Below are positions 1-64,000 of a stretch of DNA of 64,000 nucleotides, piece after piece. The translations under genes were made by a program, and so were the position numbers. The stretch comes from a phage. Each line of letters starts with the position of its first letter. Within the stretch, counting starts at the first letter, position 1. The DNA is taken from the sequence record PZ534511.1. One strand, 5' to 3'. The notes beneath the pieces are model-generated. The model ran no database searches. It was not told the origin of the DNA and saw only the letters and a list, made by a program, of their open reading frames with translations.

Positions 1-3000
1 TTGAGAAGTTGTAAGTTCCGTTATAAGTGTGTGTCCCTGAGAATGTGACATCTGCCTTCCCGTAAGAGATGCAAACCAACGCATACTTCCTGTCAGGCAA
101 CGTTTCTCCAGTCTCTGGGTGAGTTTTACCTACCTGGAACACACTCGGGTCAGTAGAGTCGTGACTATCACTAACGGAGCTTGGACCGCCCATCAACTGT
201 GACAAACAATTCCTTACCCATGTCCAGTTATTATCGCTGGAGAAGTCCACAGTCAAATCAAACACAACCCACTCATTTGGCTTCCACACAGGTGTTGCAA
301 TGGACTTGCCTACACCGCCTCCTTGGAGTGTTGCCGACTGTTCGGTGATCAGTGCCGCATAGGCCAGAGTTCCTAAACTCAGAGTCTGGCTTGCTGTCCT
401 CACTACCTTAGAATCAGCATCTGTGAAGTTGTTGATGATTTGGAATGTGCCATAAGTGTTTTTACAGGTAATTCTGGCGTTCAGCGTGTCAATCTTCCTC
501 ACATCTGCCATAGCAGTGTTAGACACAGAGAAGTCAGAAGCTTTAGCTGAGTTTGCCGCAACAGCAGGATCAACGTTAAGAGTTGCGTTGAACTGACAGG
601 CAGGGGTAACCAGCAGCTTGTTATCACCTATTTGCTTCCATGAAATACTTTGGACAGGTAGATTCCATTTAATACCTGAGAAAACTTTAGCAACCCTTGG
701 CCCCAAAGCTCCAGTCCTGTTGTCTTTACAGCACATAGACATGGTGATCGTTGACGGAGTTGCCTGACCGAACAATTCCTGTGCTTTTGCAGAGGACATG
801 GTGTAGAAATTGTCCTTAACAAACTCATCAGCGGCTAAAGATCCATCAGCCCTCCACCACTGGACCTGATACCCTGTTTTATCCCAGCCTCCAACCTGCT
901 TCAAGTCCTCCCAAGAGATTTCCAGATCCCCCGTGGTAGGGTTGATTGCAGCAGTTCCTGGTGTACCGGATGACCACAATGGGATATCAAACCACGCAGG
1001 TTTAACAGATTGCACTGCATTAGGACCTATTGCAGCAGCAAGTTGTTGACCCATCAGCACGCGAGCATCTTTCACCAGGCCCCATTCTATCATAGACCCA
1101 GAGTAACCTTCTTTCTTGTAGGCAGAGGATCCGTTCAAATGGATGAGCCTGCTGCAGTCGAAGCCATACGCTCCACCACCGTTAGGATCTGCAAAGTTGG
1201 TTATGATTCTATCCCTAATATTTTTCCATGCCCTACCTCCAATCTCGTAGTCATGGTCATAACATCTTTGCAACGTTGTCCAGCAAATGATTGCCATTCT
1301 TCTGCCGCCTGTGAACCCGAAAGCGCCGTCATTCAGCTCTTTCCACAGGTAACAGTTGGTTGTCCACATAGCCCTGTGGATATTGAACCAGTTTATAGAT
1401 TTGGCTGAGTTGTTCCACTGAGTCCCAGGTAATTCAGGCCACACTGCATTGACTAGCATGTCCTCTGTACCGGCATCTATTAAGAAGCCTCTTACCTTCT
1501 TGCCCATACCTACCCTGTCTTTAGCAATCCAATTGCCAAACAGTCTCAGTTTTGGACCATAAACAACATCCTCTGGGTGCTCAAAAGAGACATACTTTAA
1601 GTAGATTGTTGGGTCACCGTAGGTGCCATCACAAACACTTTTGTGCATGTTTTCGCCAAGGTCTAGACGAAGCCCCGTCACTACTTTAGACGTGTCGGTG
1701 AATTTGTCTGTTAAGTCAAATTCATACCACCACCACCCACCACCTAGCATAAATTTCTTGCATCGCACAGCGTCTGTGTCAGATATTCTCTTATCCCCTG
1801 CAAAAGGTGAATCAGCAAACTGATAGTGCAGAGCAGTCTCAAATAGGTGGGTGGAAGTTCCGTTCTCTGCAAGAACTTGCTTACCTATCAGATCGCACTT
1901 AATGATCATCACAACACGCTTGTATCCGTTTGTTACCGGAACTTGCATAGATATGGATGTTCCATCCATGTTCGATCTTAGATCACTCATGATGATATAG
2001 GGGTCGACAGCGTTGCCTAAAGTTTCAGGCCCTGGAATTATCTTGTATTTCTTGACCTGGCCCATAAATCTGTCACTGGCGTAAGTTGCAGCCTCAAAAC
2101 AAGAGCCACCACCAGGTAATTCTCCAGGTCCCCAGAAAAATGCCCCATAGCAGTTATAGAACCACTTATTAGGGTCGTATTTGTTCTTGAAGGTCTGGAC
2201 CTCGTTGGCCTGTTTTGTCAAGAAAACCTGCGTGTCTGTGAAGATTGCAGGGTTTACTCTCGCCTGTCTTGGAGGGTAACCTGTAGTTTGGTTAAACCAC
2301 AAATTACAAGAGTAATCCCTCATATAGTCATAATCAGAGTATTTGTTTACATCTTCGTTCCAACACATGTTTAGGTTGGTACCGCCCATGCATACAATAT
2401 ATTCTGCGACATACTTATCACTTCTGGTAGGAATACCTATGAACCATCTGTTAACAGGCTCATCCCAAGCTGTGCGCTCATCTTTAACGCAGATAGCAAT
2501 CCAGTCATGTGTTCCTGTTTTCTTGCACACATCTCGCTTCATACCATAGTAGAACTCTTTAGTATTCGGCTCAGGTGCATTTATCAGGTAACTCCATGCC
2601 TGATTTGCATAAGTTCCATTGGTGCGTGGATCATGATCAAAGGCATACATGATGATCCTTTCCCCACCAAGATGTTCGCCAAGAGTAACTTTGACATTCA
2701 CATCGCCGTAACCATTGCGAACAACATCCATATTATCAATAGAGATACCTCTGGGCGTGTAGGCAATTTTCAGCGAGTTATCTTCACTAGTGCCGCCAAG
2801 TGTAATCCCTATGTTGTTTGTTGTCCCGTCGACATATCTTACTGTAGCTTCCCAGCGTATTCCGAAATACCCTGCATCATGGCTGACAATTTTCAGTGTA
2901 CGAGCTCCTGGGTGAGGTTTTCCAGGATCAGGCCAAGGGTCTGGGTGTTCGTGAACAGTCAACGACGTTCCGTTCTGCTCATTAACCTGCAACATTTTAC

Positions 3001-4948
3001 CACCCTTGCCATTAGGATTGAACTCCCACAAGGCTTGTGTTTTCACAATATTGTCATACGTGGCGCGTCTTTGATCGTAGATCTCTTGGGTCACATCATA
3101 AGTGACTGATCCAGCATCCATTCTGTGGAGTCTGACCATATACGATGTATCCCCTTCTACTGCAGGCTGGGTCCCATTCAGCCCAAAGTATACAGTATCA
3201 TTAACATGGAACTGTTTGTTTCTACCGACAGTATGCCATTTACCATCAGACGGGTACGCAGGAACTATGGTGTTCCAGTTCAAAGTCCTTGTCGTATGGG
3301 TTCTGCCTGTGCCATGCTTGTCATGATAGGTTATTTTTACAGAGTACAGGCCACGTCTGTTAACATTTCTGTTATACTGGGTGACAACAACTTCATTGGC
3401 CCCTCCGTGGTTCCAGTTGGTGGAGAATTGGTAATTTGCATCTGTAACAACCGTGCCTGCAGCATTTACCAGTTCAATCTTGTCAATAATGAACGTAGCC
3501 CCCTCTGGCTGAGGCTTCAATTTCATCTTGACCGTGTCACCAATGTAAATATTGCTAACGCTGCTAACACCGTTAACGTCGAAAATATCCTCAACACCCC
3601 AACTGTCTACCGGGACATTTTTATACCAATTCTCCGGAATCTCTGTGAACCCTTGGCTGTTAAGTCTGCCGCCAAAGAGGTTATTAGATCCTGTAAAACT
3701 TCCCCTTGGGATACCTGACCACCAAAGTTTACCATTAACAACAGTAAAGGTACCTAAGAAACCTTCTCTGTGGATGCCTTGGAAATAAACACTCTCTGTC
3801 CAGCTGACTGGCAGGCGTTGCTCAACATATTTAGCTGTAGCAAGAGCTTGATAGTGGATAAAATCGGCCCTAGGACTATTGTTTGCAGATTGTGCACCAA
3901 TATCATTACATAAGTTGCGAGAGAACCCACGATACTGCTTAGTGCCATTATTGAAGAAAATGCCACTTGTGCCGTACCCACGAGCCATCATTACCTCATG
4001 GGTGTAGGTGATATTCAGTTCCCGCCATGTATCATCTCCCCAAATGTTTTGACCATAAAATACGTTAACAAGCTGCTGGTCATCGGGTCTATGCATCCTC
4101 TGTGTAGCAATTACTGCCCCGTTAGGACCACACATAAACCCTTTCCACTCCTCATCTGCAGGAATGCCCCTCAAATCGTTACGAGTAATCTGCACAGGAG
4201 GCCAAACAAGGTCGTTTCTACTGTTATTTCTCAGAAAGTCGTAACCTGCAATCCAGAATCCGTTAGGACCACCAAAAATAACCGAGTTGTCATGAACTTC
4301 ACAATTAATTCTTGGATTTTTCCAAGGACCTGTCTCTGGACTTTCAGATGTTTCACCGATCTTAACTGGAGTAGCGTGTTGACTTTTGTCAACATGAAGA
4401 GAGCCGTAAGTATTATTGCCAGAGCCGTACAGGTGAAGCATACCATCAGCCTCTGGTGCAGCAATTACCCACACGGTATTGTTTACGCCACCCATTACTT
4501 CAACAAGTCTCTCAGGATGGGTGTCCAAATGCAACCCTGTTACGATCTGTTCCGGCAAAGGTGTCCACTCTCTGACACAAACATCGTTTCCACCTGCTGC
4601 CTCCGATCCGATAAGACCAGCTGTGCAACCAATATAGAAAAATTTATTATCGAATGTGCGGATTACAAATGCACGGTCAGCTCTCCAAACATGGTCTACG
4701 TTCCAAGCTGCCTCATTAGGATAGTTTATTGTATCAAGATCTCCAGTCCGACACTCTCCGAACCTATTATAGCCAGTAATATTAAGCTGACCATCATCAA
4801 AAAGTATAGCTAAGCTATTTACATAGGATACTGTGTTGCTTGTACCATCACTGTTGTCTATTGGGTATGACAGAACAGCAAGTTCCTTAATTCCACCCCT
4901 CTTATCGAGGAAATGACGACCAAGTTTTAGCAAAGGGATTGGAAGCAT
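1..4948 (-). CDS. giant tail fiber/tailspike-like structural protein, N-terminal >=1649 codons (stop lies beyond window start)
   Basis: Minus-strand frame open from ATG (plus 4946-4948, GGAG RBS at 4955-4958) to position 1; manual translation begins MLPIPLLKLGRHFLDKRGGIKELAVLSYP; absent from ORF track, which appears to list only ORFs with an in-window stop; plus-strand ORFs 1010-4813 are Cys/Ile-rich antisense shadows. Confidence 0.6.
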   Translation of the reverse strand, partial: MLPIPLLKLGRHFLDKRGGIKELAVLSYPIDNSDGTSNTVSYVNSLAILFDDGQLNITGYNRFGECRTGDLDTINYPNEAAWNVDHVWRADRAFVIRTFDNKFFYIGCTAGLIGSEAAGGNDVCVREWTPLPEQIVTGLHLDTHPERLVEVMGGVNNTVWVIAAPEADGMLHLYGSGNNTYGSLHVDKSQHATPVKIGETSESPETGPWKNPRINCEVHDNSVIFGGPNGFWIAGYDFLRNNSRNDLVWPPVQITRNDLRGIPADEEWKGFMCGPNGAVIATQRMHRPDDQQLVNVFYGQNIWGDDTWRELNITYTHEVMMARGYGTSGIFFNNGTKQYRGFSRNLCNDIGAQSANNSPRADFIHYQALATAKYVEQRLPVSWTESVYFQGIHREGFLGTFTVVNGKLWWSGIPRGSFTGSNNLFGGRLNSQGFTEIPENWYKNVPVDSWGVEDIFDVNGVSSVSNIYIGDTVKMKLKPQPEGATFIIDKIELVNAAGTVVTDANYQFSTNWNHGGANEVVVTQYNRNVNRRGLYSVKITYHDKHGTGRTHTTRTLNWNTIVPAYPSDGKWHTVGRNKQFHVNDTVYFGLNGTQPAVEGDTSYMVRLHRMDAGSVTYDVTQEIYDQRRATYDNIVKTQALWEFNPNGKGGKMLQVNEQNGTSLTVHEHPDPWPDPGKPHPGARTLKIVSHDAGYFGIRWEATVRYVDGTTNNIGITLGGTSEDNSLKIAYTPRGISIDNMDVVRNGYGDVNVKVTLGEHLGGERIIMYAFDHDPRTNGTYANQAWSYLINAPEPNTKEFYYGMKRDVCKKTGTHDWIAICVKDERTAWDEPVNRWFIGIPTRSDKYVAEYIVCMGGTNLNMCWNEDVNKYSDYDYMRDYSCNLWFNQTTGYPPRQARVNPAIFTDTQVFLTKQANEVQTFKNKYDPNKWFYNCYGAFFWGPGELPGGGSCFEAATYASDRFMGQVKKYKIIPGPETLGNAVDPYIIMSDLRSNMDGTSISMQVPVTNGYKRVVMIIKCDLIGKQVLAENGTSTHLFETALHYQFADSPFAGDKRISDTDAVRCKKFMLGGGWWWYEFDLTDKFTDTSKVVTGLRLDLGENMHKSVCDGTYGDPTIYLKYVSFEHPEDVVYGPKLRLFGNWIAKDRVGMGKKVRGFLIDAGTEDMLVNAVWPELPGTQWNNSAKSINWFNIHRAMWTTNCYLWKELNDGAFGFTGGRRMAIICWTTLQRCYDHDYEIGGRAWKNIRDRIITNFADPNGGGAYGFDCSRLIHLNGSSAYKKEGYSGSMIEWGLVKDARVLMGQQLAAAIGPNAVQSVKPAWFDIPLWSSGTPGTAAINPTTGDLEISWEDLKQVGGWDKTGYQVQWWRADGSLAADEFVKDNFYTMSSAKAQELFGQATPSTITMSMCCKDNRTGALGPRVAKVFSGIKWNLPVQSISWKQIGDNKLLVTPACQFNATLNVDPAVAANSAKASDFSVSNTAMADVRKIDTLNARITCKNTYGTFQIINNFTDADSKVVRTASQTLSLGTLAYAALITEQSATLQGGGVGKSIATPVWKPNEWVVFDLTVDFSSDNNWTWVRNCLSQLMGGPSSVSDSHDSTDPSVFQVGKTHPETGETLPDRKYALVCISYGKADVTFSGTHTYNGTYNFS

Positions 4949-4957
4949 TGTGTTCTC

Positions 4958-4989
4958 CAGATAAGAAAACCGCCCCGTCAGGAGCGGTT
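4958..4989 (-). terminator. rho-independent terminator after 4999..6744 gene
   Basis: Inverted repeat aaccgc/gcggtt (4968-4973 / 4984-4989) with 10-nt loop, followed on the minus-strand RNA by GUUUUCUUAU. Confidence 0.5.
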
Positions 4990-4998
4990 AGATATATA

Positions 4999-6744
4999 TT
5001 AACGTTGTGCAATTACTACGTCTACGATATCACCAACACCACAATATGTTAATTGCAGCAAGGTAACACTATTAGCCTTGTTATTAATAACAGGCGTTGC
5101 CGACAGGATAGCATACTTATCGTGCAAAGTCACGTTGTGACCTACAGCATCCTGAATGACATAGATAACCGCAGTGAATGGATAAGGTTTATCTTCCGCT
5201 GATGTACCAGGCCATTGTCCTATTGTAAAATCCCCTTTCGCGTGGACAACATACATACTGGCCTGCCCGTTAGGTGTCCATGTCCCACTGGACGCGTCAA
5301 CCTCCTCTAAATCAAAATCTACCTTTCCTGCGTGGAAAGTAGGGGCAGTAATGGTTTTACCCGCCTCAATTTCTTGAGAGGTGGTTATCTTGCCACTGGA
5401 GTTAATGCCATTACAAACAAAGTTGACATTAGAGAAGTCTGGCAGCCACCCAGTCACTGTGCCGGATATTTCAAGGTTGTGAAGGTAGGTGGTGCCCGTC
5501 CCTGCTGCGTTTAAACTAACATCTCCATTTACCTGCAAGTTTCTGGTAACGTTGCAGTTTTCAGAGTTTGCAGTTGTTGCAGTTAAAGTAGTGGTTGTCA
5601 GCTCGGTAATTACACCTTTGTTGGCTGTAAGCCCTTCCCCTTCAAAAGTTGCACGCTCATTGACTCTTAGGGTATTCAGAGCTATGTTTTGGATAGAGGC
5701 TGTACCTCGAATAACTACAGATCCGCCAACTTCTAAATCACCATTTATTAATGCGTCCCCCGTGCTTTCAATATAGCTAGGGTAAATCATGGTGCCATCG
5801 ACAGAGTAGGTTATCCCTGTAACAGTGCCTGTCACCTCAAGGTTCTTAACCCTGGTGGTTCCATCTACCTGCAATGTCGGTTCGGTTGCTGCCTTCATGG
5901 CATTACCACGAATGTACACGTAGTCAAAAAAGTTATTACCTAGACCATCAAAATGCACATCGTTATTATTAGCCACTGGTTTCCCAGAAGTTATAGTGTC
6001 AGCTATAACCCTGTGGGTGGACACTTCATGAGGTTGCAGCTCTGTGCTTCTCCAGTCTGCATGCTTAGGATCACTCCACGCAAAAGTAAGTGTAGAAGTA
6101 TTTGCCGTGAGGATTAGGTTCCTGAAGCGTGCAGTAGAATCTGCTCCATTAACAGGCCCATGTAAGGTGAGTGTGCCACCAACTATAGTGTTAGCAAGTT
6201 CTGTAAGACCTTTTACCACCAAAGATCCTACAGTAACTTTCATTCCCTCCATGGCTTCAAATATGCTATCCACATAGTCAACAACAAACTCTGTGTTTGC
6301 TATAGACTCGGATTTGTCGTCCATTGGAGGCGTAGGTACTCGCGGGTCACCTTCGAACCTCGGACTGTTAAGTTTTGCGTAGTATTTTGCCATTACTGCA
6401 GAATCGGTATATAATCTCCAGTTTGGAGATTGTGAAGGATCTGCTGGCATTCTAACCGGGTTAGATTTTGATGCTGCGGGAGCGTACCACCACTGAGGGC
6501 CTGTGTCCCCTTTAAACTCGTACAGCTGGTTAAAAACTGTTGTGGATGCACCATACGCCCAAGGGATCGGTGGCGTTTTAAAATAAAGGGTGTCAAGCAT
6601 GGCTTTTCGTACCGTAGGGATGGTGGTCCCATCCTCTACGACAACTTCATCCACAGCGTTACCGTTGACAATCAGGTGCAAACGTTCAGAATCAACAATT
6701 ACTTGATCTACCGCCTGCTCAAAGCTTGTCATGTCTTGCGCCAT
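4999..6744 (-). CDS. tail fiber/tailspike protein (581 aa)
   Basis: ORF track; Thr/Gly/Asn-rich beta-structure-like repeats (TGTVTGITYSVDG, LEISGTVTGW); position in fiber gene cluster. Confidence 0.5.
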   Translation of the reverse strand: MAQDMTSFEQAVDQVIVDSERLHLIVNGNAVDEVVVEDGTTIPTVRKAMLDTLYFKTPPIPWAYGASTTVFNQLYEFKGDTGPQWWYAPAASKSNPVRMPADPSQSPNWRLYTDSAVMAKYYAKLNSPRFEGDPRVPTPPMDDKSESIANTEFVVDYVDSIFEAMEGMKVTVGSLVVKGLTELANTIVGGTLTLHGPVNGADSTARFRNLILTANTSTLTFAWSDPKHADWRSTELQPHEVSTHRVIADTITSGKPVANNNDVHFDGLGNNFFDYVYIRGNAMKAATEPTLQVDGTTRVKNLEVTGTVTGITYSVDGTMIYPSYIESTGDALINGDLEVGGSVVIRGTASIQNIALNTLRVNERATFEGEGLTANKGVITELTTTTLTATTANSENCNVTRNLQVNGDVSLNAAGTGTTYLHNLEISGTVTGWLPDFSNVNFVCNGINSSGKITTSQEIEAGKTITAPTFHAGKVDFDLEEVDASSGTWTPNGQASMYVVHAKGDFTIGQWPGTSAEDKPYPFTAVIYVIQDAVGHNVTLHDKYAILSATPVINNKANSVTLLQLTYCGVGDIVDVVIAQR

Positions 6745-6753
6745 GATTTCTCC

Positions 6754-7020
6754 TTAAGCTTTTTGCTCTTCGTTTTTAACGTGGTCAGGGTGCTGGCAAC
6801 CCCACCGGAGCGAGATGAATTTGCTAATAAGCTGGGGGCAAGCTACTGAAGGCGCGTATATCCACGCATACCATTCAGGAAGCGTATCATTATACCCCAT
6901 ATGAATAAACACCCCAGTCATCACCGCCATGCCTATGTTCGACCATAGCTTAGATTGGGACACTTTCGTAGGGTCATCAGATGCCGCAACCAGTCCCCAT
7001 AAAAACTGAGTTAGTTTCAT
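6754..7020 (-). CDS. small membrane protein, two predicted TM segments and charged C-terminus (holin-like topology)
   Basis: 88 aa; hydrophobic stretches WSNIGMAVMTGVFIHMGY and YAWIYAPSVACPQLISKFISL, C-terminal HPDHVKNEEQKA; ATG at 7018-7020 with GAGGG RBS. Confidence 0.3.
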   Translation of the reverse strand: MKLTQFLWGLVAASDDPTKVSQSKLWSNIGMAVMTGVFIHMGYNDTLPEWYAWIYAPSVACPQLISKFISLRWGCQHPDHVKNEEQKA

Positions 7021-7031
7021 TTACCCTCTTT

Positions 7032-8078
7032 TTAAGCATAAGATATAGTGATCCATTGACCATTTACAAGTTTTTGGATAGCACCTGTCCAGTAATCACC
7101 TTGATAAGGGTGTTTATAAGCGTAGTTACCAGAGCACATCACATGTCCAGGGTAGACTCTTGACTCTCTGTAGGTGGTTTTAAAACGGTTTGCTATCCTT
7201 ACATCATCAACCCCTCTGCTAGGCATAGGGATAGTAAGGTTACCGCTACTGTCTGCGCCGTTACCATTTACCCTGCGGACCACGTTTCTTCCACCAACTG
7301 TTGCATATTGGCCCCTGACGGTTTCATCGTTACAATCAACTCTTCCACCTATTTGAGCGCTTCCGCAGGATTGTTGTCCATTAACAGTGGCTCTTGGTAT
7401 CGTGACCGCATTGGCATTTGCAGAGGAACTTTTTGCATCGTTGCATTCAAGATTTCCTTGGATAGCCAGTCTTGCACGGTTGGCAGTTATAGCATTGAGC
7501 TTCATAGCTGAAAACACAGGCTGCCCACCAGAAGGTTGAAATCTCCAACGGAACCCATCTATTTGGTGAGAAGGATCATCAAGGTCTGTGCCGTCAGCAC
7601 CACCGATGTTGTCCATAATCCAGAAATCCATCGTCGTCTTGTCTGGAGTTATGGTGGTATATATTGCCGCACTGTCTGTTGACGCAGATGCAAACTCGAT
7701 TCTTTGAAGACCTAAAGTTTGAGTCTGAGTCATTATGTCTCCAGACTTGTCAACATATAGATCGTCCATTTCTTCAGGTGAGTATACATTGAGAACTTGA
7801 CGTGCAGCAGCTTTGTCTGGAACGTCTGCTAGATTATTAGTGACCCTTAAGAATCTATTATCCCATCCTGGGACAACATCTTCTGTTAAATGCTTCAACC
7901 ACGCAGAAAGCATGTGAAGTTCAAAGTTAACAACTTCACATGCCATTCTTTGTGTCATATCCCAACCTTTCAATCTCTCTTCTTTTTTTGGTTGAGATTT
8001 ATTCAACTCTCCCGTATTTTCAAGCACAACATCCTGATTGGCCCAAATATCAAGAGGGATAACTGGTTTAGTCATCAC
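7032..8078 (-). CDS. tail fiber/receptor-binding protein, paralog A (348 aa)
   Basis: N-terminus (MMTKPVIPLDIWANQDVVLENTGELNKSQP) and C-terminus (QKLVNGQWITISYA) clearly paralogous to 9090..10130. Confidence 0.45.
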   Translation of the reverse strand: MMTKPVIPLDIWANQDVVLENTGELNKSQPKKEERLKGWDMTQRMACEVVNFELHMLSAWLKHLTEDVVPGWDNRFLRVTNNLADVPDKAAARQVLNVYSPEEMDDLYVDKSGDIMTQTQTLGLQRIEFASASTDSAAIYTTITPDKTTMDFWIMDNIGGADGTDLDDPSHQIDGFRWRFQPSGGQPVFSAMKLNAITANRARLAIQGNLECNDAKSSSANANAVTIPRATVNGQQSCGSAQIGGRVDCNDETVRGQYATVGGRNVVRRVNGNGADSSGNLTIPMPSRGVDDVRIANRFKTTYRESRVYPGHVMCSGNYAYKHPYQGDYWTGAIQKLVNGQWITISYA

Positions 8079-8164
8079 GTTCTCCTGAGAAAATTCCTTA
8101 GGACTATTTTAACACTTTAGAGAACAAAATGCAAGAACGGAGTCCTTTCCGTTCTGACCTTTGT

Positions 8165-8479
8165 TTACCTTTTACTATGCTCTACGAGCATGTGCAAAAT
8201 CTTTTGTACATCAGCTCGGATGCCGGAGACATCTGTCCTGACATCCTGCTTAAGGTCGTTAATATCGGCCTCTAGCTTGCTTAACCGAGTCTCGATAACG
8301 GAATCAAGTCTATCTTTTGTAACCATACTGTTTTTCACTAAGATGAGGTCTTTCTCCAGCTCATCCAACCTCTTGGAAATGCCTTTCCATTTGGTGTGCC
8401 ACTGGTTGAAAGCCCATACACAGATCGGGACAACGGTACCCATGCAGATACCGTACAATGCCGCCAAATCCAACTCCAC
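8165..8479 (-). CDS. membrane-anchored coiled-coil protein (104 aa)
   Basis: N-terminal hydrophobic segment GICMGTVVPICVWAF followed by heptad-like charged region. Confidence 0.3.
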   Translation of the reverse strand: MELDLAALYGICMGTVVPICVWAFNQWHTKWKGISKRLDELEKDLILVKNSMVTKDRLDSVIETRLSKLEADINDLKQDVRTDVSGIRADVQKILHMLVEHSKR

Positions 8480-8490
8480 AACACCTCCTC

Positions 8491-9075
8491 TTAGAGGGTA
8501 GGTCGCTCCGGGAAGAAAATGTCAGGGGCTTTAGATGTATCTATTTCAAGAAGTTTTACCCTGTACATTTTCAAATCTCTGATGTTACGTTTCTGGTCAT
8601 CAGTAAGATCATATTCAAGGTCAATCATGTCTTGATAGGCACCAATTCTAGCAGTAGCCCAAGCAAGTTCTGTCTCTATGACACCCTCTGCCTGTTGAAC
8701 AAAGAATTCATTGTCTGTGACAAATTCATCACCAACTAAACGCAAAGCGTCGTGGTGAAGCATAATGTTTTCTGGTACCTCTTCTTTTTTGGCGATAACC
8801 ACACGAAGACCTGGAGCAGGCCATAAGGCATCAGGTTCTTCTGTAGATGTCTTAAGAATTCCCTTCTCGTCAACAAGTAGGAAGATACACCCTGGATTTT
8901 CTTGTCGTAATGTTCGTGACTGCACATACCAATCACCATCATCATTACGTAAAAAATACCCAGTGTATGCGGTGTAATCCTCGACCTCTTGAGGGGTCAG
9001 CTCCTTGGTTTCCTTGTTGGAGTAGTATTCGCCAGATCCCGGTTGGTAAAGTTTAAACTCTTGAAGTATTTTCAT
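8491..9075 (-). CDS. tail fiber assembly chaperone (Tfa-like)
   Basis: 194 aa directly downstream of a fiber gene; C-terminal region ELAWATARIGAYQDMIDLEYDLTDDQKRNIRDLKMYRVKLLEIDTSKAPDIFFPERP resembles lambda Tfa/Mu U family endings (from memory). Confidence 0.5.
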   Translation of the reverse strand: MKILQEFKLYQPGSGEYYSNKETKELTPQEVEDYTAYTGYFLRNDDGDWYVQSRTLRQENPGCIFLLVDEKGILKTSTEEPDALWPAPGLRVVIAKKEEVPENIMLHHDALRLVGDEFVTDNEFFVQQAEGVIETELAWATARIGAYQDMIDLEYDLTDDQKRNIRDLKMYRVKLLEIDTSKAPDIFFPERPTL

Positions 9076-9089
9076 GCTAGTCCTCCGAT

Positions 9090-10130
9090 CTATGCATAAT
9101 TAACAGTGATCCATTGACCATTTACAAGTTTTTGTAAAGGTCCTGCCCAGTAGGTTGAACCACGCATCTCTTTTTTGTCACCGAAATGCCAGCCTGTGAC
9201 AACGTAGCCGTTGCGGATTGGAGATTCAGAAACGCCGTCCACAAGTCTTGCACCGATTCTGATGTCTTGCACACCTGTCTGCGGGATAGTGATCGTTACA
9301 TCACCGTTACCGTTAGCCGTCACTCCATTCACGGAGCGCACCACATTTCTGTTACCGACAACACAGTGCTGGCTTCTTACAACCATACTGTCACAACTTG
9401 CACCACCATTAACATATACTGACCCAGCCGTCAACTGACTAGCCACATTACAGTTGGTGAATGTTGCTGTATTGCTGATAGTAAGGTTATTGCACCTCAT
9501 GTTATCGACAACTTCAACATTGCCTACCACTTTCAACAGCGCACGATTAGCCGTGATCGCGTTAAGGTACATCAAAGTGAACTCTGGATTAATATCCGGC
9601 TGAGTTGGCTGGAATCTCCAACGAAACGCATCTACTGTAGATGTACCACCATCATCAAACGACCCGGTATTATCACTTAACCCAAAGTCGAGAGTTGTCT
9701 TATCTGGGCCAATAGTTGTCTCTATCCAAGCCTTATCTGTCTCGGCAGCTTTAAAGTTGATACGTTGCAACCCCAAGGGGCCTGTCATTGTATCACCTGT
9801 AACTTTTACATACCTGGCGTCTGCCTCTTCCTTAGTGATAATCCCAAGGTTTCTACGGGCAACAGGGATGTTCAAAAGATCGCTCAAGTTATTATCACGT
9901 ACCAGATAACGGCCTTCTTGAGCGGGGATCTGCTCGTCAGCAATGTATTTTGCCCAAGTTCCGAGCATATTGAAAATATAGTTAAGTTCTTCACAGGATG
10001 GCTTTTGACCAAGATCCCAACCTTTTCTCCACAAATCATCAATCGGGCGTAGCCTGTTCTGTCTGTGGGTGTTAGGCAGAACCTGATCCTCCTCTGCCCA
10101 AATCTCTAATGGAAAACTAGGTTTTGACAT
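9090..10130 (-). CDS. tail fiber/receptor-binding protein, paralog B (346 aa)
   Basis: Shares N- and C-terminal segments with 7032..8078 (MSKPSFPLEIWAEEDQVLPNT ... QKLVNGQWITVNYA); divergent central region. Confidence 0.45.
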   Translation of the reverse strand: MSKPSFPLEIWAEEDQVLPNTHRQNRLRPIDDLWRKGWDLGQKPSCEELNYIFNMLGTWAKYIADEQIPAQEGRYLVRDNNLSDLLNIPVARRNLGIITKEEADARYVKVTGDTMTGPLGLQRINFKAAETDKAWIETTIGPDKTTLDFGLSDNTGSFDDGGTSTVDAFRWRFQPTQPDINPEFTLMYLNAITANRALLKVVGNVEVVDNMRCNNLTISNTATFTNCNVASQLTAGSVYVNGGASCDSMVVRSQHCVVGNRNVVRSVNGVTANGNGDVTITIPQTGVQDIRIGARLVDGVSESPIRNGYVVTGWHFGDKKEMRGSTYWAGPLQKLVNGQWITVNYA

Positions 10131-10142
10131 TTTATCTCCTGA

Positions 10143-12215
10143 TTATGAGAAGTCTGGAGGGACAACATCTTCTACATACCCTTTCAGAGCAACCTGCCCC
10201 ATATGAAGCACGGTAGAATCTCTGGCTGTAACAGTGATGCTGTCAGACATTACTTGCGGGTATGCCCACACATACTGTTTTACCTCAGGGTATCTATACT
10301 CTATGGTTGCCATGTTTCCGCAGATACATCTCCATAAAAATTCTTGGTAATTCCTGGTTGGGTCGTAGCCATATACCGGAGCAAGCTCTTTACTAGGAAC
10401 GAACCCTGCAAGGTATTGTATTTCAGACGGTTGCCAACCTAACTTAACGATAGGTATGTTTACAGACTCTTTTGCCTTTTCAATACCTCCCTGCATCACC
10501 CAATCGTAGCACTCGGTGCAGAAGAAATCAAGAGCACCTGCTTCTTTTTTATATTGGTCAGCAAGGTTCAGCTTTTGCGTAAGCTCTGTTTCCATAATGG
10601 TTGGGAAAAACAGCAGAGCTGTCATCTGAGCTGATGCAGCGTGTGCCTTTATTGCCTTTGAAATGGCCGCAATACGAGCGCCAAGCTTACCACGACAAAA
10701 TGCTACATACTTGTCGTAAACACCGCCAGTTTTAGGATCGTCAATAGTCCCAATATCTAATGCATACTCACCTGTCTCATCATAAAACGCCTGCTTTGTA
10801 GGGTAATCATAAATACAAGGTCTACGAGTATCGGTATTGTACCACCACCACGGTTCACCAACCTGCATAATCACTGGCAGGTTGTTTCTCATAGCGGCTG
10901 ATGCAAAATTCTTAAATACTGCAGTAAGGAAATTCATACCCTCTTCAATGGTTGGAGACAGGAGGTAGCTACAGGGTGTATACCCTGTTTTAGCGTAGTT
11001 ATCGTTCCAGTCTCTTTGGGTCCATTCCAACGGGCAGGCATCGCTGAAAAGCTCAAAACTTACAGATTGCATAACGTCGAAGTTATGTCGTTTGGCATTG
11101 TACATAAAATCATCATGCCATTTATAAGCTGCAGCGTTTAGCGCCCCTGTTCTGTTTATAGACCATTGGGTTCCTGACCATGTGTAGTCATAATAATGAC
11201 TCATACCAACATAATGGTTTATGGTTCCGGTATAGCCCAGACGCTTGATATTGTTCAACACCCTTAAAGGAGATACGTTCCACATATCGTCATATGCGGT
11301 GCAGATCCCAACGTCGTGCTCTTTAACCTGAATATTGTTAAGTTGCATCATTTTCCAGCCTGTGTCTGGCTGGAGCAGATCTAGGCGCAACTCACACTCT
11401 ACATTTTCCGTTCTCGGGTCTGTGCTATTACTTACCCAGTCTTTAGGCATAAGCGGTATTAAAATCCTTCTCACCTGTCGAGGATCAACACCCATCATGT
11501 TGTTGTTCTGATCCATCCCGACGCAGTCCTCGAAATCAATATGAATCTCTGCAACATTCTTATCCTCTGAGATGCTGACAGCATATTGAGCTAAAGGAAC
11601 ATAGATGATTGTGCCATCAACAAGGTCTACAGTCATAATCATCTTTTCAGGGGTGGAGAAGTTGCTGGCATTGGTTATTGACATTCTGAACCAAAGCTTG
11701 GTGTTTCTCATCTCATAGTGATCATCAAACCCAATACCGAAATGGTCATACTTGTCAACTGTTTCCCAAATGCACCCAGCCATACCTCCATATGTTCTTG
11801 ACACTAAACGGTTAATACAACAGTTGTTATCTGCAACAATACAGGTACTTTCAGTCTGCTGAGTAGTTGTAACCCAATACCTTGGGTGAAACATTCTCTC
11901 CTCAACAGTATCCCAAGATATCCTGTCAAGATTCTCATCTGAAACTATTGTACATTTCGCCCTTTGTGTTCCAATCATCACCCCTTGAGATTTTGATGAA
12001 AACTCCATAAAGAAGCTTCTTGGCAACCTGTTGGGTAATTTGTCAACAATTTCCACTGGGATCTCAATACTGGTTGCCCCAATTGGGATAGTTACATCAC
12101 CCTCAACATGATTATAATCCCTACCAGGAACGGCAGTATCCTGAACTGTGCGGTAATGAAACCGTGCAGCCATTGTAGAGTAATCACGGTAAGGTTTAAA
12201 AATAGCTGTTGCCAT
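10143..12215 (-). CDS. tail/baseplate structural protein (690 aa)
   Basis: ORF track; position between baseplate and fiber genes; Trp/Tyr-rich, no enzymatic motif recognised. Confidence 0.35.
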   Translation of the reverse strand: MATAIFKPYRDYSTMAARFHYRTVQDTAVPGRDYNHVEGDVTIPIGATSIEIPVEIVDKLPNRLPRSFFMEFSSKSQGVMIGTQRAKCTIVSDENLDRISWDTVEERMFHPRYWVTTTQQTESTCIVADNNCCINRLVSRTYGGMAGCIWETVDKYDHFGIGFDDHYEMRNTKLWFRMSITNASNFSTPEKMIMTVDLVDGTIIYVPLAQYAVSISEDKNVAEIHIDFEDCVGMDQNNNMMGVDPRQVRRILIPLMPKDWVSNSTDPRTENVECELRLDLLQPDTGWKMMQLNNIQVKEHDVGICTAYDDMWNVSPLRVLNNIKRLGYTGTINHYVGMSHYYDYTWSGTQWSINRTGALNAAAYKWHDDFMYNAKRHNFDVMQSVSFELFSDACPLEWTQRDWNDNYAKTGYTPCSYLLSPTIEEGMNFLTAVFKNFASAAMRNNLPVIMQVGEPWWWYNTDTRRPCIYDYPTKQAFYDETGEYALDIGTIDDPKTGGVYDKYVAFCRGKLGARIAAISKAIKAHAASAQMTALLFFPTIMETELTQKLNLADQYKKEAGALDFFCTECYDWVMQGGIEKAKESVNIPIVKLGWQPSEIQYLAGFVPSKELAPVYGYDPTRNYQEFLWRCICGNMATIEYRYPEVKQYVWAYPQVMSDSITVTARDSTVLHMGQVALKGYVEDVVPPDFS

Positions 12216-12901
12216 TAACCCTCCTGTCTAGTTGCGTTTACTGTAATACTTTCACAATAAATGGTTGTGGTGTCCCAATCAGGTCTTACGTCAGGAACAT
12301 ACAGCAAAGTAGCCAGCCCACCAACTCCGAATTGGTTTTCTTCCCACACTGATCCGAAGCCAAGAGCTGTAGAGTCCCCTTCAAAACCAAAAGCTTGCCC
12401 TTGCGATTCTGTAAGACGCAAATGACAAGGTAATGGTAGCATATCTAAGATCTGATCGATAGACTGCAATATGTCAAAGCAAGTTTTTCTAATATTTATG
12501 TCAAACCTGAAGTTGTCTCCTTTCCACGTATCGAAATTGTCTCTTCCGAACAATTGTCGCAAGGTGGAGATGACATCTTCGCGAGTCCCGCCCCTTGATG
12601 CTGCGGCCTGCTGAATAATTAGTGTGGCACGAAAATCAGCATCTGAAAGTCCATTCCTAAGAATACCAAGTTGATTACCAACTTCGTCAAGGTATCTTCC
12701 GCTGGCATTGTTAAGCAATCTTCCTTCAGCCAAACCTACCAGCATCTTATCAACATCCTCCAACCTTTTAAGGTATACGGTTAAGAATGTGACTAAATTA
12801 ACCTTCTCAGCCAGAAAATCTCCAGGCAGGTAGTCAAGACCTCCCTGAACAAAATCTGGCAGAGTGTGGATGTGGTTAACATCCGACTTAATCTCTGCCA
12901 T
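12215..12901 (-). CDS. tail/baseplate protein (228 aa)
   Basis: ORF track; stop/start overlap with flanking structural genes. Confidence 0.35.
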   Translation of the reverse strand: MAEIKSDVNHIHTLPDFVQGGLDYLPGDFLAEKVNLVTFLTVYLKRLEDVDKMLVGLAEGRLLNNASGRYLDEVGNQLGILRNGLSDADFRATLIIQQAAASRGGTREDVISTLRQLFGRDNFDTWKGDNFRFDINIRKTCFDILQSIDQILDMLPLPCHLRLTESQGQAFGFEGDSTALGFGSVWEENQFGVGGLATLLYVPDVRPDWDTTTIYCESITVNATRQEG

Positions 12902-12912
12902 ATCTCGCCGCC

Positions 12913-14403
12913 TTAAATAGTTTGTTGGAAAGTTATATTACTTTCGTCGAGGTCAAACACCTCGGTCATGTTCGCAACAATATCGTTTGTAGTGTAAGCT
13001 TCATCAGAAGCTCCTACGGATTTAACTTGAATTACCAGCCTATTAAATCTGCCTATTGACACAGCAGCAGATGCAGCACCTACCAATTGGATATTATACA
13101 ACGTATCTGCAACATCCAGTCCGTTAACAACCTGCAAAAGAGCCTCTATAATGGCATCTTTTTCGGTTGTAGAAAGCGCAGCACCGGAGTAGGTAATTCT
13201 TACATCTAGGCGGTAGGTGTTTGCCTTGGAGTAATAAATTCTTTCAGTTTGACCGTCAGATGTAGTGACATCGTAGAAAATATTACCATAAGTCCTGTTC
13301 GTACAGGCTATAGTTTGGTAAAGTGCTTGGCAAATGTCTTCCGTTGCACCACCAAACACAACCACTTGGAACTTGTAAGGGGGTATACCTTTAGCATCAG
13401 TTTTATCGGTGTTATTGGAGAACACTCTCACTTTCTCAACACCTTTCACCTCGCTTACAGCGCTAAGGATTGCAGGACGGGTAGCCTTAGATGTTAACTG
13501 TTTTGTGCTGGAAGCTCTTAAGCGATACTCTGAGTCTTTCTCAACATCCCTGCCCTCATTGAATCTTTCTCGGTTGGTAAGCTTGATAAATCCACTGGGA
13601 GTAGGTGACATTGTTGTCACGGTTTCTGCCTCTCTTGACAACTCACCCGCCTCGTTAGCGATAACATCCAGTGTGATAGTTCTTTCCCCTACAATCGGGG
13701 ATACTCTGAAATCTACTCTACTATTAAGTCCAACTTGATCAAGATTCGAATTGTACCCTATCCACAACGTTCCTGTCAACATATCTATCTGAATCAAATC
13801 GTCGTTCAACAGGGTTGTATTATCGACAATGAACTGCTTAATCTCTCCGTAAAAGCTTGGCAGATCAGAAGAGTCCAGAGACTTATCTGTTAAAACCAGA
13901 CTTTTTGTTTTGATACTTCCATCTGTCTGGTTGGTAATTTGAAAGTTGTATTTACCAATCCTTAGGTCTGGGGCATTTATTCTGTGAGCAATAAGATTCC
14001 CTGCTACTTGCACATCGTTGCTAAGAACAAAGTTGCCACTGTCCAGCGTATAAGTTTTGGAATCATAAATCATATTGTACGGCACAGTTGTGTTGATTGT
14101 CAACTGGCAGGTACCTGATGATTTAGAACGGCCTCTTCGGTAAATACCTTGTCTTCCAAGAAGCTCATCTAGGTAAATACCTTCTGCCCCATACAGCGTC
14201 TGTGATGCGTATACAGATGCTGCCATAAGAATAAGTTGATACTCTCGCTCGTTGAAGATAGTGGTCAGCTTATCTGCAACGGAGTTACTCTGTACGTTGA
14301 AGTTTTCGCCAAAAGCACGGATCAGGCTTTGCTTAGTTTCAACGATTAGGTCATTTAGGGTTGGTATAACGAAACCAGCCTCTGTCAATCCATACTTAGC
14401 CAC
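12913..14403 (-). CDS. baseplate/tail structural protein (496 aa)
   Basis: ORF track; size and position compatible with baseplate wedge (J-like) protein; inference only. Confidence 0.35.
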   Translation of the reverse strand: MAKYGLTEAGFVIPTLNDLIVETKQSLIRAFGENFNVQSNSVADKLTTIFNEREYQLILMAASVYASQTLYGAEGIYLDELLGRQGIYRRGRSKSSGTCQLTINTTVPYNMIYDSKTYTLDSGNFVLSNDVQVAGNLIAHRINAPDLRIGKYNFQITNQTDGSIKTKSLVLTDKSLDSSDLPSFYGEIKQFIVDNTTLLNDDLIQIDMLTGTLWIGYNSNLDQVGLNSRVDFRVSPIVGERTITLDVIANEAGELSREAETVTTMSPTPSGFIKLTNRERFNEGRDVEKDSEYRLRASSTKQLTSKATRPAILSAVSEVKGVEKVRVFSNNTDKTDAKGIPPYKFQVVVFGGATEDICQALYQTIACTNRTYGNIFYDVTTSDGQTERIYYSKANTYRLDVRITYSGAALSTTEKDAIIEALLQVVNGLDVADTLYNIQLVGAASAAVSIGRFNRLVIQVKSVGASDEAYTTNDIVANMTEVFDLDESNITFQQTI

Positions 14404-14470
14404 GTCACTCCTCCGGTATGAAAATCTCTACAAGGTATTTTACCAAATTTTGTAACAATAGTCAATCTGA

Positions 14471-14500
14471 GCATAAAAATAAACCCCGCCGAAGCGGGGC
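14471..14500 (-). terminator. rho-independent terminator after J-like gene
   Basis: ccccgc-cgaa-gcgggg hairpin (14484-14499) followed on minus RNA by UUUAUUUUUAU. Confidence 0.6.
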
Positions 14501-14508
14501 TTTAAAGG

Positions 14509-17500
14509 TTAGTCGTGAGACTCGTTCCAAGGTCCCTGGAAGCTAGAGTTTGAACGACTTACTATCACAGTAGGACAGGATATTGTAACACCTGTTATAG
14601 CTGAGGTGGACCAGCGTGTGTAAATTTCAACAATAATGTCTATGGTCTGTTCACCCAGCCCTGTTATCCCGACTGCACACATACCATCGTTGTCGTTACC
14701 ATACTTCTTGCCAGCGAGCAACTGGTGCCCCGCTATCCACACATTCAACTGGGAGCCTCCTAGAGTTCCGTTAAGCTTAAAGAAGAATGTTACGTTCTTA
14801 CCTTGTCCTTGAACGTTATCCACGTATCTCCATCTCCAACGGCAAACCTGCTGCTGAGAGTTGTATACTGGAGGACAGTCACCGTAGGTCTTGTGTGCAA
14901 CTATTGCACCTTCGAACTGGTTAGCACGAATAACAGAAGCCTCTACACGCCCACGGAAGGTACCTCCGGTTGCATCTATGGTGCCCCTAAAGCTACCGTT
15001 ATTGGCATAAACATCCCCACGGAAGGTACCACTGGTGGCGTTAACTGCCCCTGTGAAGTTACCAGAACTGGCGTTGATGTTGCCTTTCACCCATACATCC
15101 ATAAATTGGGCGTGCCCGTTCTTGTTAATATACCAACCGTATTTATGGTACCCGTTGCCATCGTAGTTGTTTGACGAAATTTCTTGTGCGATCTTGGCAG
15201 AAGAGATCGTGCCATTCTCTATAAAAGCGTCTTTCAAGAACGCTTGGTTGTTCTTGATTGCGAAAGCAAGGGTTGCTGTTCCATTTCCGGGGTTGTATAC
15301 CGCAAAGTTGTTTGCACTAACCATGAAGTAGGATTGAACTTGGCCCCCAGACCCTTCCATCCCCAACTGGATACCTGCAACATATTTATTCCCTGCGGAG
15401 TCTACCTGTATTTTTGTGCCCCATTGAGCATTTACTTTACCCTCTAAGTCGGTTACAGCCTTAGATGTTGTAGCTACTGCAGCCCTAAGCTCAGATACAT
15501 CCCCAACATCATTGATGATCTCCTGCTTAGCGACAGCAAGTTCTTGACGAATAGCTGACGCTGTGCCGTTGATAAGGTCCACAGTGGCTTTGTTGGTATC
15601 GGAAATTGTAGCATCCAGCGCTGTTTTTGTGGAGGTCAGTTTTCCATCCAAAGCATCAATCGCTTGCTTGTTGGTAGAGATCTCCCCACGTGCAGAAGTT
15701 ATTTGCTCTGACAGTGCAGATGTTTTCTGATTCAACAAGTCAGTGGTGGCCTTGTTGGTATTGGCAATCAAGGTGTTGAGGTCAGTTTTTGCGGTAGTTA
15801 TCTTGCCGTCAAGGGTGGTATAGTTTTTAGATACCGTCGCGTTTGTCTGACTAATCTTTTGATCCAGAGTTTCAGATGTCCTGTTCAAAAGATCTACAGT
15901 GGCTTGGTTAGTGCTCAAGATGCTTGCGTCAAGTTCTGTTCTCTGAGTATTGATCTTACCATCCAGAGTTTTATCTCCGGCTAAATACCCGCTCTCAACT
16001 CCCCCTATCTGCTCTACCAGCTCACCTTTGGCGGCAACCAATTTCTCATCTAAAGCCTCTGTCTTTTTGTTCAGAAGATCAGTAGTTGCTTTATTGGTTG
16101 TCTCGATTAGAGATGCCAGTCTGCCACTTTCAGTGTTCAGATCGTTGGTGAATTTGTTCTGTGCAGCAACAAGTTTCCTATCCAGCGCTGTAATGTTACC
16201 ATTGACATCTTCAAACTTCTGAGTTGTTTCTGTAACTACCGCACCTATTCTGTCCCCAAGTTGCTGGAACGCTTCATCTACCCTACCATCCATGTACCTG
16301 TTAAGTTCTGTGACACGATTTTCAACCTCTTCAATAGAGGAATCCAAAGTGCTCATCAACTCTTTATAAGTTTCTGTCTTTTTGAATTCAGCATCTATCT
16401 GAGGCATCAAATCCTCAATAGAGGTGTAGCAGCGTGCAGCGCATTCTACAAACTGAGAACTACCAAAAGCGTTTGTGGTTCGAATATACCAATAATAAAC
16501 CTTATCGTTCTGCAGACCTTCAGATGTCCAAGTTGAACCAACACCCATACGGGTGGCGTTTGAAGTAACGGTTGCATCACTGGTGTCTGGCAACCTTGTC
16601 ATACCGGATGTCCAAAAGTCATACTGGGTGCTAACACTTGCTAAATCCCTACTATGCGGAATCAAGGTGATAGCAAAGTATCCTTGCTTAACCTCTACAG
16701 AAACCGGAGCTTCAGGTGCCTGAATGTTAAACTCACAATACGCTTCTGGAGATACACCACCTTTATAAGATGTTGCAACCACGGTTGCTGTGTATGACCC
16801 TTTGGTCAAACCTTCTACTCTGACAAACTGCTCAACTGTCTGTGCTGTCCAAACAATCTCTCCGTTCTTTCTTACCTGCACAATATTTTGAGCGTAAGTC
16901 CCAACGTTGTCCCAAGCCAAAACACCGTGAGTTACTTCCCCAGCTTGGAGAACGGAGTATCTGAAGTTTTGCGGTTGAGCTACACCAGATGGAGATATCG
17001 GAATATCTACATTGCCAGAATCCGGAAGTTGCCCTGTGGCATCATTCCACTCTTTAGCATCTTGACGAAGTTTTACCTTGACACCACCCTTTTTGGTAAA
17101 CTCCCATTCAAGAACCCTCATTTCTTGGCCCACTATACCTATACTTGGAAGGTTCATTGTAACGTAACGACCAGGTTTAAATTTAAAACCTCGCATATTG
17201 CAGGTGACTTCAATAATCCTGCCAGCTCTCGCGCGTCTTAAGAAGATTGCAGAAACACGCTGAGCTTGATAAGGGCTGGTAACAAAGCGATAGTCTATAT
17301 CGATTATCTTTCTTTCTCCATCCTTCTCTATCCACTCTGGGACAAACACTGATGGAAAATCTGTTTCAGAATACCCTTTGGTCGGACTAGTGAATCTGCC
17401 GGTTATTGTGTTGGATCTTTTGTCAAATGAGGCTTCCGGGTAGATCTTGACCTCACCACAGACACAATCCTCACTCAGTGTCATTGTTGCCGGGCCATAG

Positions 17501-18348
17501 TATGCACCAACCAGCAAACCATACTTACCAGCTACATAGCTGAGATCTGCGCCACAAGCTTTCAGCATTTCTGCCATAATACTTGCTGGGGCCTCATCCA
17601 TATCGAACTCGCCATTAATTGTGTAACGACGCTCGCTGGTTCCGTCTGCGTTTCTTACAGCCTCGTCGCATATGTTGGCAGCCTCCTTGAAGGACTCCCA
17701 GTTGATGGTTTCGTCAGGACATTTAAGGTACGTTCTTAAATAGTCCAGAATCACCAAGGCAGCGTTATTGGTATACACCTCTTTACTAGTGCGAGGATCA
17801 TAGCATTTTTTACCAACCTTGACGAGTGTGACGTTTGGCAACCCAAAAGGAAACTTGTTAGGGTCAAACCTAAAGCTGACCCGTAGCCAACTGATCCCTC
17901 TACCTATCATGTCCGGTGACCACGATGGGCAGTGTGTGCCCATGAAAGGATCAGAGGTTTTTCTATCGTTATGTAGCTCCCACGATACCAAATCCCCATA
18001 CGAAGAAATAGGATTACCGTCGATAAGTATATCTTCTATACCTTCCAGAGGGTGATTGGCAAGAACAATAGCACAATGAAGGGTTCTGTCCCTGTCCTGC
18101 TCCAAAAACGCAAGCAATCCAGATGTACGTGTCTTCCCATACACTACAGAGCAAGGTGCAGCAGAAGATCTGAGAAGCTTTTGTCTATCTTGCTGACTTC
18201 TGTAAGATTTGTTTCCCTCGAAAATCTTATCCAGAGTTCTGGTGGTAACAGTGTTCAGGCTGTCAGCCAGAGCTGCCTTGGATGCGTTCCAGTCATAACT
18301 TGAAGATCTTGCAGAAGCAACGATGTTATCAATCATTGCAATTGGCAT
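14509..18348 (-). CDS. central tail fiber / tip attachment protein (lambda J-like, 1279 aa)
   Basis: Recalled similarity to lambda J over several blocks (e.g. [25 protein letters not shown] ~ lambda [63 protein letters not shown] ~ lambda [36 protein letters not shown]); internal coiled-coil repeats. Confidence 0.7.
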   Translation of the reverse strand: [1279 protein letters not shown]

Positions 18349-18785
18349 TAATACCTCCAGACATCAACAACGATAGAATCTTTCATGTCGAACATAAAGA
18401 CCCCTTTATCACCTTTAGCCCAAATCTGGTTGTTCCAGAACACACCAGCGGTGAGCCCGTTCAGACCTTCGAAAATGACAATATCTCCACGCTGAGCCTG
18501 TTTAGGAGTATCCAGCCGAGTCATAAAGAGATCAAAAATAGTAGGCAGGTGTGTGGTTTTGAAACGAAGCATGCACCATCTTTTGCTTTCCAACTCTGTT
18601 TTATACGTTCCTTCAAAGTTAGAAAGAAAATCTGTTCCGTATTGGGCATCAACACACTTAGCCGCAAAGGTGCAACAATCGTGGAATCCCCATTCAAAAG
18701 GTATGGTGGCCTCTTCGTCAAACACTTTCCACAATCTTTCTTGCCAATCCACTAAACGAGGATGTGTGCTCATTAAACCTCCCAA
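18348..18785 (-). CDS. tail tip assembly protein (possible NlpC/P60-like, gpK/I-like)
   Basis: 145 aa immediately upstream of J-like gene; conserved-looking HDCCTF Cys motif. Confidence 0.3.
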   Translation of the reverse strand: MGGLMSTHPRLVDWQERLWKVFDEEATIPFEWGFHDCCTFAAKCVDAQYGTDFLSNFEGTYKTELESKRWCMLRFKTTHLPTIFDLFMTRLDTPKQAQRGDIVIFEGLNGLTAGVFWNNQIWAKGDKGVFMFDMKDSIVVDVWRY

Positions 18786-19339
18786 ATGATCGGGCGGCTC
18801 GCCACCTGATCCACATATTTAAAAAATCTGTCGTTATCGTTTCTTGAGCTGTGGCTTTCCTCCGTGTACCGATAAGGAAAACCTCTTAACCAGCTGTTGA
18901 AGATGGAGGAGATGGATATGGACAAAGCACTATTCTCGCCTGTCTGAATAGCCATATCTGTTATAAGGCCGTCAAACAAGCCATTAGTTGTAACAGGCAG
19001 ACCATTCTCCATAGCGGTAATGTACAACGTGGCACGACAACCAGAATACTCCGTCTTCAGCAGATCACCCACATACTTAGGATCAAACCCGTTCAATGTC
19101 GCTACCACAGATCCGAAGTTGGTGGCATCTTTCTCAGACACAGCAGTTAACGTTGCTGATCCACCTATCCCTATAAAATGTTGCCCCTCAATTACTACAA
19201 CACCAGTGCCTGAGCACACCCTGACAGTTCCTGTCGGTAGCTCCAGCTTTGCAGCAATTAAGATCTCAACACCATCAAGCTCCAGCTTTTCAAGAAATAA
19301 ATTATCTAATGGCGCTCTGATCATCTTAGAAATCCTCAA
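18773..19339 (-). CDS. tail tip protein (188 aa)
   Basis: ORF track; overlaps neighbours by 13-14 nt in operon with J-like gene. Confidence 0.3.
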   Translation of the reverse strand: MRISKMIRAPLDNLFLEKLELDGVEILIAAKLELPTGTVRVCSGTGVVVIEGQHFIGIGGSATLTAVSEKDATNFGSVVATLNGFDPKYVGDLLKTEYSGCRATLYITAMENGLPVTTNGLFDGLITDMAIQTGENSALSISISSIFNSWLRGFPYRYTEESHSSRNDNDRFFKYVDQVASRPIIWEV

Positions 19340-19916
19340 AGAAGTTGATAACTATATTATCACCTTTTTGCATAGCATCGACTTTTTGCTTAATTTTATA
19401 AATATCTCTGATATGAAACCTACCCTTCGGAGATTGAGTTATTATCTTCATGGTGTCCCCTGCGGCAATAGGCTTTCTAAGTCTTGGAGATATGCCTATA
19501 ACAGCAGACCCAACACCATCACTACGCACTGGAGCTGTTACCACTTTCAATTCATCATTGACAGATATTTTATCCCCAGCTCTAGCTATGTCTCTGTTTG
19601 GCTCCCATCCGACCGTCTTCAAAAAATCGTCGTTACCAGTAGGCCCAAGGGCGATTGGCTCATTAGTTGTTACTGAGTGACCGTAAGTTTTAATAAGAAA
19701 GATGTTTCCATCTTTATACACCTGATCAACAAAGCTCTTAAGCTCTAGCAACTGTGACTCGCTGATATTGGAGACCGTCAAAGTGCCTTTCCAGTTAGGT
19801 GTGGCATAGGTTACTTTTTGCGTTTTACCTGTAAATGGACTTTTAAACGTAACAATATCTGCCAGCAGCTCCAATCTAATATCTGGAAGATATCTAGGCC
19901 TTTCCCATAAAAACAT
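19326..19916 (-). CDS. minor tail protein (196 aa)
   Basis: ORF track; position analogous to lambda M/L upstream of K/I/J. Confidence 0.3.
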   Translation of the reverse strand: MFLWERPRYLPDIRLELLADIVTFKSPFTGKTQKVTYATPNWKGTLTVSNISESQLLELKSFVDQVYKDGNIFLIKTYGHSVTTNEPIALGPTGNDDFLKTVGWEPNRDIARAGDKISVNDELKVVTAPVRSDGVGSAVIGISPRLRKPIAAGDTMKIITQSPKGRFHIRDIYKIKQKVDAMQKGDNIVINFFEDF

Positions 19917-19980
19917 TGTGCCTCCGGGTTAAACAATCATGATAGCTATTTTACCAGATTTTAAGTTAATACGCAATACA

Positions 19981-20010
19981 AACAAAAAGCCCCCGCCGAA
20001 GCGAGGGCAA
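19981..20010 (-). terminator. rho-independent terminator after long tail fiber gene
   Basis: gcccccgc-cgaa-gcgagggc hairpin (19991-20010), U-run on minus RNA from 19981-19990. Confidence 0.55.
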
Positions 20011-20015
20011 AACAG

Positions 20016-23000
20016 TTACTTCAGTTTCTCTTGCAACCCAGTAACAACCTCTGTCAATTTTTTAACCTGCTCCTCAAGGGCGGTTATTTTATCATCTTGT
20101 TCTCTGCAAACCTGAACAAGCAATCCTGTTACAGCCGCATAGTCAACATTATAGAATCTTTCCTCGGTCATCAGAGGAATACCATCTTGAGTAGGACCAG
20201 GAACCTCTTTCCTTTTCACGAAAGAACCAACCGCTTCAGGCAATGCTTCCATAACCTCTTGAGCAATTACCCCCGCGTGAGGCATACCATTCTCTTTTAG
20301 AGTGTAGGTATAGCCTTTCATCTTACGGATAGCTTCCAACGCGTTAGGAATAACCTCTATGTTATCCTTCAGGTCACGGTCAGAGCTCTGGCTGACAGCG
20401 GTGCACTCTACTACGCCGTTGACAGCAAAGTACCTTGACTTGGCCTCATCTGTCTTAGCACCACAATGCCATACCCAACTGGCAGATGTAGCGTTGTCGT
20501 TTATCTGAAACTCAAGCACGTTCTTCCTGTCTGCGCCATTACCCCAGTAGTACATTCTGCCTGTATTAGAAGGCATGTTGGAAGTGTTGGTAACATCGGT
20601 CCCACCACCTGTATGTATCATGAACTCTGGGTCAAGATTGGAACCTGCGGTTTTAAGAGTAATTCCCTTACCACCAAGCTGCTGCCAAGGTCCCCATGTG
20701 AAAACACTACCTATTGTTGTTCCATAACGCAGGAATTTTTCCCCAAGATATGATATATACTCCTGTACGCAACTCTCTGGAACATTGGCGTAGTTCCTGT
20801 ACACGATAAGCGTACCTGCCCGGGAGCATGGGTAGTTTCTATCAGGTGTGGCTTGAGCATTGGCCTCCTGATGATAAAAACCTTCCCTATCCCCTTTGTA
20901 GTCGTTAAGGTCATTAATCCCCAGACCTTGCCCTCTGTGTTGTATGACCTTGTTCCACGCTCTATGGTTACCACCCTCGATAGATCTGGTGTATAACTGA
21001 TCAAGGCGTCCAGCCATTTGGAAAGCATAGTTTCCAGAGAACGCCACAGACAGTCCACCAACAACCATCGAGCCTTCTGGTCCGTTAACATTACCCGCCA
21101 TTATTTTTGACGGGTTATTAGACCCAAACTGGTTGTTCCAGTCTCCACCAGTATGACATACAAAACCACCAGGGGCCGAGAAAGTACCGTCTTTGTTGAA
21201 ATTGTAGAATCTGTGAGCTGTGCCCACAACATCGCGAACAATAACTTGACCAGCTTCTGGGGTAGATCTGAACTCTGCCTGACCTTTGAGGCCAGCACCA
21301 TTACCGCATTTAGAGGTAAACGTACCGTTAGTTAGATCCTCTGTTCCATCTGATGCACACTGGAATCCTGCATTAGAGAATAACGCCTTTCTAGGGCTGC
21401 CATAGCACAAATAGTCAATACCGTCAGCCCATAGTTCGACTTTAGGCATGTTCATTTTGCTCATCACCGCATAGCGTTCAGCAGTGCCTATATAGTGCCA
21501 CTGTGTGCCGCCGCCAGTGTAGAACCCAGAGGTACCTTTGAAGTCAACAATAGGTCTGGTGTTGGTATTGTTATCTCCAAGAACAGCAAGATTCAAATCT
21601 GCTGACTGGAGAGGCGCAACAAACTTAACACCGTCCTGATTGTCTGTTACAGCTCCGACCTGGTAATCTTGCTCTCTGGTAAACACTTCTACAACATTTC
21701 TACTTGCGTATACGCTGACAGGGAAAGCACGAGCCTCTACATAGAAAGCAACATACTCTTGTTTACCCCTTGTTGGAGCAACCATCCCAAGAAGTGCTTT
21801 TTCATTCTGGTAGAAATTTACTACCCCGTAGAAAGAGTCTCCTCTGTCTGTCCAGCCCCCAGTTCTGTAATGGCACTGCAGAGTAGCGCAGTTCATAGGG
21901 TCACTGCCGGATGACGATCTGGTAACTATGGTAATATCAGTACCAGTTGCTGGAGCATAGTACGGATCTGTTCTAACGATGATTGGGTAGTATTTCCCAT
22001 CTTCCATCCCTGCAGTTCTTGGCAGTGTTAAGAAATCTTTGACACCCGCAGCTATAGGAACTTTGAACAGATTCTGAGCATCTGCCAGGGTTGTAGCCCC
22101 AGTGCCACCTGCGGCGTGAGATAAAGGTTCCCACTTGGCCTTCCGGTTGTTATAAACACCCCATTCCAGAGTGCCGTTACCGGACTCATCCATCCCACCA
22201 TCCCAGACGACCATCTTGGCGGCTTTCTTGGACCCCCAGAAGCCTCTTTCTGCTCCTGAACTACGAATCCACTCTCCAAGTCCCCAGTTTGTCAGCTGAC
22301 CAGTAAGATCCCCAACCTGCATGTATTTAGGGCAGTCTAACACGCCGTCTTCGCGTAAACCTAAATATCTATGAGTTTCAGATCCTTTTGCACCTTTGTG
22401 CAGGTGGATTGTCAACCAAGCCTTATTGTCGTTTCTTACCTCAGAATAGATCCTATATCCATGCTCAAGGACACCGTCAGTATTATATTTATCTCCATGG
22501 AGAATACCTGAGGCCGATTTAACATCTCCCGAGTATTGAGCTAAGTAAAGGTGCCCGAAGGCTGGCGAGTTGTTTTTACCAAGGCCAATATGAGATCTGA
22601 AGGTATCATCGTTACGAGGTCTGACCATCGGCTGCCATGCAGTCCACTGATTTGTGTTGGCCTGATAGGTTCTCAAATACCAAACATCTACGTTAGAGAA
22701 TGGATAGTATTCCTGACGACAACCTGTACCGCCGTTAGCATTGTTCTGCCAAACAATCAAGTGACCAGCACCAGAACCTGCAGGGTAACCATTTGCCTCA
22801 GTTGCATTAGCAGTCATCGGCTGGTAGTATATACCATCCTGATTACCAGTCAAATTATTGATATTGAAATTTGCATCAAGCGCAGCACGCTGCTTATAGA
22901 AAGCACCGATATTGATACGGACTCCAGCGGCATCTCTAGCCCCTGTGCCGCCTTGCTCTATAGCAAGAGGTTGCCACGAAGCTGTTTGTTGGTTCCACAT

Positions 23001-23816
23001 ACCCCAACGGCCTGTTGCATCAAGCTGCAAGTACCCTGCCGTATTTAAATCATCTCCAGCACGGATAACTGTTCTTGTTGGGTTATTTGTCTCTAGGCGT
23101 TTAAATTCATCACGAAGTGCTATTCTTTTTGTTGTTGCTACACCGTTGGTTACTGCAATGGTGTACATAGCTCCGGTGGTAGCGCCACGGAAAATACCAT
23201 CAACAGTTGTAGTATCACGACGAGATACCACACCGTTCAGAAATTTTTCACCAGCTGCTACAGAAGGGTAGTTGGTAGTTCTTCCCTCTTCAATAACTGC
23301 AGGGCCAACAAAGTTATCAAGGTGAATAACATCGCCTACAGTGTGCACTGTACCAAAATCTACACGCTGTGCAAGTGCTTTAGCATCGTTAGCTGTCTGA
23401 ACAGTAACATCCATTACATCCTGGACAGACTGCCCTTCGGCTGTCATGATCATAGATGCGCCAATGGTAGATTCCAGCTCCTCCCTTAGGGACGGGTCAG
23501 TATATACCATCCATGCAGCGTCAGTAATCCCACCATCAGCGTACGGTGAAGACAGTGCAGGAACAGTGTGTGGAAATTCGCCTTTCCAACGCAGGTAGAG
23601 GTCTTCCTCTTCGAAGTAGGCAAAATCCATTGGGCCGTTTAACTTACCACCTTCCTTAAAGGAGATTACATGAGAAACAGTCCCATCCACATGGACAACA
23701 TCGCCAATTTTTACACGACGAGTCAGGTCTGGTTGTTGAACAACCAGGTAATCATCCTCTGTCACTGCGGTAGTGGCAGGAAGAGATTCAATTCTGACAA
23801 CTTTAATATCAGCCAT
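20016..23816 (-). CDS. long tail fiber with C-terminal intramolecular chaperone (peptidase S74-like) domain
   Basis: 1266 aa; C-terminus SSDRDLKDNIEVIPNALEAIRKMKGYTYTLKENGMPHAGVIAQEV...coiled coil matches autoproteolytic chaperone of endosialidase/T5 L-shaped fibre type; N-terminal domain shared with 26451..27119. Confidence 0.6.
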   Translation of the reverse strand: MADIKVVRIESLPATTAVTEDDYLVVQQPDLTRRVKIGDVVHVDGTVSHVISFKEGGKLNGPMDFAYFEEEDLYLRWKGEFPHTVPALSSPYADGGITDAAWMVYTDPSLREELESTIGASMIMTAEGQSVQDVMDVTVQTANDAKALAQRVDFGTVHTVGDVIHLDNFVGPAVIEEGRTTNYPSVAAGEKFLNGVVSRRDTTTVDGIFRGATTGAMYTIAVTNGVATTKRIALRDEFKRLETNNPTRTVIRAGDDLNTAGYLQLDATGRWGMWNQQTASWQPLAIEQGGTGARDAAGVRINIGAFYKQRAALDANFNINNLTGNQDGIYYQPMTANATEANGYPAGSGAGHLIVWQNNANGGTGCRQEYYPFSNVDVWYLRTYQANTNQWTAWQPMVRPRNDDTFRSHIGLGKNNSPAFGHLYLAQYSGDVKSASGILHGDKYNTDGVLEHGYRIYSEVRNDNKAWLTIHLHKGAKGSETHRYLGLREDGVLDCPKYMQVGDLTGQLTNWGLGEWIRSSGAERGFWGSKKAAKMVVWDGGMDESGNGTLEWGVYNNRKAKWEPLSHAAGGTGATTLADAQNLFKVPIAAGVKDFLTLPRTAGMEDGKYYPIIVRTDPYYAPATGTDITIVTRSSSGSDPMNCATLQCHYRTGGWTDRGDSFYGVVNFYQNEKALLGMVAPTRGKQEYVAFYVEARAFPVSVYASRNVVEVFTREQDYQVGAVTDNQDGVKFVAPLQSADLNLAVLGDNNTNTRPIVDFKGTSGFYTGGGTQWHYIGTAERYAVMSKMNMPKVELWADGIDYLCYGSPRKALFSNAGFQCASDGTEDLTNGTFTSKCGNGAGLKGQAEFRSTPEAGQVIVRDVVGTAHRFYNFNKDGTFSAPGGFVCHTGGDWNNQFGSNNPSKIMAGNVNGPEGSMVVGGLSVAFSGNYAFQMAGRLDQLYTRSIEGGNHRAWNKVIQHRGQGLGINDLNDYKGDREGFYHQEANAQATPDRNYPCSRAGTLIVYRNYANVPESCVQEYISYLGEKFLRYGTTIGSVFTWGPWQQLGGKGITLKTAGSNLDPEFMIHTGGGTDVTNTSNMPSNTGRMYYWGNGADRKNVLEFQINDNATSASWVWHCGAKTDEAKSRYFAVNGVVECTAVSQSSDRDLKDNIEVIPNALEAIRKMKGYTYTLKENGMPHAGVIAQEVMEALPEAVGSFVKRKEVPGPTQDGIPLMTEERFYNVDYAAVTGLLVQVCREQDDKITALEEQVKKLTEVVTGLQEKLK

Positions 23817-23851
23817 TCTTTCTCCTGAAAGGGGGCAAACAGCCCCCTATG

Positions 23852-26449
23852 TTAAAGGTACAATCCACGGTATTGAGCATAAAGACCCAGACCGCGAAGG
23901 ATTTCGCCAGAGTGATAGCCAACCGGATCAGAAACTGCCCAGCAGCCGTTTAAAATATTATCCCCATTAATGAAGTGGTGCTTTTGCAGTAGCTTCACAC
24001 AGGCTTCTACAACAATATCTATTTGAGGTATTGTCTCTGAATACCCGCACAGACCTAGCCAGCAGCAACCTGCAAGCCATTCACCTACCACCCACATCCT
24101 GTCCCCTCTGTCTTGATAAGAGTATCCCCCAGAGGTGTTAAAGTCTGTAGGCAGATTTCCTGAATGAGATGACTGGAATCTGTTGAGGAACCATGCCCAT
24201 TTCTGGCAGAACAGGAACAGTCTTTCATCAACAGGTTCTTTATGTTTCTTGAGCTCATATATTGTGCGGCACGCAGCAACAAAAGATCTTGACTGGAGCT
24301 TAGAGTTATCTACCATCTCCCACCAACCAGTCAACCCTTCATTGCCTCTCTGCCATACATAACGTGAGGCAACTGGACCCTCTGTCCTAAATGTATTATT
24401 ATACCAGACTTGAGCGTCATACAGAAAGCCTATTGTATTTGACAATCTATGGCGATCTATGTTTTCTGCACCCATGCAGTAGACTGCTGGGTATTGCATG
24501 CCAGGGTAGGGCCAATTTGGCTTTTCCTCTAAGAGATAGTTTTCCTTATCTATCACCTTTCCGGCAGGGAACACACCCGGTGTGTGCCTGTATGCACCTT
24601 GCTTGTAGTTTCTGACATAGCAATCGCCAACCTTAGCGGTTGATTCTGTCTTGCTTGCCATCCACACGCTAAACCAGATTAGATAAGCATCCCTATCTGC
24701 AATATAGAATTGCGGCAGCGTGTTGACGCAATACAGATCAAACAAGCCATTACCTATCTGCCTGTCGCTTAGACTGAAATCTACAGAGGTTAGTCCCTTA
24801 GGATTAGCAAAGAAAGGTTTAATCTCTTCTTCGGTGTGATGAGGTTGTGTCGGATCTAGTTTGAAATCTCCTAGAGTAAGAGTTTCTGTTATCCATTGTC
24901 CATTGGTGGCATATAGATCAGCATACCATAACCACCTGTCTTTGTCAAGAAATTTGACCCTTACCATCTCATCATCTGATCGATAAGTTACTGAGTTTAA
25001 AGAAATCTCTCTTCCAAAATTGAAAGTTACTTTACCTCTTGCTATATTACAACGGGTGAAGTTGTCAGAGTGGTTGTAAATGTCGGTATCATACTGCATA
25101 CTAACACTAGCACCACCGCTTACGGCAATGTTTTCCTCTTTAGGTAAGAGATACGGATTACCGTCTTTACCAACCACCTCTACGAAATCGGTAACCTTGG
25201 CAACTATTTCTGTTACCTCTGCCCTTCCAAAAGGAACCCCTATCCTGTACTGTTTTTTGTTATTGTTGCCATCATTAAGGATGAAATGTGGCTGGAACAG
25301 AACCCCCTCTCCTCCGAAATTCATAACAATTTCAGCATCTCTGCCTATTTTGTATGTAGTCCCTTTTTGGATTATTTCGCAAGGCTGGCGTGCGTTCATT
25401 CTAAAATTGATATACCCGTCACTGTCCCTGCTCATGACAGGAACTGTTCCTGCAACAAGACAAGTACCATCTGTAAACGGTGCCTTAATCAACGTGGTCT
25501 TTCTAAACAATTTGTCGTAGGCGTTTATATCACTGAAATTAAGCAGTTTGTTGTAAGACTGTTCAAACGCGGTGTAATACTTTTCCTCACCTGTCAAGGT
25601 GTAGAGTTGATAACAAGCGTCACACCACATTTCTTCCCCGTCCAACTCTGGGGCCTGATTATCTGCAACCACGTTTATAGGATTTACAATTACAGGGGAT
25701 CCTGCAGGTATCACCGATCCACCCTGCTCCTGAGGTAATCTTACACAATAGGTCACCTTGTGGCTGCCTGTAACACCCTTATCTTGTAATTGGATTGTGC
25801 CGAACTCTACAGACGTATGACCACTGTCGGCTATGCTACCGTTAGCCCAATAGCGGTTACCATCCCATGCTATGTACCACTCAACCCACCAACTTAATCC
25901 GGATGTTGTCCAATCTGGGTTAGCATCTGTGCCACCGTAAACATCAGAGTCTACAGTGTTTCTTCCTAACACACCGTTATACGCTTGGAATGCCTTGTCC
26001 AGGTATTCCCCCCATGTCGGAGATCCAGCTGGGATTTTTCCTCTACCGTTGGTAAAAGACACCACCACATCTTTAAACCCACCGTGTGATGGAACCCCAT
26101 CTGTGGATAGAGGGTAGTGGGACAATCTTTGCATTTTACTTTCTACGGCATATGCACCCAGAAGATGACTATTGTAAGCTTCCCAAGCATCTTTTGCCCT
26201 ATCCAGATAGAAATCGCTTTTCGATGCCCTGTATGCTTCAATGTATCCCAGAATCAACACAGCTTGGGACTCATGCATTGCCCAATCGTTATTTATCTTA
26301 TTACCTGCCCACCCTGCAGCTATAAGACCATCAGGGTTTACTAGCTTATTTTGTGTAGGTGTGTTGGTAATACCTGTGTTGTTATCGAGGCACTTCCTGT
26401 GCCCCTCAATCATCTGAAATACGTTATCAATGTTGTGTTGAATACGCAT
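23852..26449 (-). CDS. tailspike/tail-associated protein, possible glycan-hydrolase fold (865 aa)
   Basis: ORF track; Trp/Tyr/Asp-rich sequence; sits between two fibre genes; function inferred only. Confidence 0.35.
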   Translation of the reverse strand: MRIQHNIDNVFQMIEGHRKCLDNNTGITNTPTQNKLVNPDGLIAAGWAGNKINNDWAMHESQAVLILGYIEAYRASKSDFYLDRAKDAWEAYNSHLLGAYAVESKMQRLSHYPLSTDGVPSHGGFKDVVVSFTNGRGKIPAGSPTWGEYLDKAFQAYNGVLGRNTVDSDVYGGTDANPDWTTSGLSWWVEWYIAWDGNRYWANGSIADSGHTSVEFGTIQLQDKGVTGSHKVTYCVRLPQEQGGSVIPAGSPVIVNPINVVADNQAPELDGEEMWCDACYQLYTLTGEEKYYTAFEQSYNKLLNFSDINAYDKLFRKTTLIKAPFTDGTCLVAGTVPVMSRDSDGYINFRMNARQPCEIIQKGTTYKIGRDAEIVMNFGGEGVLFQPHFILNDGNNNKKQYRIGVPFGRAEVTEIVAKVTDFVEVVGKDGNPYLLPKEENIAVSGGASVSMQYDTDIYNHSDNFTRCNIARGKVTFNFGREISLNSVTYRSDDEMVRVKFLDKDRWLWYADLYATNGQWITETLTLGDFKLDPTQPHHTEEEIKPFFANPKGLTSVDFSLSDRQIGNGLFDLYCVNTLPQFYIADRDAYLIWFSVWMASKTESTAKVGDCYVRNYKQGAYRHTPGVFPAGKVIDKENYLLEEKPNWPYPGMQYPAVYCMGAENIDRHRLSNTIGFLYDAQVWYNNTFRTEGPVASRYVWQRGNEGLTGWWEMVDNSKLQSRSFVAACRTIYELKKHKEPVDERLFLFCQKWAWFLNRFQSSHSGNLPTDFNTSGGYSYQDRGDRMWVVGEWLAGCCWLGLCGYSETIPQIDIVVEACVKLLQKHHFINGDNILNGCWAVSDPVGYHSGEILRGLGLYAQYRGLYL

Positions 26450-26450
26450 C

Positions 26451-27119
26451 TTAGATAGCTCCTGCGATAATCAGTGCCCCGTACCAAGTTAACCCGTTGT
26501 CGTAGGTTTCCAACTTGAAAATATCTGTTGCACCAGCTGTAAATGTTAGGATAGGATCTCTTCCGTAGGACCATTTAACATTACCAGGCCAATAGACTTT
26601 GTTGCCGCCAGAGGTCTGAGTAATGCATACGGTTATAGTCCTCGCCACCCCTTCAAGACCTTCTGTTTGATTTTCAAAAGAGATTGTGGTATTTGAAGTT
26701 AGTCGAACCTTAAAGGTATCCGCAACTTCAAGATCCATATCAAGCTGACCACCGATAGATCCGTAATCAACTATTCTGCCAGAAGAAGTTGCAGCAAGCT
26801 CACCAAAAACAGACCAGGCATTTGCAGACACACCCCCAGCACCCTCTACAGTGGAGTCTGGGAGGATTATTTTAGGATAATCCCCGTTCCACGTGTAGTA
26901 GCGCTTAGTTTCTGGATCATAAGCAAAGTCCTTCTTGCTCTTAAGATAACCACCCTCTGTGAAATAGACTATCTTAGTGATGCTAAGATCGTTGACAACA
27001 TCGTCAATCTTAGCCTTTCTTGTCCCATCAGTCTGGTTGACAACCAAGAAGTCATCACTCAGGACTGTTTCTGCATCTTCAAGATCTGGAATTGGTATTG
27101 TAGGATAAGCTACAGCCAT
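26451..27119 (-). CDS. short tail fiber/adaptor protein (222 aa)
   Basis: N-terminus (LEDAETVLSDDFLVVNQTDGTRKAKIDDVV...FTEGGYLKSKKDFAYDPETKRYYTWNGDYP) parallels N-terminus of 20016..23816. Confidence 0.4.
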   Translation of the reverse strand: MAVAYPTIPIPDLEDAETVLSDDFLVVNQTDGTRKAKIDDVVNDLSITKIVYFTEGGYLKSKKDFAYDPETKRYYTWNGDYPKIILPDSTVEGAGGVSANAWSVFGELAATSSGRIVDYGSIGGQLDMDLEVADTFKVRLTSNTTISFENQTEGLEGVARTITVCITQTSGGNKVYWPGNVKWSYGRDPILTFTAGATDIFKLETYDNGLTWYGALIIAGAI

Positions 27120-27128
27120 GATTTCTCC

Positions 27129-27845
27129 TTAGTTAACATCAATAGCACGACCAGACTGGTTGGCAATAGCCTCATCATTGGAGGTAGCAATAACACCAGA
27201 GTATTCGCGCTCATCTGGAGCAAGCGTCCAGGTATTGCGGTTAATGGTTTGTTCTGCCTCAGTCATCAGCAGATCTTTATCCTGAGTCAACAGAGAGCCT
27301 ACAGGGATCGGGTTTTCCATCTCAGGACCAGCATACTGGTTCCACCATGTGGCATCTCCGGTTCTAGGCAATCTGAAGTTGATCAGATAGTACAGTTTAT
27401 TAGCCCACTTAATCCAACCCTCATCATCACAGAGGGAGGTTGTCCCAGAATCAGGCTGTGGGTAGGTGAACTGATCAAGACCTACAAAAGCCAGCCTTAC
27501 AATCTCGTTCTCTTTGGTAACAACCTCAAAGAACGCTTGGTATGTTCTCGATCTTCTATCCATGGTGGATTGGAAGTTTATGATGTTTAGCACATCCGGC
27601 TCTTGTCTTGCCACTTCCATAATCTTGTTATCAAGAACAGTCTTCATGACCTTCTTGCTGAGAAAGTCCATATAAGGGAAGCCAAACAGCTCGTCAAAGT
27701 ACCAGCTCCCCTTCCACGTATTAAATCTCATCCACAAGCGCTGGCGCAGACTTACCTGGTTTGAATCTATCAACTCAAGACCTTTGTCTATCGCCAAATC
27801 GCCTGTCTGTGGGTCCATCAATATATCACTATAAAGCGTAGCCAT
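27129..27845 (-). CDS. baseplate protein (238 aa)
   Basis: ORF track; operon position between spike-like protein and fibres. Confidence 0.3.
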   Translation of the reverse strand: MATLYSDILMDPQTGDLAIDKGLELIDSNQVSLRQRLWMRFNTWKGSWYFDELFGFPYMDFLSKKVMKTVLDNKIMEVARQEPDVLNIINFQSTMDRRSRTYQAFFEVVTKENEIVRLAFVGLDQFTYPQPDSGTTSLCDDEGWIKWANKLYYLINFRLPRTGDATWWNQYAGPEMENPIPVGSLLTQDKDLLMTEAEQTINRNTWTLAPDEREYSGVIATSNDEAIANQSGRAIDVN

Positions 27846-27857
27846 GAAAGCCCTCTA

Positions 27858-28535
27858 TTAGTGCGGTCCACTTGTCTCGCCATCAGGGCAAGAGTGGGTA
27901 TGACCTTTATATTCTGCATAGAATGAATCCAAATCCACGCCAGCAGCAGTTATAATTCTACCAGATGGGTCTATTGTGGCACCATTCATTCTGATATTTC
28001 CATCCACAGCAGCTCGCAAATTGGCAGCACCGTTAGTGAAAGAAAACTCCCCGCTGCTGTCGCACCGTAATGTTCCACCCGGTGTCTGAAGCTCAAAATC
28101 GCCAGAAGGTGTCAGTTTAAAATAAACCCTATCATTCCATAACTCTACGTTATCAGGATCGATCTGTAAAGCGTTTGAGTCTGAATGAACGGAGGTGATT
28201 GCCCACCCTGGAAACAGGCCGTGAGTTTGTTGATCGTCGTTATTGTTTTCATTCCTCTCTGAAAACTGCAATCCTACAACATCTCCGGCCTTAATAGGAA
28301 GTGTTAACCTTGCCTTTCCGCTGTTTGCAGACATCACCTGAATTGGAACGTCATAGATAAGGGGGTATCTCTCCACATCTCCGTCATCAAACGTGGTTTC
28401 AGCTATTGGCTGCACAGATGCAGAAGGGATACTGTAGTCTACACTGACAACTCTGGCCCTGATACTGGTGTGGTAGTCCCTCATTATTTTTTCTATGAAG
28501 GATCTTACAGCAGCATCTTTCCTATTTATTGCCAT
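27858..28535 (-). CDS. baseplate hub/spike-like protein (225 aa)
   Basis: ORF track; position downstream of tape measure; weak recollection of gpV/gp45-like N-terminus. Confidence 0.3.
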   Translation of the reverse strand: MAINRKDAAVRSFIEKIMRDYHTSIRARVVSVDYSIPSASVQPIAETTFDDGDVERYPLIYDVPIQVMSANSGKARLTLPIKAGDVVGLQFSERNENNNDDQQTHGLFPGWAITSVHSDSNALQIDPDNVELWNDRVYFKLTPSGDFELQTPGGTLRCDSSGEFSFTNGAANLRAAVDGNIRMNGATIDPSGRIITAAGVDLDSFYAEYKGHTHSCPDGETSGPH

Positions 28536-29539
28536 TATACCTCCTCAGTTTTGTCAACAACTCCACCCACTGTTTCCCCAAGGCCAAGCTCTGTAGTGTA
28601 ATCACCTCCTTCTATGGTGCCCTTATGATGCACCGTGATCACCTTATAGAATCCTGTATATTGCTTGCTTTTAAGATAAATAGTGGACTCTGGGAGGATA
28701 GCTCCGTTAAGGCATGTGGTTACAGTAAGGCCAACATCCTCTCTCGGGTTTTTCTTTTTCTTTTTAGATGTCGAACCGCCTTTGGCAGCAGCTTTAGCTT
28801 TTCGTTTTTTAGCAGGTTCTGGGTTTTTAGGGGTAGGCGATCCGTGCATCCCAGACTCTGCACTTATTTCAAACACAGAGTCTTTGAACCTTTTTCCAAC
28901 CTTGGTCCAATACAAAGCTCCATCCTGAACGCTAAATGTGGAGTTGGTCAGCCTTGCAAACCTGCGGAGGTTCTCTGCAGTGTTTCCAGAGAAAGCCATA
29001 GAGTATTGCAAAGTCTGGTTTCCAAAACCCACAACCCTACCTTTTGGCAAGTTCATATCCTTCAGCAGGTCATTAAGCACAGAGTTCAGAGGTGTACCTT
29101 TCTGATAAGATCTTGTGCTTTGGCACTTAATAATGTTCTCAGTACCATCTCCAAAGATGAACTTAGTTTTTCTGGTCGGACCTTCCCATCTGTCTTCAAC
29201 AAACTCTACAGTTCCGGAGAATATTAACTGGTTCTCATCATCATATCCAGCTTCAAACATAACTGCAAGGGCATCAGCCTGATGCATATCCAGATAGTTA
29301 ACTGTATCGTCAGACAGGTTGTAAACTGTCACATAACCTTTGTTTGGCTCTTTGGTATTATCCTTTTGTATGTCAAACTCTATATTGGCAGCACCAGTGT
29401 CAGAGCTAACTTCATAAACTCCGGAATCACTCTCCCCTTTCTTTTCAACAGATTTTGGGATATTGGTTTTTGATTTACCGCCATGTTCTACAGGACGACC
29501 AAACAATAATCGCCATGTTCTACGTCTGTACTCCGCCAT
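28535..29539 (-). CDS. tail/baseplate protein with Lys-rich segment (334 aa)
   Basis: ORF track; KKRKAKAAAKGGSTSKKKKK low-complexity tract. Confidence 0.3.
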   Translation of the reverse strand: MAEYRRRTWRLLFGRPVEHGGKSKTNIPKSVEKKGESDSGVYEVSSDTGAANIEFDIQKDNTKEPNKGYVTVYNLSDDTVNYLDMHQADALAVMFEAGYDDENQLIFSGTVEFVEDRWEGPTRKTKFIFGDGTENIIKCQSTRSYQKGTPLNSVLNDLLKDMNLPKGRVVGFGNQTLQYSMAFSGNTAENLRRFARLTNSTFSVQDGALYWTKVGKRFKDSVFEISAESGMHGSPTPKNPEPAKKRKAKAAAKGGSTSKKKKKNPREDVGLTVTTCLNGAILPESTIYLKSKQYTGFYKVITVHHKGTIEGGDYTTELGLGETVGGVVDKTEEV

Positions 29540-29919
29540 TATTCTAACCCTTGCTGTTCCTTGTAAAGATCAACCGGGGTGCCGTATACAAGTTGTAGCT
29601 CAGATCTCGCCCCAAGGTTATATCTTCCAACCCTGCCCCAATATTGATCGTCTTTAAACGACAGCGCCATCAGTCTACCTTTCGGTAAATCATCTCGGTA
29701 ATGCAGTCCGTCTAAAATATCTTGACAAGCTGTTACTTTTCTGGTTACTAAAGGGCTGTCACCTACCGGACCAAGAGATAACCACCAGGACTCATCCCTC
29801 TCATTCCATTGCATACGCATTTCATACGTTTCGTTGTCTAAAACAACACGCATGGTTTGATCAGGAAAGCCGTCAATGTCCCACACAAAGGTGATTATGC
29901 ACCAATCTTTAAGCTCCAT
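29539..29919 (-). CDS. tail protein (126 aa)
   Basis: ORF track; ATGA start/stop overlap with neighbour. Confidence 0.3.
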   Translation of the reverse strand: MELKDWCIITFVWDIDGFPDQTMRVVLDNETYEMRMQWNERDESWWLSLGPVGDSPLVTRKVTACQDILDGLHYRDDLPKGRLMALSFKDDQYWGRVGRYNLGARSELQLVYGTPVDLYKEQQGLE

Positions 29920-29931
29920 TATACGCTCCCC

Positions 29932-30843
29932 TTATTTCCCGTTAACTTTGTTGTAGTTCCCCTGCTCAGATGGGACTATGGTAGAAGGTCTTCCATATTC
30001 CTGATAATACCAATCCGCAGCCGATTGGGTAACACCGTTTTCATCTGTCCACATCATGGATTTGTATGGCTGCCACTCCTCTGCAGCATTTGTGGATGCA
30101 GTGTCTGCGAATGCTCCTGTGTCCCTCTTGTTACCTACGTTACTACCATTCTTACAGTCGTTGACAGCACCTTTTTGTTGGGTCTTGCCTACTTTCTTAG
30201 GATTGCTGTATACAGTTGCATTAACAACCTTGTTCAAGTAGAATGTGCGGAACTCTGTAAGTTCTACATCAAAAACCATTGCAGCACCTTCACCAACAGA
30301 CTTGCTGGCAGAAAGGCTGGTTATAATGTAGTTCTCAAGGAGTCTTTCCTCGGTAACCAAAGAAACCAATTGGCGCTTATTAATGATCTCAGTCAAAGCC
30401 TCCAGTGCAGCGCCCGGTCGCATAGATGCTGCAGGGTTTTTAGAGTCAGTATTCCTGTCAATGTAGTTTTGCTCATAGATTATATGTGGTGATGTATTTA
30501 CCCTACCAGTAAAAGAAAATACACCATCTTTAATTACAGCGTGGTCTGACAGGGTAGACTTATCTTCCACTGCAAAACTAGTTTTATCAACAGAATGTTT
30601 GAAAGAATAGTTCTCAACCTGGTCGAAGATAATGGCAAGATCGTTAGTAAAGTTTTTACCCTTCATCTCCGTATTGCGACCACCATAGTTAAGACCGCTG
30701 ACAAACATAGTGTACTTTACATCGCTTTCAGTTTGCTGCTCTGCCTTTTCAGCCTTTGGAGATTTAACCTCTTGAGGCTTGTACAGGTCTTTTTCATCAA
30801 CTATATTGCTTGGCATAACCTCTCCAGGACACTCCGATACCAT
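29932..30843 (-). CDS. tail protein downstream of tape measure (303 aa)
   Basis: ORF track; first gene after tape measure in operon. Confidence 0.3.
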   Translation of the reverse strand: MVSECPGEVMPSNIVDEKDLYKPQEVKSPKAEKAEQQTESDVKYTMFVSGLNYGGRNTEMKGKNFTNDLAIIFDQVENYSFKHSVDKTSFAVEDKSTLSDHAVIKDGVFSFTGRVNTSPHIIYEQNYIDRNTDSKNPAASMRPGAALEALTEIINKRQLVSLVTEERLLENYIITSLSASKSVGEGAAMVFDVELTEFRTFYLNKVVNATVYSNPKKVGKTQQKGAVNDCKNGSNVGNKRDTGAFADTASTNAAEEWQPYKSMMWTDENGVTQSAADWYYQEYGRPSTIVPSEQGNYNKVNGK

Positions 30844-30879
30844 CTAGATATTGTATCATAAAATAGCCGTTTTTACAAC

Positions 30880-30908
30880 ACCGATAAAATAAAGGGGGCC
30901 GGAGCCCC
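30880..30908 (-). terminator. rho-independent terminator after tape measure gene
   Basis: gggggc-cgga-gccccc hairpin (30892-30907) with U-run on minus RNA. Confidence 0.55.
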
Positions 30909-30922
30909 CCCTGCACAGTTTA

Positions 30923-33259
30923 TTACCAAAGGTCGGTAGACATGAAGTTGATATCTTTATTGTTCTCCCACTCAAGTTTTGCATCAAATATTTTGTTAAA
31001 CTCACCCTCATCTATTGAAATCGTGATTTTCCCATCACTGATCTCTAAAGGTAGCATTTCCATAGTTCTTAATTGAGAAGCAAAACCAGGGCCACCCGGC
31101 AACGGAAGAGTCCCGCCCGGTAAGGTGTCCAAAGGATTAACAAACCCGTTACCTCCCGATATGATATCTTTGCGAATCATATCGCTGATAGTATCCAGCT
31201 GCTGATTTCTTTCACTTAGTGGGTTGTAACGGTCATTAAATAATTCCCCGGCGCTTAGTATTGTACCGATAATGCCCAGCTTACCGAGCAGACCAACTTT
31301 GCCACCAGGTGTCTTGAGGCCACCTCCACCTTTTCCTGCCGGAGCTCCACCACCAGATCCTTCTGTAGTAGCGGCACCCGCTGCTCCAGCTGCACCCCTT
31401 AGAGAGTTAAGGAATTTAAAGGTTTTTACAAGCATAGATGCCATGACAAAACCTTTTGTTAGGGCGTTGACGACCAGCATGATGGCAGCAGCAAACCCTG
31501 CCCATTTAGCATAGCTAAAGGTGTCATGAAGCTCTTCAGAATATTCCTTCGTCTTGGCTGTTATGAACCCCCATTTAATCCCCCATTCAAGGAAAAACAT
31601 GCGGATCTTGACTATAGTGTTGTTTAGTTCACCAACTACCCAGTTAAGGCCTCTCACAAACCCGCTAACAAAATCACCAGAGGCATCCCACACAAATTGC
31701 AGAGTCTCACCCGTGCGGATCAGTGTATAATAGAACTCTGTTAGTTCGTCAGACCAACGGGTGAACAGTTTCTGACGAGTCAGTTCGATGAAGGTTTTCA
31801 GTCTGTTTTCTGCCAGCACGTTAGACTTCTGCATTCTTTCATAACCAGCTGCAGATGCCTCGTTCATGTACTTAGCCACATACTTCATGATCTTGGCTGT
31901 TTTAACCTCACCTTTCTTCATCATGTCCATGAACTGATCCATGGAGAGTTCAGAAAGACCAAAAGCCTCTTTGGTGGCCTTGATAAAAGGTTCGTATGCA
32001 CCAGGCAATGCTTCAGCAAGTTGTTGCTTCAGTTCTTCGGACATTACTTGCCCTTTACCGAGCATTTGCTGGATTGCCATAATACCGCGCTGGTATTTTA
32101 CCTCATCGGCACCATAAGCAGCAGCATACTGGGAGTATGCAGAAAACAGCTCATGCACTTCCTGATTTGTCATCTGGTTTTTGGCGTTTACCGACATCTG
32201 GGCGTAACCTTGAAGACCAGATTTGAGATCAAAACCAAGACGCATAGCCTCTTGCTGGACAAACGCAACCTCACTGTTAGCTTTGTTTGGATCTCCAGTA
32301 ACAGCAGTAAGAGCAGCACTTGCCCCCTCCATCATGTGACCGGATCTATTAACTGCAGCAAATCCAGAAAAAGCTGTATACGCAGCTGTTGCATTAATAA
32401 CAGATCTACGTAAGTCTCTCATGGCATCGCCTAGTGTAAGCGTTTGGCTGGTGGCGCTTTTAAACCCAGACTGCAGCGCTGACAGGTGGGCGTTAAAGGT
32501 TGACTTCTTCATCTCCCCGCGAGCAAACCTGGACTCTAACTCTGAGTATCCTGGCAAGCTTCCACGGAATCCGGCCCCATACTTGGCAGAAAGTCTTATC
32601 GCGGAGTTGTAGAGGTGGGTTCTCCTTGCCTCACGATCCGACATAAGCCTATTATCCATACCAGCTTTACTGTCTCTTCTTAGCTGTCTATGATAACGAT
32701 TCATGGCAGCGGTCTGGGCTTTCACAAGATTAGGATCTGAAGCCACTCCACCCATGTTCGGGTTGCCTGGAATATATCTGAAAGACTTGGCGTTAGCAAG
32801 AACTCTTGCCTTAGGTGCCTTATAACCCCCATAGGATACTGGTGCAGATTTGGCAGCTTTTTTAGCCTCTTTAGCTTGCTGCTGGTAGAACTTACGCATC
32901 CTAGCCATCTCTGGGTTTTTGGCGGTAAGATTGCCTACAGCTTGCCTACGTCTTGCATTCTCCCTACGCTCTATTGCAGCCTTTACTGCAGCCTCTTTCT
33001 TAGCCTGAGCAACGCTCTCCCTGTGCAGTTTAGCATTTGCTTGAGATTGTTGTCTGGCAACACGTTGCATTGTCTGCTGAGTTTTAACCGCCACTGCCTG
33101 CCATCTACTCATGGGGTTGGCTGAGTTAAAATCCTCGCCCAGTTTCCTGAACTCCCTCCCAATACTGCGAATTTTCTCTACAGCTTTTTTGTAGGAGGAG
33201 TTCTCTATCTCAAAGCCAATCTTGTTGACTGTTGTGGCAACTATTTTGTTTGTAGCCAT
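30923..33259 (-). CDS. tail tape measure protein (778 aa)
   Basis: Long, largely alpha-helical composition with Gly-rich tract GAAGAAGAATTEGSGGGAPAGKGGGGLKTPGG; located after tail chaperone genes. Confidence 0.6.
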   Translation of the reverse strand: MATNKIVATTVNKIGFEIENSSYKKAVEKIRSIGREFRKLGEDFNSANPMSRWQAVAVKTQQTMQRVARQQSQANAKLHRESVAQAKKEAAVKAAIERRENARRRQAVGNLTAKNPEMARMRKFYQQQAKEAKKAAKSAPVSYGGYKAPKARVLANAKSFRYIPGNPNMGGVASDPNLVKAQTAAMNRYHRQLRRDSKAGMDNRLMSDREARRTHLYNSAIRLSAKYGAGFRGSLPGYSELESRFARGEMKKSTFNAHLSALQSGFKSATSQTLTLGDAMRDLRRSVINATAAYTAFSGFAAVNRSGHMMEGASAALTAVTGDPNKANSEVAFVQQEAMRLGFDLKSGLQGYAQMSVNAKNQMTNQEVHELFSAYSQYAAAYGADEVKYQRGIMAIQQMLGKGQVMSEELKQQLAEALPGAYEPFIKATKEAFGLSELSMDQFMDMMKKGEVKTAKIMKYVAKYMNEASAAGYERMQKSNVLAENRLKTFIELTRQKLFTRWSDELTEFYYTLIRTGETLQFVWDASGDFVSGFVRGLNWVVGELNNTIVKIRMFFLEWGIKWGFITAKTKEYSEELHDTFSYAKWAGFAAAIMLVVNALTKGFVMASMLVKTFKFLNSLRGAAGAAGAATTEGSGGGAPAGKGGGGLKTPGGKVGLLGKLGIIGTILSAGELFNDRYNPLSERNQQLDTISDMIRKDIISGGNGFVNPLDTLPGGTLPLPGGPGFASQLRTMEMLPLEISDGKITISIDEGEFNKIFDAKLEWENNKDINFMSTDLW

Positions 33260-33313
33260 GGTTTCCTCATAATAAAAAGGGCCAGATCCCAGAAAAGGAA
33301 TCCGGCCCTTAGA

Positions 33314-33562
33314 TTATCCTCTCCTGCGCTTAGCTTTCGCAGCAGCTGCGGCAGCCTTCTGCTCCCGCTCCATTTCCCTGTTTTGGACGGTATCTAGGAA
33401 TTCTTCGATATCAAGATACTCACATAGCTTCAGGAAATACGCCATATCTGCAAGATTTAGCGATTCAAAATTTTCCCCTTTGAAATTCTTGAGCACCCTG
33501 CACCAAAGAAAGTCGAACCAGTTTAGTGAACTGTTCTTGGCTGCCCACTCACTGGCCCTCAC
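33314..33562 (-). CDS. tail assembly chaperone, downstream frame (82 aa as listed)
   Basis: GTG-initiated ORF whose frame stays open upstream into the 3' end of 33574..34047 in the -1 frame. Confidence 0.3.
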   Translation of the reverse strand: MRASEWAAKNSSLNWFDFLWCRVLKNFKGENFESLNLADMAYFLKLCEYLDIEEFLDTVQNREMEREQKAAAAAAKAKRRRG

Positions 33563-33573
33563 AACAACCTTGC

Positions 33574-34047
33574 TTATTCCTGCTCTTCCGGAGTCTGATC
33601 CAGATTGTTCACCTGCTGAATCATACCCATCTGCTGTAACATCTCCAGAAGGCTTCCTAAACCGTCTTGTGTGAAAAAACAGCCGTAGTTAACCTCCAGA
33701 ACCTTACCTGCCAGCTTAATCATCTCCAGCAGATGCCCTGCAAACACAACATCCGGGTTAAGCCTATCCACACCATCTACGGTAATATCTTCGAACAAGA
33801 TTTTAAATAGCTCTTCAATGGAGTTATCATCAAGTTCTTGGAACAGGTAAGCCAGGGCTGTAGGAAGGACCTCTGCCATATTCTGACCACCTGAGAGAAT
33901 AGATCCACCGATAGCACCTAGCGGGACAGCCACAATCTTACCGATTTTAGGCATGTTTTTCATTGCTTTCATCGGCCCCCAGTGGGTGATCACAAAGTTG
34001 TGCCCTGCTAAATCAATCTCTGTTGTAGGTCTAAAGTTTATAGCCAT
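33574..34047 (-). CDS. tail assembly chaperone (157 aa)
   Basis: Acidic C-terminus; position between tube-like gene and tape measure (G/E-like). Confidence 0.35.
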   Translation of the reverse strand: MAINFRPTTEIDLAGHNFVITHWGPMKAMKNMPKIGKIVAVPLGAIGGSILSGGQNMAEVLPTALAYLFQELDDNSIEELFKILFEDITVDGVDRLNPDVVFAGHLLEMIKLAGKVLEVNYGCFFTQDGLGSLLEMLQQMGMIQQVNNLDQTPEEQE

Positions 34048-34209
34048 TTTATAGCATCCTTATTAGTCATGTTGTGCACCATATTTGTGTATTTTACCAT
34101 GATTATGGTGCATTGTCAATTTAACCTTTCAAGCAATTCAAGAACGTGTGTCAAAACCATAAAAGCAAAAAGCCCCACCCGAAGGTGAGGCTTATGCTAA
34201 AGTGTGCCC

Positions 34210-34683
34210 TTAAATAATACCTGCAAGACCTGCGAGGCCAGTAAGAGCACCAGTGATGTTATCACGGTTGAGCCATGCATCCAGAATACCGATATCCCAG
34301 TCCAGTTGACCTACTTCGGTTCCGTAAGTCAGGTCAGGCTGTTTCTGGATCCAACCGATTGTGGAAATACCAGGGCCCTGGCTACCTTCCAGCAGAACCG
34401 GGAAGAATACCAGGCCAGTAATAGATGCCTGTTTCTGCCAGTCAGAAAGGTAAGCGTTCCATACAGAAGTGTTCTGCAAAGATACAGTCATAACACCGGA
34501 TTGGTTACGGGACAGAGCCGCAGACATTTCACCATCCACACCGACGTGAGGATAAATGTTGTCTTCGTTTCTTGAAACAACAATCTTGGTGTCAGCAGCG
34601 AAGCCAGTGACACGCTGCTGCATCAGATACAGTTTGACCTTTTTAGGGTCATACGCATAAGGAGTTAAAATTTGAGTTTCCAT
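34210..34683 (-). CDS. tail tube protein (putative)
   Basis: 157 aa immediately downstream of sheath-like gene. Confidence 0.4.
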   Translation of the reverse strand: METQILTPYAYDPKKVKLYLMQQRVTGFAADTKIVVSRNEDNIYPHVGVDGEMSAALSRNQSGVMTVSLQNTSVWNAYLSDWQKQASITGLVFFPVLLEGSQGPGISTIGWIQKQPDLTYGTEVGQLDWDIGILDAWLNRDNITGALTGLAGLAGII

Positions 34684-34693
34684 CTAGGCTTCC

Positions 34694-36070
34694 TTATTCA
34701 GTCATTGCAACAGCATTGGTGGATTTAGAACCAACTTTGTCCAGAAGGACGTTGATCCGGATACGGACGAAGTGCAGGGCGTTGTTATACACCAGTTCTA
34801 CTTTCACACCTTCCAGAACACGAGCAGCCAACTGATTGGTTGGGATTTCTGCACGTTTAGGAACTGTGATGATCGGGTCGTAGAATACATTATTGTCTTC
34901 GTCGAAACCTGTCAGGATCGCACCATTCTTAATGCCAGTGTTGATTGGGTTGTTCATCAGGACAGACTTGATAACCGGAAGATCATCATCAGACATCTTC
35001 ATGCTTAAACCCATGTTGGAGCGACGATGCATGTACCCAAACATAGATTCTTCAGATCTGAACTTGATCCAGTGTGCAAAACGAATAGCGTCTGCATACT
35101 GACCTGAAGCACACTTACCTTCCCAGAAAGCGCCAACACCGTTAATCATTCTGTAGAAGTTAACGTGGTTTTCCCAAATAGCCATACGCTGAGTTAAAGT
35201 CAGAGACGGTGCAATCACACCTGGCATCTGTTTTAAGTGCAAGCTGTCGCCGTAAGACGGATCGTTGGATGCCATAGCACCTATGATACCACCCTCCGGG
35301 AAGTCCTTATCTGCACGAGGATCGTACATGCCAACACTGTCATATTGTGCAGCCATCAGTTTGGTGGCGATGTTATTATCTTTGCCAGTCACATCTTCTG
35401 CAGTAGAGTAGACATGCAGCTTGTAGTTAGCCTGAGCCCACTTCGCACATGCTTCAATGTCGGTGTGGTCTTCATGGCACAGGAAGTACCAATTGTCACG
35501 CTCAGCATTGATCTTATCAACTACTGTAGAAGGTTTTTCAGCATTGGCGATATTTTTGATTGTATAGTTACCAGTATGATAACCAACAGTACAGTCACCC
35601 GTGATGGTGAGAACACCGTCTTCAGCCGCTACAGTGATATCGTCCAAGTTATCATCTGCTTCGATTTTAGTCTTCATGGACTCTGCAATCTGAGTTGCAC
35701 CTGTTCCACCAGAGATAGGCACTATCAGAGAAGTATTGTAGCCACCTTTTGCAATAGTCATTACGACATCGGTATCAGCTGCGGCAGCAATACCTTTAAA
35801 ATCTACAGTGGTTTTTTCTTTTGCCTGTCTGCCGATCATAACATACTGCGGAGGGAATACACCGCCGAAAGCTTTTGCTGCAAACTCATAAGCTGCAGAG
35901 CCTTGTGCGAAACCGTCTTCCACCATCTGATCCAGCTCAGCATATACACGAGCTCGCTCAGTAAAGTTGTTGTGGATAGCGATGAACAGCGGAGTTTCGA
36001 AACCTACAGTGTCAATAGGCTGGGTTCCGAGGTTAACTGTAACATCTACCACTTTATCTAAATATGGCAT
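34694..36070 (-). CDS. major tail protein, probably contractile sheath (458 aa)
   Basis: Size, operon position before tube and chaperones; C-terminal part (GAFWEGKCASG ... VELVYNNALHFVRIRINV) resembles sheath C-terminal domain from memory. Confidence 0.45.
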   Translation of the reverse strand: MPYLDKVVDVTVNLGTQPIDTVGFETPLFIAIHNNFTERARVYAELDQMVEDGFAQGSAAYEFAAKAFGGVFPPQYVMIGRQAKEKTTVDFKGIAAAADTDVVMTIAKGGYNTSLIVPISGGTGATQIAESMKTKIEADDNLDDITVAAEDGVLTITGDCTVGYHTGNYTIKNIANAEKPSTVVDKINAERDNWYFLCHEDHTDIEACAKWAQANYKLHVYSTAEDVTGKDNNIATKLMAAQYDSVGMYDPRADKDFPEGGIIGAMASNDPSYGDSLHLKQMPGVIAPSLTLTQRMAIWENHVNFYRMINGVGAFWEGKCASGQYADAIRFAHWIKFRSEESMFGYMHRRSNMGLSMKMSDDDLPVIKSVLMNNPINTGIKNGAILTGFDEDNNVFYDPIITVPKRAEIPTNQLAARVLEGVKVELVYNNALHFVRIRINVLLDKVGSKSTNAVAMTE

Positions 36071-36112
36071 TTGTTTCCTCTTAATATCTGTGCACGGATA
36101 TCAAACACGCAG

Positions 36113-36127
36113 TGTAATCATTACACT
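36113..36127. promoter_or_regulatory. perfect 15-bp palindrome upstream of sheath gene
   Basis: gtgtaatcattacac is its own reverse complement; lies in 72-bp gap upstream of 36070 start. Confidence 0.3.
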
Positions 36128-36142
36128 ACACAATTATAACGA

Positions 36143-36694
36143 TTACTGACCACTGTCTGTAACCGCTTTACCAGAATTGGGTGAAGGGAAGTGTGTGGTT
36201 ATTTCAGCCTTAATTCCCTGAAGATCCTCAAAAGCCCCAATGTCTGTTTCAACAAACCTTACGTTAAATGTCAGCATCACAGTGGCTCTATTTTCATACG
36301 TCTGCTTATTCAACGGCACTCTTTGAGGTGAGATTGTTGAATTGTTAGAGTAGGCAAAGCACGATCCCAGAGGGAAATACTTGTCATAAAACATTGGAAG
36401 GTTTATTGCTTGCAATACTCTGCTAAGTGCAGCATATGCTCTGCCACGATAAGCTGTTAACAGATAAGTAACAGTGTAACTGTGGGTGACGTAAGCATTA
36501 CCCTCTGCATCTTGAAACTCATTATCTTCCCAAGTTGTGGGATTGATCGCCAAGGTTTGTAAAAGTACAAACTCACCTTCCGGCTTCGGTATGGTAGAGC
36601 TTTCTGCCAGAACTACAGTTCTTCCTGTGGCAACCTTGACGAGCTTAGCAATGGTTGTTTCAAGATCAGAAAAAACTTTTTCGAAAGCTTCCAT
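36143..36694 (-). CDS. neck/tail completion protein (183 aa)
   Basis: ORF track; between head and tail genes. Confidence 0.3.
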   Translation of the reverse strand: MEAFEKVFSDLETTIAKLVKVATGRTVVLAESSTIPKPEGEFVLLQTLAINPTTWEDNEFQDAEGNAYVTHSYTVTYLLTAYRGRAYAALSRVLQAINLPMFYDKYFPLGSCFAYSNNSTISPQRVPLNKQTYENRATVMLTFNVRFVETDIGAFEDLQGIKAEITTHFPSPNSGKAVTDSGQ

Positions 36695-37119
36695 CAGTTT
36701 TCTCCTTCAGGCTCTTCTACTACAAAAAATCTATATCTCCCACCACCAGAGGTAACATATGCATCGCATTTTAAAACGGTAAACCATTTCAAGTCACCAC
36801 GAATGTCAGGAAGTTGAATTTGATCAGCCATTGCATATGTCCCTTCATCCGGACTATACAACTTGGTTGAAGAGTAAACTGTAAAAGCCTCGTACTGTCT
36901 GTCACCTTCAGGGTTTATTTGAGAGGAGTAATCTTTAGCTGCCCTTCCTGTCAACGGCTGCACAACACACTCTAAGACATCAAACTCTTCATACTCAAGT
37001 TCTAACCCCTCGTTGGCAAAAGGGCCACCAACTGTTTTGTTATACACTCTGTGGCGACCTTTGAATGTTTTACGAGGTATTAGTCTGTTCTTTCCTATCA
37101 GCTTATAACCTGCTGCCAC
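36694..37119 (-). CDS. head-tail joining protein (141 aa)
   Basis: ORF track; operon position. Confidence 0.3.
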   Translation of the reverse strand: MAAGYKLIGKNRLIPRKTFKGRHRVYNKTVGGPFANEGLELEYEEFDVLECVVQPLTGRAAKDYSSQINPEGDRQYEAFTVYSSTKLYSPDEGTYAMADQIQLPDIRGDLKWFTVLKCDAYVTSGGGRYRFFVVEEPEGEN

Positions 37120-37134
37120 TCAACCCCCTTATTT

Positions 37135-37605
37135 TTACTGTCCGATTTTAAAGGTTGCAGATTCAAGCAGCACATCGTAATGCCGCATAGCCTCGTTGAA
37201 GCCCTTTTCTTGTGCCCACTGCTCACTAACAGTAGGATTACTAAACTGCCCAGCCTCAATAACAAACTGGATAGCTTTGGCCCCTGTGTCCCCCATCTGC
37301 TTAAGAATAGCCTCTGCACTTGATCCTCTAGCCATAGCTCTCAACAATTTTTCTGTCAAGGTCTGTAGTTGAGTACTATGAAATGCAAAGGCTGTCTCCA
37401 TGAAATTGCGAACAGGCAGCCCGTTCCAACCGAAGTTGTGAATGGCTGCCAATGTTGCCATATTTAAGCCTGACGGGTGAGGTTCGTCATAAAAGCCGTA
37501 GGTTATTGTTTTACTTTCAAGTCTCACAAGTTCTTTGTAGAAGCGATCTAAACGCTTTAGGTTGAACCTTGTTTGACATTTAACCTTTAGCATTATATCC
37601 CTCAC
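37135..37605 (-). CDS. head-tail connector/completion protein (156 aa)
   Basis: ORF track; operon position. Confidence 0.3.
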   Translation of the reverse strand: MRDIMLKVKCQTRFNLKRLDRFYKELVRLESKTITYGFYDEPHPSGLNMATLAAIHNFGWNGLPVRNFMETAFAFHSTQLQTLTEKLLRAMARGSSAEAILKQMGDTGAKAIQFVIEAGQFSNPTVSEQWAQEKGFNEAMRHYDVLLESATFKIGQ

Positions 37606-37646
37606 TAATGTATTTTACCACAAAGATACATCAAAAGCAACAATTT

Positions 37647-38267
37647 TTAAAAACTGCGTTTGCGTCTTGGGTGGCGAGGAGGTTGGTTATTTAGACCACT
37701 GATAGGTGTAATCCCCTGGACATCGAACGGTCCGTTGCTGTTTTCATTAAATTTAACCCGAATTCCTTCGTCTACACGAACACCACCAATGATAATCATT
37801 CTGCTGTAAGCATCTAGCTCAGAATCTACATAGTCTGGGTGTGCCAGCAGCCAATCAAGGAAATCCTTCCATTGGGCGTAGGAAGATCCACCACGAATCT
37901 CTATGGTCTCATCACCTATTTTTTCCAGACGGGAAGTTATACTTGCATTACCACTGGACACTTCCTGCATCATCAGCCACCGCACAAGCTGCACAAGCAC
38001 ATTGTACTTAAGCAGGGGCAGCTTATCAGGATCTGCCGGATAATTTAGTTTCAACTTCTCCATGTCAAGGAATGTTTTAATTACCTCATCAGGGAGGGTT
38101 TCCTCATCAACATTGCCAAGTAACAACCTCATAATATTAATAAGAGGTTGGTCTGGATCAGGTTCCGGAGGTACAGGATCTTCTTTTGGTGGTTCTTCTG
38201 GGGTATCGACTACACCATCATGGTTAGGCGGTGACGGGATAATCTCTTCATCTTCATACCATGCCAT
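37647..38267 (-). CDS. head-tail adaptor protein (about 206 aa)
   Basis: Start trimmed to ATG at 38265-38267 (MAWYEDEE) with GAGG RBS; track start at 38324 overlaps upstream gene. Confidence 0.3.
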   Translation of the reverse strand: MAWYEDEEIIPSPPNHDGVVDTPEEPPKEDPVPPEPDPDQPLINIMRLLLGNVDEETLPDEVIKTFLDMEKLKLNYPADPDKLPLLKYNVLVQLVRWLMMQEVSSGNASITSRLEKIGDETIEIRGGSSYAQWKDFLDWLLAHPDYVDSELDAYSRMIIIGGVRVDEGIRVKFNENSNGPFDVQGITPISGLNNQPPRHPRRKRSF

Positions 38268-38326
38268 TTGAAAATACCTCGTAAAAATAAAGCCCCATTC
38301 CTGATTTGGAAGGGGCCTTAACAAAA

Positions 38327-39154
38327 TTATGCCAGTGCAGCCTCAAAATCTTTCATCATATTTTGGAAAGTTTTTGCCTTACTTAAGGTAACACCGTACT
38401 CTTTAGCGAAGGCTTGAAGTGCATCTTTTGAACCACTTTTGTCATCTTCGTTGTTAAGAGCTGCGGCCTGTTTAAGGATTTCATCCTTATTCTCAATGGC
38501 TACAAATGAGGAAGAGGATACAGTCACATCTTGCGGATCTGCTACAGTAACTTCACCGTCACCACCAGGTTCAGTAGGACCTACAGGCGGCTCCGGCTCT
38601 GGTTCAGGCGGTGGAGCTATCGTAGAGACCAGTCCAAGATTTACAACCTGAGAACGTTTCTTAGGCCACTCAATGGTGAAAGTTTGGGTATCTTCTTCAT
38701 AAACAATGTTGCATTGCTCATCGTTTATGGTCACTTTTTTAGGCATCCCTACAGGGTCCCATAGATGGCCCTCTGCCACGGAAACTTGGAAAGCAGCATC
38801 TACCTCTTTAAACACTGAAGGAGTTAGTGTGATATTGACATCCCCGCTTTGCAGTGTTAAAGTGCTTTCATCAAGGTTCTCTGTGAAGAACAGAAGAATA
38901 ACACCCATACGGATAGTTGAAATACCAGTATCAATTGGCAGGCCTGTGTGTTTTGCAATCTTCTGGAAGAAGTCTACAATCGTTCTGCATGGATAGTGAA
39001 CACTGCCAATAACGAATTCTGTTGGTGGCAGAAGAGCTGATAAACCAACATTGATTTCTGGATTGTATTGTGCTAAAAATTGATAAAAACTTAACTGATT
39101 GTTGAAAACTCTTAATAGAGGATCATACTCAACTGGATATACGGCTCTCTTCAC
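38327..39154 (-). CDS. head-associated protein with Pro/Glu-rich linker (275 aa)
   Basis: ORF track; PPPEPEPEPPVGPTEPGGDGE linker; downstream of capsid gene. Confidence 0.3.
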   Translation of the reverse strand: MKRAVYPVEYDPLLRVFNNQLSFYQFLAQYNPEINVGLSALLPPTEFVIGSVHYPCRTIVDFFQKIAKHTGLPIDTGISTIRMGVILLFFTENLDESTLTLQSGDVNITLTPSVFKEVDAAFQVSVAEGHLWDPVGMPKKVTINDEQCNIVYEEDTQTFTIEWPKKRSQVVNLGLVSTIAPPPEPEPEPPVGPTEPGGDGEVTVADPQDVTVSSSSFVAIENKDEILKQAAALNNEDDKSGSKDALQAFAKEYGVTLSKAKTFQNMMKDFEAALA

Positions 39155-39174
39155 GGGACACTCCTGTTAAACCC

Positions 39175-39210
39175 TAATAAATAAAAAGGGGAGGGGAGAA
39201 CCCCCTCCCC
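39175..39210 (-). terminator. strong rho-independent terminator after major capsid gene
   Basis: ggggagggg-agaa-cccctcccc hairpin (39188-39210) followed on minus RNA by UUUUUAUUUAUU. Confidence 0.7.
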
Positions 39211-39234
39211 GTATGGGATGAATCACCTTAGTGA

Positions 39235-40245
39235 TTAGCCACCGTTTTTCAGAGTTACTTTAACAACCAGCTCCGGACGGGTGTTAACTGCCAGCATAGA
39301 AGTTTCAGATTCAATCTTCTCTTCACGCAGGTATGCAGAGTGTTTATACCACATATACAGTTCCTGTGCTGGAGTATTTGCTTCGTTAACATCGTCTGCC
39401 GGAGCAAAGTGCAGCTGGAACATCTGATCAATACCCATCGGCAGAATGCGAGCTTCTTTCTTAGGAATATTGCCAGAGATATCTTCGATAAAGGTGATAC
39501 CTTTATGTTCGAACACACGATAAACGCTGTCCTGACCGCCAGCACCCAGACGACGACGCAGAGGTTCCTGAGCAGAGCCGTAGTAGGTGTATGCCAGCTC
39601 TACCAGAGGGTGGTGAGTGATTGCACTGAAGAACTCAGGAGAGCACAGAGCCACGATACGGTAGCCAGCAGCGTTGTCACCAGCTTGCAGGGCGATATGC
39701 AGACGAGCGTCTTCCAGAACTTCCATCGGGTCCTGATCTGCTTTTGCTGGATCGATTTCTACAGATTTCTGATCTACGCCCCACAGAGTGTAGTAGTCAT
39801 ACTGACAGGTTGTGTCACCAGGTGCATAGGATTTACCCAGAATAGCCTGGAACAGCGCTTTCTCACGCAGTGCTTCATGAGAAACACGGATACGGCGAAC
39901 AACGCGGGTTACTACGTCCTGAACAGTTTTCGGAGCATCAGGGGTGAAGTAACGACGGAAGTTCTGAACATCTGCTGCGGTGATGCCTTTGTCCAGAGGG
40001 AAGAACGGGATGTTCAGGTTTTTAACCTGAGCACGTTCACTACCAACGTAGTTACGCTCACCACCACGACGGCGTGCCGGAATGTCGGTTACAACTTCAT
40101 CAACACGCTCAATCTGAGCAATTGTTGAGGTGCCGAGACGGGTTTCGAACAGATCCATACCAGTAATCAGGCGGAATTGACGTGGAACAAGGTCCAGAGT
40201 AGCACCTAAATCAACAATGCCAAATTCATCTTTACGAGTAATCAT
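39235..40245 (-). CDS. major capsid protein (lambda gpE-like family)
   Basis: 336 aa, position after scaffold and decoration-like genes and before strong terminator; size and composition typical of E-family capsid proteins. Confidence 0.55.
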   Translation of the reverse strand: MITRKDEFGIVDLGATLDLVPRQFRLITGMDLFETRLGTSTIAQIERVDEVVTDIPARRRGGERNYVGSERAQVKNLNIPFFPLDKGITAADVQNFRRYFTPDAPKTVQDVVTRVVRRIRVSHEALREKALFQAILGKSYAPGDTTCQYDYYTLWGVDQKSVEIDPAKADQDPMEVLEDARLHIALQAGDNAAGYRIVALCSPEFFSAITHHPLVELAYTYYGSAQEPLRRRLGAGGQDSVYRVFEHKGITFIEDISGNIPKKEARILPMGIDQMFQLHFAPADDVNEANTPAQELYMWYKHSAYLREEKIESETSMLAVNTRPELVVKVTLKNGG

Positions 40246-40293
40246 TTATTTCTCCAAAGTAAAACTTAAATATTTTCCCGAACAATTTAGGAC

Positions 40294-40683
40294 TTACTCT
40301 TCACCAAGAGTCTGGACGTGAACTTTGTTACCCAGAGCTTCCAGCTTTTCAAGAACAGCCTGCTTAGCTGCTTCACCGTTAGACCCCAGCAGCTTATCTT
40401 TTGCAAAGGTAACACCGTGAACTGCAACAACCAGTTTATATTTCTGACCTGTTTGCAGAGGCTCAGCAAGATGAACTTTTCCTGCATCTTTTACCAAAGC
40501 TCGGTCTACAAGAACACCATAAACGTCTGAGCCATCATCGTTAGCGATAGTGCCAGTTTTTGTTACAACAGTACCCGCATGGTGGTGCTCTGTCAGTGTA
40601 ATTTCCATCTCTTTAAAATTGTAGCCAGCATCGCTAGAATCAACTTTGCCGAGCACGATATCAGAATATTGAGCGGTAATCAT
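40294..40683 (-). CDS. head decoration/capsid-associated protein (129 aa)
   Basis: Small protein between scaffold and capsid genes (gpD-like position). Confidence 0.3.
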   Translation of the reverse strand: MITAQYSDIVLGKVDSSDAGYNFKEMEITLTEHHHAGTVVTKTGTIANDDGSDVYGVLVDRALVKDAGKVHLAEPLQTGQKYKLVVAVHGVTFAKDKLLGSNGEAAKQAVLEKLEALGNKVHVQTLGEE

Positions 40684-40703
40684 TTATTTCCCCCGTTAAT
40701 GTC

Positions 40704-41681
40704 TTATTTGTTAGATTCTGCACGTGCACGAGCAAGTGCTTTTGCAACGTTTTCAGCAAGAATTTCTTCTGCGGATTTCGCAATATCATCCACAACAGGT
40801 TCGCCATCATTACCATGTTCAGTGGTGGCAAACTCTTCTTTAGTTTTATGCACCTCTGCTTCCAGCTCTTCAATTTTTGCTTGAGCTTTCTCCAGCATAG
40901 CTACGATAGGTTCGTTAGCTTTTTCCAGCATGAAGTTAACCAGGGTTGCGTGATCTTCTTCACCAACAAAGCTTAAAGCTTGAGCCTTAGTCAGCATTTT
41001 AGCTTTTTCAACTTCAACCTGGGCCTTGATGATTTCTTCAGCTTTACTCTGGGTTGCTTTCAGCTCTTCTACTTGCTTCAGCAGATCCAGATACTCTTTA
41101 GTTTTGGTTACGTCCACCGGATTCTCCTCGGTATTTGCGGATTTTGCAACATCATCCACCTCGGTAGTTTTATCCACCTCAGCAGGTTCCTGTACCGCCT
41201 TGATCAGGTTCCCTTCTTTATCGAAGAGATCAGCGGTTACTTGTTCAAAAATCTGTTGTGTTTTTAACAGGCTGTATTGATCTACCACACTAAGCTGCTT
41301 GCCTTCTTTTGCAGCTTTATGAATGGTCACGTTATCACAACGCTCTTCCAGCCATGCAATACAAGACTCTGCGTCAGCTTGCGCCCATTCCCAATCAGGA
41401 TGCTCTTTAGCCCAAGCCTCCTCTTCAATCTCAAAACCAAGCATGTGTGCAAGTGCTTTAGCATCATCATACCACATATCGAAGAAACGACGCAGGTATT
41501 CTTCAAAACTAAGCTCCACAGTAACTTGGCGAAGTGCCTTAACAATGTCGTCTGTTAACTGCTCAGGCTTAAGATCACTCTTCATTAAAAGAGATACAGG
41601 TCTGTTGTTAGCGCTATAGCCTTGCGCCTTATGGCACAGGGCAATCCCCTTCTCTTTAATAGTAATCGTTTTTTCAGACAT
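40704..41681 (-). CDS. scaffolding protein (325 aa)
   Basis: Highly acidic, coiled-coil-like sequence (EELKATQSKAEEIIKAQVEVEKAK), between protease-like gene and capsid. Confidence 0.5.
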   Translation of the reverse strand: MSEKTITIKEKGIALCHKAQGYSANNRPVSLLMKSDLKPEQLTDDIVKALRQVTVELSFEEYLRRFFDMWYDDAKALAHMLGFEIEEEAWAKEHPDWEWAQADAESCIAWLEERCDNVTIHKAAKEGKQLSVVDQYSLLKTQQIFEQVTADLFDKEGNLIKAVQEPAEVDKTTEVDDVAKSANTEENPVDVTKTKEYLDLLKQVEELKATQSKAEEIIKAQVEVEKAKMLTKAQALSFVGEEDHATLVNFMLEKANEPIVAMLEKAQAKIEELEAEVHKTKEEFATTEHGNDGEPVVDDIAKSAEEILAENVAKALARARAESNK

Positions 41682-42112
41682 TATTCATTGCCCTCTTCTA
41701 CAACACTGATTCCGAAGTTTACGTTGGTAATTTCACCAGTTTCTTCATCAACATTACCTGTTGCCTGAATGCTTAGGCCACCAACAATGCCAGCCTTCTT
41801 AGCTTCCCATAGTTCAGGATTATTGTATTTAACTTTAGCAACCCAAGAGCCAGCCTTGATGACCTGCTCAGTGCCAATTACTACAACATCAAACTCTTCT
41901 TGAATCCACGTCTTTTCAATAGTGAAAGCATCTGTAGAGGTCAAGTGAAAAAGGTTTTCAGAAACTAGGCCTGCGGCGTATGCTGCGTCCCAGTTATCTT
42001 TAGCCTTTTTGATGGTGTCTTTACTCATCCACTCACCGTGAGCATCTTTAGTGTCAGGCTCGTAGATGATTTCGTAGGAAATCATTTCTTCCTGTGGCAT
42101 CTTATTCCCCAT
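41681..42112 (-). CDS. prohead protease or head maturation protein (putative)
   Basis: ORF between portal and scaffold; start moved to first ATG after portal stop (42110-42112); true start uncertain. Confidence 0.3.
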   Translation of the reverse strand: MGNKMPQEEMISYEIIYEPDTKDAHGEWMSKDTIKKAKDNWDAAYAAGLVSENLFHLTSTDAFTIEKTWIQEEFDVVVIGTEQVIKAGSWVAKVKYNNPELWEAKKAGIVGGLSIQATGNVDEETGEITNVNFGISVVEEGNE

Positions 42113-42167
42113 GTGGATTATTTTATCACGCCAAAGGAGGTTTTGCAACCCCCTGTGTTGATAATTT

Positions 42168-43724
42168 TTAATTTTCCATGTTGGATATGGAATTATCTCT
42201 GGTTGATGACATCTTAGAAGTGCCGTTACCAGTGGATCCTGCAGCCATTCCATCACCAGCCCTACTGATGTCCTGGCCCAAGAGCTTCATCAGCTCTTCC
42301 TGATCCATGTCCTCGTCAAATCTTTCATCAAACCCGCCTACTTCAAGAATCTTATTAATTACTGCAGGAGTTTTTGGCAAGTAACCTACAGCACCGATCC
42401 TCTGGACAAATTTGGAGAAGCTCTCCATGTCCACCTCTTCAATCAGACCAGGTTTCAGTTTAGGCATATCATCATCTTCAAGGATGATACCATTCAATGC
42501 CAGAAGCTGTGGAATAAGATCCTTATTGAAGGCTTCAGTGATAATATCTATATCACGCTGAACAAAATGACCATGGATAGACTGTTTTGACTCAGACAGA
42601 GAGAAGGATCCAACGTTATCGTTACCGAGGTTAATAAAGCCAGCACCGAAACGGTCAAGAATCGCCTTCTTACGGGCATCAATCAAATCTTTAGTCGAAT
42701 ACTGCTTACCCATACCATCAACCCCCTTCAGGGTCATGGAGTAAAGCTCTTTACCAGACTTATCTCTATCAGACGGAAGTATAAAGAAACTTTGCTCACC
42801 ACTATGGGCGTTTGCTGCGTCAAGCATAAGGTCTGCAACCATTCTCCCTTCCATTGAATTCGGGTCAATGCTGGCCTTGTTCAAAATATTGGAAGGAATT
42901 TTCAGCTCAAGCACGCCACCAAGGTCTTTGGAACAGCCAACAACCTCAAGGTTTTCAATCAGAACTTTCTCACGGAAAGATCTGTAGCAACCTATCATCG
43001 GTGACACACCTGCAGGGTTAGATTCTGTTCCTGACAGGGTCATGAGCATAAGCTTTTTAGCAGGGATGAAAATTTCAGGCTCATTAAAGCCTTTTGAAGG
43101 CATTGCAGCAAGAGGTCCAGCCCAGCGTGCATTCTGAGTGTTTAGAAATGCATTAGGTGACTGATAAATACCTGTCAGTGTTCTACTATTCTTGTCAAAA
43201 ACAAACGGCTCTGATCTGGACAGGCTGGCCTGAGGTCGGAATGCAATTTTATCAATAAGAAGCATCCCGGCATATTTACCTTCTTTCTCTCTGCGGTATA
43301 CTTTCTCAAACAGTGAAAAACCATACTCGTTAAAGGTAGCTGCGCTTCTTGCAATATCTCGAAGAGTTTGTTGGTTTGCCAAATTACGCAAAGAATACTC
43401 TATAAGCTCGGCAGCTTTCTTAGAGTCTTCACTTTTAACATTATAAAGGATCTTAAAATCATTGAATGCTTTCGTGATGAAAACATATTTTGTATCTAAG
43501 GCAGTAGCAACTGTGGAATCACATTTCATAGTCTCCACTGTGGCAATCAGCTGAGGCCAACGCAATTCCTCAACCATCATAGATTGCGATTCTGCCATAA
43601 TTTGGGAAAGTGCGCCAGAACCGATCTCACTCATACGAACATTATGAGTTGGTGCGCCTGCGTTCCCAGATTTATTCACAGTTTTGGCTGTGGCGTTGTG
43701 TTTCCTGCGGTTCTTTTTGGACAC
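42168..43724 (-). CDS. portal protein (518 aa)
   Basis: Size and position directly downstream of terminase large subunit; GTG start with GAGGGG RBS. Confidence 0.55.
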   Translation of the reverse strand: MSKKNRRKHNATAKTVNKSGNAGAPTHNVRMSEIGSGALSQIMAESQSMMVEELRWPQLIATVETMKCDSTVATALDTKYVFITKAFNDFKILYNVKSEDSKKAAELIEYSLRNLANQQTLRDIARSAATFNEYGFSLFEKVYRREKEGKYAGMLLIDKIAFRPQASLSRSEPFVFDKNSRTLTGIYQSPNAFLNTQNARWAGPLAAMPSKGFNEPEIFIPAKKLMLMTLSGTESNPAGVSPMIGCYRSFREKVLIENLEVVGCSKDLGGVLELKIPSNILNKASIDPNSMEGRMVADLMLDAANAHSGEQSFFILPSDRDKSGKELYSMTLKGVDGMGKQYSTKDLIDARKKAILDRFGAGFINLGNDNVGSFSLSESKQSIHGHFVQRDIDIITEAFNKDLIPQLLALNGIILEDDDMPKLKPGLIEEVDMESFSKFVQRIGAVGYLPKTPAVINKILEVGGFDERFDEDMDQEELMKLLGQDISRAGDGMAAGSTGNGTSKMSSTRDNSISNMEN

Positions 43725-43744
43725 AAGCTTTACCCCTCAAAACA

Positions 43745-43774
43745 GTATAACAAAATAGCCCTCGTCAGAGGGCT
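43745..43774 (-). terminator. hairpin/terminator-attenuator between terminase and portal
   Basis: agccctc-gtcag-agggct perfect 7-bp stem (43757-43774) followed on minus RNA by AUUUUGUUAU. Confidence 0.4.
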
Positions 43775-43824
43775 AGTATCTCCAATTACTTTATTGTACC
43801 ACATCTAATTAAGATTGGCAACAC

Positions 43825-44625
43825 TTAGATAAAACGCTTGAACATAGAAGGTGATGAGATTGATGGAATCACACAAGGAAGTGCTACCTCCTCTTTCTCC
43901 AGGAAATTAATCGCAGAAGCTACGCAGTCGGCCCAGTCGTCTTTTCTGTTAAATGTTGATCTTTCCCCGTTGAATTTTTCAAGTTCAGTCAGAAATGCTT
44001 CCAGAGTATCAGGATGGAAACTGGATTTTACAATCCTCACCATTCCTTGTTGGGCAAGATTGGCAAAAGGTGAGAACCTTGTCAGTTTAGACTTGTTGGA
44101 AGGCATTGGGTCTTCTTCAACCCTGAACCCTTCGGCAAGCAAGGATCTGGAGGAGGTTAAGAACTCACTCTTACCTGCCTGCCCTGGGTCCACAGAGAAG
44201 ACGATTATGCAATCATCACCATCGAACTGCGCCTGTTTCCTGATGATCACATCTCGTTCACCAGCCTTTTTACAGAACTTGCCTTCCAGACCTGTGGAAT
44301 ACCTCCCGTCATCCACGTTCTCAGGACAATAATCACCGGACAGGTAATAAAAGCCGTCGCTATCTTTACTTACCTTAATACTGGCAGTAAAGTCAGGAAA
44401 TTTATTACCGGAAGTTCTCTCGGTTCCTGCCTTATCCCATGCCCTGCAAGATACTGACCCAAGAGGTACTCTATCGGCATCACGAAGGAAAGATCTTTGA
44501 AAATAGTTTGCACCCTCAGGCTTTGCAAACCAGTTACCATGGAGAAGCTGAGCTTTTTCCAGCTCTGGTAGACCTTCAAGGAAAGCAAGGTATTCTGGGT
44601 TATCTCTCAGGCAGACAGGATTATC
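43825..44625 (-). CDS. terL: terminase large subunit, exon 3 (nuclease domain); 5' boundary approximate
   Basis: Frame open from about 44631 to stop at 43825; contains nuclease-type acidic motifs (CRAWDKAGTE, DCIIVFSVDPGQAG, KDDWADCVASAIN); upstream intron carries group I R/S-like elements. Confidence 0.6.
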   Translation of the reverse strand, partial: DNPVCLRDNPEYLAFLEGLPELEKAQLLHGNWFAKPEGANYFQRSFLRDADRVPLGSVSCRAWDKAGTERTSGNKFPDFTASIKVSKDSDGFYYLSGDYCPENVDDGRYSTGLEGKFCKKAGERDVIIRKQAQFDGDDCIIVFSVDPGQAGKSEFLTSSRSLLAEGFRVEEDPMPSNKSKLTRFSPFANLAQQGMVRIVKSSFHPDTLEAFLTELEKFNGERSTFNRKDDWADCVASAINFLEKEEVALPCVIPSISSPSMFKRFI

Positions 44626-45604
44626 GAATCCTTATATTCAAAGGTGGTCGCAACACCACCTTCCGCACCTTTACGTGCTGCTGCATGTTACCATGCAGAG
44701 TAGACTATATCACCACCCATTTCAGGGTGCTTCGCTTTTCGAGCGCCATAAGCTTGCGCCCTACTCCCTCTCGGGATAGTCGTTGAACTACATTACCAAT
44801 CGTAATTGTTTGAAATATAGGTGTAAGTCTTACGGTCTTTTATTCCTTTAACAACACTAAAACTTACTCCCCACTTCTTAGCTATTTTATTGACACACAA
44901 GACCTTATCACTAAGATCCTCGCAGATACCTATTATCTTGTGCTCACTTATCCGATTAGAGGTTGGCACTTTTCTAAAGTTAAACTCTTTAGAAATATCT
45001 GGGTATACTGAGCCATTCTTTATACCACTTACAAGTGGTTGATTGACACCGAACATTTCACAAATGTCTTTTACCCTTGCGCCTTGTTCTAACAGCCTAC
45101 ATATTTCAAGAGCAGTGGCATCATCCAGGGACCTGTATTTATTGACATAGTCCTTTTTAAGTCCCATTTCATGAGCGTGATGTGTGTTTTCCTCAGGCGT
45201 TGTCCACTCAAGGTTCCATGCGGCGTTATTCAACTTATTACCATCTAGGTGGTTTACTTGAGTTTTCACGCTGGGATTGTCATTATCAACAAAAGTCATA
45301 GCAATCACTCTGTGAACGAGCACTTGGAACTTTTTACCGTCCTCGCACAAAGTTACCATAGCATAGCCAGTCTTTTTCTGCACATTAGGATGGAGGAATT
45401 TATTAGAATACAGACTGTAAATTCTGCCATCGTATGTAGCACAATAATGATTGTAGCCTAAAAAGCCTAAATTTTTCATTTCAAACATCTCCCTACTACA
45501 GGTTCGGAAGGGTAATTATAGCTGCTGATTGTCCGTTTAGCAATCGGATTTCCCAGCAATTAACGAAGTTATTCGACGTGCATTTCTGCACGAAGCCACT
45601 ATCA
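44626..45604 (-). mobile_element. group I intron 2 in terminase gene (boundaries +/- about 15 nt)
   Basis: Separates terminase exon 2 and 3; contains HNH ORF plus conserved-looking elements GTTCAACGACTA (plus-strand tagtcgttgaac 44778-44789) and GATATAGTC (plus 44703-44711). Confidence 0.55.
44793..45488 (-). CDS. HNH homing endonuclease (intron-encoded)
   Basis: 231 aa; HNH core NHLDGNKLNNAAWNLEWTTPEENTHH; located wholly within intron 2. Confidence 0.65.
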   Translation of the reverse strand: MFEMKNLGFLGYNHYCATYDGRIYSLYSNKFLHPNVQKKTGYAMVTLCEDGKKFQVLVHRVIAMTFVDNDNPSVKTQVNHLDGNKLNNAAWNLEWTTPEENTHHAHEMGLKKDYVNKYRSLDDATALEICRLLEQGARVKDICEMFGVNQPLVSGIKNGSVYPDISKEFNFRKVPTSNRISEHKIIGICEDLSDKVLCVNKIAKKWGVSFSVVKGIKDRKTYTYISNNYDW

Positions 45605-45925
45605 TTTAATGGTTGCGCCTATAAACGAGAATGACAACGGTCTTGGCTTGATCTCAACACCCAGTCCGTTAACCGTGGTGTATTTCTCTATCAACTCTTC
45701 TTTAGAGTCTCCCCAGATAAATTCACCGTCGCGTCGGATAAAATATCTTTTCTTACCGCATTTCTCCGGATCTGGATACCCTTCATCGTCCAACCACCAT
45801 CTAACCAGTTTGGCAAGCATGTGTTCTGAATCGGGGTTACAGCTGATAACCATTCTTGATGGATACTTTGACTGAGATCGCAGACGAGACATCAGATAGT
45901 CTATCTGCTCCCATTCGAATTGTGT
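45605..45925 (-). CDS. terL: terminase large subunit, exon 2 (ATPase coupling region); boundaries approximate
   Basis: Frame open 45928..45605; sequence TQFEWEQIDYLMSRLRS...MVISCNPDSEHMLAKL continues logically after exon 1 Walker B (FDEG). Confidence 0.55.
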
Positions 45926-46808
45926 CGTTTATGTTCGGGCAAGGTCGCTAGTCTTGCCCCGCCATTTTCAGGCAGCTGCATGTCTCCATGCAGACCAGAC
46001 TATATCTTATGAATGTGTAAATACTCTGCCGCTCTAAGAATAGTTTCCTCATCCTCTTGGAAGAAACCTAAAGCTCTGTTGCATTTATCACAAAGCAACC
46101 CTCTTACAGCACCAGTTTTATGGTCATGATCAACACAAAAGAAATCTCTATACCCTTGCGTCCTATACTCATCAAGGGATATTCTACAAATGGCACACTT
46201 ATGATCTTGATCTGAGAGTAGACGATAGTATTCATCTTTTGTTATGTGAAATTTCTTCTCAATCTGATAAAACTTTTCACACATCTTACACCTGTTCGTA
46301 ACCAGATATACTTTACCATAGTCACGTTTTGTGTAAAAACTATCAGCGAGCATACTTTCATGACAAGATTTGCATTCAAAAAGTTCACCTTTCTTCAGCA
46401 AGTCTTGAATAAACAATGCTGCGTCATCTCTCTTAACCATATTTTTGTTTTTACGAGATCCACCCTTCCTGTAGTACATATAGCATTCCTTGCATGTACC
46501 TGAGTATCCATCCTTGCTCTTAGATGATAAAAAGAAATCATCAATAGGTAGAACTCTTTGGCAATCCATACATTTTTTAGTATTACACATTCACCCTCCC
46601 GTTTCGAATCGCTTGATTCTACGTCTTTCGACTAGTCGTTGAACGTTCATCCTCTCGGATGCTTCGCTGCGGATTATCTAAATTAACACACTGTTACCAT
46701 ACCTTCGATCTCTCTTCGAAGCCTCTATCATGTTACCATGACAGGTTGGTGGTGTCAATAATAAAGATTTCCCCGCAATTAGGGAGGTTTTACGAGAGCT
46801 ACAAATTA
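45926..46808 (-). mobile_element. group I intron 1 in terminase gene (boundaries +/- about 15 nt)
   Basis: Inserted immediately after Walker B codons; contains R-like element (plus tagtcgttgaac 46633-46644), HNH ORF, S-like element (plus gactatatc about 45999-46007). Confidence 0.55.
46000..46590 (-). CDS. HNH/endonuclease VII-like homing endonuclease (intron-encoded)
   Basis: 196 aa; N-terminal Cys-rich zinc finger and C-terminal CVDHDHKTGAVRGLLCDKCN motif; ATG with GGGAGGG RBS; inside intron 1. Confidence 0.65.
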   Translation of the reverse strand: MCNTKKCMDCQRVLPIDDFFLSSKSKDGYSGTCKECYMYYRKGGSRKNKNMVKRDDAALFIQDLLKKGELFECKSCHESMLADSFYTKRDYGKVYLVTNRCKMCEKFYQIEKKFHITKDEYYRLLSDQDHKCAICRISLDEYRTQGYRDFFCVDHDHKTGAVRGLLCDKCNRALGFFQEDEETILRAAEYLHIHKI

Positions 46809-47234
46809 ACCCTCATCGAAGCAAACCATGGTATACTCAAGCCCTTGATGGTTAAGCTTATCTTGTACATACTCCATGTGGCAGTATTTTACAACAGCTC
46901 CCTTTTTGCTTCTATCCCACTTGCCGGTGTTCGGATCAAACCGTGGAAAAATGAACTTATGATCCTTCTCTCTGAACTTTGGCTTAATGTTTTCAGGCAG
47001 ATCACTATAAATAGCTACTGCTTTAGGCCATAGTCCACCCTCACCTTCCAACTGTGGGGTTGTTCTTCGGAACATAACCACAGAGCTGTGGGGGTCATCA
47101 ATAATTTTAAGTGGCATCAATTGCAAGAGGAACGACTTGCCAGACCCTGCGGCACCGCCGATTACCAAAATATCTGCATCGTTTTCAAGGATCATCTTCT
47201 GCTTTTCAGAACACGGTCCGTAAATCTTAGACAT
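46809..47234 (-). CDS. terL: terminase large subunit, exon 1 (ATPase Walker A/B)
   Basis: Walker A GGAAGSGKS, Walker B MVCFDEG at exon end; in-frame TAA follows immediately (intron start); ATG overlaps spanin stop (TAATG). Confidence 0.7.
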
Positions 47235-47521
47235 TAACCTCTCTCCTTTGGAAACAGTGTTCTAATATAGTCTTGCAAAATGATCAATTTAGCTCTATCA
47301 TTGCTACAAGACAGATTATTATCCCTCATAATGCCAGAATTCACTGCATCTGGCGCACCTTTCTTCAAAGGCATAGCTTTAGCAGGTGGTTTCATGGCAC
47401 CTTCCGGGGGTTTAACAATCAACCTTCCTACATCAGGAGGGTCAATCTTGTATTCTCTCTCAACGCTGGTTGCACACCCACATAATAACAAGCACACAAT
47501 AAACAGTGCAGCAACTCTCAT
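47234..47521 (-). CDS. o-spanin (Rz1-like outer-membrane lipoprotein)
   Basis: 95 aa; signal peptide ending in lipobox-like LLCGC, Pro-rich mature region; overlaps i-spanin by 4 nt. Confidence 0.55.
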   Translation of the reverse strand: MRVAALFIVCLLLCGCATSVEREYKIDPPDVGRLIVKPPEGAMKPPAKAMPLKKGAPDAVNSGIMRDNNLSCSNDRAKLIILQDYIRTLFPKERG

Positions 47522-47916
47522 CGACCCTCCTGATTAATACTCTCATTATAAATATCTATAAGCTGATCAGGGAGTGTTGACTTCTTACCCTCAGGTGATT
47601 GGAGGTAAATAATCTGCTTTTCTTTACCTGCCCTCTCAGCTATATTTAATTTATCCTGCAGATCAGAAAGAGATTTTTCAAGGTTTTTAACCTCCTCTGC
47701 GTGGCCCATTTTAATCTTGTCGGCCTGCTTTTGTTGCTGATCAAGGATCCGTTCCCACTTTAACTCTGTTGCTGACACACCCTCCTGGTAGGCATCATTA
47801 AGCTTGGAGTTAAACCAATACACGGCCCCAAGATAAGCTGTACCTATCGCAGCTGCAAAAACTAAACCTTTTATGATCCCTTTATACCTACTCAGCCATG
47901 TTAAAACTGAAATCAT
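47518..47916 (-). CDS. i-spanin (Rz-like)
   Basis: 132 aa; N-terminal TM (GLVFAAAIGTAYLGAVYW) followed by coiled-coil periplasmic domain. Confidence 0.55.
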   Translation of the reverse strand: MISVLTWLSRYKGIIKGLVFAAAIGTAYLGAVYWFNSKLNDAYQEGVSATELKWERILDQQQKQADKIKMGHAEEVKNLEKSLSDLQDKLNIAERAGKEKQIIYLQSPEGKKSTLPDQLIDIYNESINQEGR

Positions 47917-47930
47917 TTTAAGGCTCCAGA

Positions 47931-47965
47931 AACGAAAAAACCCCGCAGCTATGCAGCTAACGGGG
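47931..47965 (-). terminator. rho-independent terminator upstream of spanin genes
   Basis: ccccg...cgggg stem with internal agct pairing (47941-47965), U-run on minus RNA from aacgaaaaaa. Confidence 0.45.
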
Positions 47966-48021
47966 CGGGTTAAAATTGAGTAACCTAAATAGATCGAAAC
48001 TAACTAAAAGGAGACTAATAC

Positions 48022-48292
48022 TTATCGAGGCACTCGGTGGATGATTCTAACAGTAACTGCATTTTCATTCATCAAGTATGCATCTACATCTCTGTAAATA
48101 TAAAACTTCTGCTCACTATCAACAACACAAGCTACTGCCCCTTCAGAGTTGTCTTCAAAAAAGACCACCACTGCATCGCAGCTGAGTTCATGATATGACT
48201 CTCGAAGATTTACAGCCAGAGGATTGAAATCGTCACGAAAATCTACAGTATGGGTTGGATTTACACGCTCTACAATTTTAAGTGTATACATT
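48022..48292 (-). CDS. hypothetical protein (90 aa)
   Basis: ATG at 48290-48292 (MYTLKIVERV); track N-terminal extension to 48381 rejected because it overlaps tRNA-Pro. Confidence 0.4.
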
Positions 48293-48337
48293 TTAAAGGT
48301 TCCTTTTGTTTGTATATGTTTAAAGTATAACTGAAAG

Positions 48338-48414
48338 TGGTCTCCACGGAGTGATTCGAACACTCGACCTCCTGATCCCAAATCAGGCGCTCTACCAAGC
48401 TGAGCTACGCGGAG
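48338..48414 (-). tRNA. tRNA-Pro (anticodon UGG)
   Basis: Manual fold: acceptor CUCCGCG/CGUGGAG, D-arm GCUC/GAGC, anticodon loop UUUGGGA, T-loop UUCGAAU, CCA encoded. Confidence 0.8.
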
Positions 48415-48425
48415 TATTTATTATT

Positions 48426-48500
48426 TGGTGGCCCTGGGTGGAATTGAACCACCGTCTGGCGATTATGAGTCGCTTGCTTGAACCTTCCAGCTACAGGGCC
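48426..48500 (-). tRNA. tRNA-Met or tRNA-Ile2 (anticodon CAU)
   Basis: Acceptor GGCCCUG/CAGGGCC, anticodon loop CUCAUAA, T-arm GGUGG-UUCAAUU-CCACC, CCA encoded; G1-C72 suggests elongator type. Confidence 0.75.
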
Positions 48501-48501
48501 A

Positions 48502-48577
48502 TGGTGCTGATAGCAGGACTCGAACCTGCAACCTATTGATTACAAATCAATTGCACTACCAATTGTGCTACATCAGC
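48502..48577 (-). tRNA. tRNA-Thr (anticodon UGU)
   Basis: Acceptor GCUGAUG/UAUCAGC, anticodon stem-loop AUUGA-UUUGUAA-UCAAU, T-loop UUCGAGU, CCA encoded. Confidence 0.8.
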
Positions 48578-48582
48578 AAAAA

Positions 48583-48681
48583 GGTGCTAGGTGATGGAAT
48601 CGAACCACCTATGTATTCAACGACTACCTCGTCTATTTTCAGGATTAAAAATCCTCGCCCTTGCCAAAGGGCTTACCTAGC
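48583..48681 (-). tRNA. atypical tRNA-like gene (about 99 nt; identity unresolved, CCA not encoded)
   Basis: Perfect 7-bp acceptor (GCUAGGU/ACCUAGC), D-arm GCCC/GGGC, T-arm GGUGG-UUCGAUU-CCAUC, but about 47 nt between D- and T-arms containing AGGAUU-UUU-AAUCCU hairpin and a second GACGA-GGUAG-UCGUU hairpin. Confidence 0.45.
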
Positions 48682-48779
48682 TCAGTATGTTGACCATGTT
48701 GCTAGTCGGCGATGACGACTGTAACATTTGATAATCCGGTTCTGCTTCCGGCTTTCGCTTAATTACAAGGTCAACAATA

Positions 48780-48870
48780 TGGCTGAGGGTAATGGAATCG
48801 AACCATCATCGAGTCATCCTCAACGGGACGGTTTTCAAGACCGCTTGAGCACCATTGCTCCCTACCCTCA
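48780..48870 (-). tRNA. tRNA-Ser (anticodon UGA), type II
   Basis: Anticodon stem-loop GCGGU-CUUGAAA-ACCGU, long variable arm (UUGAG-GAUGA-CUCGA), T-loop UUCGAUU, discriminator G, CCA encoded. Confidence 0.75.
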
Positions 48871-48984
48871 TTTATAAACAATACTGATAATGACACTGAT
48901 TTTCGAGCAGTTAGTGACTAGTATAAACGACGATAAATATCAATGCCATTATCTGTATGATTTATGCATTTAAAAATGTAAATT

Positions 48985-49071
48985 TGGTGGGGAGTGGTGG
49001 AGTCGAACCACCCGAGTCGCAATGACAATAGATTTACAGTCTACACCGCTACCTCTACGGGATAACTCCCC
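48985..49071 (-). tRNA. tRNA-Tyr (anticodon GUA), type II
   Basis: Acceptor GGGGAGU/ACUCCCC, anticodon loop CUGUAAA, long variable arm, T-loop UUCGACU, CCA encoded. Confidence 0.8.
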
Positions 49072-49075
49072 AATT

Positions 49076-49150
49076 TGGCACCCCGTACTGGACTCGAACC
49101 AGTGTCAACGGCTTAGAAGGCCGCTGCTTTATCCACTAAGCTAACAGGGC
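49076..49150 (-). tRNA. tRNA-Arg (anticodon UCU)
   Basis: Anticodon stem-loop GCGGC-CUUCUAA-GCCGU, T-arm ACUGG-UUCGAGU-CCAGU, acceptor with two G-U pairs, CCA encoded. Confidence 0.7.
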
Positions 49151-49208
49151 ACTGGGTGGCTTTCTTTTACACCTTAGCCGCCAGAAAAGGTGGGAGACCA
49201 TGTTTACA

Positions 49209-49237
49209 ATATTACACTGTTAAGCAAAGTTTGTCAA
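49209..49237 (-). promoter_or_regulatory. sigma70-like promoter driving tRNA cluster
   Basis: On minus strand TTGACA (plus 49232-49237), 17-nt spacer, TAATAT (plus 49209-49214); about 55 nt upstream of tRNA-Arg. Confidence 0.55.
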
Positions 49238-49246
49238 GAAAATATT

Positions 49247-49585
49247 TTAACTATTGCCAACAGGCTGTATTTCTGTGGTAAATGGCATAAAAGGTGCTGG
49301 TTTTTCAGCCTCTTCTACTACCACCTCTTCCTCTTCACCGAACATCTCATCATATTCTTCCTGCATTCGGTCTGCCTTATCAAGAACATACTCTGCAATG
49401 CTTTGACGAATATTTTGTTTGGTTTTCGGGTCCAACATCAGCTCTCTTAAAACTTTGTGAGCTTCTGGAACCATCGCTATAAAAGATTCCTTCATATCAA
49501 GGATGTTCTTCTCTAGCTGAATGGCGTTGGACTCCTCTTTCAGAGGTCTGCCTCTACGGCGACGCTTTTTAGTTGTATCCGCCAT
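49247..49585 (-). CDS. small DNA-binding-type protein with basic N-terminus and acidic C-terminus (terminase small subunit or regulator candidate)
   Basis: Start trimmed to ATG at 49583-49585 (MADTTKKRRRRGRPLKEE) with GGAGGA RBS; acidic tail EEEEVVVEEAE. Confidence 0.35.
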   Translation of the reverse strand: MADTTKKRRRRGRPLKEESNAIQLEKNILDMKESFIAMVPEAHKVLRELMLDPKTKQNIRQSIAEYVLDKADRMQEEYDEMFGEEEEVVVEEAEKPAPFMPFTTEIQPVGNS

Positions 49586-49613
49586 GTTTCCTCCATTATC
49601 ACGTGATAGGTGG

Positions 49614-49642
49614 ATTTTATCATAGCAAATACTGATTGTCAA
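49614..49642 (-). promoter_or_regulatory. sigma70-like promoter for 49247..49585 gene
   Basis: On minus strand TTGACA (plus 49637-49642), 17-nt spacer, TAAAAT (plus 49614-49619). Confidence 0.55.
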
Positions 49643-49929
49643 GTTCGCCGCAGGGTGGTATTCCCTGCGACTTGTCCAGCGTCCTAGACCAGCAAGACCC
49701 AACAAGTGGGTTACCAGAGCCCATTACCGCACTTTGGCTCGACCTTATTACAGGTTGGCTGGGGTCACATCGTCATGTGCTGGCTGCCCCTACCATTTTA
49801 AGTGTGGTGCACTATCAAGCCCTCTAAGGGGAACTCAGTCTTCTCCGAACCCTGTTTCAAAGCATCCGGAGATAAAGCCATCAAATTCATCTTTAAATTG
49901 GATATTCATCATGATACACGAAAACAACC

Positions 49930-50172
49930 TCATTGTAAAGCACAAATAAATAAAACATACTTAATTTGTTTGTTATCAGGCTCAGGGTAGAAGTAGAAGA
50001 TCTTGCTATCACCGATCTGAACACCACCATCCCAACAGCATAGCCCATAACCCGTATTCATACAAGCTAAGTCGTTGGCAAAATCTATTGCATCATCCAG
50101 TGCACGAAATTCACCTTCATCTTCTAAATAATCCTCATTCATGGAACGAAAAACGAGCTTAACCTTAAACAT
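49930..50172 (-). CDS. hypothetical protein (80 aa)
   Basis: ORF track only. Confidence 0.3.
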   Translation of the reverse strand: MFKVKLVFRSMNEDYLEDEGEFRALDDAIDFANDLACMNTGYGLCCWDGGVQIGDSKIFYFYPEPDNKQIKYVLFICALQ

Positions 50173-50248
50173 AGCATTACCTGTAGACCTCGTAAGTTAA
50201 AATTGTATCACATCATATTGCAGATCTTATCAGGTAACATTATTTTTG

Positions 50249-50458
50249 TCAACAGATTCCGGCCTTATCTCGCCTGTCTGCGTATTCTTTAATCGCAACC
50301 TCCTCTGCATTGGTGACTAAATCTTCAAAGTAACTCTCAAGCTCCTCGTCAATGTCAGGAAACCAACTCTTTTTCCTGTCAGTGTGAATCGCAGACTTGT
50401 TGAATTTATTACAGTTCTTTGCTACCGGATTATTCATTAATAGCCCCTCAGCGTTCAT
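50249..50458 (-). CDS. hypothetical protein (69 aa)
   Basis: ORF track only. Confidence 0.3.
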   Translation of the reverse strand: MNAEGLLMNNPVAKNCNKFNKSAIHTDRKKSWFPDIDEELESYFEDLVTNAEEVAIKEYADRRDKAGIC

Positions 50459-51026
50459 AGTAAATCTTATTTAACATTACCTCATCCTTTGCAGAAAGAA
50501 TACCGAGATATGCATCACCGAACCTGCCTGCAACAACCTCTACATGATACATCACTTCGTTAATATCGTCAAGAGTGATAACTGGATGACCGTATCTCTC
50601 TGAGTATTGTCTCAGAGTGCGATGTAGGGAATCATCATCGTAGGCAGACTTTTTAATATCACAAACACGACGAATAGCCTTGATGTCGAAAAACCCTGTG
50701 CGATACCAACCAAGAAAAAGGTTTCGTGCAGTGTCAACACCTACATCAACACCGTCAAGAACCTTATCTACAAGATAGCTGTCATCCTTTGGACCTGCTT
50801 CCTTAGTTCGAATGTAGTTGCCATCTTTTCCAGGTGACAGCTCCTTCTCATCACCAACCTGAATGCCATCATTTGGCGGTGTTAACCACTTATCCGGATG
50901 CTTACGATCACGAGCGTTAGAATGATTACGCTGGAAACCTGGCTTCCACTTGAAAGTTTTCTCCATCTGTTCTTCATTCTGATAACGTTTTGCAATCTTT
51001 TCACGGTCATCTTTGCGTGGACTCAT
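50448..51026 (-). CDS. hypothetical protein (192 aa)
   Basis: ORF track; no recognisable motif. Confidence 0.35.
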   Translation of the reverse strand: MSPRKDDREKIAKRYQNEEQMEKTFKWKPGFQRNHSNARDRKHPDKWLTPPNDGIQVGDEKELSPGKDGNYIRTKEAGPKDDSYLVDKVLDGVDVGVDTARNLFLGWYRTGFFDIKAIRRVCDIKKSAYDDDSLHRTLRQYSERYGHPVITLDDINEVMYHVEVVAGRFGDAYLGILSAKDEVMLNKIYYER

Positions 51027-51530
51027 AGCTGCCTCCTCTTCAAGTTATAGAAAAACTCACTGTATCGCTTTGTAACGAGCTTTTCTATCAAACTGGTGCG
51101 ATTGCCTTACCTGATATAGTTTATATAGCTGTGGAGCGATTTAGGGGCCTTCTTGTCCGTTTCCACACATAAACTTCATCCAAGCTCGCGCGGGAGACTC
51201 TCAACCGACTCCTTCCGGCGCTGGCAAGCTTTCGTCGGTGGTCCACATCAGTGCTCGGCCTTTGGCCTGCGCTATCGCTTCGCTCCCACACATGTTAACA
51301 GACCTGCATGTATGCACTTCTGTTATTGTGTGCACCAGAGAGGCCCGGCATCTCGCCCCTCGTAGGCGAGTGCCAATGAAGGGCCGACACTACCAATAGT
51401 AAGTAATAAATTTAAAACATGGTACTTAGGATCTAATATATTCTACATAAGTTAAGTATATGTACTTAGTACCATAAGTACTAGATCTTTTGTTTTTTAT
51501 TATTTAGTTATTTTAGTTATATTCTTTATG

Positions 51531-51611
51531 TGTCCGTATCACGGACAGTTAGTGTCCGTATTACGGACAGATTTGTCCGCGTGACGGACAGTAGTGTCCG
51601 TATCACGGACA
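51531..51611. repeat. array of four phased 17-bp palindromic sites (TGTCCG-N5-CGGACA), putative operator/iteron array
   Basis: tgtccgtatcacggaca (51531-47), tgtccgtattacggaca (51553-69), tgtccgcgtgacggaca (51574-90), tgtccgtatcacggaca (51595-611); centre spacing 22/21/21 bp; flanked by AT-rich segment. Confidence 0.8.
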
Positions 51612-51686
51612 GTTACTAACCTCTGTTCCAGAGCGAACATAAAACATACGAATCCTTATAGTACAGATATTTAAGTTTTTACTGGT

Positions 51687-52037
51687 CTAACCAGTTGTTG
51701 ACATTCGAATAACTTCTTCTGGTGGCAAAACTTTGGAAAATGTGCATCTTTTACCTCTCCCTTGTGTGGATATTTCAACCACTCCCGCACATTCTAAAGT
51801 TTTAACGCACGCTGCTGCTTTTGTTTTCTTTATTCCAACATCTGCTGCAATTTTCCTTGTGCTGGGTGTGAAGCGTGAACTTCCTCCAAGCTTATACCAG
51901 TTGTGCAGGTAGCAGTATACGATCTTGTCATACAAGTCAAGAACAACAACCTCCCCAGTTGTGTCATTCAAAACTTTTGACATAGACAGTATTTCAAGGG
52001 GGACTTTAAGATATAGCAGCTTATCCCCATCTTTCAT
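51687..52037 (-). CDS. small helix-turn-helix DNA-binding protein (candidate binder of adjacent palindromes)
   Basis: 116 aa; HTH-like segment TRKIAADVGIKKTKAAACVKTLECAGVV; gene ends 76 bp from palindrome array. Confidence 0.4.
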   Translation of the reverse strand: MKDGDKLLYLKVPLEILSMSKVLNDTTGEVVVLDLYDKIVYCYLHNWYKLGGSSRFTPSTRKIAADVGIKKTKAAACVKTLECAGVVEISTQGRGKRCTFSKVLPPEEVIRMSTTG

Positions 52038-52084
52038 ATCTCCTGATTCTCCTTGTGTGGCAATTTTCTTTAAAATAGCAGGGA

Positions 52085-52639
52085 TTACTCCCCGCTGTCA
52101 ATAGCAAAACTCATTGCAATACGGTATGCCTCTTCTAATGGTAAGAGTCTCCCCCACACATCCCAACCGACATCAAACTGTCTGCCAAACAACTGTTGTG
52201 TGGTTCCGTGAGCATGACCGAACAGTTGGACTGATCCGTGAGGCTTTCTGTTCCACTTTGCAAACTGGTAATGGCTCATACAGATCAAATTCTTGTTGTG
52301 GCGAAGCTCGTAATAATCTACAACCTCATGACCGAACTCTTTCATAATTCTGACAGTCGTCCTTGTGTCATGGTTGCCACGAACAAGAATAATATGTCCG
52401 TTCAACATATTTAGAATATCTGGAAGTAAGTTGTTGATATTCTTATCATTAGTGCACGCAATATCTCCCAAGTGGAACACAGTGTCTGCAGGTGACACAA
52501 CAGAGTTCCATTCGGCGATGATTCCCGCATTCATACTGTCAAGATTGTGATCATACTGAGATCTGTGTTTTTGACATGAATCAAACTCCATGACCCGCTG
52601 GTGGAGAAAGTGTGTGTCGCTTGTTACAAAGTATTTCAT
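52085..52639 (-). CDS. calcineurin-like metallophosphoesterase (Ser/Thr phosphatase or 2',3'-phosphoesterase type)
   Basis: Motifs DTHF (D-x-H), HLGDIACTND (GD), VRGNHD (GNHD), GHAHG; start trimmed to ATG 52637-52639 with GAGGA RBS. Confidence 0.7.
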   Translation of the reverse strand: MKYFVTSDTHFLHQRVMEFDSCQKHRSQYDHNLDSMNAGIIAEWNSVVSPADTVFHLGDIACTNDKNINNLLPDILNMLNGHIILVRGNHDTRTTVRIMKEFGHEVVDYYELRHNKNLICMSHYQFAKWNRKPHGSVQLFGHAHGTTQQLFGRQFDVGWDVWGRLLPLEEAYRIAMSFAIDSGE

Positions 52640-52646
52640 ACATTCC

Positions 52647-53184
52647 TCATTTAAGTTTAATGCAGTTTTTAAGCTGGCGTTCCATACGATCCACAACCTT
52701 GTCTGGAACATCATGAATGCTTTTATTGCCGTGGCGGTTTTCAACCACGATCACGGTATAACTATACCCATGACTGATTGCCATGTCAACATATTCCTGC
52801 ACATGTTTTTCTTTTGTAAACGTATTACTTACCACGATACGGTCGTATCCCATACGCATCATATCTTCTACGTTATCTTTCGGTATAACTATACCCATGA
52901 CTGATTGCCATGTCAACATATTCCTGCACATGTTTTTCTTTTGTAAACGTATTACTTACCACGATACGGTCGTATCCCATACGCATCATATCTTCTACGT
53001 TATCTTTGCACCATTTCGCTGCGAGTGTTACTTTACTTGCATCCCAGTTGTAATTGCCGTCATCGTCATACCAGAACATGTCGTTCTCAAAATGTGGATA
53101 CAGACCCTCTAAAGATAGCGCATTTGCCAGTGTTGATTTGCCAGACCCTGGTAGACCACGCACGATATATAGCATTTTAGACAT
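52647..53184 (-). pseudogene. P-loop polynucleotide-kinase-like gene (T4 Pnk kinase-domain-like) disrupted by 127-bp tandem duplication
   Basis: Walker A GLPGSGKST after ATG 53182-53184 (GGAGG RBS); reading frame breaks at duplication junction, producing two overlapping ORFs (52873..53241 and 52647..52931) that both encode KDNVEDMMRMGYDRIVVSNTFTKEKHVQEYVDMAISHGYSYT. Confidence 0.6.
52754..53007. repeat. perfect tandem direct duplication, 2 x 127 bp
   Basis: 52754-52880 is identical to 52881-53007 (cggtataactatacccatgactgattgccatg...tcttctacgttatcttt), checked base by base; unit length not divisible by 3. Confidence 0.9.
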
Positions 53185-53212
53185 AGTGACCCTCCGTTTT
53201 AATTTCAACGAT

Positions 53213-53241
53213 AGTATACCTAACTGTTTTGTTAATTTCAA
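53213..53241 (-). promoter_or_regulatory. sigma70-like promoter for kinase/phosphoesterase genes
   Basis: Minus strand TTGAAA (plus 53236-53241), 17-nt spacer, TATACT (plus 53213-53218). Confidence 0.4.
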
Positions 53242-53244
53242 GTG

Positions 53245-53274
53245 TTGACACTAGGTTATTTGTGTGGCAGGATA
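53245..53274 (+). promoter_or_regulatory. candidate divergent promoter for RNA ligase operon
   Basis: TTGACA at 53245-53250; weak -10 candidates 17-18 nt downstream (caggat/aggata). Confidence 0.3.
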
Positions 53275-53302
53275 GACTGACAAAATGACAAATGAGGAAC
53301 GT

Positions 53303-54220
53303 ATGATGAAGTATTTTAATGCAGACGACCTAGTTGACAAAGGTCTTGTAACCAGTAGGTATTACCCAGATCTGGGGTTAAAGATCTATAAATATGCTAG
53401 AAAAGTATTTTACAACAATTTATGGTATTTGTCCCCTCGTTTACTGGAGTGCCGAGGCATTGTTGTAGGTAATGAAGGAAATGTTGTGGCATGGCCCTTC
53501 ACAAAAGTGTTTAACTTGGGAGAAAACTCCACCAACCTGCCTGACAATAAGCTTGTGACTGCGGTAGAGAAAAAGAACGGATTCCTTGGTGTGGTATCAT
53601 CTCATAAAGGTGACCTATTGTTCTCAACAACCGGGTCTCTTGATTCTCCATATTGTAACCTTGCAAAGGAAACCATCCAAGAGCAATGTGGTAATTTAGA
53701 TCTTATCAAGAAGGTTATGGGCAATGAAAACATGACATTCATGTTTGAAATTTGTCACCCTTCAGATCCGCATATTGTTCAAGAAGACCATGGCGCATAT
53801 TTGATAGGTTGCAGATATAATGATTCTGGAATAATGCTACCAGAAGCAGCTTTAGATGGGATTGCCAAATACCTTGGTGCAAAACGTCCTCTCACTGTGC
53901 GTGAAATCCCGTTCAGCTATGCAAAAGAATTAGCCGCAGAAACAAGGGGCGAAGGGTATATGATCCGTAAGCCTTACTACCCTTATGACCTGCAGCTGAA
54001 GATCAAGTCTCCATACTATTTGGCACGGAAGGCCGTAATGAGGGGTAAAGCTTGGAAGATTTGGGATGATGATATCTTTAAACGTATTGACGAAGAGTTT
54101 TACGGCATGGTAAACTTCATTCGTAGCAATTACACAGAAGATGTGTGGAACTGCCTCCTGGAGCAGGAACGCCGTGAGATACTTGATTGCTATTTTCACA
54201 ACGAGGACTATATGCAATGA
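53303..54220 (+). CDS. RNA ligase, T4 Rnl1 (RnlA)-like
   Basis: Recalled alignment to T4 Rnl1: LLECRGIVV ~ ALECRGIMF, TKVFNLGEN ~ EKFFNLNEN, nucleotidyltransferase motif I EKKNGF ~ TKEDGS; start set at ATG after GAGGA RBS (track start 53285). Confidence 0.7.
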   Translation: MMKYFNADDLVDKGLVTSRYYPDLGLKIYKYARKVFYNNLWYLSPRLLECRGIVVGNEGNVVAWPFTKVFNLGENSTNLPDNKLVTAVEKKNGFLGVVSSHKGDLLFSTTGSLDSPYCNLAKETIQEQCGNLDLIKKVMGNENMTFMFEICHPSDPHIVQEDHGAYLIGCRYNDSGIMLPEAALDGIAKYLGAKRPLTVREIPFSYAKELAAETRGEGYMIRKPYYPYDLQLKIKSPYYLARKAVMRGKAWKIWDDDIFKRIDEEFYGMVNFIRSNYTEDVWNCLLEQERREILDCYFHNEDYMQ

Positions 54221-54567
54221 AGAAGTTGATTGTGTGGCTGGATGACTTGAGAGATCCGTCAAATTACGGAATCCAAAATGCTCTTTGGCTGAAGAACTCT
54301 TCTGAGTTCATGGATTTTATTAACGATAATAGAAAGCTCTACAGGCGCGTTTCTGAGTGGCATTTTGACAGCGATTTAGGAGAAGTCTTAGAAGGGTACG
54401 ACTGTTTCTGCATGTTAGAGGAAAAATTTGTATTTGGTAAGCCTCCTGTAGTTGACAACGTGAAGATTTTCGTGCACACTTCTAATCCATCAGCGGCTCG
54501 TAAATTCATGCTTGCAGCTGACTCGTTTAAAAAGTTTGGAATAGAGATTAAACAAAACATCTACTGA
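54217..54567 (+). CDS. hypothetical protein (116 aa)
   Basis: ATGA overlap with RNA ligase stop; MKKLIVWLDDLRDPSNYG; no motif assigned. Confidence 0.4.
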   Translation: MKKLIVWLDDLRDPSNYGIQNALWLKNSSEFMDFINDNRKLYRRVSEWHFDSDLGEVLEGYDCFCMLEEKFVFGKPPVVDNVKIFVHTSNPSAARKFMLAADSFKKFGIEIKQNIY

Positions 54568-54575
54568 GGACACTT

Positions 54576-55337
54576 ATGCGACGACTGATTATTATCTCCG
54601 GTGCTGGTTTGAGCGCTGAATCTGGTATTCCCACTTTCCGATCTGGTAGCACTGCAATGTGGGAGAATTTCAGCATCGATGAGGTGTGCAACATCCACAC
54701 CTTTGCCAAGAACTACTATAAGGTGCATGACTTTTACAATGCACGCCGTGTAGCTCTGGGCAGTGTTGATCCTAACCTTGCGCATCTCCGGATCGCTGAG
54801 TGGTATTCCCGCTGGCCTGGCCGTGTGATCAATCTTACCACCAATGTAGATGATTTGCTGGAGCGTGCTGGTGTAAAACATGAAGATATTCTACATGTCC
54901 ACGGGTATTTGCCAGAAATAGTCTATGAGGACGATGAAGGAAGTAACGTCATTAAGGACATTGGATACTCTGAGGTAGATCCAGGAAAGTATATCTGGGT
55001 TAAGCCTAATGTGGTGTTCTTCGGAGAAGTAGCTCCGAAGTATACAGACATGTACGACCTGTTGACTTCCCTTACGAGTAATGATATGGTTATCCTTGTA
55101 GGGTGTTCCAACACAGTTATCAATTTTAACTGGGAGCTATTCCCTGCCTGCAATAAGGGAACCAAACTGCTGATCGTTAACAAATACGACTCACAGCATC
55201 TAGAGGAGAATGGCATTTCACGTAGTGATATTTACCAGTACGAGGATCGCGGCATCCCAGTTTGGTTTAACGGGGCGGTTGACGCTTTCTCTGATAAAAC
55301 ATTCATTGAGACCGTAGAAAACTTTATGGAACTTTAA
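54576..55337 (+). CDS. SIR2-family (sirtuin-like) NAD-dependent protein
   Basis: Sirtuin signature GAGLSAESGIPTFRS, PNLAHLRIAEW, TTNVDDLLERAG, catalytic-type HG in LHVHGYL; no obvious Cys4 zinc ribbon. Confidence 0.7.
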   Translation: MRRLIIISGAGLSAESGIPTFRSGSTAMWENFSIDEVCNIHTFAKNYYKVHDFYNARRVALGSVDPNLAHLRIAEWYSRWPGRVINLTTNVDDLLERAGVKHEDILHVHGYLPEIVYEDDEGSNVIKDIGYSEVDPGKYIWVKPNVVFFGEVAPKYTDMYDLLTSLTSNDMVILVGCSNTVINFNWELFPACNKGTKLLIVNKYDSQHLEENGISRSDIYQYEDRGIPVWFNGAVDAFSDKTFIETVENFMEL

Positions 55338-55350
55338 AAGGAGACCTTTA

Positions 55351-56064
55351 ATGCTGAATACTAAACTGATCGACAACCTGGAAAAACTGTCTCAGCCTGA
55401 AAACTACCTTTGGTCTGCCAACTGGGTGGAAAACTGGAACCGTGTGGCAGCTAAAGTGAAAAAATCATACACACCATTCGAATTACAGCTTAGCTTCATT
55501 GAGGAAGAGTTCAATGAAGTTTTGGAAGAGCTGGAGAAAGGTGATGGTGGAGATCACCTGCTAAAAGAGGCCTGCGATCTTCATGTTGTCACAAGTTATG
55601 CCGCTTATCTTGTTAATGATAATCACGAAAAGTGGTCAAACCTGTTTGATAATCCGCGAGGTCTTAAGTTCAAGATCGGTGAGTTCTATGATACACTGAT
55701 CGCTGCGAAAAACACCTCTAAGCAAAGAGCATCCGCTTACCGCTTAGCAGAGTTGTCAACAGCTTTGCTGTTCCAGCTTCGCGGCGATGTGTGCGGGATG
55801 ATGCGTAAGGTTCTCAAATCTAATGACAGCAAGTTTGCACGGGTCAACCATCTACGGTATTCACACGGTGCCAGTGCAGATATGCCTGCTGAACAACTCA
55901 TCGAGTTGGAGATTAAAGATCTTGAGCGACGCTTTGATGGTAGATATGAAGGTTTTGTTGCTAAGGAAGAATTCTACAACGGTAATAAAGTTATCATATT
56001 TCTTGACAGTAAAGGTAAGATCATGAAGCCTTCTAGCTTCAAGGATGTAACAGAGTATATTTAA
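55351..56064 (+). CDS. MazG-like nucleoside triphosphate pyrophosphohydrolase
   Basis: EExxE-type motif FIEEEFNEVLEELEKGDGGDHLLKEACDL. Confidence 0.5.
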   Translation: MLNTKLIDNLEKLSQPENYLWSANWVENWNRVAAKVKKSYTPFELQLSFIEEEFNEVLEELEKGDGGDHLLKEACDLHVVTSYAAYLVNDNHEKWSNLFDNPRGLKFKIGEFYDTLIAAKNTSKQRASAYRLAELSTALLFQLRGDVCGMMRKVLKSNDSKFARVNHLRYSHGASADMPAEQLIELEIKDLERRFDGRYEGFVAKEEFYNGNKVIIFLDSKGKIMKPSSFKDVTEYI

Positions 56065-56071
56065 CAACATA

Positions 56072-56100
56072 GCCGGGATTACCCGGCTTTACTTGTTGTG
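56072..56100 (+). terminator. candidate rho-independent terminator after MazG-like gene
   Basis: agccggg-atta-cccggct hairpin (56072-56089) followed by ttacttgttgt. Confidence 0.4.
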
Positions 56101-56106
56101 GAAAGT

Positions 56107-56436
56107 ATGCAAGTGAGGCAGATAGTTATGTACAAGCACTCTAGAGATCTTGAAAACGATGCTGTGTTTGGGGATCAGATGAAAGAGTTGGTTAAACTCA
56201 TAGGCAGGATAGAGGATAAGTTTGACACTAAAATCTACATCGACAGCAAAGTATTCAACCACAAAATATGGACAAATCTGTGTGTTGGACTGCATGGAGA
56301 TAAAGATGTGGTAAATTTAGTTGTAATTAAGTTCATAGTGTGGCAGAATAAAACTATAAACTATTACGATCCACACCTGCTTGTTTACCCGATAAAAGAC
56401 CTATTAGATAAGGAGGACTGCAATGCCGTTATTTAA
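56107..56436 (+). CDS. hypothetical protein (about 109 aa)
   Basis: ORF track; first ATG used (track start is GTG at 56098). Confidence 0.3.
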   Translation: MQVRQIVMYKHSRDLENDAVFGDQMKELVKLIGRIEDKFDTKIYIDSKVFNHKIWTNLCVGLHGDKDVVNLVVIKFIVWQNKTINYYDPHLLVYPIKDLLDKEDCNAVI

Positions 56437-56692
56437 TCTTGCTAAACCTGTAGAAGCACACCAGTTTGACGGAAGCTCTTCATCAGTATCTGATCTGCAA
56501 CGGTGGATTGATACAGGTGTGTTTACATCGTCACCTGTTCGGACCAGAGATCTTCGTCGTATGTGTGAGCTTGTAGAGCCGTTTGGTAACCTAGTCTTGT
56601 ACCAGGGTGATTGGCTTGTTGATTTTATGGGGGACTGGTTGGTAATGAGTAAAGAAGAGATGTTTAAAATTTTTAAGGAAGAGGTAGAGTAA
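56423..56692 (+). CDS. hypothetical protein (89 aa)
   Basis: ATG with AAGGAGG RBS. Confidence 0.4.
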   Translation: MPLFNLAKPVEAHQFDGSSSSVSDLQRWIDTGVFTSSPVRTRDLRRMCELVEPFGNLVLYQGDWLVDFMGDWLVMSKEEMFKIFKEEVE

Positions 56693-57975
56693 TGCATCAA
56701 ATCAAAACAACACTGTACGCACTGAACAAAGATGGCAGCTACCAACAGTGGAAAGTATTCACGGATGGTGATAAGGTTATCGTAGAGTTTGGCAAGCTTG
56801 ATGGTAAACTGCAATACAAAGAGACGATCTGCACACCTAAGAACGTGGGTCGTACCAATGAAACTACAGCTGAGCAACAGGCCGAGCTGGAAGCGATCAG
56901 TAAGTGGGAAAAACAAGTCCGTCTGGGGTATGTTGAAAACATGGAAGATTGCGAGCAGGGTGTTGACCTTTTACCCATGCTGGTGCATGACTACCTGAAG
57001 CGTGGCAAGGCACTTAAATTACCTTGCTGGATCTTGCGTAAGTTAGATGGCCTTCGTCTGCTTGTTGTTTTCCAAAATGGTGAGCCTAAATTTATTTCCC
57101 GTGGTAATAAGTCCTACCCTATTCAAGGAAAGCTTTTAGAGCAACTTCGTTCTTTCCATTCTACCACTGGGATTAAACAACTTGATGGGGAACTATACAT
57201 TCATGGTCTTCCTTTGCAGAAAATAGTGTCTCTTGCAAAACGGTGGCGCACACAGGAAGAGATTCAGGCCGAGATCGATAAAGACTATGAGGCAGATAAA
57301 AAACGCCGTCATGCAGCAATTAAGGCAGGCTTATCAACATACAAAAACTTCAACAAGATAGATATTCCTGTCGATGTTGAGCCTGTTCGTGATGATTTGC
57401 GTTACGGTGGGTACTGTAGCTACGATCTGGAGTATCACATTTTTGATATTCCTAGCGACAAGGTGTGGTGGGATCCAGAAACAGAGTCTGGACGCTGCAA
57501 GGATCTTATGGATGCAGAGGATACCGTTACCACTCTGATGCTTGACCATATCAAGGTTGTTGACGCAGAGCTTGCGTACACAGTTGATCATTGCGAAGAA
57601 TCTGTTGGTATATTCATGTCCGAAGGATATGAAGGTACTATCATGCGTAATTTCTGCGGTAAATACGAGTACGGTCAGCGAACATCTGAAGCATTGAAAT
57701 GGAAAAAGTTCAACGACGCAGAGGTGAAAGTTATTGACGTTGAGAAAGATAAGAATGATGAAGGTGTTCTTATCTGTGTTGACAAGGAAGGTGTTATTGT
57801 TAAAATGAAGATGAAAGGCACGCACGAGGAGCGTAGCTATGACAGGATGCAGGAAATGATCGGCAAGTTTGTCACCTTCAAATATCAATCAAGGACAGAA
57901 GACAACAACTACCAATTCCCTGTCGGTATCTGCGTCCGAAATGTTGACCCAGACACTTGGGAGGTTCTGGAATGA
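56692..57975 (+). CDS. ATP-dependent DNA ligase (T7-type)
   Basis: Adenylation motif I KLDGLR within LPCWILRKLDGLRLLVV; 427 aa; GAGG RBS. Confidence 0.7.
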   Translation: MHQIKTTLYALNKDGSYQQWKVFTDGDKVIVEFGKLDGKLQYKETICTPKNVGRTNETTAEQQAELEAISKWEKQVRLGYVENMEDCEQGVDLLPMLVHDYLKRGKALKLPCWILRKLDGLRLLVVFQNGEPKFISRGNKSYPIQGKLLEQLRSFHSTTGIKQLDGELYIHGLPLQKIVSLAKRWRTQEEIQAEIDKDYEADKKRRHAAIKAGLSTYKNFNKIDIPVDVEPVRDDLRYGGYCSYDLEYHIFDIPSDKVWWDPETESGRCKDLMDAEDTVTTLMLDHIKVVDAELAYTVDHCEESVGIFMSEGYEGTIMRNFCGKYEYGQRTSEALKWKKFNDAEVKVIDVEKDKNDEGVLICVDKEGVIVKMKMKGTHEERSYDRMQEMIGKFVTFKYQSRTEDNNYQFPVGICVRNVDPDTWEVLE

Positions 57976-58099
57976 TGTAGGAAGGTTTAGTAGGTAACGG
58001 TAGCCAATCGAATGATGGTTTTTCAATTGGCACCTACATAACCACACTGTGTAGTGTTGTTGATCTGGTTAGTTATGAGTAAACTGGAGAGTATGAAAA

Positions 58100-58570
58100 A
58101 TGAAACTTGATAAAAATGTTCAACGAAAAGCTTTCTTGGATATGATCGCATATTCAGAAGGCACAGATAATGGTAGACAACCCACCAAGGATCGGGGCTA
58201 TGATGTCATAGTTGGTGGCAAGCTGTTTAGCGATTACAGCAAGCATCCAGGTGTGTACGTTAAGCTAAATGCTAAACTTACCTCCTCCGCTGCTGGGCGT
58301 TACCAGGTTTTGGAGAAGTTTGCTAAACACTACATGGAACAGTTAGGATTGCCAGATTTTGGCCCTGCCAGTCAGGACAAGATTGCGTTGCAACTGATCC
58401 GTGAGTGCAAGGCTCTCGCCGACATTGACGAAGGGCGTATCCACGAGGCTATCCATAAATGTCGTTCCCGCTGGGCTTCGTTACCTGGTGCTGGATATGG
58501 TCAGCATGAACAGAAGATTGAGAAGTTGATCGAGGTGTTTAAAAAGGCAGGCGGTGTTGTCCTTGATTGA
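58100..58570 (+). CDS. endolysin, lambda R-like lytic transglycosylase
   Basis: Near-identity of blocks to lambda R from memory: QRKAFLDMIAYSEGTDNGRQ, GYDVIVGG, AAGRYQ, WASLPGAGYGQ. Confidence 0.85.
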   Translation: MKLDKNVQRKAFLDMIAYSEGTDNGRQPTKDRGYDVIVGGKLFSDYSKHPGVYVKLNAKLTSSAAGRYQVLEKFAKHYMEQLGLPDFGPASQDKIALQLIRECKALADIDEGRIHEAIHKCRSRWASLPGAGYGQHEQKIEKLIEVFKKAGGVVLD

Positions 58571-58633
58571 TCATTGACATAACCACACGGACGTGGTATT
58601 GTTGCCTCATAAAATGTTTAGGAGGGTTTAACC

Positions 58634-58840
58634 ATGAAAGATTTTCTGTTGGCAATTTTGTTCATGGCAGCATGTCTGGCCTGTGGTGTCGTGTTTGCAG
58701 GTGAAACAGCGTATCTTGTCGATGTATATCGGGACAATGGTAAACGTATTTGCCTTTATGAGACAAGCCAAGGTGAGCTCTACGAGCTTGTGAAACAAGG
58801 CGAGGCTGGATCTTGTCCTCGCACCCATTTCTTTGAATGA
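58634..58840 (+). CDS. small membrane/secreted protein (possible lipoprotein or holin-like lysis accessory)
   Basis: 68 aa; N-terminal hydrophobic segment LLAILFMAACLACGVVFA; AGGAGGG RBS; directly after endolysin. Confidence 0.35.
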   Translation: MKDFLLAILFMAACLACGVVFAGETAYLVDVYRDNGKRICLYETSQGELYELVKQGEAGSCPRTHFFE

Positions 58841-58849
58841 GGAGAATAC

Positions 58850-59314
58850 GTGGAAGACGGACGTTTAATGAAGTCTGAACGCAGGCTTATTGTGCAACTG
58901 ATCCCAGAAACAGCTTGGTATAATAACCTCCGGAACGCTGTGAAGAAGAGTGAGTGGGATAAGATCCGCAAGAAGTGCTATAGAGAAGCCAACTACACTT
59001 GTGAGGTGTGCGGCGGTAAAGGCAGCAAACACCCAGTGGAGTGTCATGAACTTTACACTTTCGAAGAGGGAGTGATCCGGCTTGTCGGACTGATAGCGTT
59101 GTGCCCAGATTGTCACACATCGGTGCATCCTGGGTTAGCAAATATCCGTGGAAAGTATGATCAAGCAGTTAATCAGTTGGCTAAGGTGAATAAGATCACC
59201 AAAGGTATGGCAGAGGCGTATTACCGAGACTGCTTTGCAGAGTGGCGTGAGCTTAGTAAAGTTCCAGAATGGAAGACTGACTTTTCGTGGATAGAGGGTT
59301 ACCTTGATGGCTAA
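58850..59314 (+). CDS. HNH-like zinc-binding nuclease domain protein
   Basis: CEVCGG...VECHE...LCPDCH...H spacing typical of HNH/zinc-finger nucleases; GTG start with GAGGAG RBS. Confidence 0.4.
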   Translation: MEDGRLMKSERRLIVQLIPETAWYNNLRNAVKKSEWDKIRKKCYREANYTCEVCGGKGSKHPVECHELYTFEEGVIRLVGLIALCPDCHTSVHPGLANIRGKYDQAVNQLAKVNKITKGMAEAYYRDCFAEWRELSKVPEWKTDFSWIEGYLDG

Positions 59315-59597
59315 GAGACCTGTAAAAGAGAAATTCGATAAGACAGCTTTTGTATTCGATACACCTCTGGACGATATCATCAGAGGTATGCAAGCCTTGT
59401 ATCGGAAGGCTGAATCTGAGCAGTTGTCTGAATCAGAACTTTACTGGCTTGGTTGGTGGGAGTTAAACCTGCCTAAAGCTGAAAGTTCTTGTCTGAGAAC
59501 TGTTAAAACGTGCGCCCAAGAAAACGCTGCACTTGGAATCTACCACAAAAGGAAAAGATCAACAAAAAGCTCTCCAAGAAAGACTAAAAAGTCTTGA
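59307..59597 (+). CDS. hypothetical protein, basic C-terminus (96 aa)
   Basis: ORF track; first ATG used. Confidence 0.3.
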   Translation: MAKRPVKEKFDKTAFVFDTPLDDIIRGMQALYRKAESEQLSESELYWLGWWELNLPKAESSCLRTVKTCAQENAALGIYHKRKRSTKSSPRKTKKS

Positions 59598-59623
59598 CAA
59601 AAGTGTTATTAATCTGATATTAT
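59594..59623 (+). promoter_or_regulatory. near-consensus sigma70 promoter
   Basis: TTGACA (59594-59599), 18-nt spacer, TATTAT (59618-59623); AGGAGA RBS and ATG at 59657 follow. Confidence 0.6.
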
Positions 59624-59656
59624 CGGTCAGATATCTATAAACTAGGAGAACTAGAT

Positions 59657-59965
59657 ATGCTTAAAATTTTTATTGTTGAAGATAAAGATATTGTCCAGTT
59701 GTATGCAAACGAGAATCATAAAGGTATGATTCTGAAGAAGGCAAGCAACCTTCATGAAAACACAATTCAACCTGGCGATGTAATTAAGATCTGTGGTTAT
59801 ATGATACCAGACTCCTTGATGAAAATAACCCACCACTGGGGGTCTAATCCGTTCCTTTTTGAAAAGTATTGGGATGTTGAGTCACTTATTGCAGAGAGTG
59901 ATGATGCATTCCATTACAGCATCCAACCATCTTGCAGAATAACTAACAGGAGGGTCTTTGAGTAG
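59657..59965 (+). CDS. hypothetical early protein (102 aa)
   Basis: First gene after strong promoter; good RBS. Confidence 0.45.
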   Translation: MLKIFIVEDKDIVQLYANENHKGMILKKASNLHENTIQPGDVIKICGYMIPDSLMKITHHWGSNPFLFEKYWDVESLIAESDDAFHYSIQPSCRITNRRVFE

Positions 59966-61097
59966 AGAATATCCACTTATTGAGTCCATAGATTGTCTGG
60001 CTGATCTTCTTGAACCTGACGCTATAGTTTATTATGACTTCGATCAGGTTGCATATCAAGCTGCAGCAAGTTGTGAAAAAAGGACAATTGAGGTAACACA
60101 CAAAGCCTCCGGACGTAAGAAGATGTTTAAAACACGAACAGAGTTCTGGGGGCGGCAGAAGAACACCGTTGGTGGTTGGTTAAAAGCTGAGAATACCAAC
60201 CGTGAAGCTGCATGTAAAAAGGCTGGCAAGGAGTTTATTCCGTGGACACGAGAAGATTTCGATGTCTTGGATATCCAAACCCCTGATCCTGTAGAGAACT
60301 GCTTGCACACAATTAAGTGTAAAGCTAATGCAGTCCTTAATTATCTCGGTATTCCGGAAGATCGGTGCGTGGGGGTACTTGGAGGCACAGGTAATTTCAG
60401 ACTAGATCTTCCCATGCCGGAAAGATATAAAGCCAACCGTAACAATACTCTTCGACCACTGCTGCTTGGAGATGCAAGACAGTATCTCCAAAAGCAGTAT
60501 AATGCTCAAGTGATCAACGGTATCGAGGCTGACGACTGGTTAGCTATTCAGCAATTTGAAGGTTGGAACCACTACCAAAAAACAGGTAAGTTCAACAAGT
60601 TTATTATCTCTATTGATAAGGACCAAAGAACACTACCTGGGCTTGTGTTCGATCCCATGCGAAACGATAAGGGTGATTTTGTAAGGGAAACCCCTATGCT
60701 GATCGATAACGGTATGGGGAACATCTTCATGAAGCCTAATGGAGAGGTTGGTGGTTACGGAATGCTGTTCTTCGGATACCAAATGCTGTGTGGTGACTCT
60801 GCTGACAACATTAAGCCGTATCAAGGACTTATCGGTAAGGGTAAGTTCGGAGATGCCTCAGCATTCTACCTACTGTCTCAGTGCAGCACTCCAAAGGAGA
60901 TGTGGGTGGCTATTATTGATCAGTACAAGAAGTGGTTCCCGAAAGGTGTTGTTAAGTATACTGACTTCAATGGTATTGATCGTAGAATTTCCGTAGGTCA
61001 ATGGATGAGTATAATTTTTGACTGTTTGTATATGAAGCGGACATTCAATGATCAAACAAAACTTGTTAACGTTCTTAGAAATGTTGGAGCAATTTGA
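59958..61097 (+). CDS. 5'-3' exonuclease / flap endonuclease (T5 D15 / T4 RNase H family)
   Basis: Motifs GIEADDWLA and LCGDSADNIKPYQGLIGKGKFGDASA; TTG start preceded by AGGAGGG. Confidence 0.75.
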   Translation: MSREYPLIESIDCLADLLEPDAIVYYDFDQVAYQAAASCEKRTIEVTHKASGRKKMFKTRTEFWGRQKNTVGGWLKAENTNREAACKKAGKEFIPWTREDFDVLDIQTPDPVENCLHTIKCKANAVLNYLGIPEDRCVGVLGGTGNFRLDLPMPERYKANRNNTLRPLLLGDARQYLQKQYNAQVINGIEADDWLAIQQFEGWNHYQKTGKFNKFIISIDKDQRTLPGLVFDPMRNDKGDFVRETPMLIDNGMGNIFMKPNGEVGGYGMLFFGYQMLCGDSADNIKPYQGLIGKGKFGDASAFYLLSQCSTPKEMWVAIIDQYKKWFPKGVVKYTDFNGIDRRISVGQWMSIIFDCLYMKRTFNDQTKLVNVLRNVGAI

Positions 61098-61429
61098 TGA
61101 CTAAAAATTCTGTAGATAGTGCAATTATGGAAGCTGTTTTTGAGGATGATCATACAACAGGGACACTTAAAACAAAAAATACATTCGTTGTTGCCACAGG
61201 TATGTGGCGGTTGTATGAAGATGACACCATTTCATACATCCTGTACACTGATGATTACGCAGATGACCGTGTATGGTCTGCTGTTTTAAAAGAGGATTGT
61301 GAACTGATTGAGGGCGAGCGGTTATGCATGTTCACCAGTGTGGAAACAGATGTTAAGCTTTGCTCTCTCGTCTTGTTCAAAGATAAGGCTTATGCTCCTG
61401 ATGAAGGAGAGGAGGATGAGGGAGTATGA
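61094..61429 (+). CDS. small highly acidic protein (111 aa)
   Basis: ATGA overlap with upstream gene; Asp/Glu-rich (YEDDTISYILYTDDYADD, PDEGEEDEG). Confidence 0.4.
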   Translation: MMTKNSVDSAIMEAVFEDDHTTGTLKTKNTFVVATGMWRLYEDDTISYILYTDDYADDRVWSAVLKEDCELIEGERLCMFTSVETDVKLCSLVLFKDKAYAPDEGEEDEGV

Positions 61430-62055
61430 GAGAGCGTCTATTATCCATAGACCAGTCGTTGACACACACAGCTTGCGTTGTATGGGACGATGGAAAGCCT
61501 GTTCATAAGGTTGTGTTACGAACTCAAAGCTCATCTGCAAAAGAGAAGAAACCAGGGACGGTTTCTTTTGCAACAGCTGCTGAGCGTATTGACTGGATCT
61601 GCAAACAGGTCAGATATTATATCCACACGCACGGAGTTGACACCGTGGTTATGGAAGGGCTTTCCTTTGGATCACGCGGGGATGCCACACGTGAACTGGC
61701 CGGGTTGTTTTACGGTCTTGAAATTATGCTTTGGGATGCCTTAGCTGATTGTGCAAATGACGGCCTGTTTAAGGTCCACACAGTGACACCAACAACCGCC
61801 AAAAAGTTTGCTCGCAGTCATCTTCCTGAAGAACTTGCTTTTGAGGAGAAGAAAAAGCTTGACAAAAAGACAGGTAAAGAGCATACTGTGAAGAAACCTG
61901 TTACAATGGATAAAAAGTTGATGGTTAAGGCCTGCGAAGTATCTGAACCTGGGTTCCTAGACGGAATCAATTTGGTACAAGGTAAGGCCGATCTCGCAGA
62001 TGCTTATTGGATAGGCAGGGCTCATCTGGAGGGATTATCGCAAAGCGTAAAATAA
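61426..62055 (+). CDS. RuvC-like Holliday junction resolvase
   Basis: RuvC-type acidic motifs in order: SIDQSL (first Asp), VVMEGLSFG (Glu), KADLADAYWIGRAHL (paired Asp + His) compared to E. coli RuvC GIDPG / AIEQVF / ADAADALAIAITH. Confidence 0.55.
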   Translation: MRERLLSIDQSLTHTACVVWDDGKPVHKVVLRTQSSSAKEKKPGTVSFATAAERIDWICKQVRYYIHTHGVDTVVMEGLSFGSRGDATRELAGLFYGLEIMLWDALADCANDGLFKVHTVTPTTAKKFARSHLPEELAFEEKKKLDKKTGKEHTVKKPVTMDKKLMVKACEVSEPGFLDGINLVQGKADLADAYWIGRAHLEGLSQSVK

Positions 62056-62612
62056 GAAAGAAAGCTGTCAAAGCCCCAGTTCATAACGGGTGGTTAAAAG
62101 ATTCTAAGGACATAGCCAACTTTCGAAAAGAATTGTCAGAGGAGCAGGATGGTCTTGATCCGATCTTGTGCGAGCCACTTCGTAAGCCTTGTTTAGATCA
62201 TGATCATCTGACTGGTCGTTGCAGGGGTGTTTTGTCTCAATGCACTAATACCTTTGAGGGGTATGTGCTTAAATACTGGATGAAATACTGTAACGAGTAT
62301 ACAGATTGCAGTTTATCAGAGGCGTTGCGCCGGATGGCTGACTATTTGGAGAAAGACTACAGCGACTTCCCGCTCCACAAAAACTACAGAGATGATATGA
62401 CAAAGTTCTTGAGGAGATGCTCTAAAGCTACGATTATTGCACGAGCAGAATCAGATCTCAATCTTGTCATTAATCCGGAGTGCACCAAGCATGAGGCTAT
62501 TGAGTTCTACATGCAGGAGTTTATAAAGAAAACTGAGGAGAGAGATTTCTATGGGGATGAAAAAGGTATTCAATCCTTGCGACTCAGTCCTGATCAGGAT
62601 GAAATACCGTAA
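62007..62612 (+). CDS. endonuclease VII-like (T4 gp49 family) nuclease; start codon uncertain
   Basis: CLDHDHLTGRCRGVLSQCTN matches endo VII zinc/HNH-like core; no in-frame ATG upstream of domain; track start is TTG overlapping RuvC-like ORF by 49 nt. Confidence 0.55.
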   Translation: MDRQGSSGGIIAKRKIRKKAVKAPVHNGWLKDSKDIANFRKELSEEQDGLDPILCEPLRKPCLDHDHLTGRCRGVLSQCTNTFEGYVLKYWMKYCNEYTDCSLSEALRRMADYLEKDYSDFPLHKNYRDDMTKFLRRCSKATIIARAESDLNLVINPECTKHEAIEFYMQEFIKKTEERDFYGDEKGIQSLRLSPDQDEIP

Positions 62613-62772
62613 CTGGAAAGGTGTTGTTGCAGATCGCTGCGTTACTGAGCCTAATTTATGGTTTGGCTCTACAGAGTATCATAAAGAAGAGCAGTGGTTG
62701 ATGCGTGCCTTCGATGTAGACAAGGGCGAATATCGTGACTTCGCTTTAAAAGACATTCTTCAGTTTTACTAA
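62551..62772 (+). CDS. hypothetical protein (73 aa)
   Basis: ATG with GAGGAGAGAG RBS; overlaps 3' end of endo VII-like ORF. Confidence 0.35.
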   Translation: MGMKKVFNPCDSVLIRMKYRNWKGVVADRCVTEPNLWFGSTEYHKEEQWLMRAFDVDKGEYRDFALKDILQFY

Positions 62773-62784
62773 GGAATCTTAACG

Positions 62785-63768
62785 ATGATGACAAAGTTAA
62801 CTCTTGAGCAAATTTTAACACTAAAGCAACAGGGATACACTAATAGACAAATTGCTCGTGAATTTTTAGGCCGTGAGTCACGTGAGAGCTGGATCCGACT
62901 ACAGCTTAAACGTGCACAAGAGAATATGTCAGAGATTGTAGGAGAAGCAACGGAGCGCTTCCTTGAAGAGCACAAAGGTGCTAAAGTTTGGGTGTATGAT
63001 ACAGAGACATCCCCAACAAACGGCTGGTTCTTTGGGCACTATAAGACCAACATTCAAACCTGTGGTATTGAAGTTATGCCCTATATGCTAACTTTCGCAG
63101 GTAAGTGGTTAGACAGTCCTAGTGTGGTTGACTGTGCTCTTCCTGATTATAAAATGTGGGGCGAAGATATTCACAATGATCTCGAATTGATTCAGGATTT
63201 GTGGTATTATCTGGATAAATGTGATGTCGCAGTAGCCCACAATTCAGGTTTTGACTGTGGGTGGGCCAACCAACGATTTGCATTTCACGGGTTGCCGCCA
63301 ACAAGCCCATACAAAGAGGTTGACACCCTCAAAATGATCAAGAAGGCATTCCGTTTGAATGCAAACACTTTGGAGTATGCATGCAAATACTTCCAACTTG
63401 CCCGGCAGAAACTGATTGACCACACATTTGAAATGTGGATCAAGTGTGTTCACGGTGATCTTGAGGCATTTAAACAGATGCGGGAGTACAATGTTGGCGA
63501 TATCCTATCTCTGGAAGGCCTGTATTTGCTGGCACGCCCGTTTGCTAAGCAGCACCCCAACATGTCGTTGTACTACCAGGACGAGGAGCCAAAAGTTCGT
63601 TGCCCACGCTGTGGTGGAGAACACCTTCACGAGGAAGAAGCTTTGGCGTATACTCAATTGAGCGCATTTAAAACATACCGCTGCGAAGGTTGTGGATCTG
63701 TTGTTCGTGATCGTAACAACATCCGTACCAGAGAAGAAATGAAAAACACCCTGATTCAGATAATCTAA
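62785..63768 (+). CDS. DEDD-family 3'-5' exonuclease with N-terminal HTH-like segment and C-terminal Cys4 zinc ribbon
   Basis: Exo motifs VYDTETS (Exo I), HNSGFD (Exo II), YNVGD (Exo III); CPRCGG...CEGCG at C-terminus. Confidence 0.65.
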   Translation: MMTKLTLEQILTLKQQGYTNRQIAREFLGRESRESWIRLQLKRAQENMSEIVGEATERFLEEHKGAKVWVYDTETSPTNGWFFGHYKTNIQTCGIEVMPYMLTFAGKWLDSPSVVDCALPDYKMWGEDIHNDLELIQDLWYYLDKCDVAVAHNSGFDCGWANQRFAFHGLPPTSPYKEVDTLKMIKKAFRLNANTLEYACKYFQLARQKLIDHTFEMWIKCVHGDLEAFKQMREYNVGDILSLEGLYLLARPFAKQHPNMSLYYQDEEPKVRCPRCGGEHLHEEEALAYTQLSAFKTYRCEGCGSVVRDRNNIRTREEMKNTLIQII

Positions 63769-63775
63769 CAATTAT

Positions 63776-63803
63776 AGGGAGGCTTGCGCCTCCCTTTTCC
63801 TTT
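63776..63803 (+). terminator. rho-independent terminator after exonuclease gene
   Basis: gggaggc-ttgc-gcctccc hairpin followed by ttttccttttgg. Confidence 0.65.
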
Positions 63804-63813
63804 TGGAGGTACT

Positions 63814-64000
63814 TTGAGCAAGAAAGAGTCCAACGACAAATATTACACAAACCCTGAGTATGCAGAATATCTTGTTGGTAAAGTAAAAGATAAGTATGGG
63901 AATTGTGCATACGTTGAGCCTTCTGCTGGAAGGGGTTCTTTTTCAAAACTATTTTCAGAGATACTGTCGTACGATTTAGTACCAGATCCTGAATTTGAAG
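63814..64000 (+). CDS. N6-adenine DNA methyltransferase, N-terminal fragment (runs off window end)
   Basis: TTG start after GGAGG RBS; YYTNPEYAEYLV and AdoMet-binding motif I-like VEPSAGRGSF; not in ORF track because no in-window stop. Confidence 0.5.
   Translation, partial: MSKKESNDKYYTNPEYAEYLVGKVKDKYGNCAYVEPSAGRGSFSKLFSEILSYDLVPDPEFE

Follow-up and report, generated by a model that had tools for sequence, protein, structure and literature searches.

Two tail fibres with a shared N-terminal module and a proposed adaptor for an anchorless glycosidase-like protein in the fibre locus of an rV5-like phage

The three genes considered here, all on the minus strand of a 64,000-nt stretch of phage DNA (record PZ534511.1; hereafter, the window), make up a tail-fibre locus that was already known: the sequence is that of a Vequintavirus, an rV5-like E. 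coli myovirus, with 95–97% identity to many sequenced phages, and all three open reading frames were found where the original prediction had placed them (Table 1). The 222-aa and 1266-aa proteins share an N-terminal module, and the longer one ends in an S74 chaperone domain. On balance, we consider it probable that this module attaches both proteins to the virion, that the 1266-aa protein is a mosaic, self-cleaving fibre, and that the 222-aa protein is an adaptor mounting the 865-aa protein. The last point is the new one. What the original prediction had missed is that the 222-aa protein, beyond being a short paralogue of the 1266-aa fibre, looks like a widely reused adaptor for a neighbouring anchorless, sugar-enzyme-like protein.

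Table 1. Features of the fibre locus (window coordinates).
Feature	Coordinates	Strand	Source
Strong terminator-like hairpin immediately following the 1266-aa gene	19989..20008	-	8-bp stem, 7 GC pairs, then TTTTTGTTTG
1266-aa lateral tail fibre, rV5 gp41 homologue, RBPseg class TC12	20016..23816	-	ORF, phrog_6578 full-length match
C-terminal intramolecular chaperone / Peptidase_S74 (aa 1145-1266); predicted self-cleavage right before Ser1145 (codon 20382-20384)	20019..20384	-	Pfam, motif
Fibre shaft and tip (aa ~168-1144), with two knob-like repeats (aa 318-402, 969-1046)	20385..23315	-	tblastn, BLASTP
1266-aa fibre, N-terminal module in common with the 222-aa protein (aa 1-110; Tail_spike_N at aa 46-103)	23487..23816	-	BLASTP, Pfam, PDB matches
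35-nt spacer preceding the 1266-aa gene, with a Shine-Dalgarno sequence and a GC hairpin (GGGGGCTGTTTGCCCCC)	23817..23851	-	sequence read directly
865-aa protein without an anchor, an (alpha/alpha)6 barrel with inserted beta-sandwiches; homologous to rV5 gp42 and phi92 gp141	23852..26449	-	
865-aa protein, inserted beta-sandwich domains (aa ~330-613)	24611..25462	-	DSSP of AF2 model
222-aa small fibre / proposed adaptor, rV5 gp43 homologue	26451..27119	-	ORF
222-aa protein, C-terminal domain (aa 111-222), a conserved partner of 865-like proteins	26454..26789	-	
222-aa protein, N-terminal module in common with the 1266-aa fibre (aa 1-110): conserved N-peptide (aa ~1-45) and Tail_spike_N (aa 51-105)	26790..27119	-	

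In rV5 and the BASEL Vequintavirus genomes, the same genes occur with protein identities of 84–100% and in an unchanged order following the sheath initiator. In rV5, gp41, gp42, and gp43 were all detected in virions, the C-terminus of gp41 was likened to the K1F endosialidase chaperone (PDB:3GW6), and the N-terminus of gp43 to that of the P22 tailspike (Kropinski et al., 2013, PMC3606486). Since the chaperone domain of gp41 and the tailspike-like N-terminus of gp43 were published in 2013, the initial observation was largely known. In BASEL, the 222-aa protein goes under the name “sialidase domain protein” and the 865-aa one under “lateral tail fiber with glycosidase domains,” while the assignment of genes to the individual fibres is described there as unclear (Maffei et al., 2021, PMC8594841). 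The available portions of these two papers point out neither the N-terminal paralogy of gp41 and gp43 nor the partnership of gp43 with gp42. As for non-coding elements, terminator-like sites in the region are in total no more numerous than in the shuffle control, and the spacer hairpin upstream of the 1266-aa gene was missed by the terminator scan because of its short T-tract.

The shared N-terminal stretch, the first claim of the original prediction, is borne out by pairwise alignment: residues 7–105 of the 1266-aa fibre align with residues 8–105 of the 222-aa protein at 38% identity and 55% positives (BLASTP, E = 3e-18), and the motifs LVVxQxDxTRxxKIxDVV, FxEGGxL, and DFAY are confirmed. When either N-terminus, or an HMM of both, was compared with all six-frame ORFs of the 64-kb window, only these two proteins matched, with E-values of the cross-matches of about 1e-17 to 1e-18, and thus the similarity is specific and far beyond chance. 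Both proteins contain Pfam domain PF18668 (Tail_spike_N; 39.2 bits in the 1266-aa fibre and 41.0 bits in the 222-aa protein, with the cutoff of 25), which is also found in the EmilHeitz allele of the 1266-aa fibre; residues ~50–160 of the latter match N-terminal parts of solved tailspikes among PDB sequences. Comparison with the structures of CBA120 TSP1/TSP3 and G7C gp63.1 yielded weak fold matches for the N-modules, the 222-aa model being of low confidence. The Orf210/TSP1-type domain is treated in the field as an N-terminal anchor (bioRxiv 10.64898/2026.05.12.724579), in agreement with the anchor role originally suggested for this stretch.

In Seunavirus 4MG, the module is found at both corresponding gene positions (224-aa and 712-aa proteins), and in a phi92-like phage its first ~38 residues are kept at both positions; throughout the three genera, the extreme N-terminus is the most conserved part. 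The true docking element may be just the first ~40 residues, as in solved tailspikes PF18668 follows a more N-terminal anchor region. Conservation at two positions in three genera, together with analogy, suggests that the N-modules would anchor both proteins to the virion.

Domain shuffling, proposed earlier as well, is seen in the 1266-aa fibre: residues ~170–1261 match side fibres of T5-like and other siphoviruses (in tblastn, the shaft and tip match Tequintavirus-size phages, CAjan/Seurat, and mEp460), while matches for residues 1–135 are confined to relatives of this phage group. The fibre would therefore be a mosaic of the N-module anchor and a long body of the T5-like siphovirus type, the body being homologous to T5-like side fibres. 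It is 84–98% identical in other Vequintavirus genomes, and its C-terminal ~220 residues are exchanged in sister phages. The EmilHeitz fibre, through whose allele class TC12 is tied to this gene, is 93% identical over residues 1–1046. An internal repeat was seen in BLASTP, and residues 978–1048 weakly match the R2 pyocin among PDB sequences.

The autoproteolytic chaperone predicted at the end of this fibre is well recognized, with Pfam PF13884 (Peptidase_S74) at residues 1145–1196 of 1266 (60.8 bits, cutoff 22) and the Ser–Lys dyad S1145-D-R-D-L-K1150 coinciding with position 1 of the profile. Ser followed by Lys five residues on at the start of the S74 domain is established for the K1F endosialidase and T5 pb1. 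In addition, the C-terminus has a PDB match to the distal subunit of the phage S16 long tail fibre and is matched by many PHROG fibre C-termini. We infer that the 1266-aa protein cleaves itself before Ser1145; the chaperone would help the trimer fold and then cut itself off, yielding a 1144-residue mature fibre. In the S74-bearing TC12 fibre of a related phage, Vequintavirus MaxBurger, the peptidase domain has no density in cryo-EM (PMC12143355).

The 865-aa protein had been proposed to be a glycan-degrading spike. The glycan-related part of this proposal agrees with the glycosidase-like predicted fold, an (alpha/alpha)6 barrel with beta-sandwich inserts in an AF2 model of moderate confidence; the spike part does not stand, as the barrel is not that of a tailspike and the protein has no anchor of its own, nor has any close family member. 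A beta-helix tailspike depolymerase was accordingly rejected, given the alpha/alpha-barrel and beta-sandwich model, the missing anchor, and the lack of a pectate-lyase-type Pfam match. No Pfam or CAZy family and no PDB sequence match was found for this protein, Foldseek with its model gave no convincing global match (TM 0.1–0.17), and the sole sequence lead is a match to a 34-residue hairpin (E = 0.002). The barrel is interrupted by about 300–350 residues of beta domains, part of which (profile positions 471–622) is found again in phrog_23426 and in a distinct 502-aa Kolesnikvirus tail protein. Residues E60, D270, and E849 are conserved and are assigned to no family's catalytic residues. The protein has the predicted barrel fold of the six-hairpin (alpha/alpha)6 glycoside hydrolases and 2-epimerases (GH8, GH48, GH76, GH88, GH105, and the AGE family), but it belongs to none of these families by sequence and has its barrel split by beta domains. 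The six-hairpin fold includes non-hydrolytic enzymes too. Most likely, the 865-aa protein binds or cleaves a surface glycan, any enzymatic activity being presumed from the fold.

The evidence for an adaptor comes from the C-terminal domain of the 222-aa protein (222-C), for which no Pfam family was found. The whole protein is 98–100% identical to proteins of many Vequintavirus genomes, and its C-terminal domain bears the signature Q-x-x-G-x-N-K-V-x-W-P...K-W plus D-x-G-x-T-W-x-G. In each of 19 distinct loci (the window and L001–L021, without L013 and with L006/L007 counted once), the 865-like gene is immediately preceded by a gene whose product has this domain at its C-terminus; six of these loci had been chosen from 865-like matches alone, and five from matches to the C-domain alone. 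The gap between the paired genes ranges from -8 to +14 nt, overlaps of stop and start codons included, and the C-domain HMM run over 359 kb found exactly one ORF per locus, always the neighbour of the 865-like gene. The phage-database matches for the 222-aa and 865-aa proteins (536 and 525 records, respectively) are nearly identical in size and host make-up.

These paired loci come from T7-like podoviruses, myoviruses, and jumbo phages as well as from a Burkholderia prophage. In the small partners, the N-termini are phage-specific and match other fibres of the same phage (L004, L005). In three T7-like podoviruses this part is Pfam Phage_T7_tail, the T7 gp17 anchor, above the threshold, and in the prophage the anchor part is a SPRY protein. 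In phage S144, both partners are virion proteins, the 865-like ORF17 being represented by 25 peptides in purified virions. Distant 865-like bodies are fused behind gpM/Dit-like or J-like tail proteins, which is an alternative mounting of the same module. That 222-C is the invariable neighbour of 865-like genes in unrelated phages points to an adaptor role; the small partner has a recognized N-terminal virion anchor (in the window, 4MG, and the podoviruses), and co-occurrence and adjacency are strict.

Taking all this into account, the three genes probably form one block of the multi-fibre adsorption apparatus of an rV5-like myovirus. The N-module, in which a short N-terminal peptide precedes a TSP1/Orf210-type beta domain, would tether both the 222-aa protein and the 1266-aa fibre to the periphery of the baseplate, probably at equivalent sockets. 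With its phage-specific N-module plugged into the virion, the 222-aa adaptor would hold the 865-aa protein by its conserved C-domain, the two genes being translated as a coupled pair. Both the attachment site and the contact between the 222-aa and 865-aa proteins are putative, as deduced from domain conservation and gene pairing.

The 222-aa protein could instead be an independent short fibre with the C-domain as its receptor-binding tip, the 865-aa protein being attached elsewhere or via another protein and the two linked by action on the same glycan, as a lectin and an enzyme. Tips do usually occupy the distal C-terminal end, where the C-domain lies, “tail fibre” is the label of the small gene in many records, and the 222-aa model matches small beta-sandwiches, e.g., glycan-associated StcE and CpaA domains; these fold matches are weak because the model is poor (pLDDT 55, with the N-terminal 46 residues below 50). 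However, tips usually vary fast, and the 222-C signature stays strong from Vibrio to Burkholderia hosts, so that a protein–protein interface fits better. Moreover, 865-like proteins never carry a phage-specific anchor, and yet are encoded by podoviruses, myoviruses, and jumbo phages as well as by a prophage. The T7-like pair takes the position of the gp17 fibre, and the examined stretch contains no further gene annotated as a fibre. We thus consider an independent fibre unlikely. Far less probable still is that the 865-like protein serves in the assembly or maturation of the small fibre, similar to tail-fibre assembly proteins encoded just downstream. Co-inheritance of a fibre C-terminus with the next gene and overlapping stop and start codons are indeed the classic fibre–chaperone pattern, but the size of 865–1157 aa and the enzyme-like predicted fold are unlike a chaperone, homologues are present in purified virions (rV5 gp42 and S144 ORF17), and distant members are fused to structural tail proteins.

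A further explanation concerns the N-modules, which might be old paralogues now docking at different sites (the wedge and another fibre) or competing for one set of six sockets to give mixed virions, their similarity reflecting ancestry and shuffling. The identity of just 38%, the presence of both proteins in the same rV5 virions (PMC3606486), the reported attachment of phi92 fibre II to the base of fibre I and not to the wedge (PMC13450770), and the retention of just the first ~38 module residues in the phi92-like small protein are in line with it. On the other hand, the strongest conservation falls on the extreme N-terminus at both positions in three genera, as expected for a common binding partner, and cross-genus scores do not form separate orthologue groups: the N-terminus of the 1266-aa fibre scores 57 bits with the small fibre of 4MG and 50 bits with its large spike. 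We therefore regard this divergence as improbable, about to the same degree as an independent short fibre, and consider equivalent sockets for the two N-modules, whether or not they are the very same site, more likely.

A bolder extension of the adaptor model is offered tentatively, as a possibility that we ourselves hold with some doubt: 222-C with the 865-like protein would be an apparently undescribed, highly portable plug-and-socket receptor-binding cassette, and phi92 gp140–gp141 would explain fibre density left unassigned in a 2026 cryo-EM study, where only fibre-shaped candidates were screened and gp141 was never considered. If so, any phage could mount an anchorless enzyme by fusing its own anchor to a ~100-residue docking domain, and the phi92 density concerned would be fibre II or the arm of the L-shaped fibre I. 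Anchors seen fused to the docking domain are the T7 gp17 N-terminus, the Vequintavirinae N-module, other myovirus anchors, and the prophage SPRY protein.

Several known systems share features with this locus. Similarly to the 1266-aa fibre, the K1F endosialidase, the L-shaped fibre protein pb1 of T5, and S16 gp37 have a C-terminal PF13884 domain with the Ser–Lys dyad at its start; the 1266-aa fibre differs in having a Vequintavirinae-type N-terminal anchor and not a siphovirus or podovirus one, and its cleavage is a prediction. The branched tailspikes CBA120 TSP1–4 and G7C gp63.1/gp66 share PF18668 with both N-modules, as seen from sequence matches, and likewise mount several receptor-binding proteins together on one baseplate; there, however, the proteins are beta-helix tailspikes, whereas here PF18668 resides on a fibre and a 222-aa stub, and no T4 gp10-like XD branching domains were detected in these proteins. 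A parallel to the proposed pair is provided by podoviruses K1-5, K1E, and SP6, which mount tailspikes via an adaptor (summarised in PMC13450770): in both cases, a short protein with a virion-specific anchor bears, or would bear, an anchorless enzyme distally. The docking domain (222-C) and the cargo belong to other families, with a six-hairpin barrel in place of a beta-helix/beta-propeller trimer, and, unlike the podovirus systems, the 222-C/865-like pair is also found on myovirus, jumbo-phage, and prophage tails.

Positions 19000-28600 of the window share, from end to end, 95-97% identity with over 100 sequenced Vequintavirus genomes, among them rV5, FV3, slur16 and the BASEL phages HeinrichReichert and WalterGehring. 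These Vequintavirus genes also match, at 99-100% identity, about 20 GenBank records (MG0656xx) that carry the label of Campylobacter jejuni phages (among others, "Campylobacter phage A116, D#, C12, A140"), which looks like a case of mis-assigned hosts or co-isolated coliphages. The genes, all on the minus strand, follow the order tape measure, tube initiator, plug, hub, central spike, sheath initiator, then the ORFs of the 222-aa, 865-aa and 1266-aa proteins, present as originally described, then a Dit-like/J-like set, and finally wedge genes. The three ORFs are counterparts of rV5 gp43, gp42 and gp41, respectively. In the rV5 study, all three products have been detected in virions, and the N-terminus of gp43 and the C-terminus of gp41 have been compared to the P22 tailspike N-terminus and the K1F endosialidase chaperone, respectively (PMC3606486). 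The BASEL labels are "sialidase domain protein" for the 222-aa protein, "lateral tail fiber protein with glycosidase domains" for the 865-aa protein, and "lateral tail fiber protein" for the 1266-aa gene; the BASEL paper calls the gene-to-fibre assignment in this multi-fibre apparatus unclear (PMC8594841). Thus, the original observation is correct as stated, but it concerns known features of the heavily sequenced rV5-type phages and therefore, taken alone, changes little.

Features of the window and of the comparison loci (L-numbers)
Feature	Position	Strand	Remarks
222-aa protein	26451-27119	-	rV5 gp43 counterpart
865-aa protein	23852-26449	-	rV5 gp42 counterpart
1266-aa fibre	20016-23816	-	rV5 gp41 counterpart
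Knob-like repeats of the 1266-aa protein	22611-22865 (aa 318-402); 20679-20912 (aa 969-1046)	-	Internal duplication
Sheath initiator	27129-27845	-	Directly before the 222-aa, 865-aa and 1266-aa genes
Siphovirus-style tail-tip gene set	14509-19916	-	Within the myovirus baseplate cluster, directly after the 1266-aa gene
690-aa fibre protein	10143-12215	-	Non-contractile tail sheath TIM-barrel and N-terminal domains, Calx-beta domain
Small cassette partner, 473 aa	L006 (Burkholderia vietnamiensis prophage) 6567-7988		SPRY domain before the docking domain
502-aa tail protein	L005 5749-7257; L010 3991-5499; L019 1550-3058		Encoded just before the cassette
Extra 110-aa ORF	L021 (EmilHeitz) 8684-9016		After the lectin-type long-fibre allele; no Pfam match

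The tail-tip set comprises a Dit-like 196-aa protein, a 188-aa tail protein, a 145-aa DUF6950 protein, and a 1279-aa J-like protein with the Phage_Tail_Tip and Ig_J domains, and is missing from the corresponding position in the Seunavirus 4MG and the phi92-like phage AV123. The 690-aa protein is the counterpart of the BASEL "glycosidase and deacetylase" fibre, which published work connects with the N4-type glycan receptor.

The N-termini of the 222-aa and 1266-aa proteins align over about 99 residues with 38% identity (E=3e-18), including the motifs from which a common anchor domain had been proposed, and Pfam finds Tail_spike_N (PF18668) in both; the sharing of this N-terminal region is thus confirmed. 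Among all ORFs of the window no third carrier of this N-terminal module was found. In 4MG, three genes come after the sheath initiator: one for a 224-aa protein that carries the full module, one for a 929-aa homologue of the 865-aa protein, and one for a 712-aa protein called "colanic acid degrading", again with the full module. Of this module, the small protein of AV123 (157 aa) has just the ~38 N-terminal residues, fused directly to the C-terminal domain, and the module of the 731-aa tailspike is interrupted by an insertion. Since 4MG keeps the full module and the AV123 small protein only its beginning, the conserved core is the extreme N-terminal peptide, the PF18668 domain being dispensable. 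The first 46 residues of the 222-aa protein are unstructured in the monomer model, which would fit a segment folding upon binding, a weak argument. In published work, the Orf210/TSP1-type N-terminal domain counts as an anchor module with wide reuse (bioRxiv 10.64898/2026.05.12.724579).

The C-terminal domain of the 222-aa protein (aa 111-222, hereafter the C-domain) belongs to no Pfam family, and many phages unrelated to one another have it at the C-terminal end of genes labelled "tail fibre". In five of them, selected by C-domain matches (T7-like Aghbyvirus ISAO8, Rosemountvirus SPLA2, Kolesnikvirus SeKF_13, Crifsvirus ECO319P1, and jumbo Asteriusvirus G17), the next gene always encodes a homologue of the 865-aa protein (857-1453 bits). 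Conversely, all six loci selected by 865-like matches alone (Aeromonas PhiAC505, Serratia Kaonashi, Vibrio G1, Escherichia PJNS034, Erwinia M7, and jumbo Seoulvirus SPFM3) have a C-domain partner upstream, and the gene directly upstream of distant 865-like genes (26-28% identity) in two metagenomic myovirus contigs and a Burkholderia prophage always ends in the C-domain. With phage S144 included, the two genes adjoin each other in 19 out of 19 distinct loci, with gaps of -8 to +14 nt, and each HMM matches exactly one ORF per locus (359 kb searched). Database searches yield similar numbers of records for the two partners (536 and 525) with a near-equal host mix. In S144, both partners are virion proteins (ORF16, 21 kDa, and ORF17, 111 kDa). 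The N-termini of the small partners differ, each resembling other fibres of its own phage; in three podoviruses the N-terminal tail-binding domain of T7 gp17 takes this place, with scores exceeding the Pfam threshold. The cassette of the Burkholderia vietnamiensis prophage lies at the prophage edge, near an integrase gene. A search of open-access text found no description of the cassette.

The 865-aa protein matches no Pfam family, and a PDB sequence search with the protein returned nothing; the family profile produced one marginal hairpin match. At 50% identity the family falls into 363 clusters, of which 164 have E values below 1e-30. Word-indexed homologue searches, the profile search included, supplied four relatives of the 222-aa protein and six of the 865-aa protein, and hence shallow alignments for modelling. 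In the AF2 model of the 865-aa protein (pLDDT 70.9, pTM 0.60), residues 59-95, 269-306 and 654-860 form helical hairpins, separated by beta domains. Residues E60, Q62, D270, Q680, R721 and E849, invariant or nearly so among 56 members (16-56% identity), all map to helices of the barrel, and two of these residues stand at the N-terminal end of their helix. The model thus points to a glycosidase-like fold with a conserved pocket; any activity is putative. Of the suggestion that this protein may be a glycan-degrading spike, the modelled fold would fit the first half, but the predicted architecture is a helical barrel with beta domains, not a beta-helix spike, so that the spike label is wrong in detail.

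In close members of the family, conservation begins at residue 1, the differences lie in insertions inside the protein and at its C-terminus, and there is no N-terminal anchor. Longer relatives were checked for a fused copy of the N-terminal module, as in a fusion with the 222-aa protein, and do not have one. In distant members the body is fused, either following lambda gpM/Dit-type domains or as the last part of a J-like protein, and is therefore a tail-mounted module. A beta-sandwich domain of the family (profile positions 471-622) also recurs in a separate, Kolesnikvirus-type 502-aa tail protein, which in L005 has the N-terminal ~150 residues in common with the small cassette partner.

An anchorless protein carried on podovirus, myovirus and jumbo-phage tails, and always preceded by a phage-specific anchor joined to a conserved domain, is most simply explained if this domain, of about 100 residues, is the docking site for the 865-like protein, and the 222-aa protein is an adaptor carrying the 865-aa protein; we infer the physical contact from sequence comparison. 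The small protein and its neighbour could also form a fibre–chaperone pair, an explanation weakened by the size and fold of the 865-aa protein, its presence in virions, and its fused relatives. It is possible, too, that the 222-aa protein is an independent short fibre with a lectin-like tip. Matches of its model to a T4 gp9-like baseplate protein and the Pa223 capsid spike were not relied on (pLDDT 55).

As the adaptor and the 1266-aa fibre have the same N-terminal module, the adaptor–cargo assembly and the long fibre would plug into one kind of baseplate socket. With 38% identity between the two modules, docking at diverged sites is a possible alternative.

The 1266-aa protein itself is a mosaic. 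Residues 1-135 find matches in Vequintavirinae, Seunavirus and related large myoviruses alone. For residues ~170-1261 the counterparts are side fibres of T5-size siphoviruses, of CAjan/Seurat and of one lambdoid phage, and for the last ~180 residues many fibres with an S74 end. Pfam places Peptidase_S74 (PF13884) at residues 1145-1196, and the match begins at S1145-DRDL-K1150, the Ser/Lys arrangement expected of a self-cleaving chaperone, in agreement with the chaperone originally predicted at this end. Cleavage there would leave a mature fibre of 1144 residues and set free a piece of 122. Some sister phages have only residues 1-1046 in common with this protein. The EmilHeitz gene at the corresponding position is 93% identical over these residues and continues into another C-terminus with a weak concanavalin-A-like match and no S74. 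The recombination breakpoint between the S74-type and lectin-type alleles lies immediately past the second of two knob-like copies, ~30-37% identical to each other. A constant anchor, a siphovirus-type body and a C-terminus swapped among sister phages bear out the suggested domain shuffling. In the RBPseg study, which imaged two Vequintavirus baseplates, fibre class TC12 has an S74 end in MaxBurger, where the peptidase domain gives no density in the map, and a lectin-like head in EmilHeitz (PMC12143355). Judging by the 93% identity to the EmilHeitz allele, the 1266-aa protein belongs to TC12; the RBPseg proteins RBP_10 and RBP_11 were identified by matching the published description to this allele. 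The 110-aa ORF of EmilHeitz, with no counterpart at 19917-20015 of the window, might be a separate chaperone substituting for the intramolecular one, or an adhesin. A hairpin upstream of the 1266-aa gene is unconvincing as a terminator and terminator-like sites are not enriched across the region, so the gene is not put forward here as an insulated cassette.

The two-gene cassette also bears on phi92. In its cryo-EM structure from 2026, fibre II, left unassigned, attaches to the base of the L-shaped fibre I; the accompanying screen considered fibre-shaped candidates only, gp140 among them, and gp141 is not mentioned (PMC13450770). Because gp141 fell outside that screen, and S144 ORF17 is annotated in GenBank as a gp141 homologue, a gp140–gp141 complex is a reasonable candidate for the unassigned density. 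The cassette thus suggests a concrete, testable assignment for two virion proteins of the rV5 and phi92 multi-fibre apparatus, and a small docking domain appears to let very different tails carry one large glycan-directed protein. If the contact is real, attempts to engineer the host range of phages would find in this domain a handle that already exists, and the 865-like family would be a large class of phage proteins, unexplored to date, that bind surface glycans or act on them as enzymes. Comparative genomics supports the view that the adaptor–cargo cassette joins the known class of adaptor-mounted receptor-binding proteins.

Follow-up and report, generated by a model that had tools for sequence, protein, structure and literature searches.

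Terminase introns in known phages

A large terminase subunit (TerL) gene with two introns is already known. The layout was published for phage rV5 in 2013, in a section headed "Introns in terminase" that describes the rV5 TerL introns (Kropinski et al., 2013, Virol J 10:76), and it is annotated in GenBank: the rV5 RefSeq entry NC_011041 gives TerL (rv5_gp065, 'ORF64ABC') as a three-part join. The first report of a group I intron in a terminase gene concerned terL of Lactobacillus phage LL-H (Mikkonen and Alatossava, 1995, as cited in Kropinski et al., 2013). LL-H is an unrelated siphovirus, likened here by description, and its terL has a single intron whereas the gene described below has two.

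Within the same subfamily, the orthologous TerL of Pectobacterium phage CB7 (Certrevirus) is interrupted in its Walker B region by a group I intron that has an HNH ORF, and splicing of this intron has been shown by RT-PCR (PMC7344957). In its ORF position and HNH type the CB7 intron resembles intron 2 of the present gene. It separates the D codon from the E codon (GVD|EGTQF) at a point 6 nt upstream of our intron 1 site, and a shared site with intron 1 was therefore rejected. For the rV5-type TerL introns, a search of the available literature found no experimental splicing data.

The T4 td and SPO1 introns reside in genes of nucleotide metabolism or replication, whereas the host gene here is a terminase. 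The td intron belongs to subgroup IA2 and carries I-TevI, and the SPO1 DNA polymerase intron carries I-HmuI. The td ORF is looped out of P6, an arrangement shared with intron 2; the ORF of intron 1 is of the Endonuclease_7 type rather than GIY-YIG, and sits in P8. Over its 3' 79 nt, intron 1 shares 82% identity with the td intron, and both introns of the present gene have P7.1/P7.2-like hairpins.

The 64 kb stretch of phage DNA analysed here (the window) is assigned by similarity to an rV5-like coliphage (Vequintavirus), being about 98% identical to phage HdK5. We are confident that the locus is a TerL gene, on the minus strand, into which two mobile group I introns of phage type (IA) have inserted, and that these probably splice. 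A previous interpretation of the same DNA, made from its letters alone (the sequence-only reading), had proposed a three-exon TerL split by two group I introns. This is supported by the covariance model, the splice sites and the joined exons. Its implied novelty fails in view of the rV5 join and the 2013 paper, and the twin-intron TerL as such raises no new question.

The rV5 TerL matches the window in gene and in both insertion sites, with 98% DNA identity, and its second intron has an annotated HNH endonuclease, as does intron 2. Its intron 1 differs in having no ORF, with 18 nt in place of window positions 46592..46011, where P8 of the window's intron 1 holds an Endonuclease_7 gene. The records of HdK5 (MK373780), phiWec193/196 and 'Campylobacter phage' A140/A141/A142/A13b share the window's architecture exactly: both introns are ORF-bearing and the gene spans 3410 nt. 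They are 97.9-98.3% identical to the window over 43700..47300. In these records the pieces are annotated as separate hypothetical proteins with no join. The Vequintavirus members of the BASEL collection (for example RudolfGeigy, MZ501102, and WalterGehring, MZ501111) have the same TerL and sites with annotated CDS joins (j3, j2). Both RudolfGeigy introns are ORF-less (319 and 268 nt), where those of the window are ORF-bearing, and WalterGehring has intron 1 only, where the window has both.

Exons and the joined product

The exons are as follows.

46809..47234, minus strand: TerL exon 1, codons 1-142, ending GGU (ORF list, ECML-10 alignment and translation)
45609..45925, minus strand: TerL exon 2, codons 143-247 and 2 nt of codon 248, ending ...ACCAU (ECML-10, WalterGehring and translation)
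43825..44629, minus strand: TerL exon 3, last nt of codon 248 to codon 515 and stop (WalterGehring boundary)

The sequence-only reading had placed both Walker motifs in exon 1 with a stop directly after them, and this is what is found. Walker A (GAAGSGKS, aa 27-34, 47156..47133) and Walker B (MVCFDE, aa 136-141, 46829..46812) can be read directly, and the minus-strand ORF 46806..47234 ends in ...MVCFDEG and then TAA. The MVISCNPD motif (45853..45830, in exon 2) was correctly assigned to a separate downstream ORF, 45602..45892, where 45892 is an internal ATG of exon 2. The third segment does end at 43825: the C-terminal piece is ORF 43825..44316, with GTG 44316 the first canonical in-frame start of exon 3 in the ORF list. 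Exon 3 completes the ATPase domain (IFDNP) and encodes the RNase H-like nuclease domain.

The joined coding sequence is in frame, 1548 nt long, and encodes 515 residues. Alignment to intron-less terminases, a check that had been suggested, is collinear: the product is identical to the uninterrupted pangalan TerL at 515/515 residues, and the coding sequence aligns as one block to at least 40 records without introns. The 21 differences from the pangalan gene are all synonymous and cluster at both insertion sites. Pfam analysis of the joined TerL gives Terminase_6N (72 bits, aa 25-294), continuous over both junctions, and Terminase_6C (27 bits, aa 394-489). The protein has the N-terminal ATPase with Walker A and B and the C-terminal RNase H-like nuclease of a T4-type large terminase. 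A PDB sequence search with the joined TerL returned no match at E<=0.01, and the assignment of the Walker motifs therefore rests on Pfam and direct reading.

Intron boundaries and splice sites

Intron limits were set by alignment to sibling phages missing one intron, namely ECML-10 for intron 1 and WalterGehring for intron 2. These intron-minus alleles delimit both introns to the nucleotide.

46808..45926, minus strand: intron 1, 883 nt, starting UAAUUUG and ending AUAAACG
45608..44630, minus strand: intron 2, 979 nt, starting UAAAUGAUAG and ending AUAUAAGG

The proposed length of intron 2 (979 nt) stands, but its position shifts by 4 nt: the boundaries are 45609|45608 and 44630|44629, not 45605|45604 and 44626|44625. 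Intron 1 is inserted one codon past the Walker B glutamate, in agreement with the earlier placement right after Walker B, and intron 2 inside codon 248, in the conserved IFDNP motif.

Correct splice-site pairing had been named as a test of the intron model, and at the 5' splice site of both introns the last exon bases do pair with an internal guide sequence. In each, the final base of the 5' exon is a U forming a U·G wobble in P1, and the last intron nucleotide is a G (omega-G). In intron 1, GAGGGU·UA pairs with UAGCUCUC (8/8 bp); in intron 2, CCAU·UA pairs with UAGUGG (6/6 bp). The wobble coincides with the junction set independently by the intron-less alleles. P10 is weak, with 4/5 bp in intron 1 (UUUGU/ACACA) and 3 bp in intron 2 (GAU/AUU); a short P10 is common in phage introns.

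The ribozyme cores

The covariance-model search of both gaps that the sequence-only reading had recommended matches Rfam RF00028 (Intron_gpI; gathering cutoff 50 bits) in each. Intron 1 of the window scores 48.5 bits (E=1.7e-10), and intron 2 is matched as two halves around its ORF (35.7 + 21.4 bits, E=1.1e-6). These scores fall under the cutoff because ORF inserts of 584 and 732 nt break P8 and P6, respectively. Since the inserts cost score, ORF-less alleles were scored in place of the window copies: those of phage RudolfGeigy reach 84.0 (intron 1) and 95.6 bits (intron 2) over model positions 1-253, above 50. The ribozyme parts of the window introns are almost identical to these alleles (213/214 + 85/85 for intron 1, 87/88 + 156/159 for intron 2). 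A scan of the whole window at the gathering threshold returned tRNAs only. The introns surface in E-value mode, and in that mode the whole window holds no third group I intron.

The core-like elements noticed earlier are present in both gaps. The 64 kb window has exactly two copies of GTTCAACGACTA (46644..46633 and 44788..44777) and exactly two of GATATAGTCT (46006..45997 and 44711..44702), all on the minus strand. There is one pair per gap, in the correct order. None of 100 shuffles gave two matches.

The helices, on the minus strand, are as follows.

Intron 1: P1 46814..46807/46801..46794
Intron 1: P3 46787..46782/46600..46595
Intron 1: P4 46777..46772/46673..46668
Intron 1: P6 46661..46657/46652..46648
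Intron 1: P7 46637..46633/46002..45998, with P7.1 and P7.2
Intron 1: P8 46592..46583/46020..46011
Intron 1: P9 45993..45987/45982..45976
Intron 2: P1 45612..45607/45601..45596, with P2
Intron 2: P3 45568..45564/44734..44730
Intron 2: P4 45558..45553/45528..45523, with P5
Intron 2: P6/P6a 45521..45511/44797..44788
Intron 2: P7 44781..44777/44707..44703, with P7.1 and P7.2
Intron 2: P8 44729..44725/44718..44714
Intron 2: P9 44698..44692/44687..44681, with P9.2

They were checked by direct complementarity; minimum-free-energy folding was not used because it cannot represent the P3/P7 pseudoknot. P3 to P9, including P7.1 and P7.2, are fully complementary in both introns. The P7.1 and P7.2 hairpins lie between ACGACUA and the P3 3' strand and are defined by complementarity only (intron 1, GUC/GAC and GAAUC/GAUUC; intron 2, UCCC/GGGA and GGCGC/GCGCU). 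This hairpin pair would place both introns in subgroup IA, the phage type. The P6 5' strand of intron 2 also has an alternative local partner at 45500..45496.

Two other kinds of intervening sequence were considered and rejected. A group II intron does not agree with the Rfam matches in the region, which are Intron_gpI and two chance-level snoRNA matches. An intein does not agree with the TAA directly after exon 1, the in-frame TAA before exons 2 and 3, or a second junction that splits a codon.

Intron-encoded endonucleases

Each intron contains one endonuclease ORF.

46000..46590, minus strand: intron 1 endonuclease ORF, 196 aa, in the P8 loop; Cys-rich N-terminal half and Endonuclease_7 domain
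44793..45479, minus strand: intron 2 HNH homing-endonuclease ORF, 228 aa from ATG 45479, in the P6 loop; HNH_3 and helix-turn-helix

The intron 1 ORF matches Endonuclease_7 (PF02945, 2e-21, 76 bits against a cutoff of 23.6, aa 110-192), and in the PDB Hpy99I (9.6e-6) and T4 endonuclease VII (5.7e-4). The intron 2 ORF matches HNH_3 (PF13392, 1.7e-6, 28 bits, cutoff 24.8) and HTH_23, and its aa 8-151 match I-HmuI (PDB 1U3E, E=3.6e-11). From these matches, both are assigned to the HNH/ββα-Me endonuclease group. The sequence-only reading had described a free-standing HNH-type ORF in each gap. Both ORFs are present, in the Endonuclease_7 and I-HmuI-like HNH families, but neither is free-standing, as both sit inside intron loops. 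Its coordinates hold for 46000..46590. The second ORF, 44793..45488 (231 aa), is also present and opens at 45488, but its likely start is ATG 45479, which has a Shine-Dalgarno (SD) sequence GGGAG 9 nt upstream.

In intron 1, the 3' strand of P3 doubles as the SD sequence of the endonuclease (GGGAGG), and the endonuclease AUG falls within the P8 5' strand. Ribosome loading could therefore compete with folding.

Polymorphism of the two sites

Across 82 Vequintavirus records (about 94-99% identical in TerL), each site is empty, filled by an ORF-less intron or filled by an ORF-bearing intron. Of the nine possible combinations of site states, eight are seen: 40 records have no intron at either site, and the remainder show seven other combinations. 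The window represents the fully loaded state, in which both introns are ORF-bearing.

Empty sites read GGC|ACGCAG and ACAAT|A (4/4 alleles each) and occupied sites GGT|ACACAA and ACCAT|A, the differing bases being those that pair in P1. Around each site, synonymous exon differences cluster at distances of up to about 30 nt. A fixed site, near-identical genomes with and without the intron, and changes in the flanking exons together form the presence/absence polymorphism by which homing endonucleases are recognised.

Proposed mechanism and alternatives

On the basis of these observations, we hypothesise that TerL is transcribed as a single pre-mRNA of about 3.4 kb, in which each intron would adopt the P1-P9 ribozyme fold and its endonuclease ORF would loop out, from P8 in intron 1 and from P6 in intron 2. 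Each would excise itself by guanosine-initiated two-step transesterification, to give the junctions GGGU|ACACAA (after codon 142) and ACCAU|AUUCG (inside codon 248), and the spliced 1548-nt mRNA would encode a normal 515-aa TerL. When a relative with an intron-less TerL allele co-infects, the endonucleases presumably cut or nick that allele, and repair would copy the intron and a short flanking exon stretch into the empty site (homing). Splicing in vivo, and the activity and target of the endonucleases, we infer from the sequence comparisons above.

The insertions could instead stay in the mRNA, so that TerL is made as three polypeptides which assemble after translation. The mobE-split NrdA of Aeromonas phage Aeh1 is a reported precedent for a split gene (as cited in PMC7344957), and the CB7 paper reports one HNH-associated insertion without splicing, citing Aeh1 (PMC7344957). 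The in-frame TAA that ends exon 1, the internal ATG 45892 in exon 2, and several GenBank records that annotate the TerL pieces as separate CDSs would also agree with this. We nevertheless consider it very unlikely. The group I core is complete in both insertions and the splice sites are correct (U·G and terminal G); both insertions also exist in ORF-less versions, in which a functionless ribozyme core conserved at about 99% identity is hard to explain. No obvious Shine-Dalgarno sequence precedes the exon 2 ATG. A separate product of exon 3, which is preceded by a TAA one codon upstream and whose first canonical start (GTG 44316) comes 104 codons in, would miss aa 248-352 and with them the first acidic nuclease motif (AWDKAG). 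A further suggestion is that the locus represents a pseudogene in decay, or an artefact of assembly, in a phage that is defective or survives as a prophage remnant. It deserves next to no weight and is effectively refuted: at least 7 independently deposited records share this architecture at 98% identity, and the exon changes relative to intact TerL are all synonymous. Both endonuclease ORFs are moreover intact.

It is also conceivable, though improbable, that the introns splice but that splicing is rate-limiting or regulated, for instance by endonuclease translation that competes with it, or by temperature or Mg2+, and acts as a control of the timing or dosage of terminase, so that the introns are not neutral parasites. 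The position of the intron 1 SD in P3 and AUG in P8 would mean that any one RNA can either fold as ribozyme or be translated into endonuclease, but not both, and any inefficiency would be multiplied by two serial introns. However, almost half of the close relatives (40/82) are intron-free and every intermediate state is viable, and therefore neither intron is needed for the phage life cycle. T4 introns are moreover well known to sequester a homing-endonuclease start in intron structure, which calls for no explanation by benefit to the host. Two self-splicing, mobile introns remain the preferred reading. More tentatively, one could use the two TerL sites as a 3x3 series of the homing cycle that nature has left almost complete, in which splicing of this essential late gene and translation of the intron 1 endonuclease would be mutually exclusive fates of each transcript and may couple terminase supply to mobility; we put this forward as a possibility that we ourselves rather doubt.

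Implications and flanking features

In many GenBank records of rV5-like phages, each of the three TerL pieces and each intron ORF still appears as a protein of its own, called "hypothetical" or "terminase-like", and terminase-based phylogenies or predictions of packaging type made from such fragments will be wrong. The locus is a textbook case of mobile group I introns that target the most conserved codons (Walker B, IFDNP) of an essential gene, with all stages of the invasion and decay cycle coexisting within one phage genus. Plaque-forming phages, HdK5 and phiWec193 among them, have both ORF-bearing introns.

One further feature follows the gene.

43750..43774, minus strand: putative intrinsic terminator after TerL, stem-loop AGCCCUC UGAC GAGGGCU and U-run (AUUUUGUU)

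At the homologous site, the rV5 annotation has a rho-independent terminator.

Gene organisation and exon boundaries

The gene for the terminase large subunit (TerL) occupies three terminase-like frames on the minus strand, from 47234 to 43825, separated by two gaps that each hold one sizeable ORF. The first frame ends ...MVCFDEG and is followed by TAA, MVISCNPD is found in the second, and the stop of the third is at 43825. Each of the core motifs GTTCAACGACTA and GATATAGTCT is found exactly twice in the 64 kb window, one pair in each gap, on the minus strand and in the expected order; two matches to them were found in 0 of 100 shuffles. The proposal of a sequence-only reading, that TerL is in three parts with two ORF-holding gaps, is therefore real.

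The junctions were set to the nucleotide using sibling genomes that lack one intron, ECML-10 for site 1 and WalterGehring for site 2 (numbered in transcription order), giving the following organisation:

47234..46809, minus strand, TerL exon 1, 426 nt
46808..45926, minus strand, intron 1, 883 nt
45925..45609, minus strand, TerL exon 2, 317 nt
45608..44630, minus strand, intron 2, 979 nt
44629..43825, minus strand, TerL exon 3, 805 nt

On alignment to the window, with a slash marking the junction, the empty site 1 of ECML-10 is TTCGATGAGGGC/ACGCAGTTCGAATGG, while the window has ...GATGAGGGT, then intron 1 (TAATTTG...CATAAACG), then ACACAATTCGAATGG. The empty site 2 of WalterGehring is GGCGCAACAAT/ATTCGATAATCC, and the window has GGCGCAACCAT, then intron 2 (TAAATGATAG...GAATATAAGG), then ATTCGATAATCC. 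Site 2 allows two registers, and only the one chosen has a terminal intron G. The limits predicted earlier for intron 1 agree exactly with these junctions; intron 2 was correctly recognised, but its limits were shifted by 4 nt because the ORF stop was taken as the limit. Intron 1 lies one codon past the Walker B glutamate (MVCFDE-G/TQF), and was thus rightly placed directly after the Walker B codons. Intron 2 splits codon 248, within GAT-I-FDNP.

At 47231..47237 the TerL ATG (47234) overlaps the stop codon (TAA) of the gene lying upstream, which encodes the o-spanin (47521..47234, minus strand; LLLCGC lipobox). The o-spanin gene itself overlaps that of the i-spanin (47916..47518, minus strand). 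Translation of TerL is probably coupled to the spanin genes. A cluster of seven tRNA genes (48338..49150) contains, between tRNA-Thr and tRNA-Ser, a 99-nt tRNA-like element (48583..48681, minus strand). The homologous stretch is unannotated in the rV5 RefSeq. ARAGORN reports it as 'tRNA-???' with a 4-base anticodon (atcc), its Rfam tRNA score is 35.5 bits, and its fold (z = -3.7) is a cloverleaf in which the extra arm is long.

The joined terminase

When joined, the exons form an in-frame coding sequence of 1548 nt, encoding 515 residues. Pfam Terminase_6N matches residues 25 to 294 without a break, spanning both junctions, and Terminase_6C matches residues 394-489. Alignment to an intron-less terminase, a check suggested by the sequence-only reading, bears this out: phage pangalan (MN850627) has an uninterrupted TerL that agrees with the product at 515/515 residues. 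The coding sequences differ at 21 nucleotides, all 21 synonymous, and these cluster at the insertion sites: positions 425, 428 and 431 near site 1 (CDS 426), and 728, 740, 761, 762 and 770 near site 2 (CDS 743). The pangalan-type intron-less target sequences are GAGGGCACGCAGTTC and GCAACAATATTCGAT.

The group I ribozymes

A covariance-model search of both gaps, run in E-value mode, returned group I matches as anticipated. Intron 1 scores 48.5 bits (E=1.7e-10) against the Rfam group I model, and intron 2 matches as two halves flanking its ORF (21.4 and 35.7 bits). All these scores are under the Rfam gathering score of 50 bits, and the introns are therefore invisible to a default Rfam scan of the window. 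An E-value scan across the window for a third group I intron found none. In RudolfGeigy, a BASEL-collection phage, both introns are ORF-less (319 and 268 nt) and score 84.0 and 95.6 bits against the whole model. The ribozyme segments of the window are almost identical to these alleles (213/214 and 85/85 for intron 1; 87/88 and 156/159 for intron 2), the sole large difference being a stretch of 584 nt in place of the P8 hairpin in intron 1 and one of 732 nt in place of the P6 hairpin in intron 2.

Direct complementarity checks show P3, P4, P6, P7, P7.1, P7.2, P8 and P9 to be complete in both introns. P1 pairs at 8/8 bp in intron 1 and 6/6 bp in intron 2, and in both a U·G wobble falls precisely on the 5' splice site. 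Pairing in P10 is weak, at 4/5 bp for intron 1 and 3 bp for intron 2. The assignment to subgroup IA is based on complementarity and similarity. The T4 td intron has 82% identity to the 79 nt at the 3' end of intron 1, and intron 2 is similar to introns of Bacillus, T7-like, phiKZ-like and other phages. UGUAG is present on both sides of the intron 2 ORF (45521..45496 and 44797..44788, minus strand), so that the P6 5' strand (CUAUA) has both a local and a long-range partner.

The endonuclease genes

The intron 1 ORF (46590..46000, minus strand, 196 residues) contains an Endonuclease_7 domain (Pfam, 2e-21), with PDB matches to Hpy99I and T4 endonuclease VII. The intron 2 ORF (45479..44793, minus strand) encodes 228 residues from an ATG with a properly spaced GGGAG, in a frame that opens at 45488; it has HNH_3 and helix-turn-helix domains, and matches the solved homing endonuclease I-HmuI (1U3E, 3.6e-11). 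The earlier description of both as endonucleases thus stands, but they are intron-encoded, not free-standing. The 3' strand of P3 doubles as the Shine-Dalgarno sequence (GGGAGG) of the intron 1 endonuclease, and the 5' strand of P8 contains the endonuclease AUG (46600..46583, minus strand), so that folding of the ribozyme would hide the start site. The P8 stems of the ORF-bearing and ORF-less forms are unrelated (GAAUGUGUAA with UUACACAUUC in window 46592..46011; AAGCG with CGCUU in the 18-nt counterpart, L005 841..858). It seems that this gene and its own stem were gained or lost as a unit, and not by simple insertion into the existing loop.

Distribution among relatives

Along its whole extent, the 3.6 kb TerL region has 97.9-98.3% identity to Escherichia phage vB_EcoM_HdK5, phiWec193/196 and "Campylobacter phage" A13b/A140/A141/A142; rV5 and >100 other Vequintavirus genomes match with one or two large gaps. 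The window thus belongs to an rV5-like coliphage. Intron states were tallied by searching with the joined coding sequence and reading the span of each match. Of 117 records matching over at least 80% of its length, 82 Vequintavirus records were classified.

Intron states of TerL in 82 Vequintavirus records
No intron: 40/82
Intron 1 with ORF only: 17/82
Intron 1 ORF-less only: 10/82
Intron 2 ORF-less only: 4/82
Both introns with ORF (state of the window): 4/82
Both introns ORF-less: 3/82
Intron 2 with ORF only: 2/82
Intron 1 ORF-less, intron 2 with ORF (rV5 state): 2/82

Empty site 1 alleles read GGC/ACGCAG or GGC/ACGCAA (4/4) and occupied ones GGT/ACACAA; at site 2, empty alleles read ACAAT/A or ACAAT/T (4/4) and occupied ones ACCAT/A. 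The distinguishing bases are those that pair in P1, which fits co-conversion of the intron with flanking exon, plus selection for P1.

The two-intron arrangement is already known. In the rV5 RefSeq, rv5_gp065 ("ORF64ABC") is annotated as a join of three parts that encloses an HNH endonuclease. The rV5 paper has a section "Introns in terminase" and acknowledges D. Shub for having defined where the intron lies (Kropinski et al., 2013). TerL joins are also annotated in the BASEL phages. The window differs from rV5 solely in the Endonuclease_7 gene of intron 1, a state common to HdK5, phiWec193/196 and the A140-series records. In Pectobacterium phage CB7 (Certrevirus, the sister genus), splicing of a TerL group I intron was shown by RT-PCR (PMC7344957). 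That intron (L009 385..1343) separates the Asp codon of Walker B from the Glu codon (GVD/EGTQF), 6 nt upstream of site 1. Its ORF position (before J6/7) and HNH type resemble intron 2. Different introns have thus hit two genera at almost the same codons of Walker B.

Proposed splicing and alternative explanations

We propose that a single pre-mRNA would be transcribed across the exons and introns, and that two guanosine-initiated self-splicing reactions would ligate the exons into TerL mRNA. In a mixed infection, the endonucleases may cut or nick empty alleles, and repair would copy the intron in. TerL is unlikely to be produced as three polypeptides without splicing: an in-frame TAA precedes exon 3 by one codon, the first canonical start of exon 3, GTG 44316, is 104 codons in, and the ribozyme cores are conserved even where the ORF is absent. 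The locus is neither a pseudogene nor an assembly artefact, since exon divergence is purely synonymous and several independently deposited records share the architecture. A regulatory role for splicing has a low probability and is not needed, because half of the relatives have neither intron.

Eighteen GenBank entries under the name 'Campylobacter phage' (MG065635-MG065690; e.g. A140, A142, C9, C15), with Campylobacter jejuni as stated host, are 97-98% identical to the coliphage TerL region of the window and vary in their introns in the same way. They appear to be rV5-like coliphages, mislabelled or co-isolated.

Follow-up and report, generated by a model that had tools for sequence, protein, structure and literature searches.

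Gene content of the locus

The window, i.e. the whole stretch of phage DNA that was analysed, is 64,000 nt long (record PZ534511.1). A 4-kb query taken from it was 98.4% identical to HdK5 and 98.1% identical to rV5, with the rV5 match spanning only 85% of the query, and the phage is a coliphage of the rV5 type (Vequintavirus). Both spanin genes and the terminase gene lie on the minus strand, in the order tRNA cluster, i-spanin, o-spanin and terminase large subunit (TerL).

The i-spanin gene (47518..47916, minus strand), recognised by ORF translation, hydropathy and PHROGs, encodes a protein of 132 aa and is orthologous to rV5 gp068 (ORF67). A single N-terminal transmembrane domain (TMD) was found at residues ~14-32, with a hydropathy peak of 1.8, and the basic residues R10, K12 and K16 lie ahead of this helix or at its start. 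Because basic residues precede the helix, an N-in/C-out (type II) topology is predicted, by simple hydropathy and charge rules. The protein contains no Cys. It matched the 'Rz-like spanin' family phrog_4297 over profile positions 1-130 of 130 (E 4.2e-49), and its charged heptad-like region gave only generic coiled-coil matches. Orthologues are labelled Rz-like spanin or i-spanin in the RefSeq record of rV5 and in many other records. A large-database protein search with the i-spanin returned only proteins at least 83% identical to it, making a deep alignment impossible. The AF2 models of both spanins were built on shallow or single-sequence input and are usable for secondary structure only; that of the i-spanin, of low confidence (pLDDT 49), contains helices at 5-100 and 117-127.

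The o-spanin gene (47234..47521, minus strand), recognised by ORF translation, lipobox and PHROGs, encodes a lipoprotein precursor of 95 aa, the orthologue of rV5 gp067 (ORF66). Its N-terminus reads MRVAALFIVCLLLCG followed by C, with a predicted SPase II lipobox LLCG↓C, Cys16 and Ala (A17) at position +2; since there is no Asp at +2, the lipoprotein should be sorted to the outer membrane. The mature protein of 79 aa is Pro-rich (9 Pro) and carries one further Cys, C72. It matched phrog_1267, also 'Rz-like spanin', over profile positions 5-89 of 119 (E 1.3e-22), and the AF2 model, again of low confidence (pLDDT 59), shows a signal helix at 3-14, a disordered middle part and a helix at 75-89. 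In Pfam and NCBIfam scans neither spanin gave anything above noise, and the matches for the neighbouring genes were Terminase_6N and Endonuclease_7.

Four sister genera (five genera with the window phage) keep the Gly-Cys of the lipobox without exception despite identities of only 37-40%, and C-terminal spanin motifs are conserved there as well. At the position of C72, PVP-SE1, Mydo, pEa56 and GAP31 have A or G, indicating that this Cys is not a conserved feature of the family, and the sister-genus pairs have no periplasmic Cys at all. An intermolecular disulfide has been described as near-universal in spanins, with ~4% exceptions (Kongari 2018, PMC6139136). The Cys pattern of the window pair, none in the i-spanin and one in the o-spanin, is compatible with the T4 type.

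TerL exon 1 (46810..47234, minus strand) carries a Walker A motif, GGAAGSGKS, and matched the terminase large subunit families phrog_9526/979 (E 5e-76); exons 2 (about 45609..45926) and 3 (43825..about 44629) follow on the same strand. Splicing in silico gave a protein of 515 aa, 69% identical to the uninterrupted TerL of PVP-SE1, and the sister genera retain the N-terminal pattern MSK..GP.S.KQKMILEN, starting at residue 1.

The spanins of rV5 (YP_002003570 and YP_002003569, both 'Rz-like spanin') are 95.5% and 97.9% identical to the i- and o-spanin of the window, respectively, and differ from them by point substitutions only. Both phages share the lengths of 132 and 95 aa, the two junctions (ATGA and TAATG) and the flanking genes, with the tRNA cluster upstream and an intron-split TerL downstream. 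In the window, TerL intron 1 holds an EndoVII-type homing endonuclease; rV5 appears to lack this insertion: its match spans only 85% of the 4-kb query, and its record annotates only an HNH_3 endonuclease within TerL.

Taken together, the two adjacent genes show the features by which spanins are recognised according to Summer 2007 and Kongari 2018: a type II TMD and a helical domain in one product, a lipobox without Asp at +2 and a Pro-rich sequence in the other, and an ATGA overlap between them. The locus therefore very probably encodes the two-component spanin of an rV5-like myovirus (Vequintavirus), in the 'separated' gene architecture, an assignment that is bioinformatic throughout. The initial annotation had proposed an i-spanin/o-spanin pair from a transmembrane segment and a lipobox; the predicted TMD and lipobox, the ATGA overlap and the matches to phrog_4297 and phrog_1267 bear this out.

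Gene junctions and transcription signals

The TGA of the i-spanin gene and the ATG of the o-spanin gene overlap as ATGA (47518..47521, minus strand; sequence read AGGAGGGTCGATGA), with the SD AGGAGG ahead, and the same overlap is found in PVP-SE1, Mydo, pEa_SNUABM_56 and GAP31. At the next junction (47232..47236, minus strand; sequence read AAAGGAGAGAGGTTAATG), the o-spanin stop overlaps the terminase start as TAATG, just as had been annotated, so that the last base of the TAA is also the first of the TerL ATG at 47234; the SD AAGGAGAGAGG lies ahead. This 23-nt junction is identical in rV5 and 241Ecol014PP.

Synteny of the spanin genes and TerL is kept in Seunavirus, Mydovirus and Henunavirus, with the same gene order, and in these three genera o-spanin and TerL are separated by a spacer of 96-128 nt (96-100 nt if measured to the conserved TTG/MSKTFGPAS start of TerL), which holds an intrinsic terminator and a promoter-like motif, GTGGTAAA(A/C)T. 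For PVP-SE1, transcription is predicted to start ~40 nt ahead of TerL. The direct TAATG junction is thus a derived state at the genus level, specific to Vequintavirus, in which the o-spanin stop abuts the TerL ATG because the terminator/promoter spacer is missing.

Upstream of the spanins, a centroid fold revealed an intrinsic-terminator-like hairpin (GCCCCGU.AGCU-GCAU-AGCU.GCGGGGU) followed by U6 (47935..47966, minus strand), which ends 18 nt ahead of the i-spanin ATG; a terminator scan match at 47956..47943 falls within it. No promoter-like site was seen between the hairpin and the i-spanin ATG, and neither a sigma-70 scan nor a search with the rV5 'late' motif GTGGTAAAAT found a promoter on the minus strand from 47917 to ~48900. 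In Vequintavirus, no promoter specific to TerL could be recognised. The spanins and the intron-split TerL are one tightly packed unit starting just past the terminator-like hairpin.

Of the 63 pairs of adjacent ORFs that share a strand in the window, 7 overlap by 1 nt. Such overlaps are the commonest junction type and join functionally unrelated genes; ATGA-type overlaps of 4 nt were counted at 4 more. The TAATG overlap permits termination-reinitiation and is most simply read as ordinary gene packing.

Endolysin and candidate holins

The endolysin gene (58100..58570, plus strand) encodes a protein of the lambda R-type lytic transglycosylase fold family, as judged from phmmer against PDB and from PHROGs. 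It matched lambda lysozyme (1AM7/3D3D) over residues 4-154 (151 residues; E ~3e-56 to 4e-56) and the endolysin family phrog_90 (E 3e-56), and the catalytic SEGTD motif, including the Glu, is kept ('ysEGTDNGRQ'); there was no Pfam match at E<=0.1, and NCBIfam likewise gave nothing above noise. No TMD, signal or SAR domain was detected by hydropathy, suggesting a cytoplasmic, holin-dependent enzyme. The gene lies 10.2 kb from the start of the i-spanin gene, on the opposite strand, with an ATP-dependent DNA ligase gene upstream and a 68-aa ORF and then an HNH endonuclease gene downstream. The earlier description of a distant, lambda R-like endolysin on the opposite strand, with no canonical holin beside it, agrees with the 1AM7 match, the coordinates and these neighbours.

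Three small ORFs had been proposed as holin-like. The first, the 68-aa ORF next to the endolysin gene (58634..58840, plus strand; rV5 ORF90; phrog_4641, unknown function), has an N-terminal hydrophobic segment at 4-22 with a possible SPase I site (VFA↓G) or lipobox-like site (FMAA↓C), followed by an acidic mature part, and from its sequence looks like a signal-peptide or lipoprotein precursor. It is found in Vequintavirus only, in 120 records, all at least 95% identical. As a homologue of T4 RI it was rejected (BLASTP E 20).

The other two lie in the tail-fibre cluster. The 88-aa ORF (6754..7020, minus strand; rV5 ORF29) is a membrane-protein candidate, matching phrog_1322 'membrane protein' (E 3e-32), with two weakly hydrophobic segments, 19-residue hydropathy always below 1.6, and a charged C-terminal tail. 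Homologues were found in 359 phage records, spread over Vequintavirinae and phi92-like phages; none of these records calls the protein a holin, and the charged tails vary, including in length. A large-database search with it gave 13 unnamed clusters and one 'DUF2644' label, which a Pfam scan of the same proteins failed to reproduce, and homology with T7 gp17.5 was also discarded (BLASTP E 0.32). The 104-aa ORF (8165..8479, minus strand; rV5 ORF31; phrog_5345, unknown function) has one N-terminal TMD (5-23) and then a charged coiled-coil-like domain, which gave weak generic coiled-coil matches only. As basic residues follow the TMD, an N-out/C-in topology with a cytoplasmic coiled coil is predicted. 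It is present in 224 records across Vequintavirinae, always near the 88-aa ORF.

Scans of Pfam, PHROGs and NCBIfam, with thresholds relaxed up to E<=10, linked none of the three ORFs to a holin family; in Pfam and NCBIfam nothing rose above noise for them, and at E<=10 PHROGs gave no cross-matches to holin families for the candidates or T7 gp17.5. In the records of relatives, no depositor labels homologues of the 68-, 88- or 104-aa ORF as holin. None of them shows the combination of features by which holins are recognised, namely at least one true TMD, small size, a charged (usually basic) cytoplasmic C-terminus and either a holin-family match or linkage to the endolysin; of the three, the 68-aa ORF alone adjoins the endolysin gene. 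The three ORFs are real and conserved in relatives, and the name holin-like found no support. The only published holin candidate is rV5 ORF129 (78 aa), which has two strong TMDs and a charged tail and lies ~22 kb beyond the endolysin gene; a tblastn search of the window with ORF129 gave no homologue. Elsewhere in its genome, rV5 has genes for a SleB-like hydrolase and for rIIA/rIIB. The spanin locus does not contain the holin, and the window as a whole probably does not either. The proposed dispersal of lysis functions over three loci holds in so far as spanins and endolysin are apart, but the scheme is incomplete, with ORF129 outside the window and the other three ORFs lacking support as holins.

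Comparison with published accounts and with the spanins of T4, T7 and lambda

Kongari 2018 (PMC6139136) lists the rv5 i- and o-spanin families under 'separated', and Buttimer 2020 describes the spanins of rV5, PVP-SE1 and CB7 as adjoining the large terminase gene and not lying in a lysis cassette. The LL12 genome note (PMC6658697) gives TerL as gp64, o-spanin as gp65, i-spanin as gp66 and endolysin as gp90, with no holin identified. RefSeq and GenBank label the orthologues as Rz-like spanin, i-spanin or o-spanin; in the literature searched, no experimental report on rv5-family spanins was found. A spanin pair by the terminase, a distant lambda R-type endolysin and no recognisable holin are, therefore, already known from RefSeq and at least four papers. 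The layout, which had been presented as unexpected, is correct but ordinary: it is published for the rV5-like group and mirrors T7 and T4.

T4 PseT.3/PseT.2 resemble the window pair in the separated architecture with a stop/start overlap, in an i-spanin without Cys and in an o-spanin with a periplasmic Cys and a C-terminal helix. Like those of rV5-type phages, the T4 spanin genes are distant from both the holin gene and the endolysin gene, and T4 too is a large virulent myovirus with rII genes. However, no sequence similarity can be detected between the two pairs, and their PHROG and Kongari families differ; PseT.2 carries two Cys, both essential, whereas the window o-spanin has one, and the T4 pair is not beside the terminase. 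In T7, the spanin genes 18.5 and 18.7 are directly upstream of the large terminase gene, as in the window, and the endolysin gene is likewise far off (in the early/middle region), with the holin gene beside the tail-fibre gene. Unlike the separated window pair, the T7 pair is embedded (18.7 inside 18.5) and preceded by TerS, and a gap of 21 nt parts it from TerL where the window has an overlap; moreover, the T7 spanins are an unrelated sequence family from a podovirus. Lambda Rz/Rz1 have the topology predicted for the window pair, in which an inner-membrane protein of type II, its periplasmic domain a coiled coil, is joined by a Pro-rich outer-membrane lipoprotein; the mechanism is presumed to be shared, and lambda R is a close homologue of the window endolysin. 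The differences are that Rz1 is embedded in Rz, both within the S-R-Rz/Rz1 cassette, and that Rz has two periplasmic Cys while the window i-spanin has none; the sequences are not similar.

Proposed mechanism and alternative explanations

Following the paradigm of lambda Rz/Rz1 and T4 PseT.3/PseT.2, the i- and o-spanin would join via their C-termini into a complex spanning the periplasm, which would be held inactive by the intact peptidoglycan mesh. A holin would let the cytoplasmic lambda R-type endolysin destroy the wall, and the freed spanin complex would then fuse the inner and outer membranes, completing lysis. Because its action would be gated by wall integrity and not by expression timing, the position of the spanin genes in the genome would be unconstrained, and in the window they occupy a position that the whole subfamily has inherited.

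The pair might instead be another envelope module of an inner-membrane protein and a lipoprotein, acting, for example, in superinfection exclusion or receptor masking, in which case something else would disrupt the outer membrane. Its place outside any lysis cassette, the atypical lack of Cys in the i-spanin and of periplasmic Cys in the sister-genus pairs, and an expression class left open by the upstream hairpin and the missing late promoter motif would all suit such a role, and spanin function in the rv5 family is a bioinformatic attribution. Nevertheless, this explanation is very improbable: the full spanin hallmarks are conserved over five genera, with a C-terminal helix like that of T4 PseT.2, the annotations of these genomes name no further spanin candidate, both proteins have been assigned to spanin families by expert curators, and the spanins of T4 and T7 are also outside lysis cassettes. 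The junction of the o-spanin gene with TerL could be a selected device, in which translation of TerL needs ribosomes ending at the o-spanin stop, and the packaging enzyme and the outer-membrane disruptor are made simultaneously and in a fixed ratio. Such a device seems unlikely. The 1-nt TAATG overlap is indeed conserved in rV5 and 241Ecol014PP, TerL has a promoter of its own in the sister genera and none was found in Vequintavirus, and the MFE fold pairs AGAACACUG with CGUGUUCU in a helix of 9 bp, enclosing the TerL SD and AUG, which would be opened by a ribosome ending at the o-spanin stop. However, the predicted helix is no better than those of shuffled sequences (z -0.95; 35 of 200 fold as well), TerL is served by its own strong SD, and overlaps of the same kind join unrelated genes elsewhere in the window. 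In addition, a terminator and a promoter part o-spanin from TerL in the sister genera, showing that coupling is unnecessary for either function, and we know of no functional link between spanins and terminase. Of the claim that the pair is translationally coupled to the terminase, the TAATG overlap with its SD stands, whereas coupling itself was read from a single shared nucleotide; as a property of the system it fails, being absent from the sister genera with their 96-128 nt spacer.

The 88-aa protein, possibly together with the 104-aa one, could be the missing holin, or a holin and its regulator, with the lysis genes spread over the genome. There are parallels for a holin gene among tail-fibre genes, as T7 holin gene 17.5 comes directly after tail-fibre gene 17 and in T4 gene t comes behind gene 38. 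The small 88-aa protein combines two hydrophobic segments with a charged C-terminal tail that varies in length, and is conserved in 359 phage genomes of two subfamilies; the TMDs of T7 gp17.5 are similarly weakly hydrophobic, and several groups have failed to identify a holin in rV5-like phages. Even so, this reading is decidedly unlikely, considering that the 88-aa ORF resembles no holin family, T7 gp17.5 included, that its 19-residue hydropathy never reaches 1.6, and that ORF129 comes far closer to a canonical class II holin in its features. The N-out/C-in prediction for the 104-aa protein, with its cytoplasmic coiled coil, is unlike the known holin classes, and a role in assembly or adsorption would account equally well for the close association of its gene with those for tail fibres and chaperones. 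On this analysis, the stronger proposition that the 88-aa phrog_1322 protein, maybe with the 104-aa protein, serves as the holin of rV5-like phages, and the genus-restricted ORF129 does not, would have to be regarded as highly unlikely.

Significance for rV5-like phages

Beyond the sources found, the analysis of the two-component spanin locus adds that the TAATG junction is derived in the genus and that in Vequintavirus a hairpin precedes the spanins while TerL lacks a recognisable promoter. If the 88-aa protein did prove to be a holin, it would represent a new holin family common to Vequintavirinae and phi92-like phages. For the rV5-like group, which is used therapeutically, there are now four named holin candidates: ORF129 and the 88-aa, 104-aa and 68-aa ORFs.

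Spanin and endolysin genes

Over 4 kb around the spanin locus, identity is 98.4% to Escherichia phage vB_EcoM_HdK5 and 98.1% to rV5, with hundreds of kindred records; the window therefore makes up about half the genome of an rV5-like myovirus (Vequintavirinae, Vequintavirus). About 18 GenBank records (MG0656xx) titled 'Campylobacter phage', with Campylobacter jejuni as the host, are ~98% identical to this rV5-like coliphage and contain its spanins, endolysin-adjacent ORF and ORF129; their host label looks doubtful.

The spanin and terminase genes all lie on the minus strand. The i-spanin gene (47518..47916, minus) encodes 132 aa with a single hydrophobic helix (residues ~14-32), preceded by basic residues and followed by a charged region, and no cysteines. 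The product of the o-spanin gene (47234..47521, minus; 95 aa) carries a lipobox at its N-terminus (MRVAALFIVCLLLCG/C, with Cys16 and Ala at +2), and its mature part of 79 aa contains nine prolines and one more cysteine (C72). The stop codon of the i-spanin gene (TGA) overlaps the o-spanin start codon (ATG) in the sequence ATGA, with an AGGAGG Shine-Dalgarno (SD) sequence upstream. Low-confidence AlphaFold models show the i-spanin as one long helix and the o-spanin as a signal helix and a C-terminal helix joined by a disordered middle. The transmembrane helix, the lipobox and matches to PHROG families labelled 'Rz-like spanin' (E 4e-49 for the i-spanin and 1e-22 for the o-spanin) bear out the spanin pair of the initial annotation.

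The endolysin gene (58100..58570, plus) has a product without hydrophobic segments that matches lambda lysozyme from end to end (PDB 1AM7, E 3e-56), and is located on the opposite strand, 10.2 kb away from the spanin pair, in line with the earlier proposal of a distant lambda R-like enzyme. The spanin and endolysin interpretation is sound. The endolysin gene is flanked by an ATP-dependent DNA ligase gene on one side and by a 68-aa ORF (58634..58840, plus), then an HNH endonuclease gene, on the other. Homing-endonuclease content here differs among isolates: in the window a single HNH gene (58850..59314, plus) follows the 68-aa ORF, and in BASEL phage RudolfGeigy an extra endonuclease gene (10541-11224 of its stretch L003) separates the endolysin from the 68-aa ORF.

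Junction with the large terminase gene

The o-spanin TAA and the ATG of the large terminase (TerL) at 47234 have one base in common (TAATG), with AAGGAGAGAGG upstream. The TerL N-terminus, MSK..GP.S.KQKMILEN, is kept from residue 1 in the sister genera, and this ATG is therefore the true start. The overlap described in the initial annotation is thus present, but the special translational coupling to the terminase read from it is not supported. Of the 63 junctions between same-strand ORFs in the window, 7 have a stop/start overlap of one nucleotide and 4 others an ATGA overlap, so that TAATG is the usual way of packing genes in this genome. TerL also comes with a strong SD of its own, and the minimum free energy fold, in which the TerL SD and AUG fall within a 9-bp helix, is not superior to shuffled sequence (z -0.95).

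PVP-SE1, GAP31, Mydo and pEa_SNUABM_56 have the same gene order (i-spanin, o-spanin, TerL), but their o-spanin gene is separated by 96-128 nt from the annotated TerL start, or by 96-100 nt if counted to the conserved TTG start, whereas the genes of the window overlap directly. This spacer (L006:3172-3271, L007:3193-3320, L008:3178-3273 and L009:3142-3239 in the sister-genus stretches) is kept in Seunavirus, Mydovirus and Henunavirus and carries TTGACA together with an intrinsic terminator (GCCCTTAT..ATAAGGGC and a run of T), a motif GTGGTAAA(A/C)T resembling the rV5 'late' motif, and a GGAGG SD ahead of the TTG start; in Vequintavirus it is missing entirely. Since the sister genera keep the gene order but with a spacer, the spanin-TerL adjacency is a trait of the subfamily and the direct overlap a derived, genus-level state. 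The TerL gene of Mydo seems to be 13 codons too short as annotated.

What the sequences show directly for the spanins is their topology signals, lipobox, gene architecture, family membership and conservation across five genera. C72, the sole periplasmic cysteine of the o-spanin, is not kept in the sister genera, whose pairs belong to the ~4% of spanin pairs that lack Cys and were left unexplained by Kongari et al. (2018, PMC6139136).

The TerL gene (43825..47234, minus) is split by two group I introns with a homing endonuclease in each. Intron 1 (~45927..46809) matches Rfam RF00028 slightly below the gathering score (48.5 bits, E 2e-10) and contains an EndoVII-type ORF (46000..46590); the presence of a homing endonuclease in this intron differs among isolates. 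Intron 2 (~44630..45608), with partial RF00028 matches (35.7 and 19.8 bits), contains an HNH ORF (44793..45488). TerL spliced in silico has 515 aa and 69% identity to the uninterrupted TerL of PVP-SE1. The TerL introns of rV5 and LL12 were already published. A sigma-70-like match in intron 1 (TTGACA-17-TAACAT with TG; 46730..46758, minus), just 5' of the EndoVII-type ORF, may be the promoter of this endonuclease.

A strong terminator-like hairpin with U6 (47935..47966, minus), absent from the rV5 terminator list of Kropinski et al. (2013, Table S4), ends 18 nt ahead of the i-spanin start codon. Between this hairpin and the tRNA cluster, neither a sigma-70-like nor a GTGGTAAAAT-like site was found; the spanin-TerL unit is therefore without an identifiable promoter and may be transcribed by read-through from the tRNA promoter. 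With at most one mismatch, GTGGTAAAAT has 18 matches in the whole window versus 5.5 expected, nearly all on the late (minus) strand at 2994..43802, upstream of structural genes. The motif resembles an extended -10 element and agrees with the 'late promoter' motif proposed by Kropinski et al.

A tRNA-like gene of 97 nt (48585..48681, minus) has an anticodon loop with UUU (Lys) and 26 nt inserted at the position of the variable arm, a long arm being abnormal for tRNA-Lys. ARAGORN leaves its type undetermined and gives it a 4-base anticodon, and database records give tRNA-Lys, tRNA-OTHER or no annotation. The phage encodes a polynucleotide kinase, a phosphoesterase and an RNA ligase close by; a role in anticodon nuclease evasion is a lead rather than a result.

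Holin candidates and dispersal of lysis genes

The three small ORFs initially described as holin-like, of 88 aa (6754..7020, minus), 104 aa (8165..8479, minus) and 68 aa, are real and conserved, but the holin suggestion is not supported: comparison with Pfam, PHROGs and NCBIfam gave no holin family for any of them, and none is annotated as a holin by depositors. The 68-aa ORF, found in Vequintavirus only, has a hydrophobic stretch at 4-22 and possible processing sites (VFA/G or FMAA/C), and its product resembles the precursor of a secreted protein or lipoprotein. In the 104-aa ORF, one transmembrane domain (TMD) is followed by basic residues and a long coiled-coil-like tail. The 88-aa ORF, which is conserved across 359 phage genomes, those of phi92-like phages among them, has two segments of weak hydrophobicity and a charged tail that varies. 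Both are interleaved with tail-fibre and tail-fibre-chaperone genes (6754..9075, minus) and remain neighbours in Klebsiella, Salmonella, Pectobacterium, Erwinia and Cronobacter relatives (KpS11 26848-27105 and 27601-27912, for example), forming a conserved pair of predicted small membrane proteins within the fibre module. The T4 holin gene comes after a tail-fibre gene, as does that of T7, and by this analogy the 88-aa ORF is the least implausible holin of the three. Its homology to T7 gp17.5 was rejected, no similarity being found.

The published holin candidate is rV5 ORF129, MSINAVLIGYLVIAVITAVFLTGVCIVARRKVKFDDFITIITAAPFWPIVIFIVIMCLVDYYKNIRKEKKESRDGDRT (Kropinski et al. 2013), which combines two strong TMDs with a charged tail, is genus-restricted and fast-evolving (53-100% identity) and is located ~22 kb beyond the endolysin; no homologue was found within the window. 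A SleB-like hydrolase beside rIIA, and also rIIB, lie outside the window in rV5. Thus, the lysis functions are dispersed, as first suggested, but 'three loci' understates this, because ORF129, the SleB-like hydrolase and rIIA/rIIB lie elsewhere, and support is lacking for two of the three loci proposed.

The initial observation is confirmed as a whole (spanin pair, junctions, endolysin and small ORFs are all present), and the whole spanin/terminase/endolysin arrangement is already in the literature and RefSeq. In RefSeq rV5, gp067 and gp068, immediately 5' of the three-exon TerL, are labelled 'Rz-like spanin', and many GenBank records label orthologues i-spanin or o-spanin. Kongari et al. list 'rv5' families among separated two-component spanins, and Buttimer et al. 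(2020) place the spanins of rV5, PVP-SE1 and CB7 beside the large terminase and not in a lysis cassette, with VP4 and SP6 as further examples. The LL12 announcement (PMC6658697) gives TerL gp64, o-spanin gp65, i-spanin gp66 and endolysin gp90, its authors identifying no holin, and Kropinski et al. (2013) describe the rV5 lysin as apart from the putative holin, 'as in phage T4'. The genes in the T7 record are arranged alike: tail fibre 17, holin 17.5, TerS 18, spanins 18.5/18.7 and TerL 19, with a distant endolysin. The significance is accordingly low, the arrangement being known, the coupling generic and the holin proposals unsupported.

By analogy with the established lambda and T4 paradigms (see also Kongari et al. 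2018), the i-spanin and o-spanin subunits would bridge the periplasm, restrained by the intact peptidoglycan mesh, and would fuse the inner and outer membranes after the endolysin removes the peptidoglycan. Because spanin activity is gated by wall integrity and not by the timing of expression, spanin genes are free to sit anywhere, which explains their dispersal in T4, T7 and this phage.
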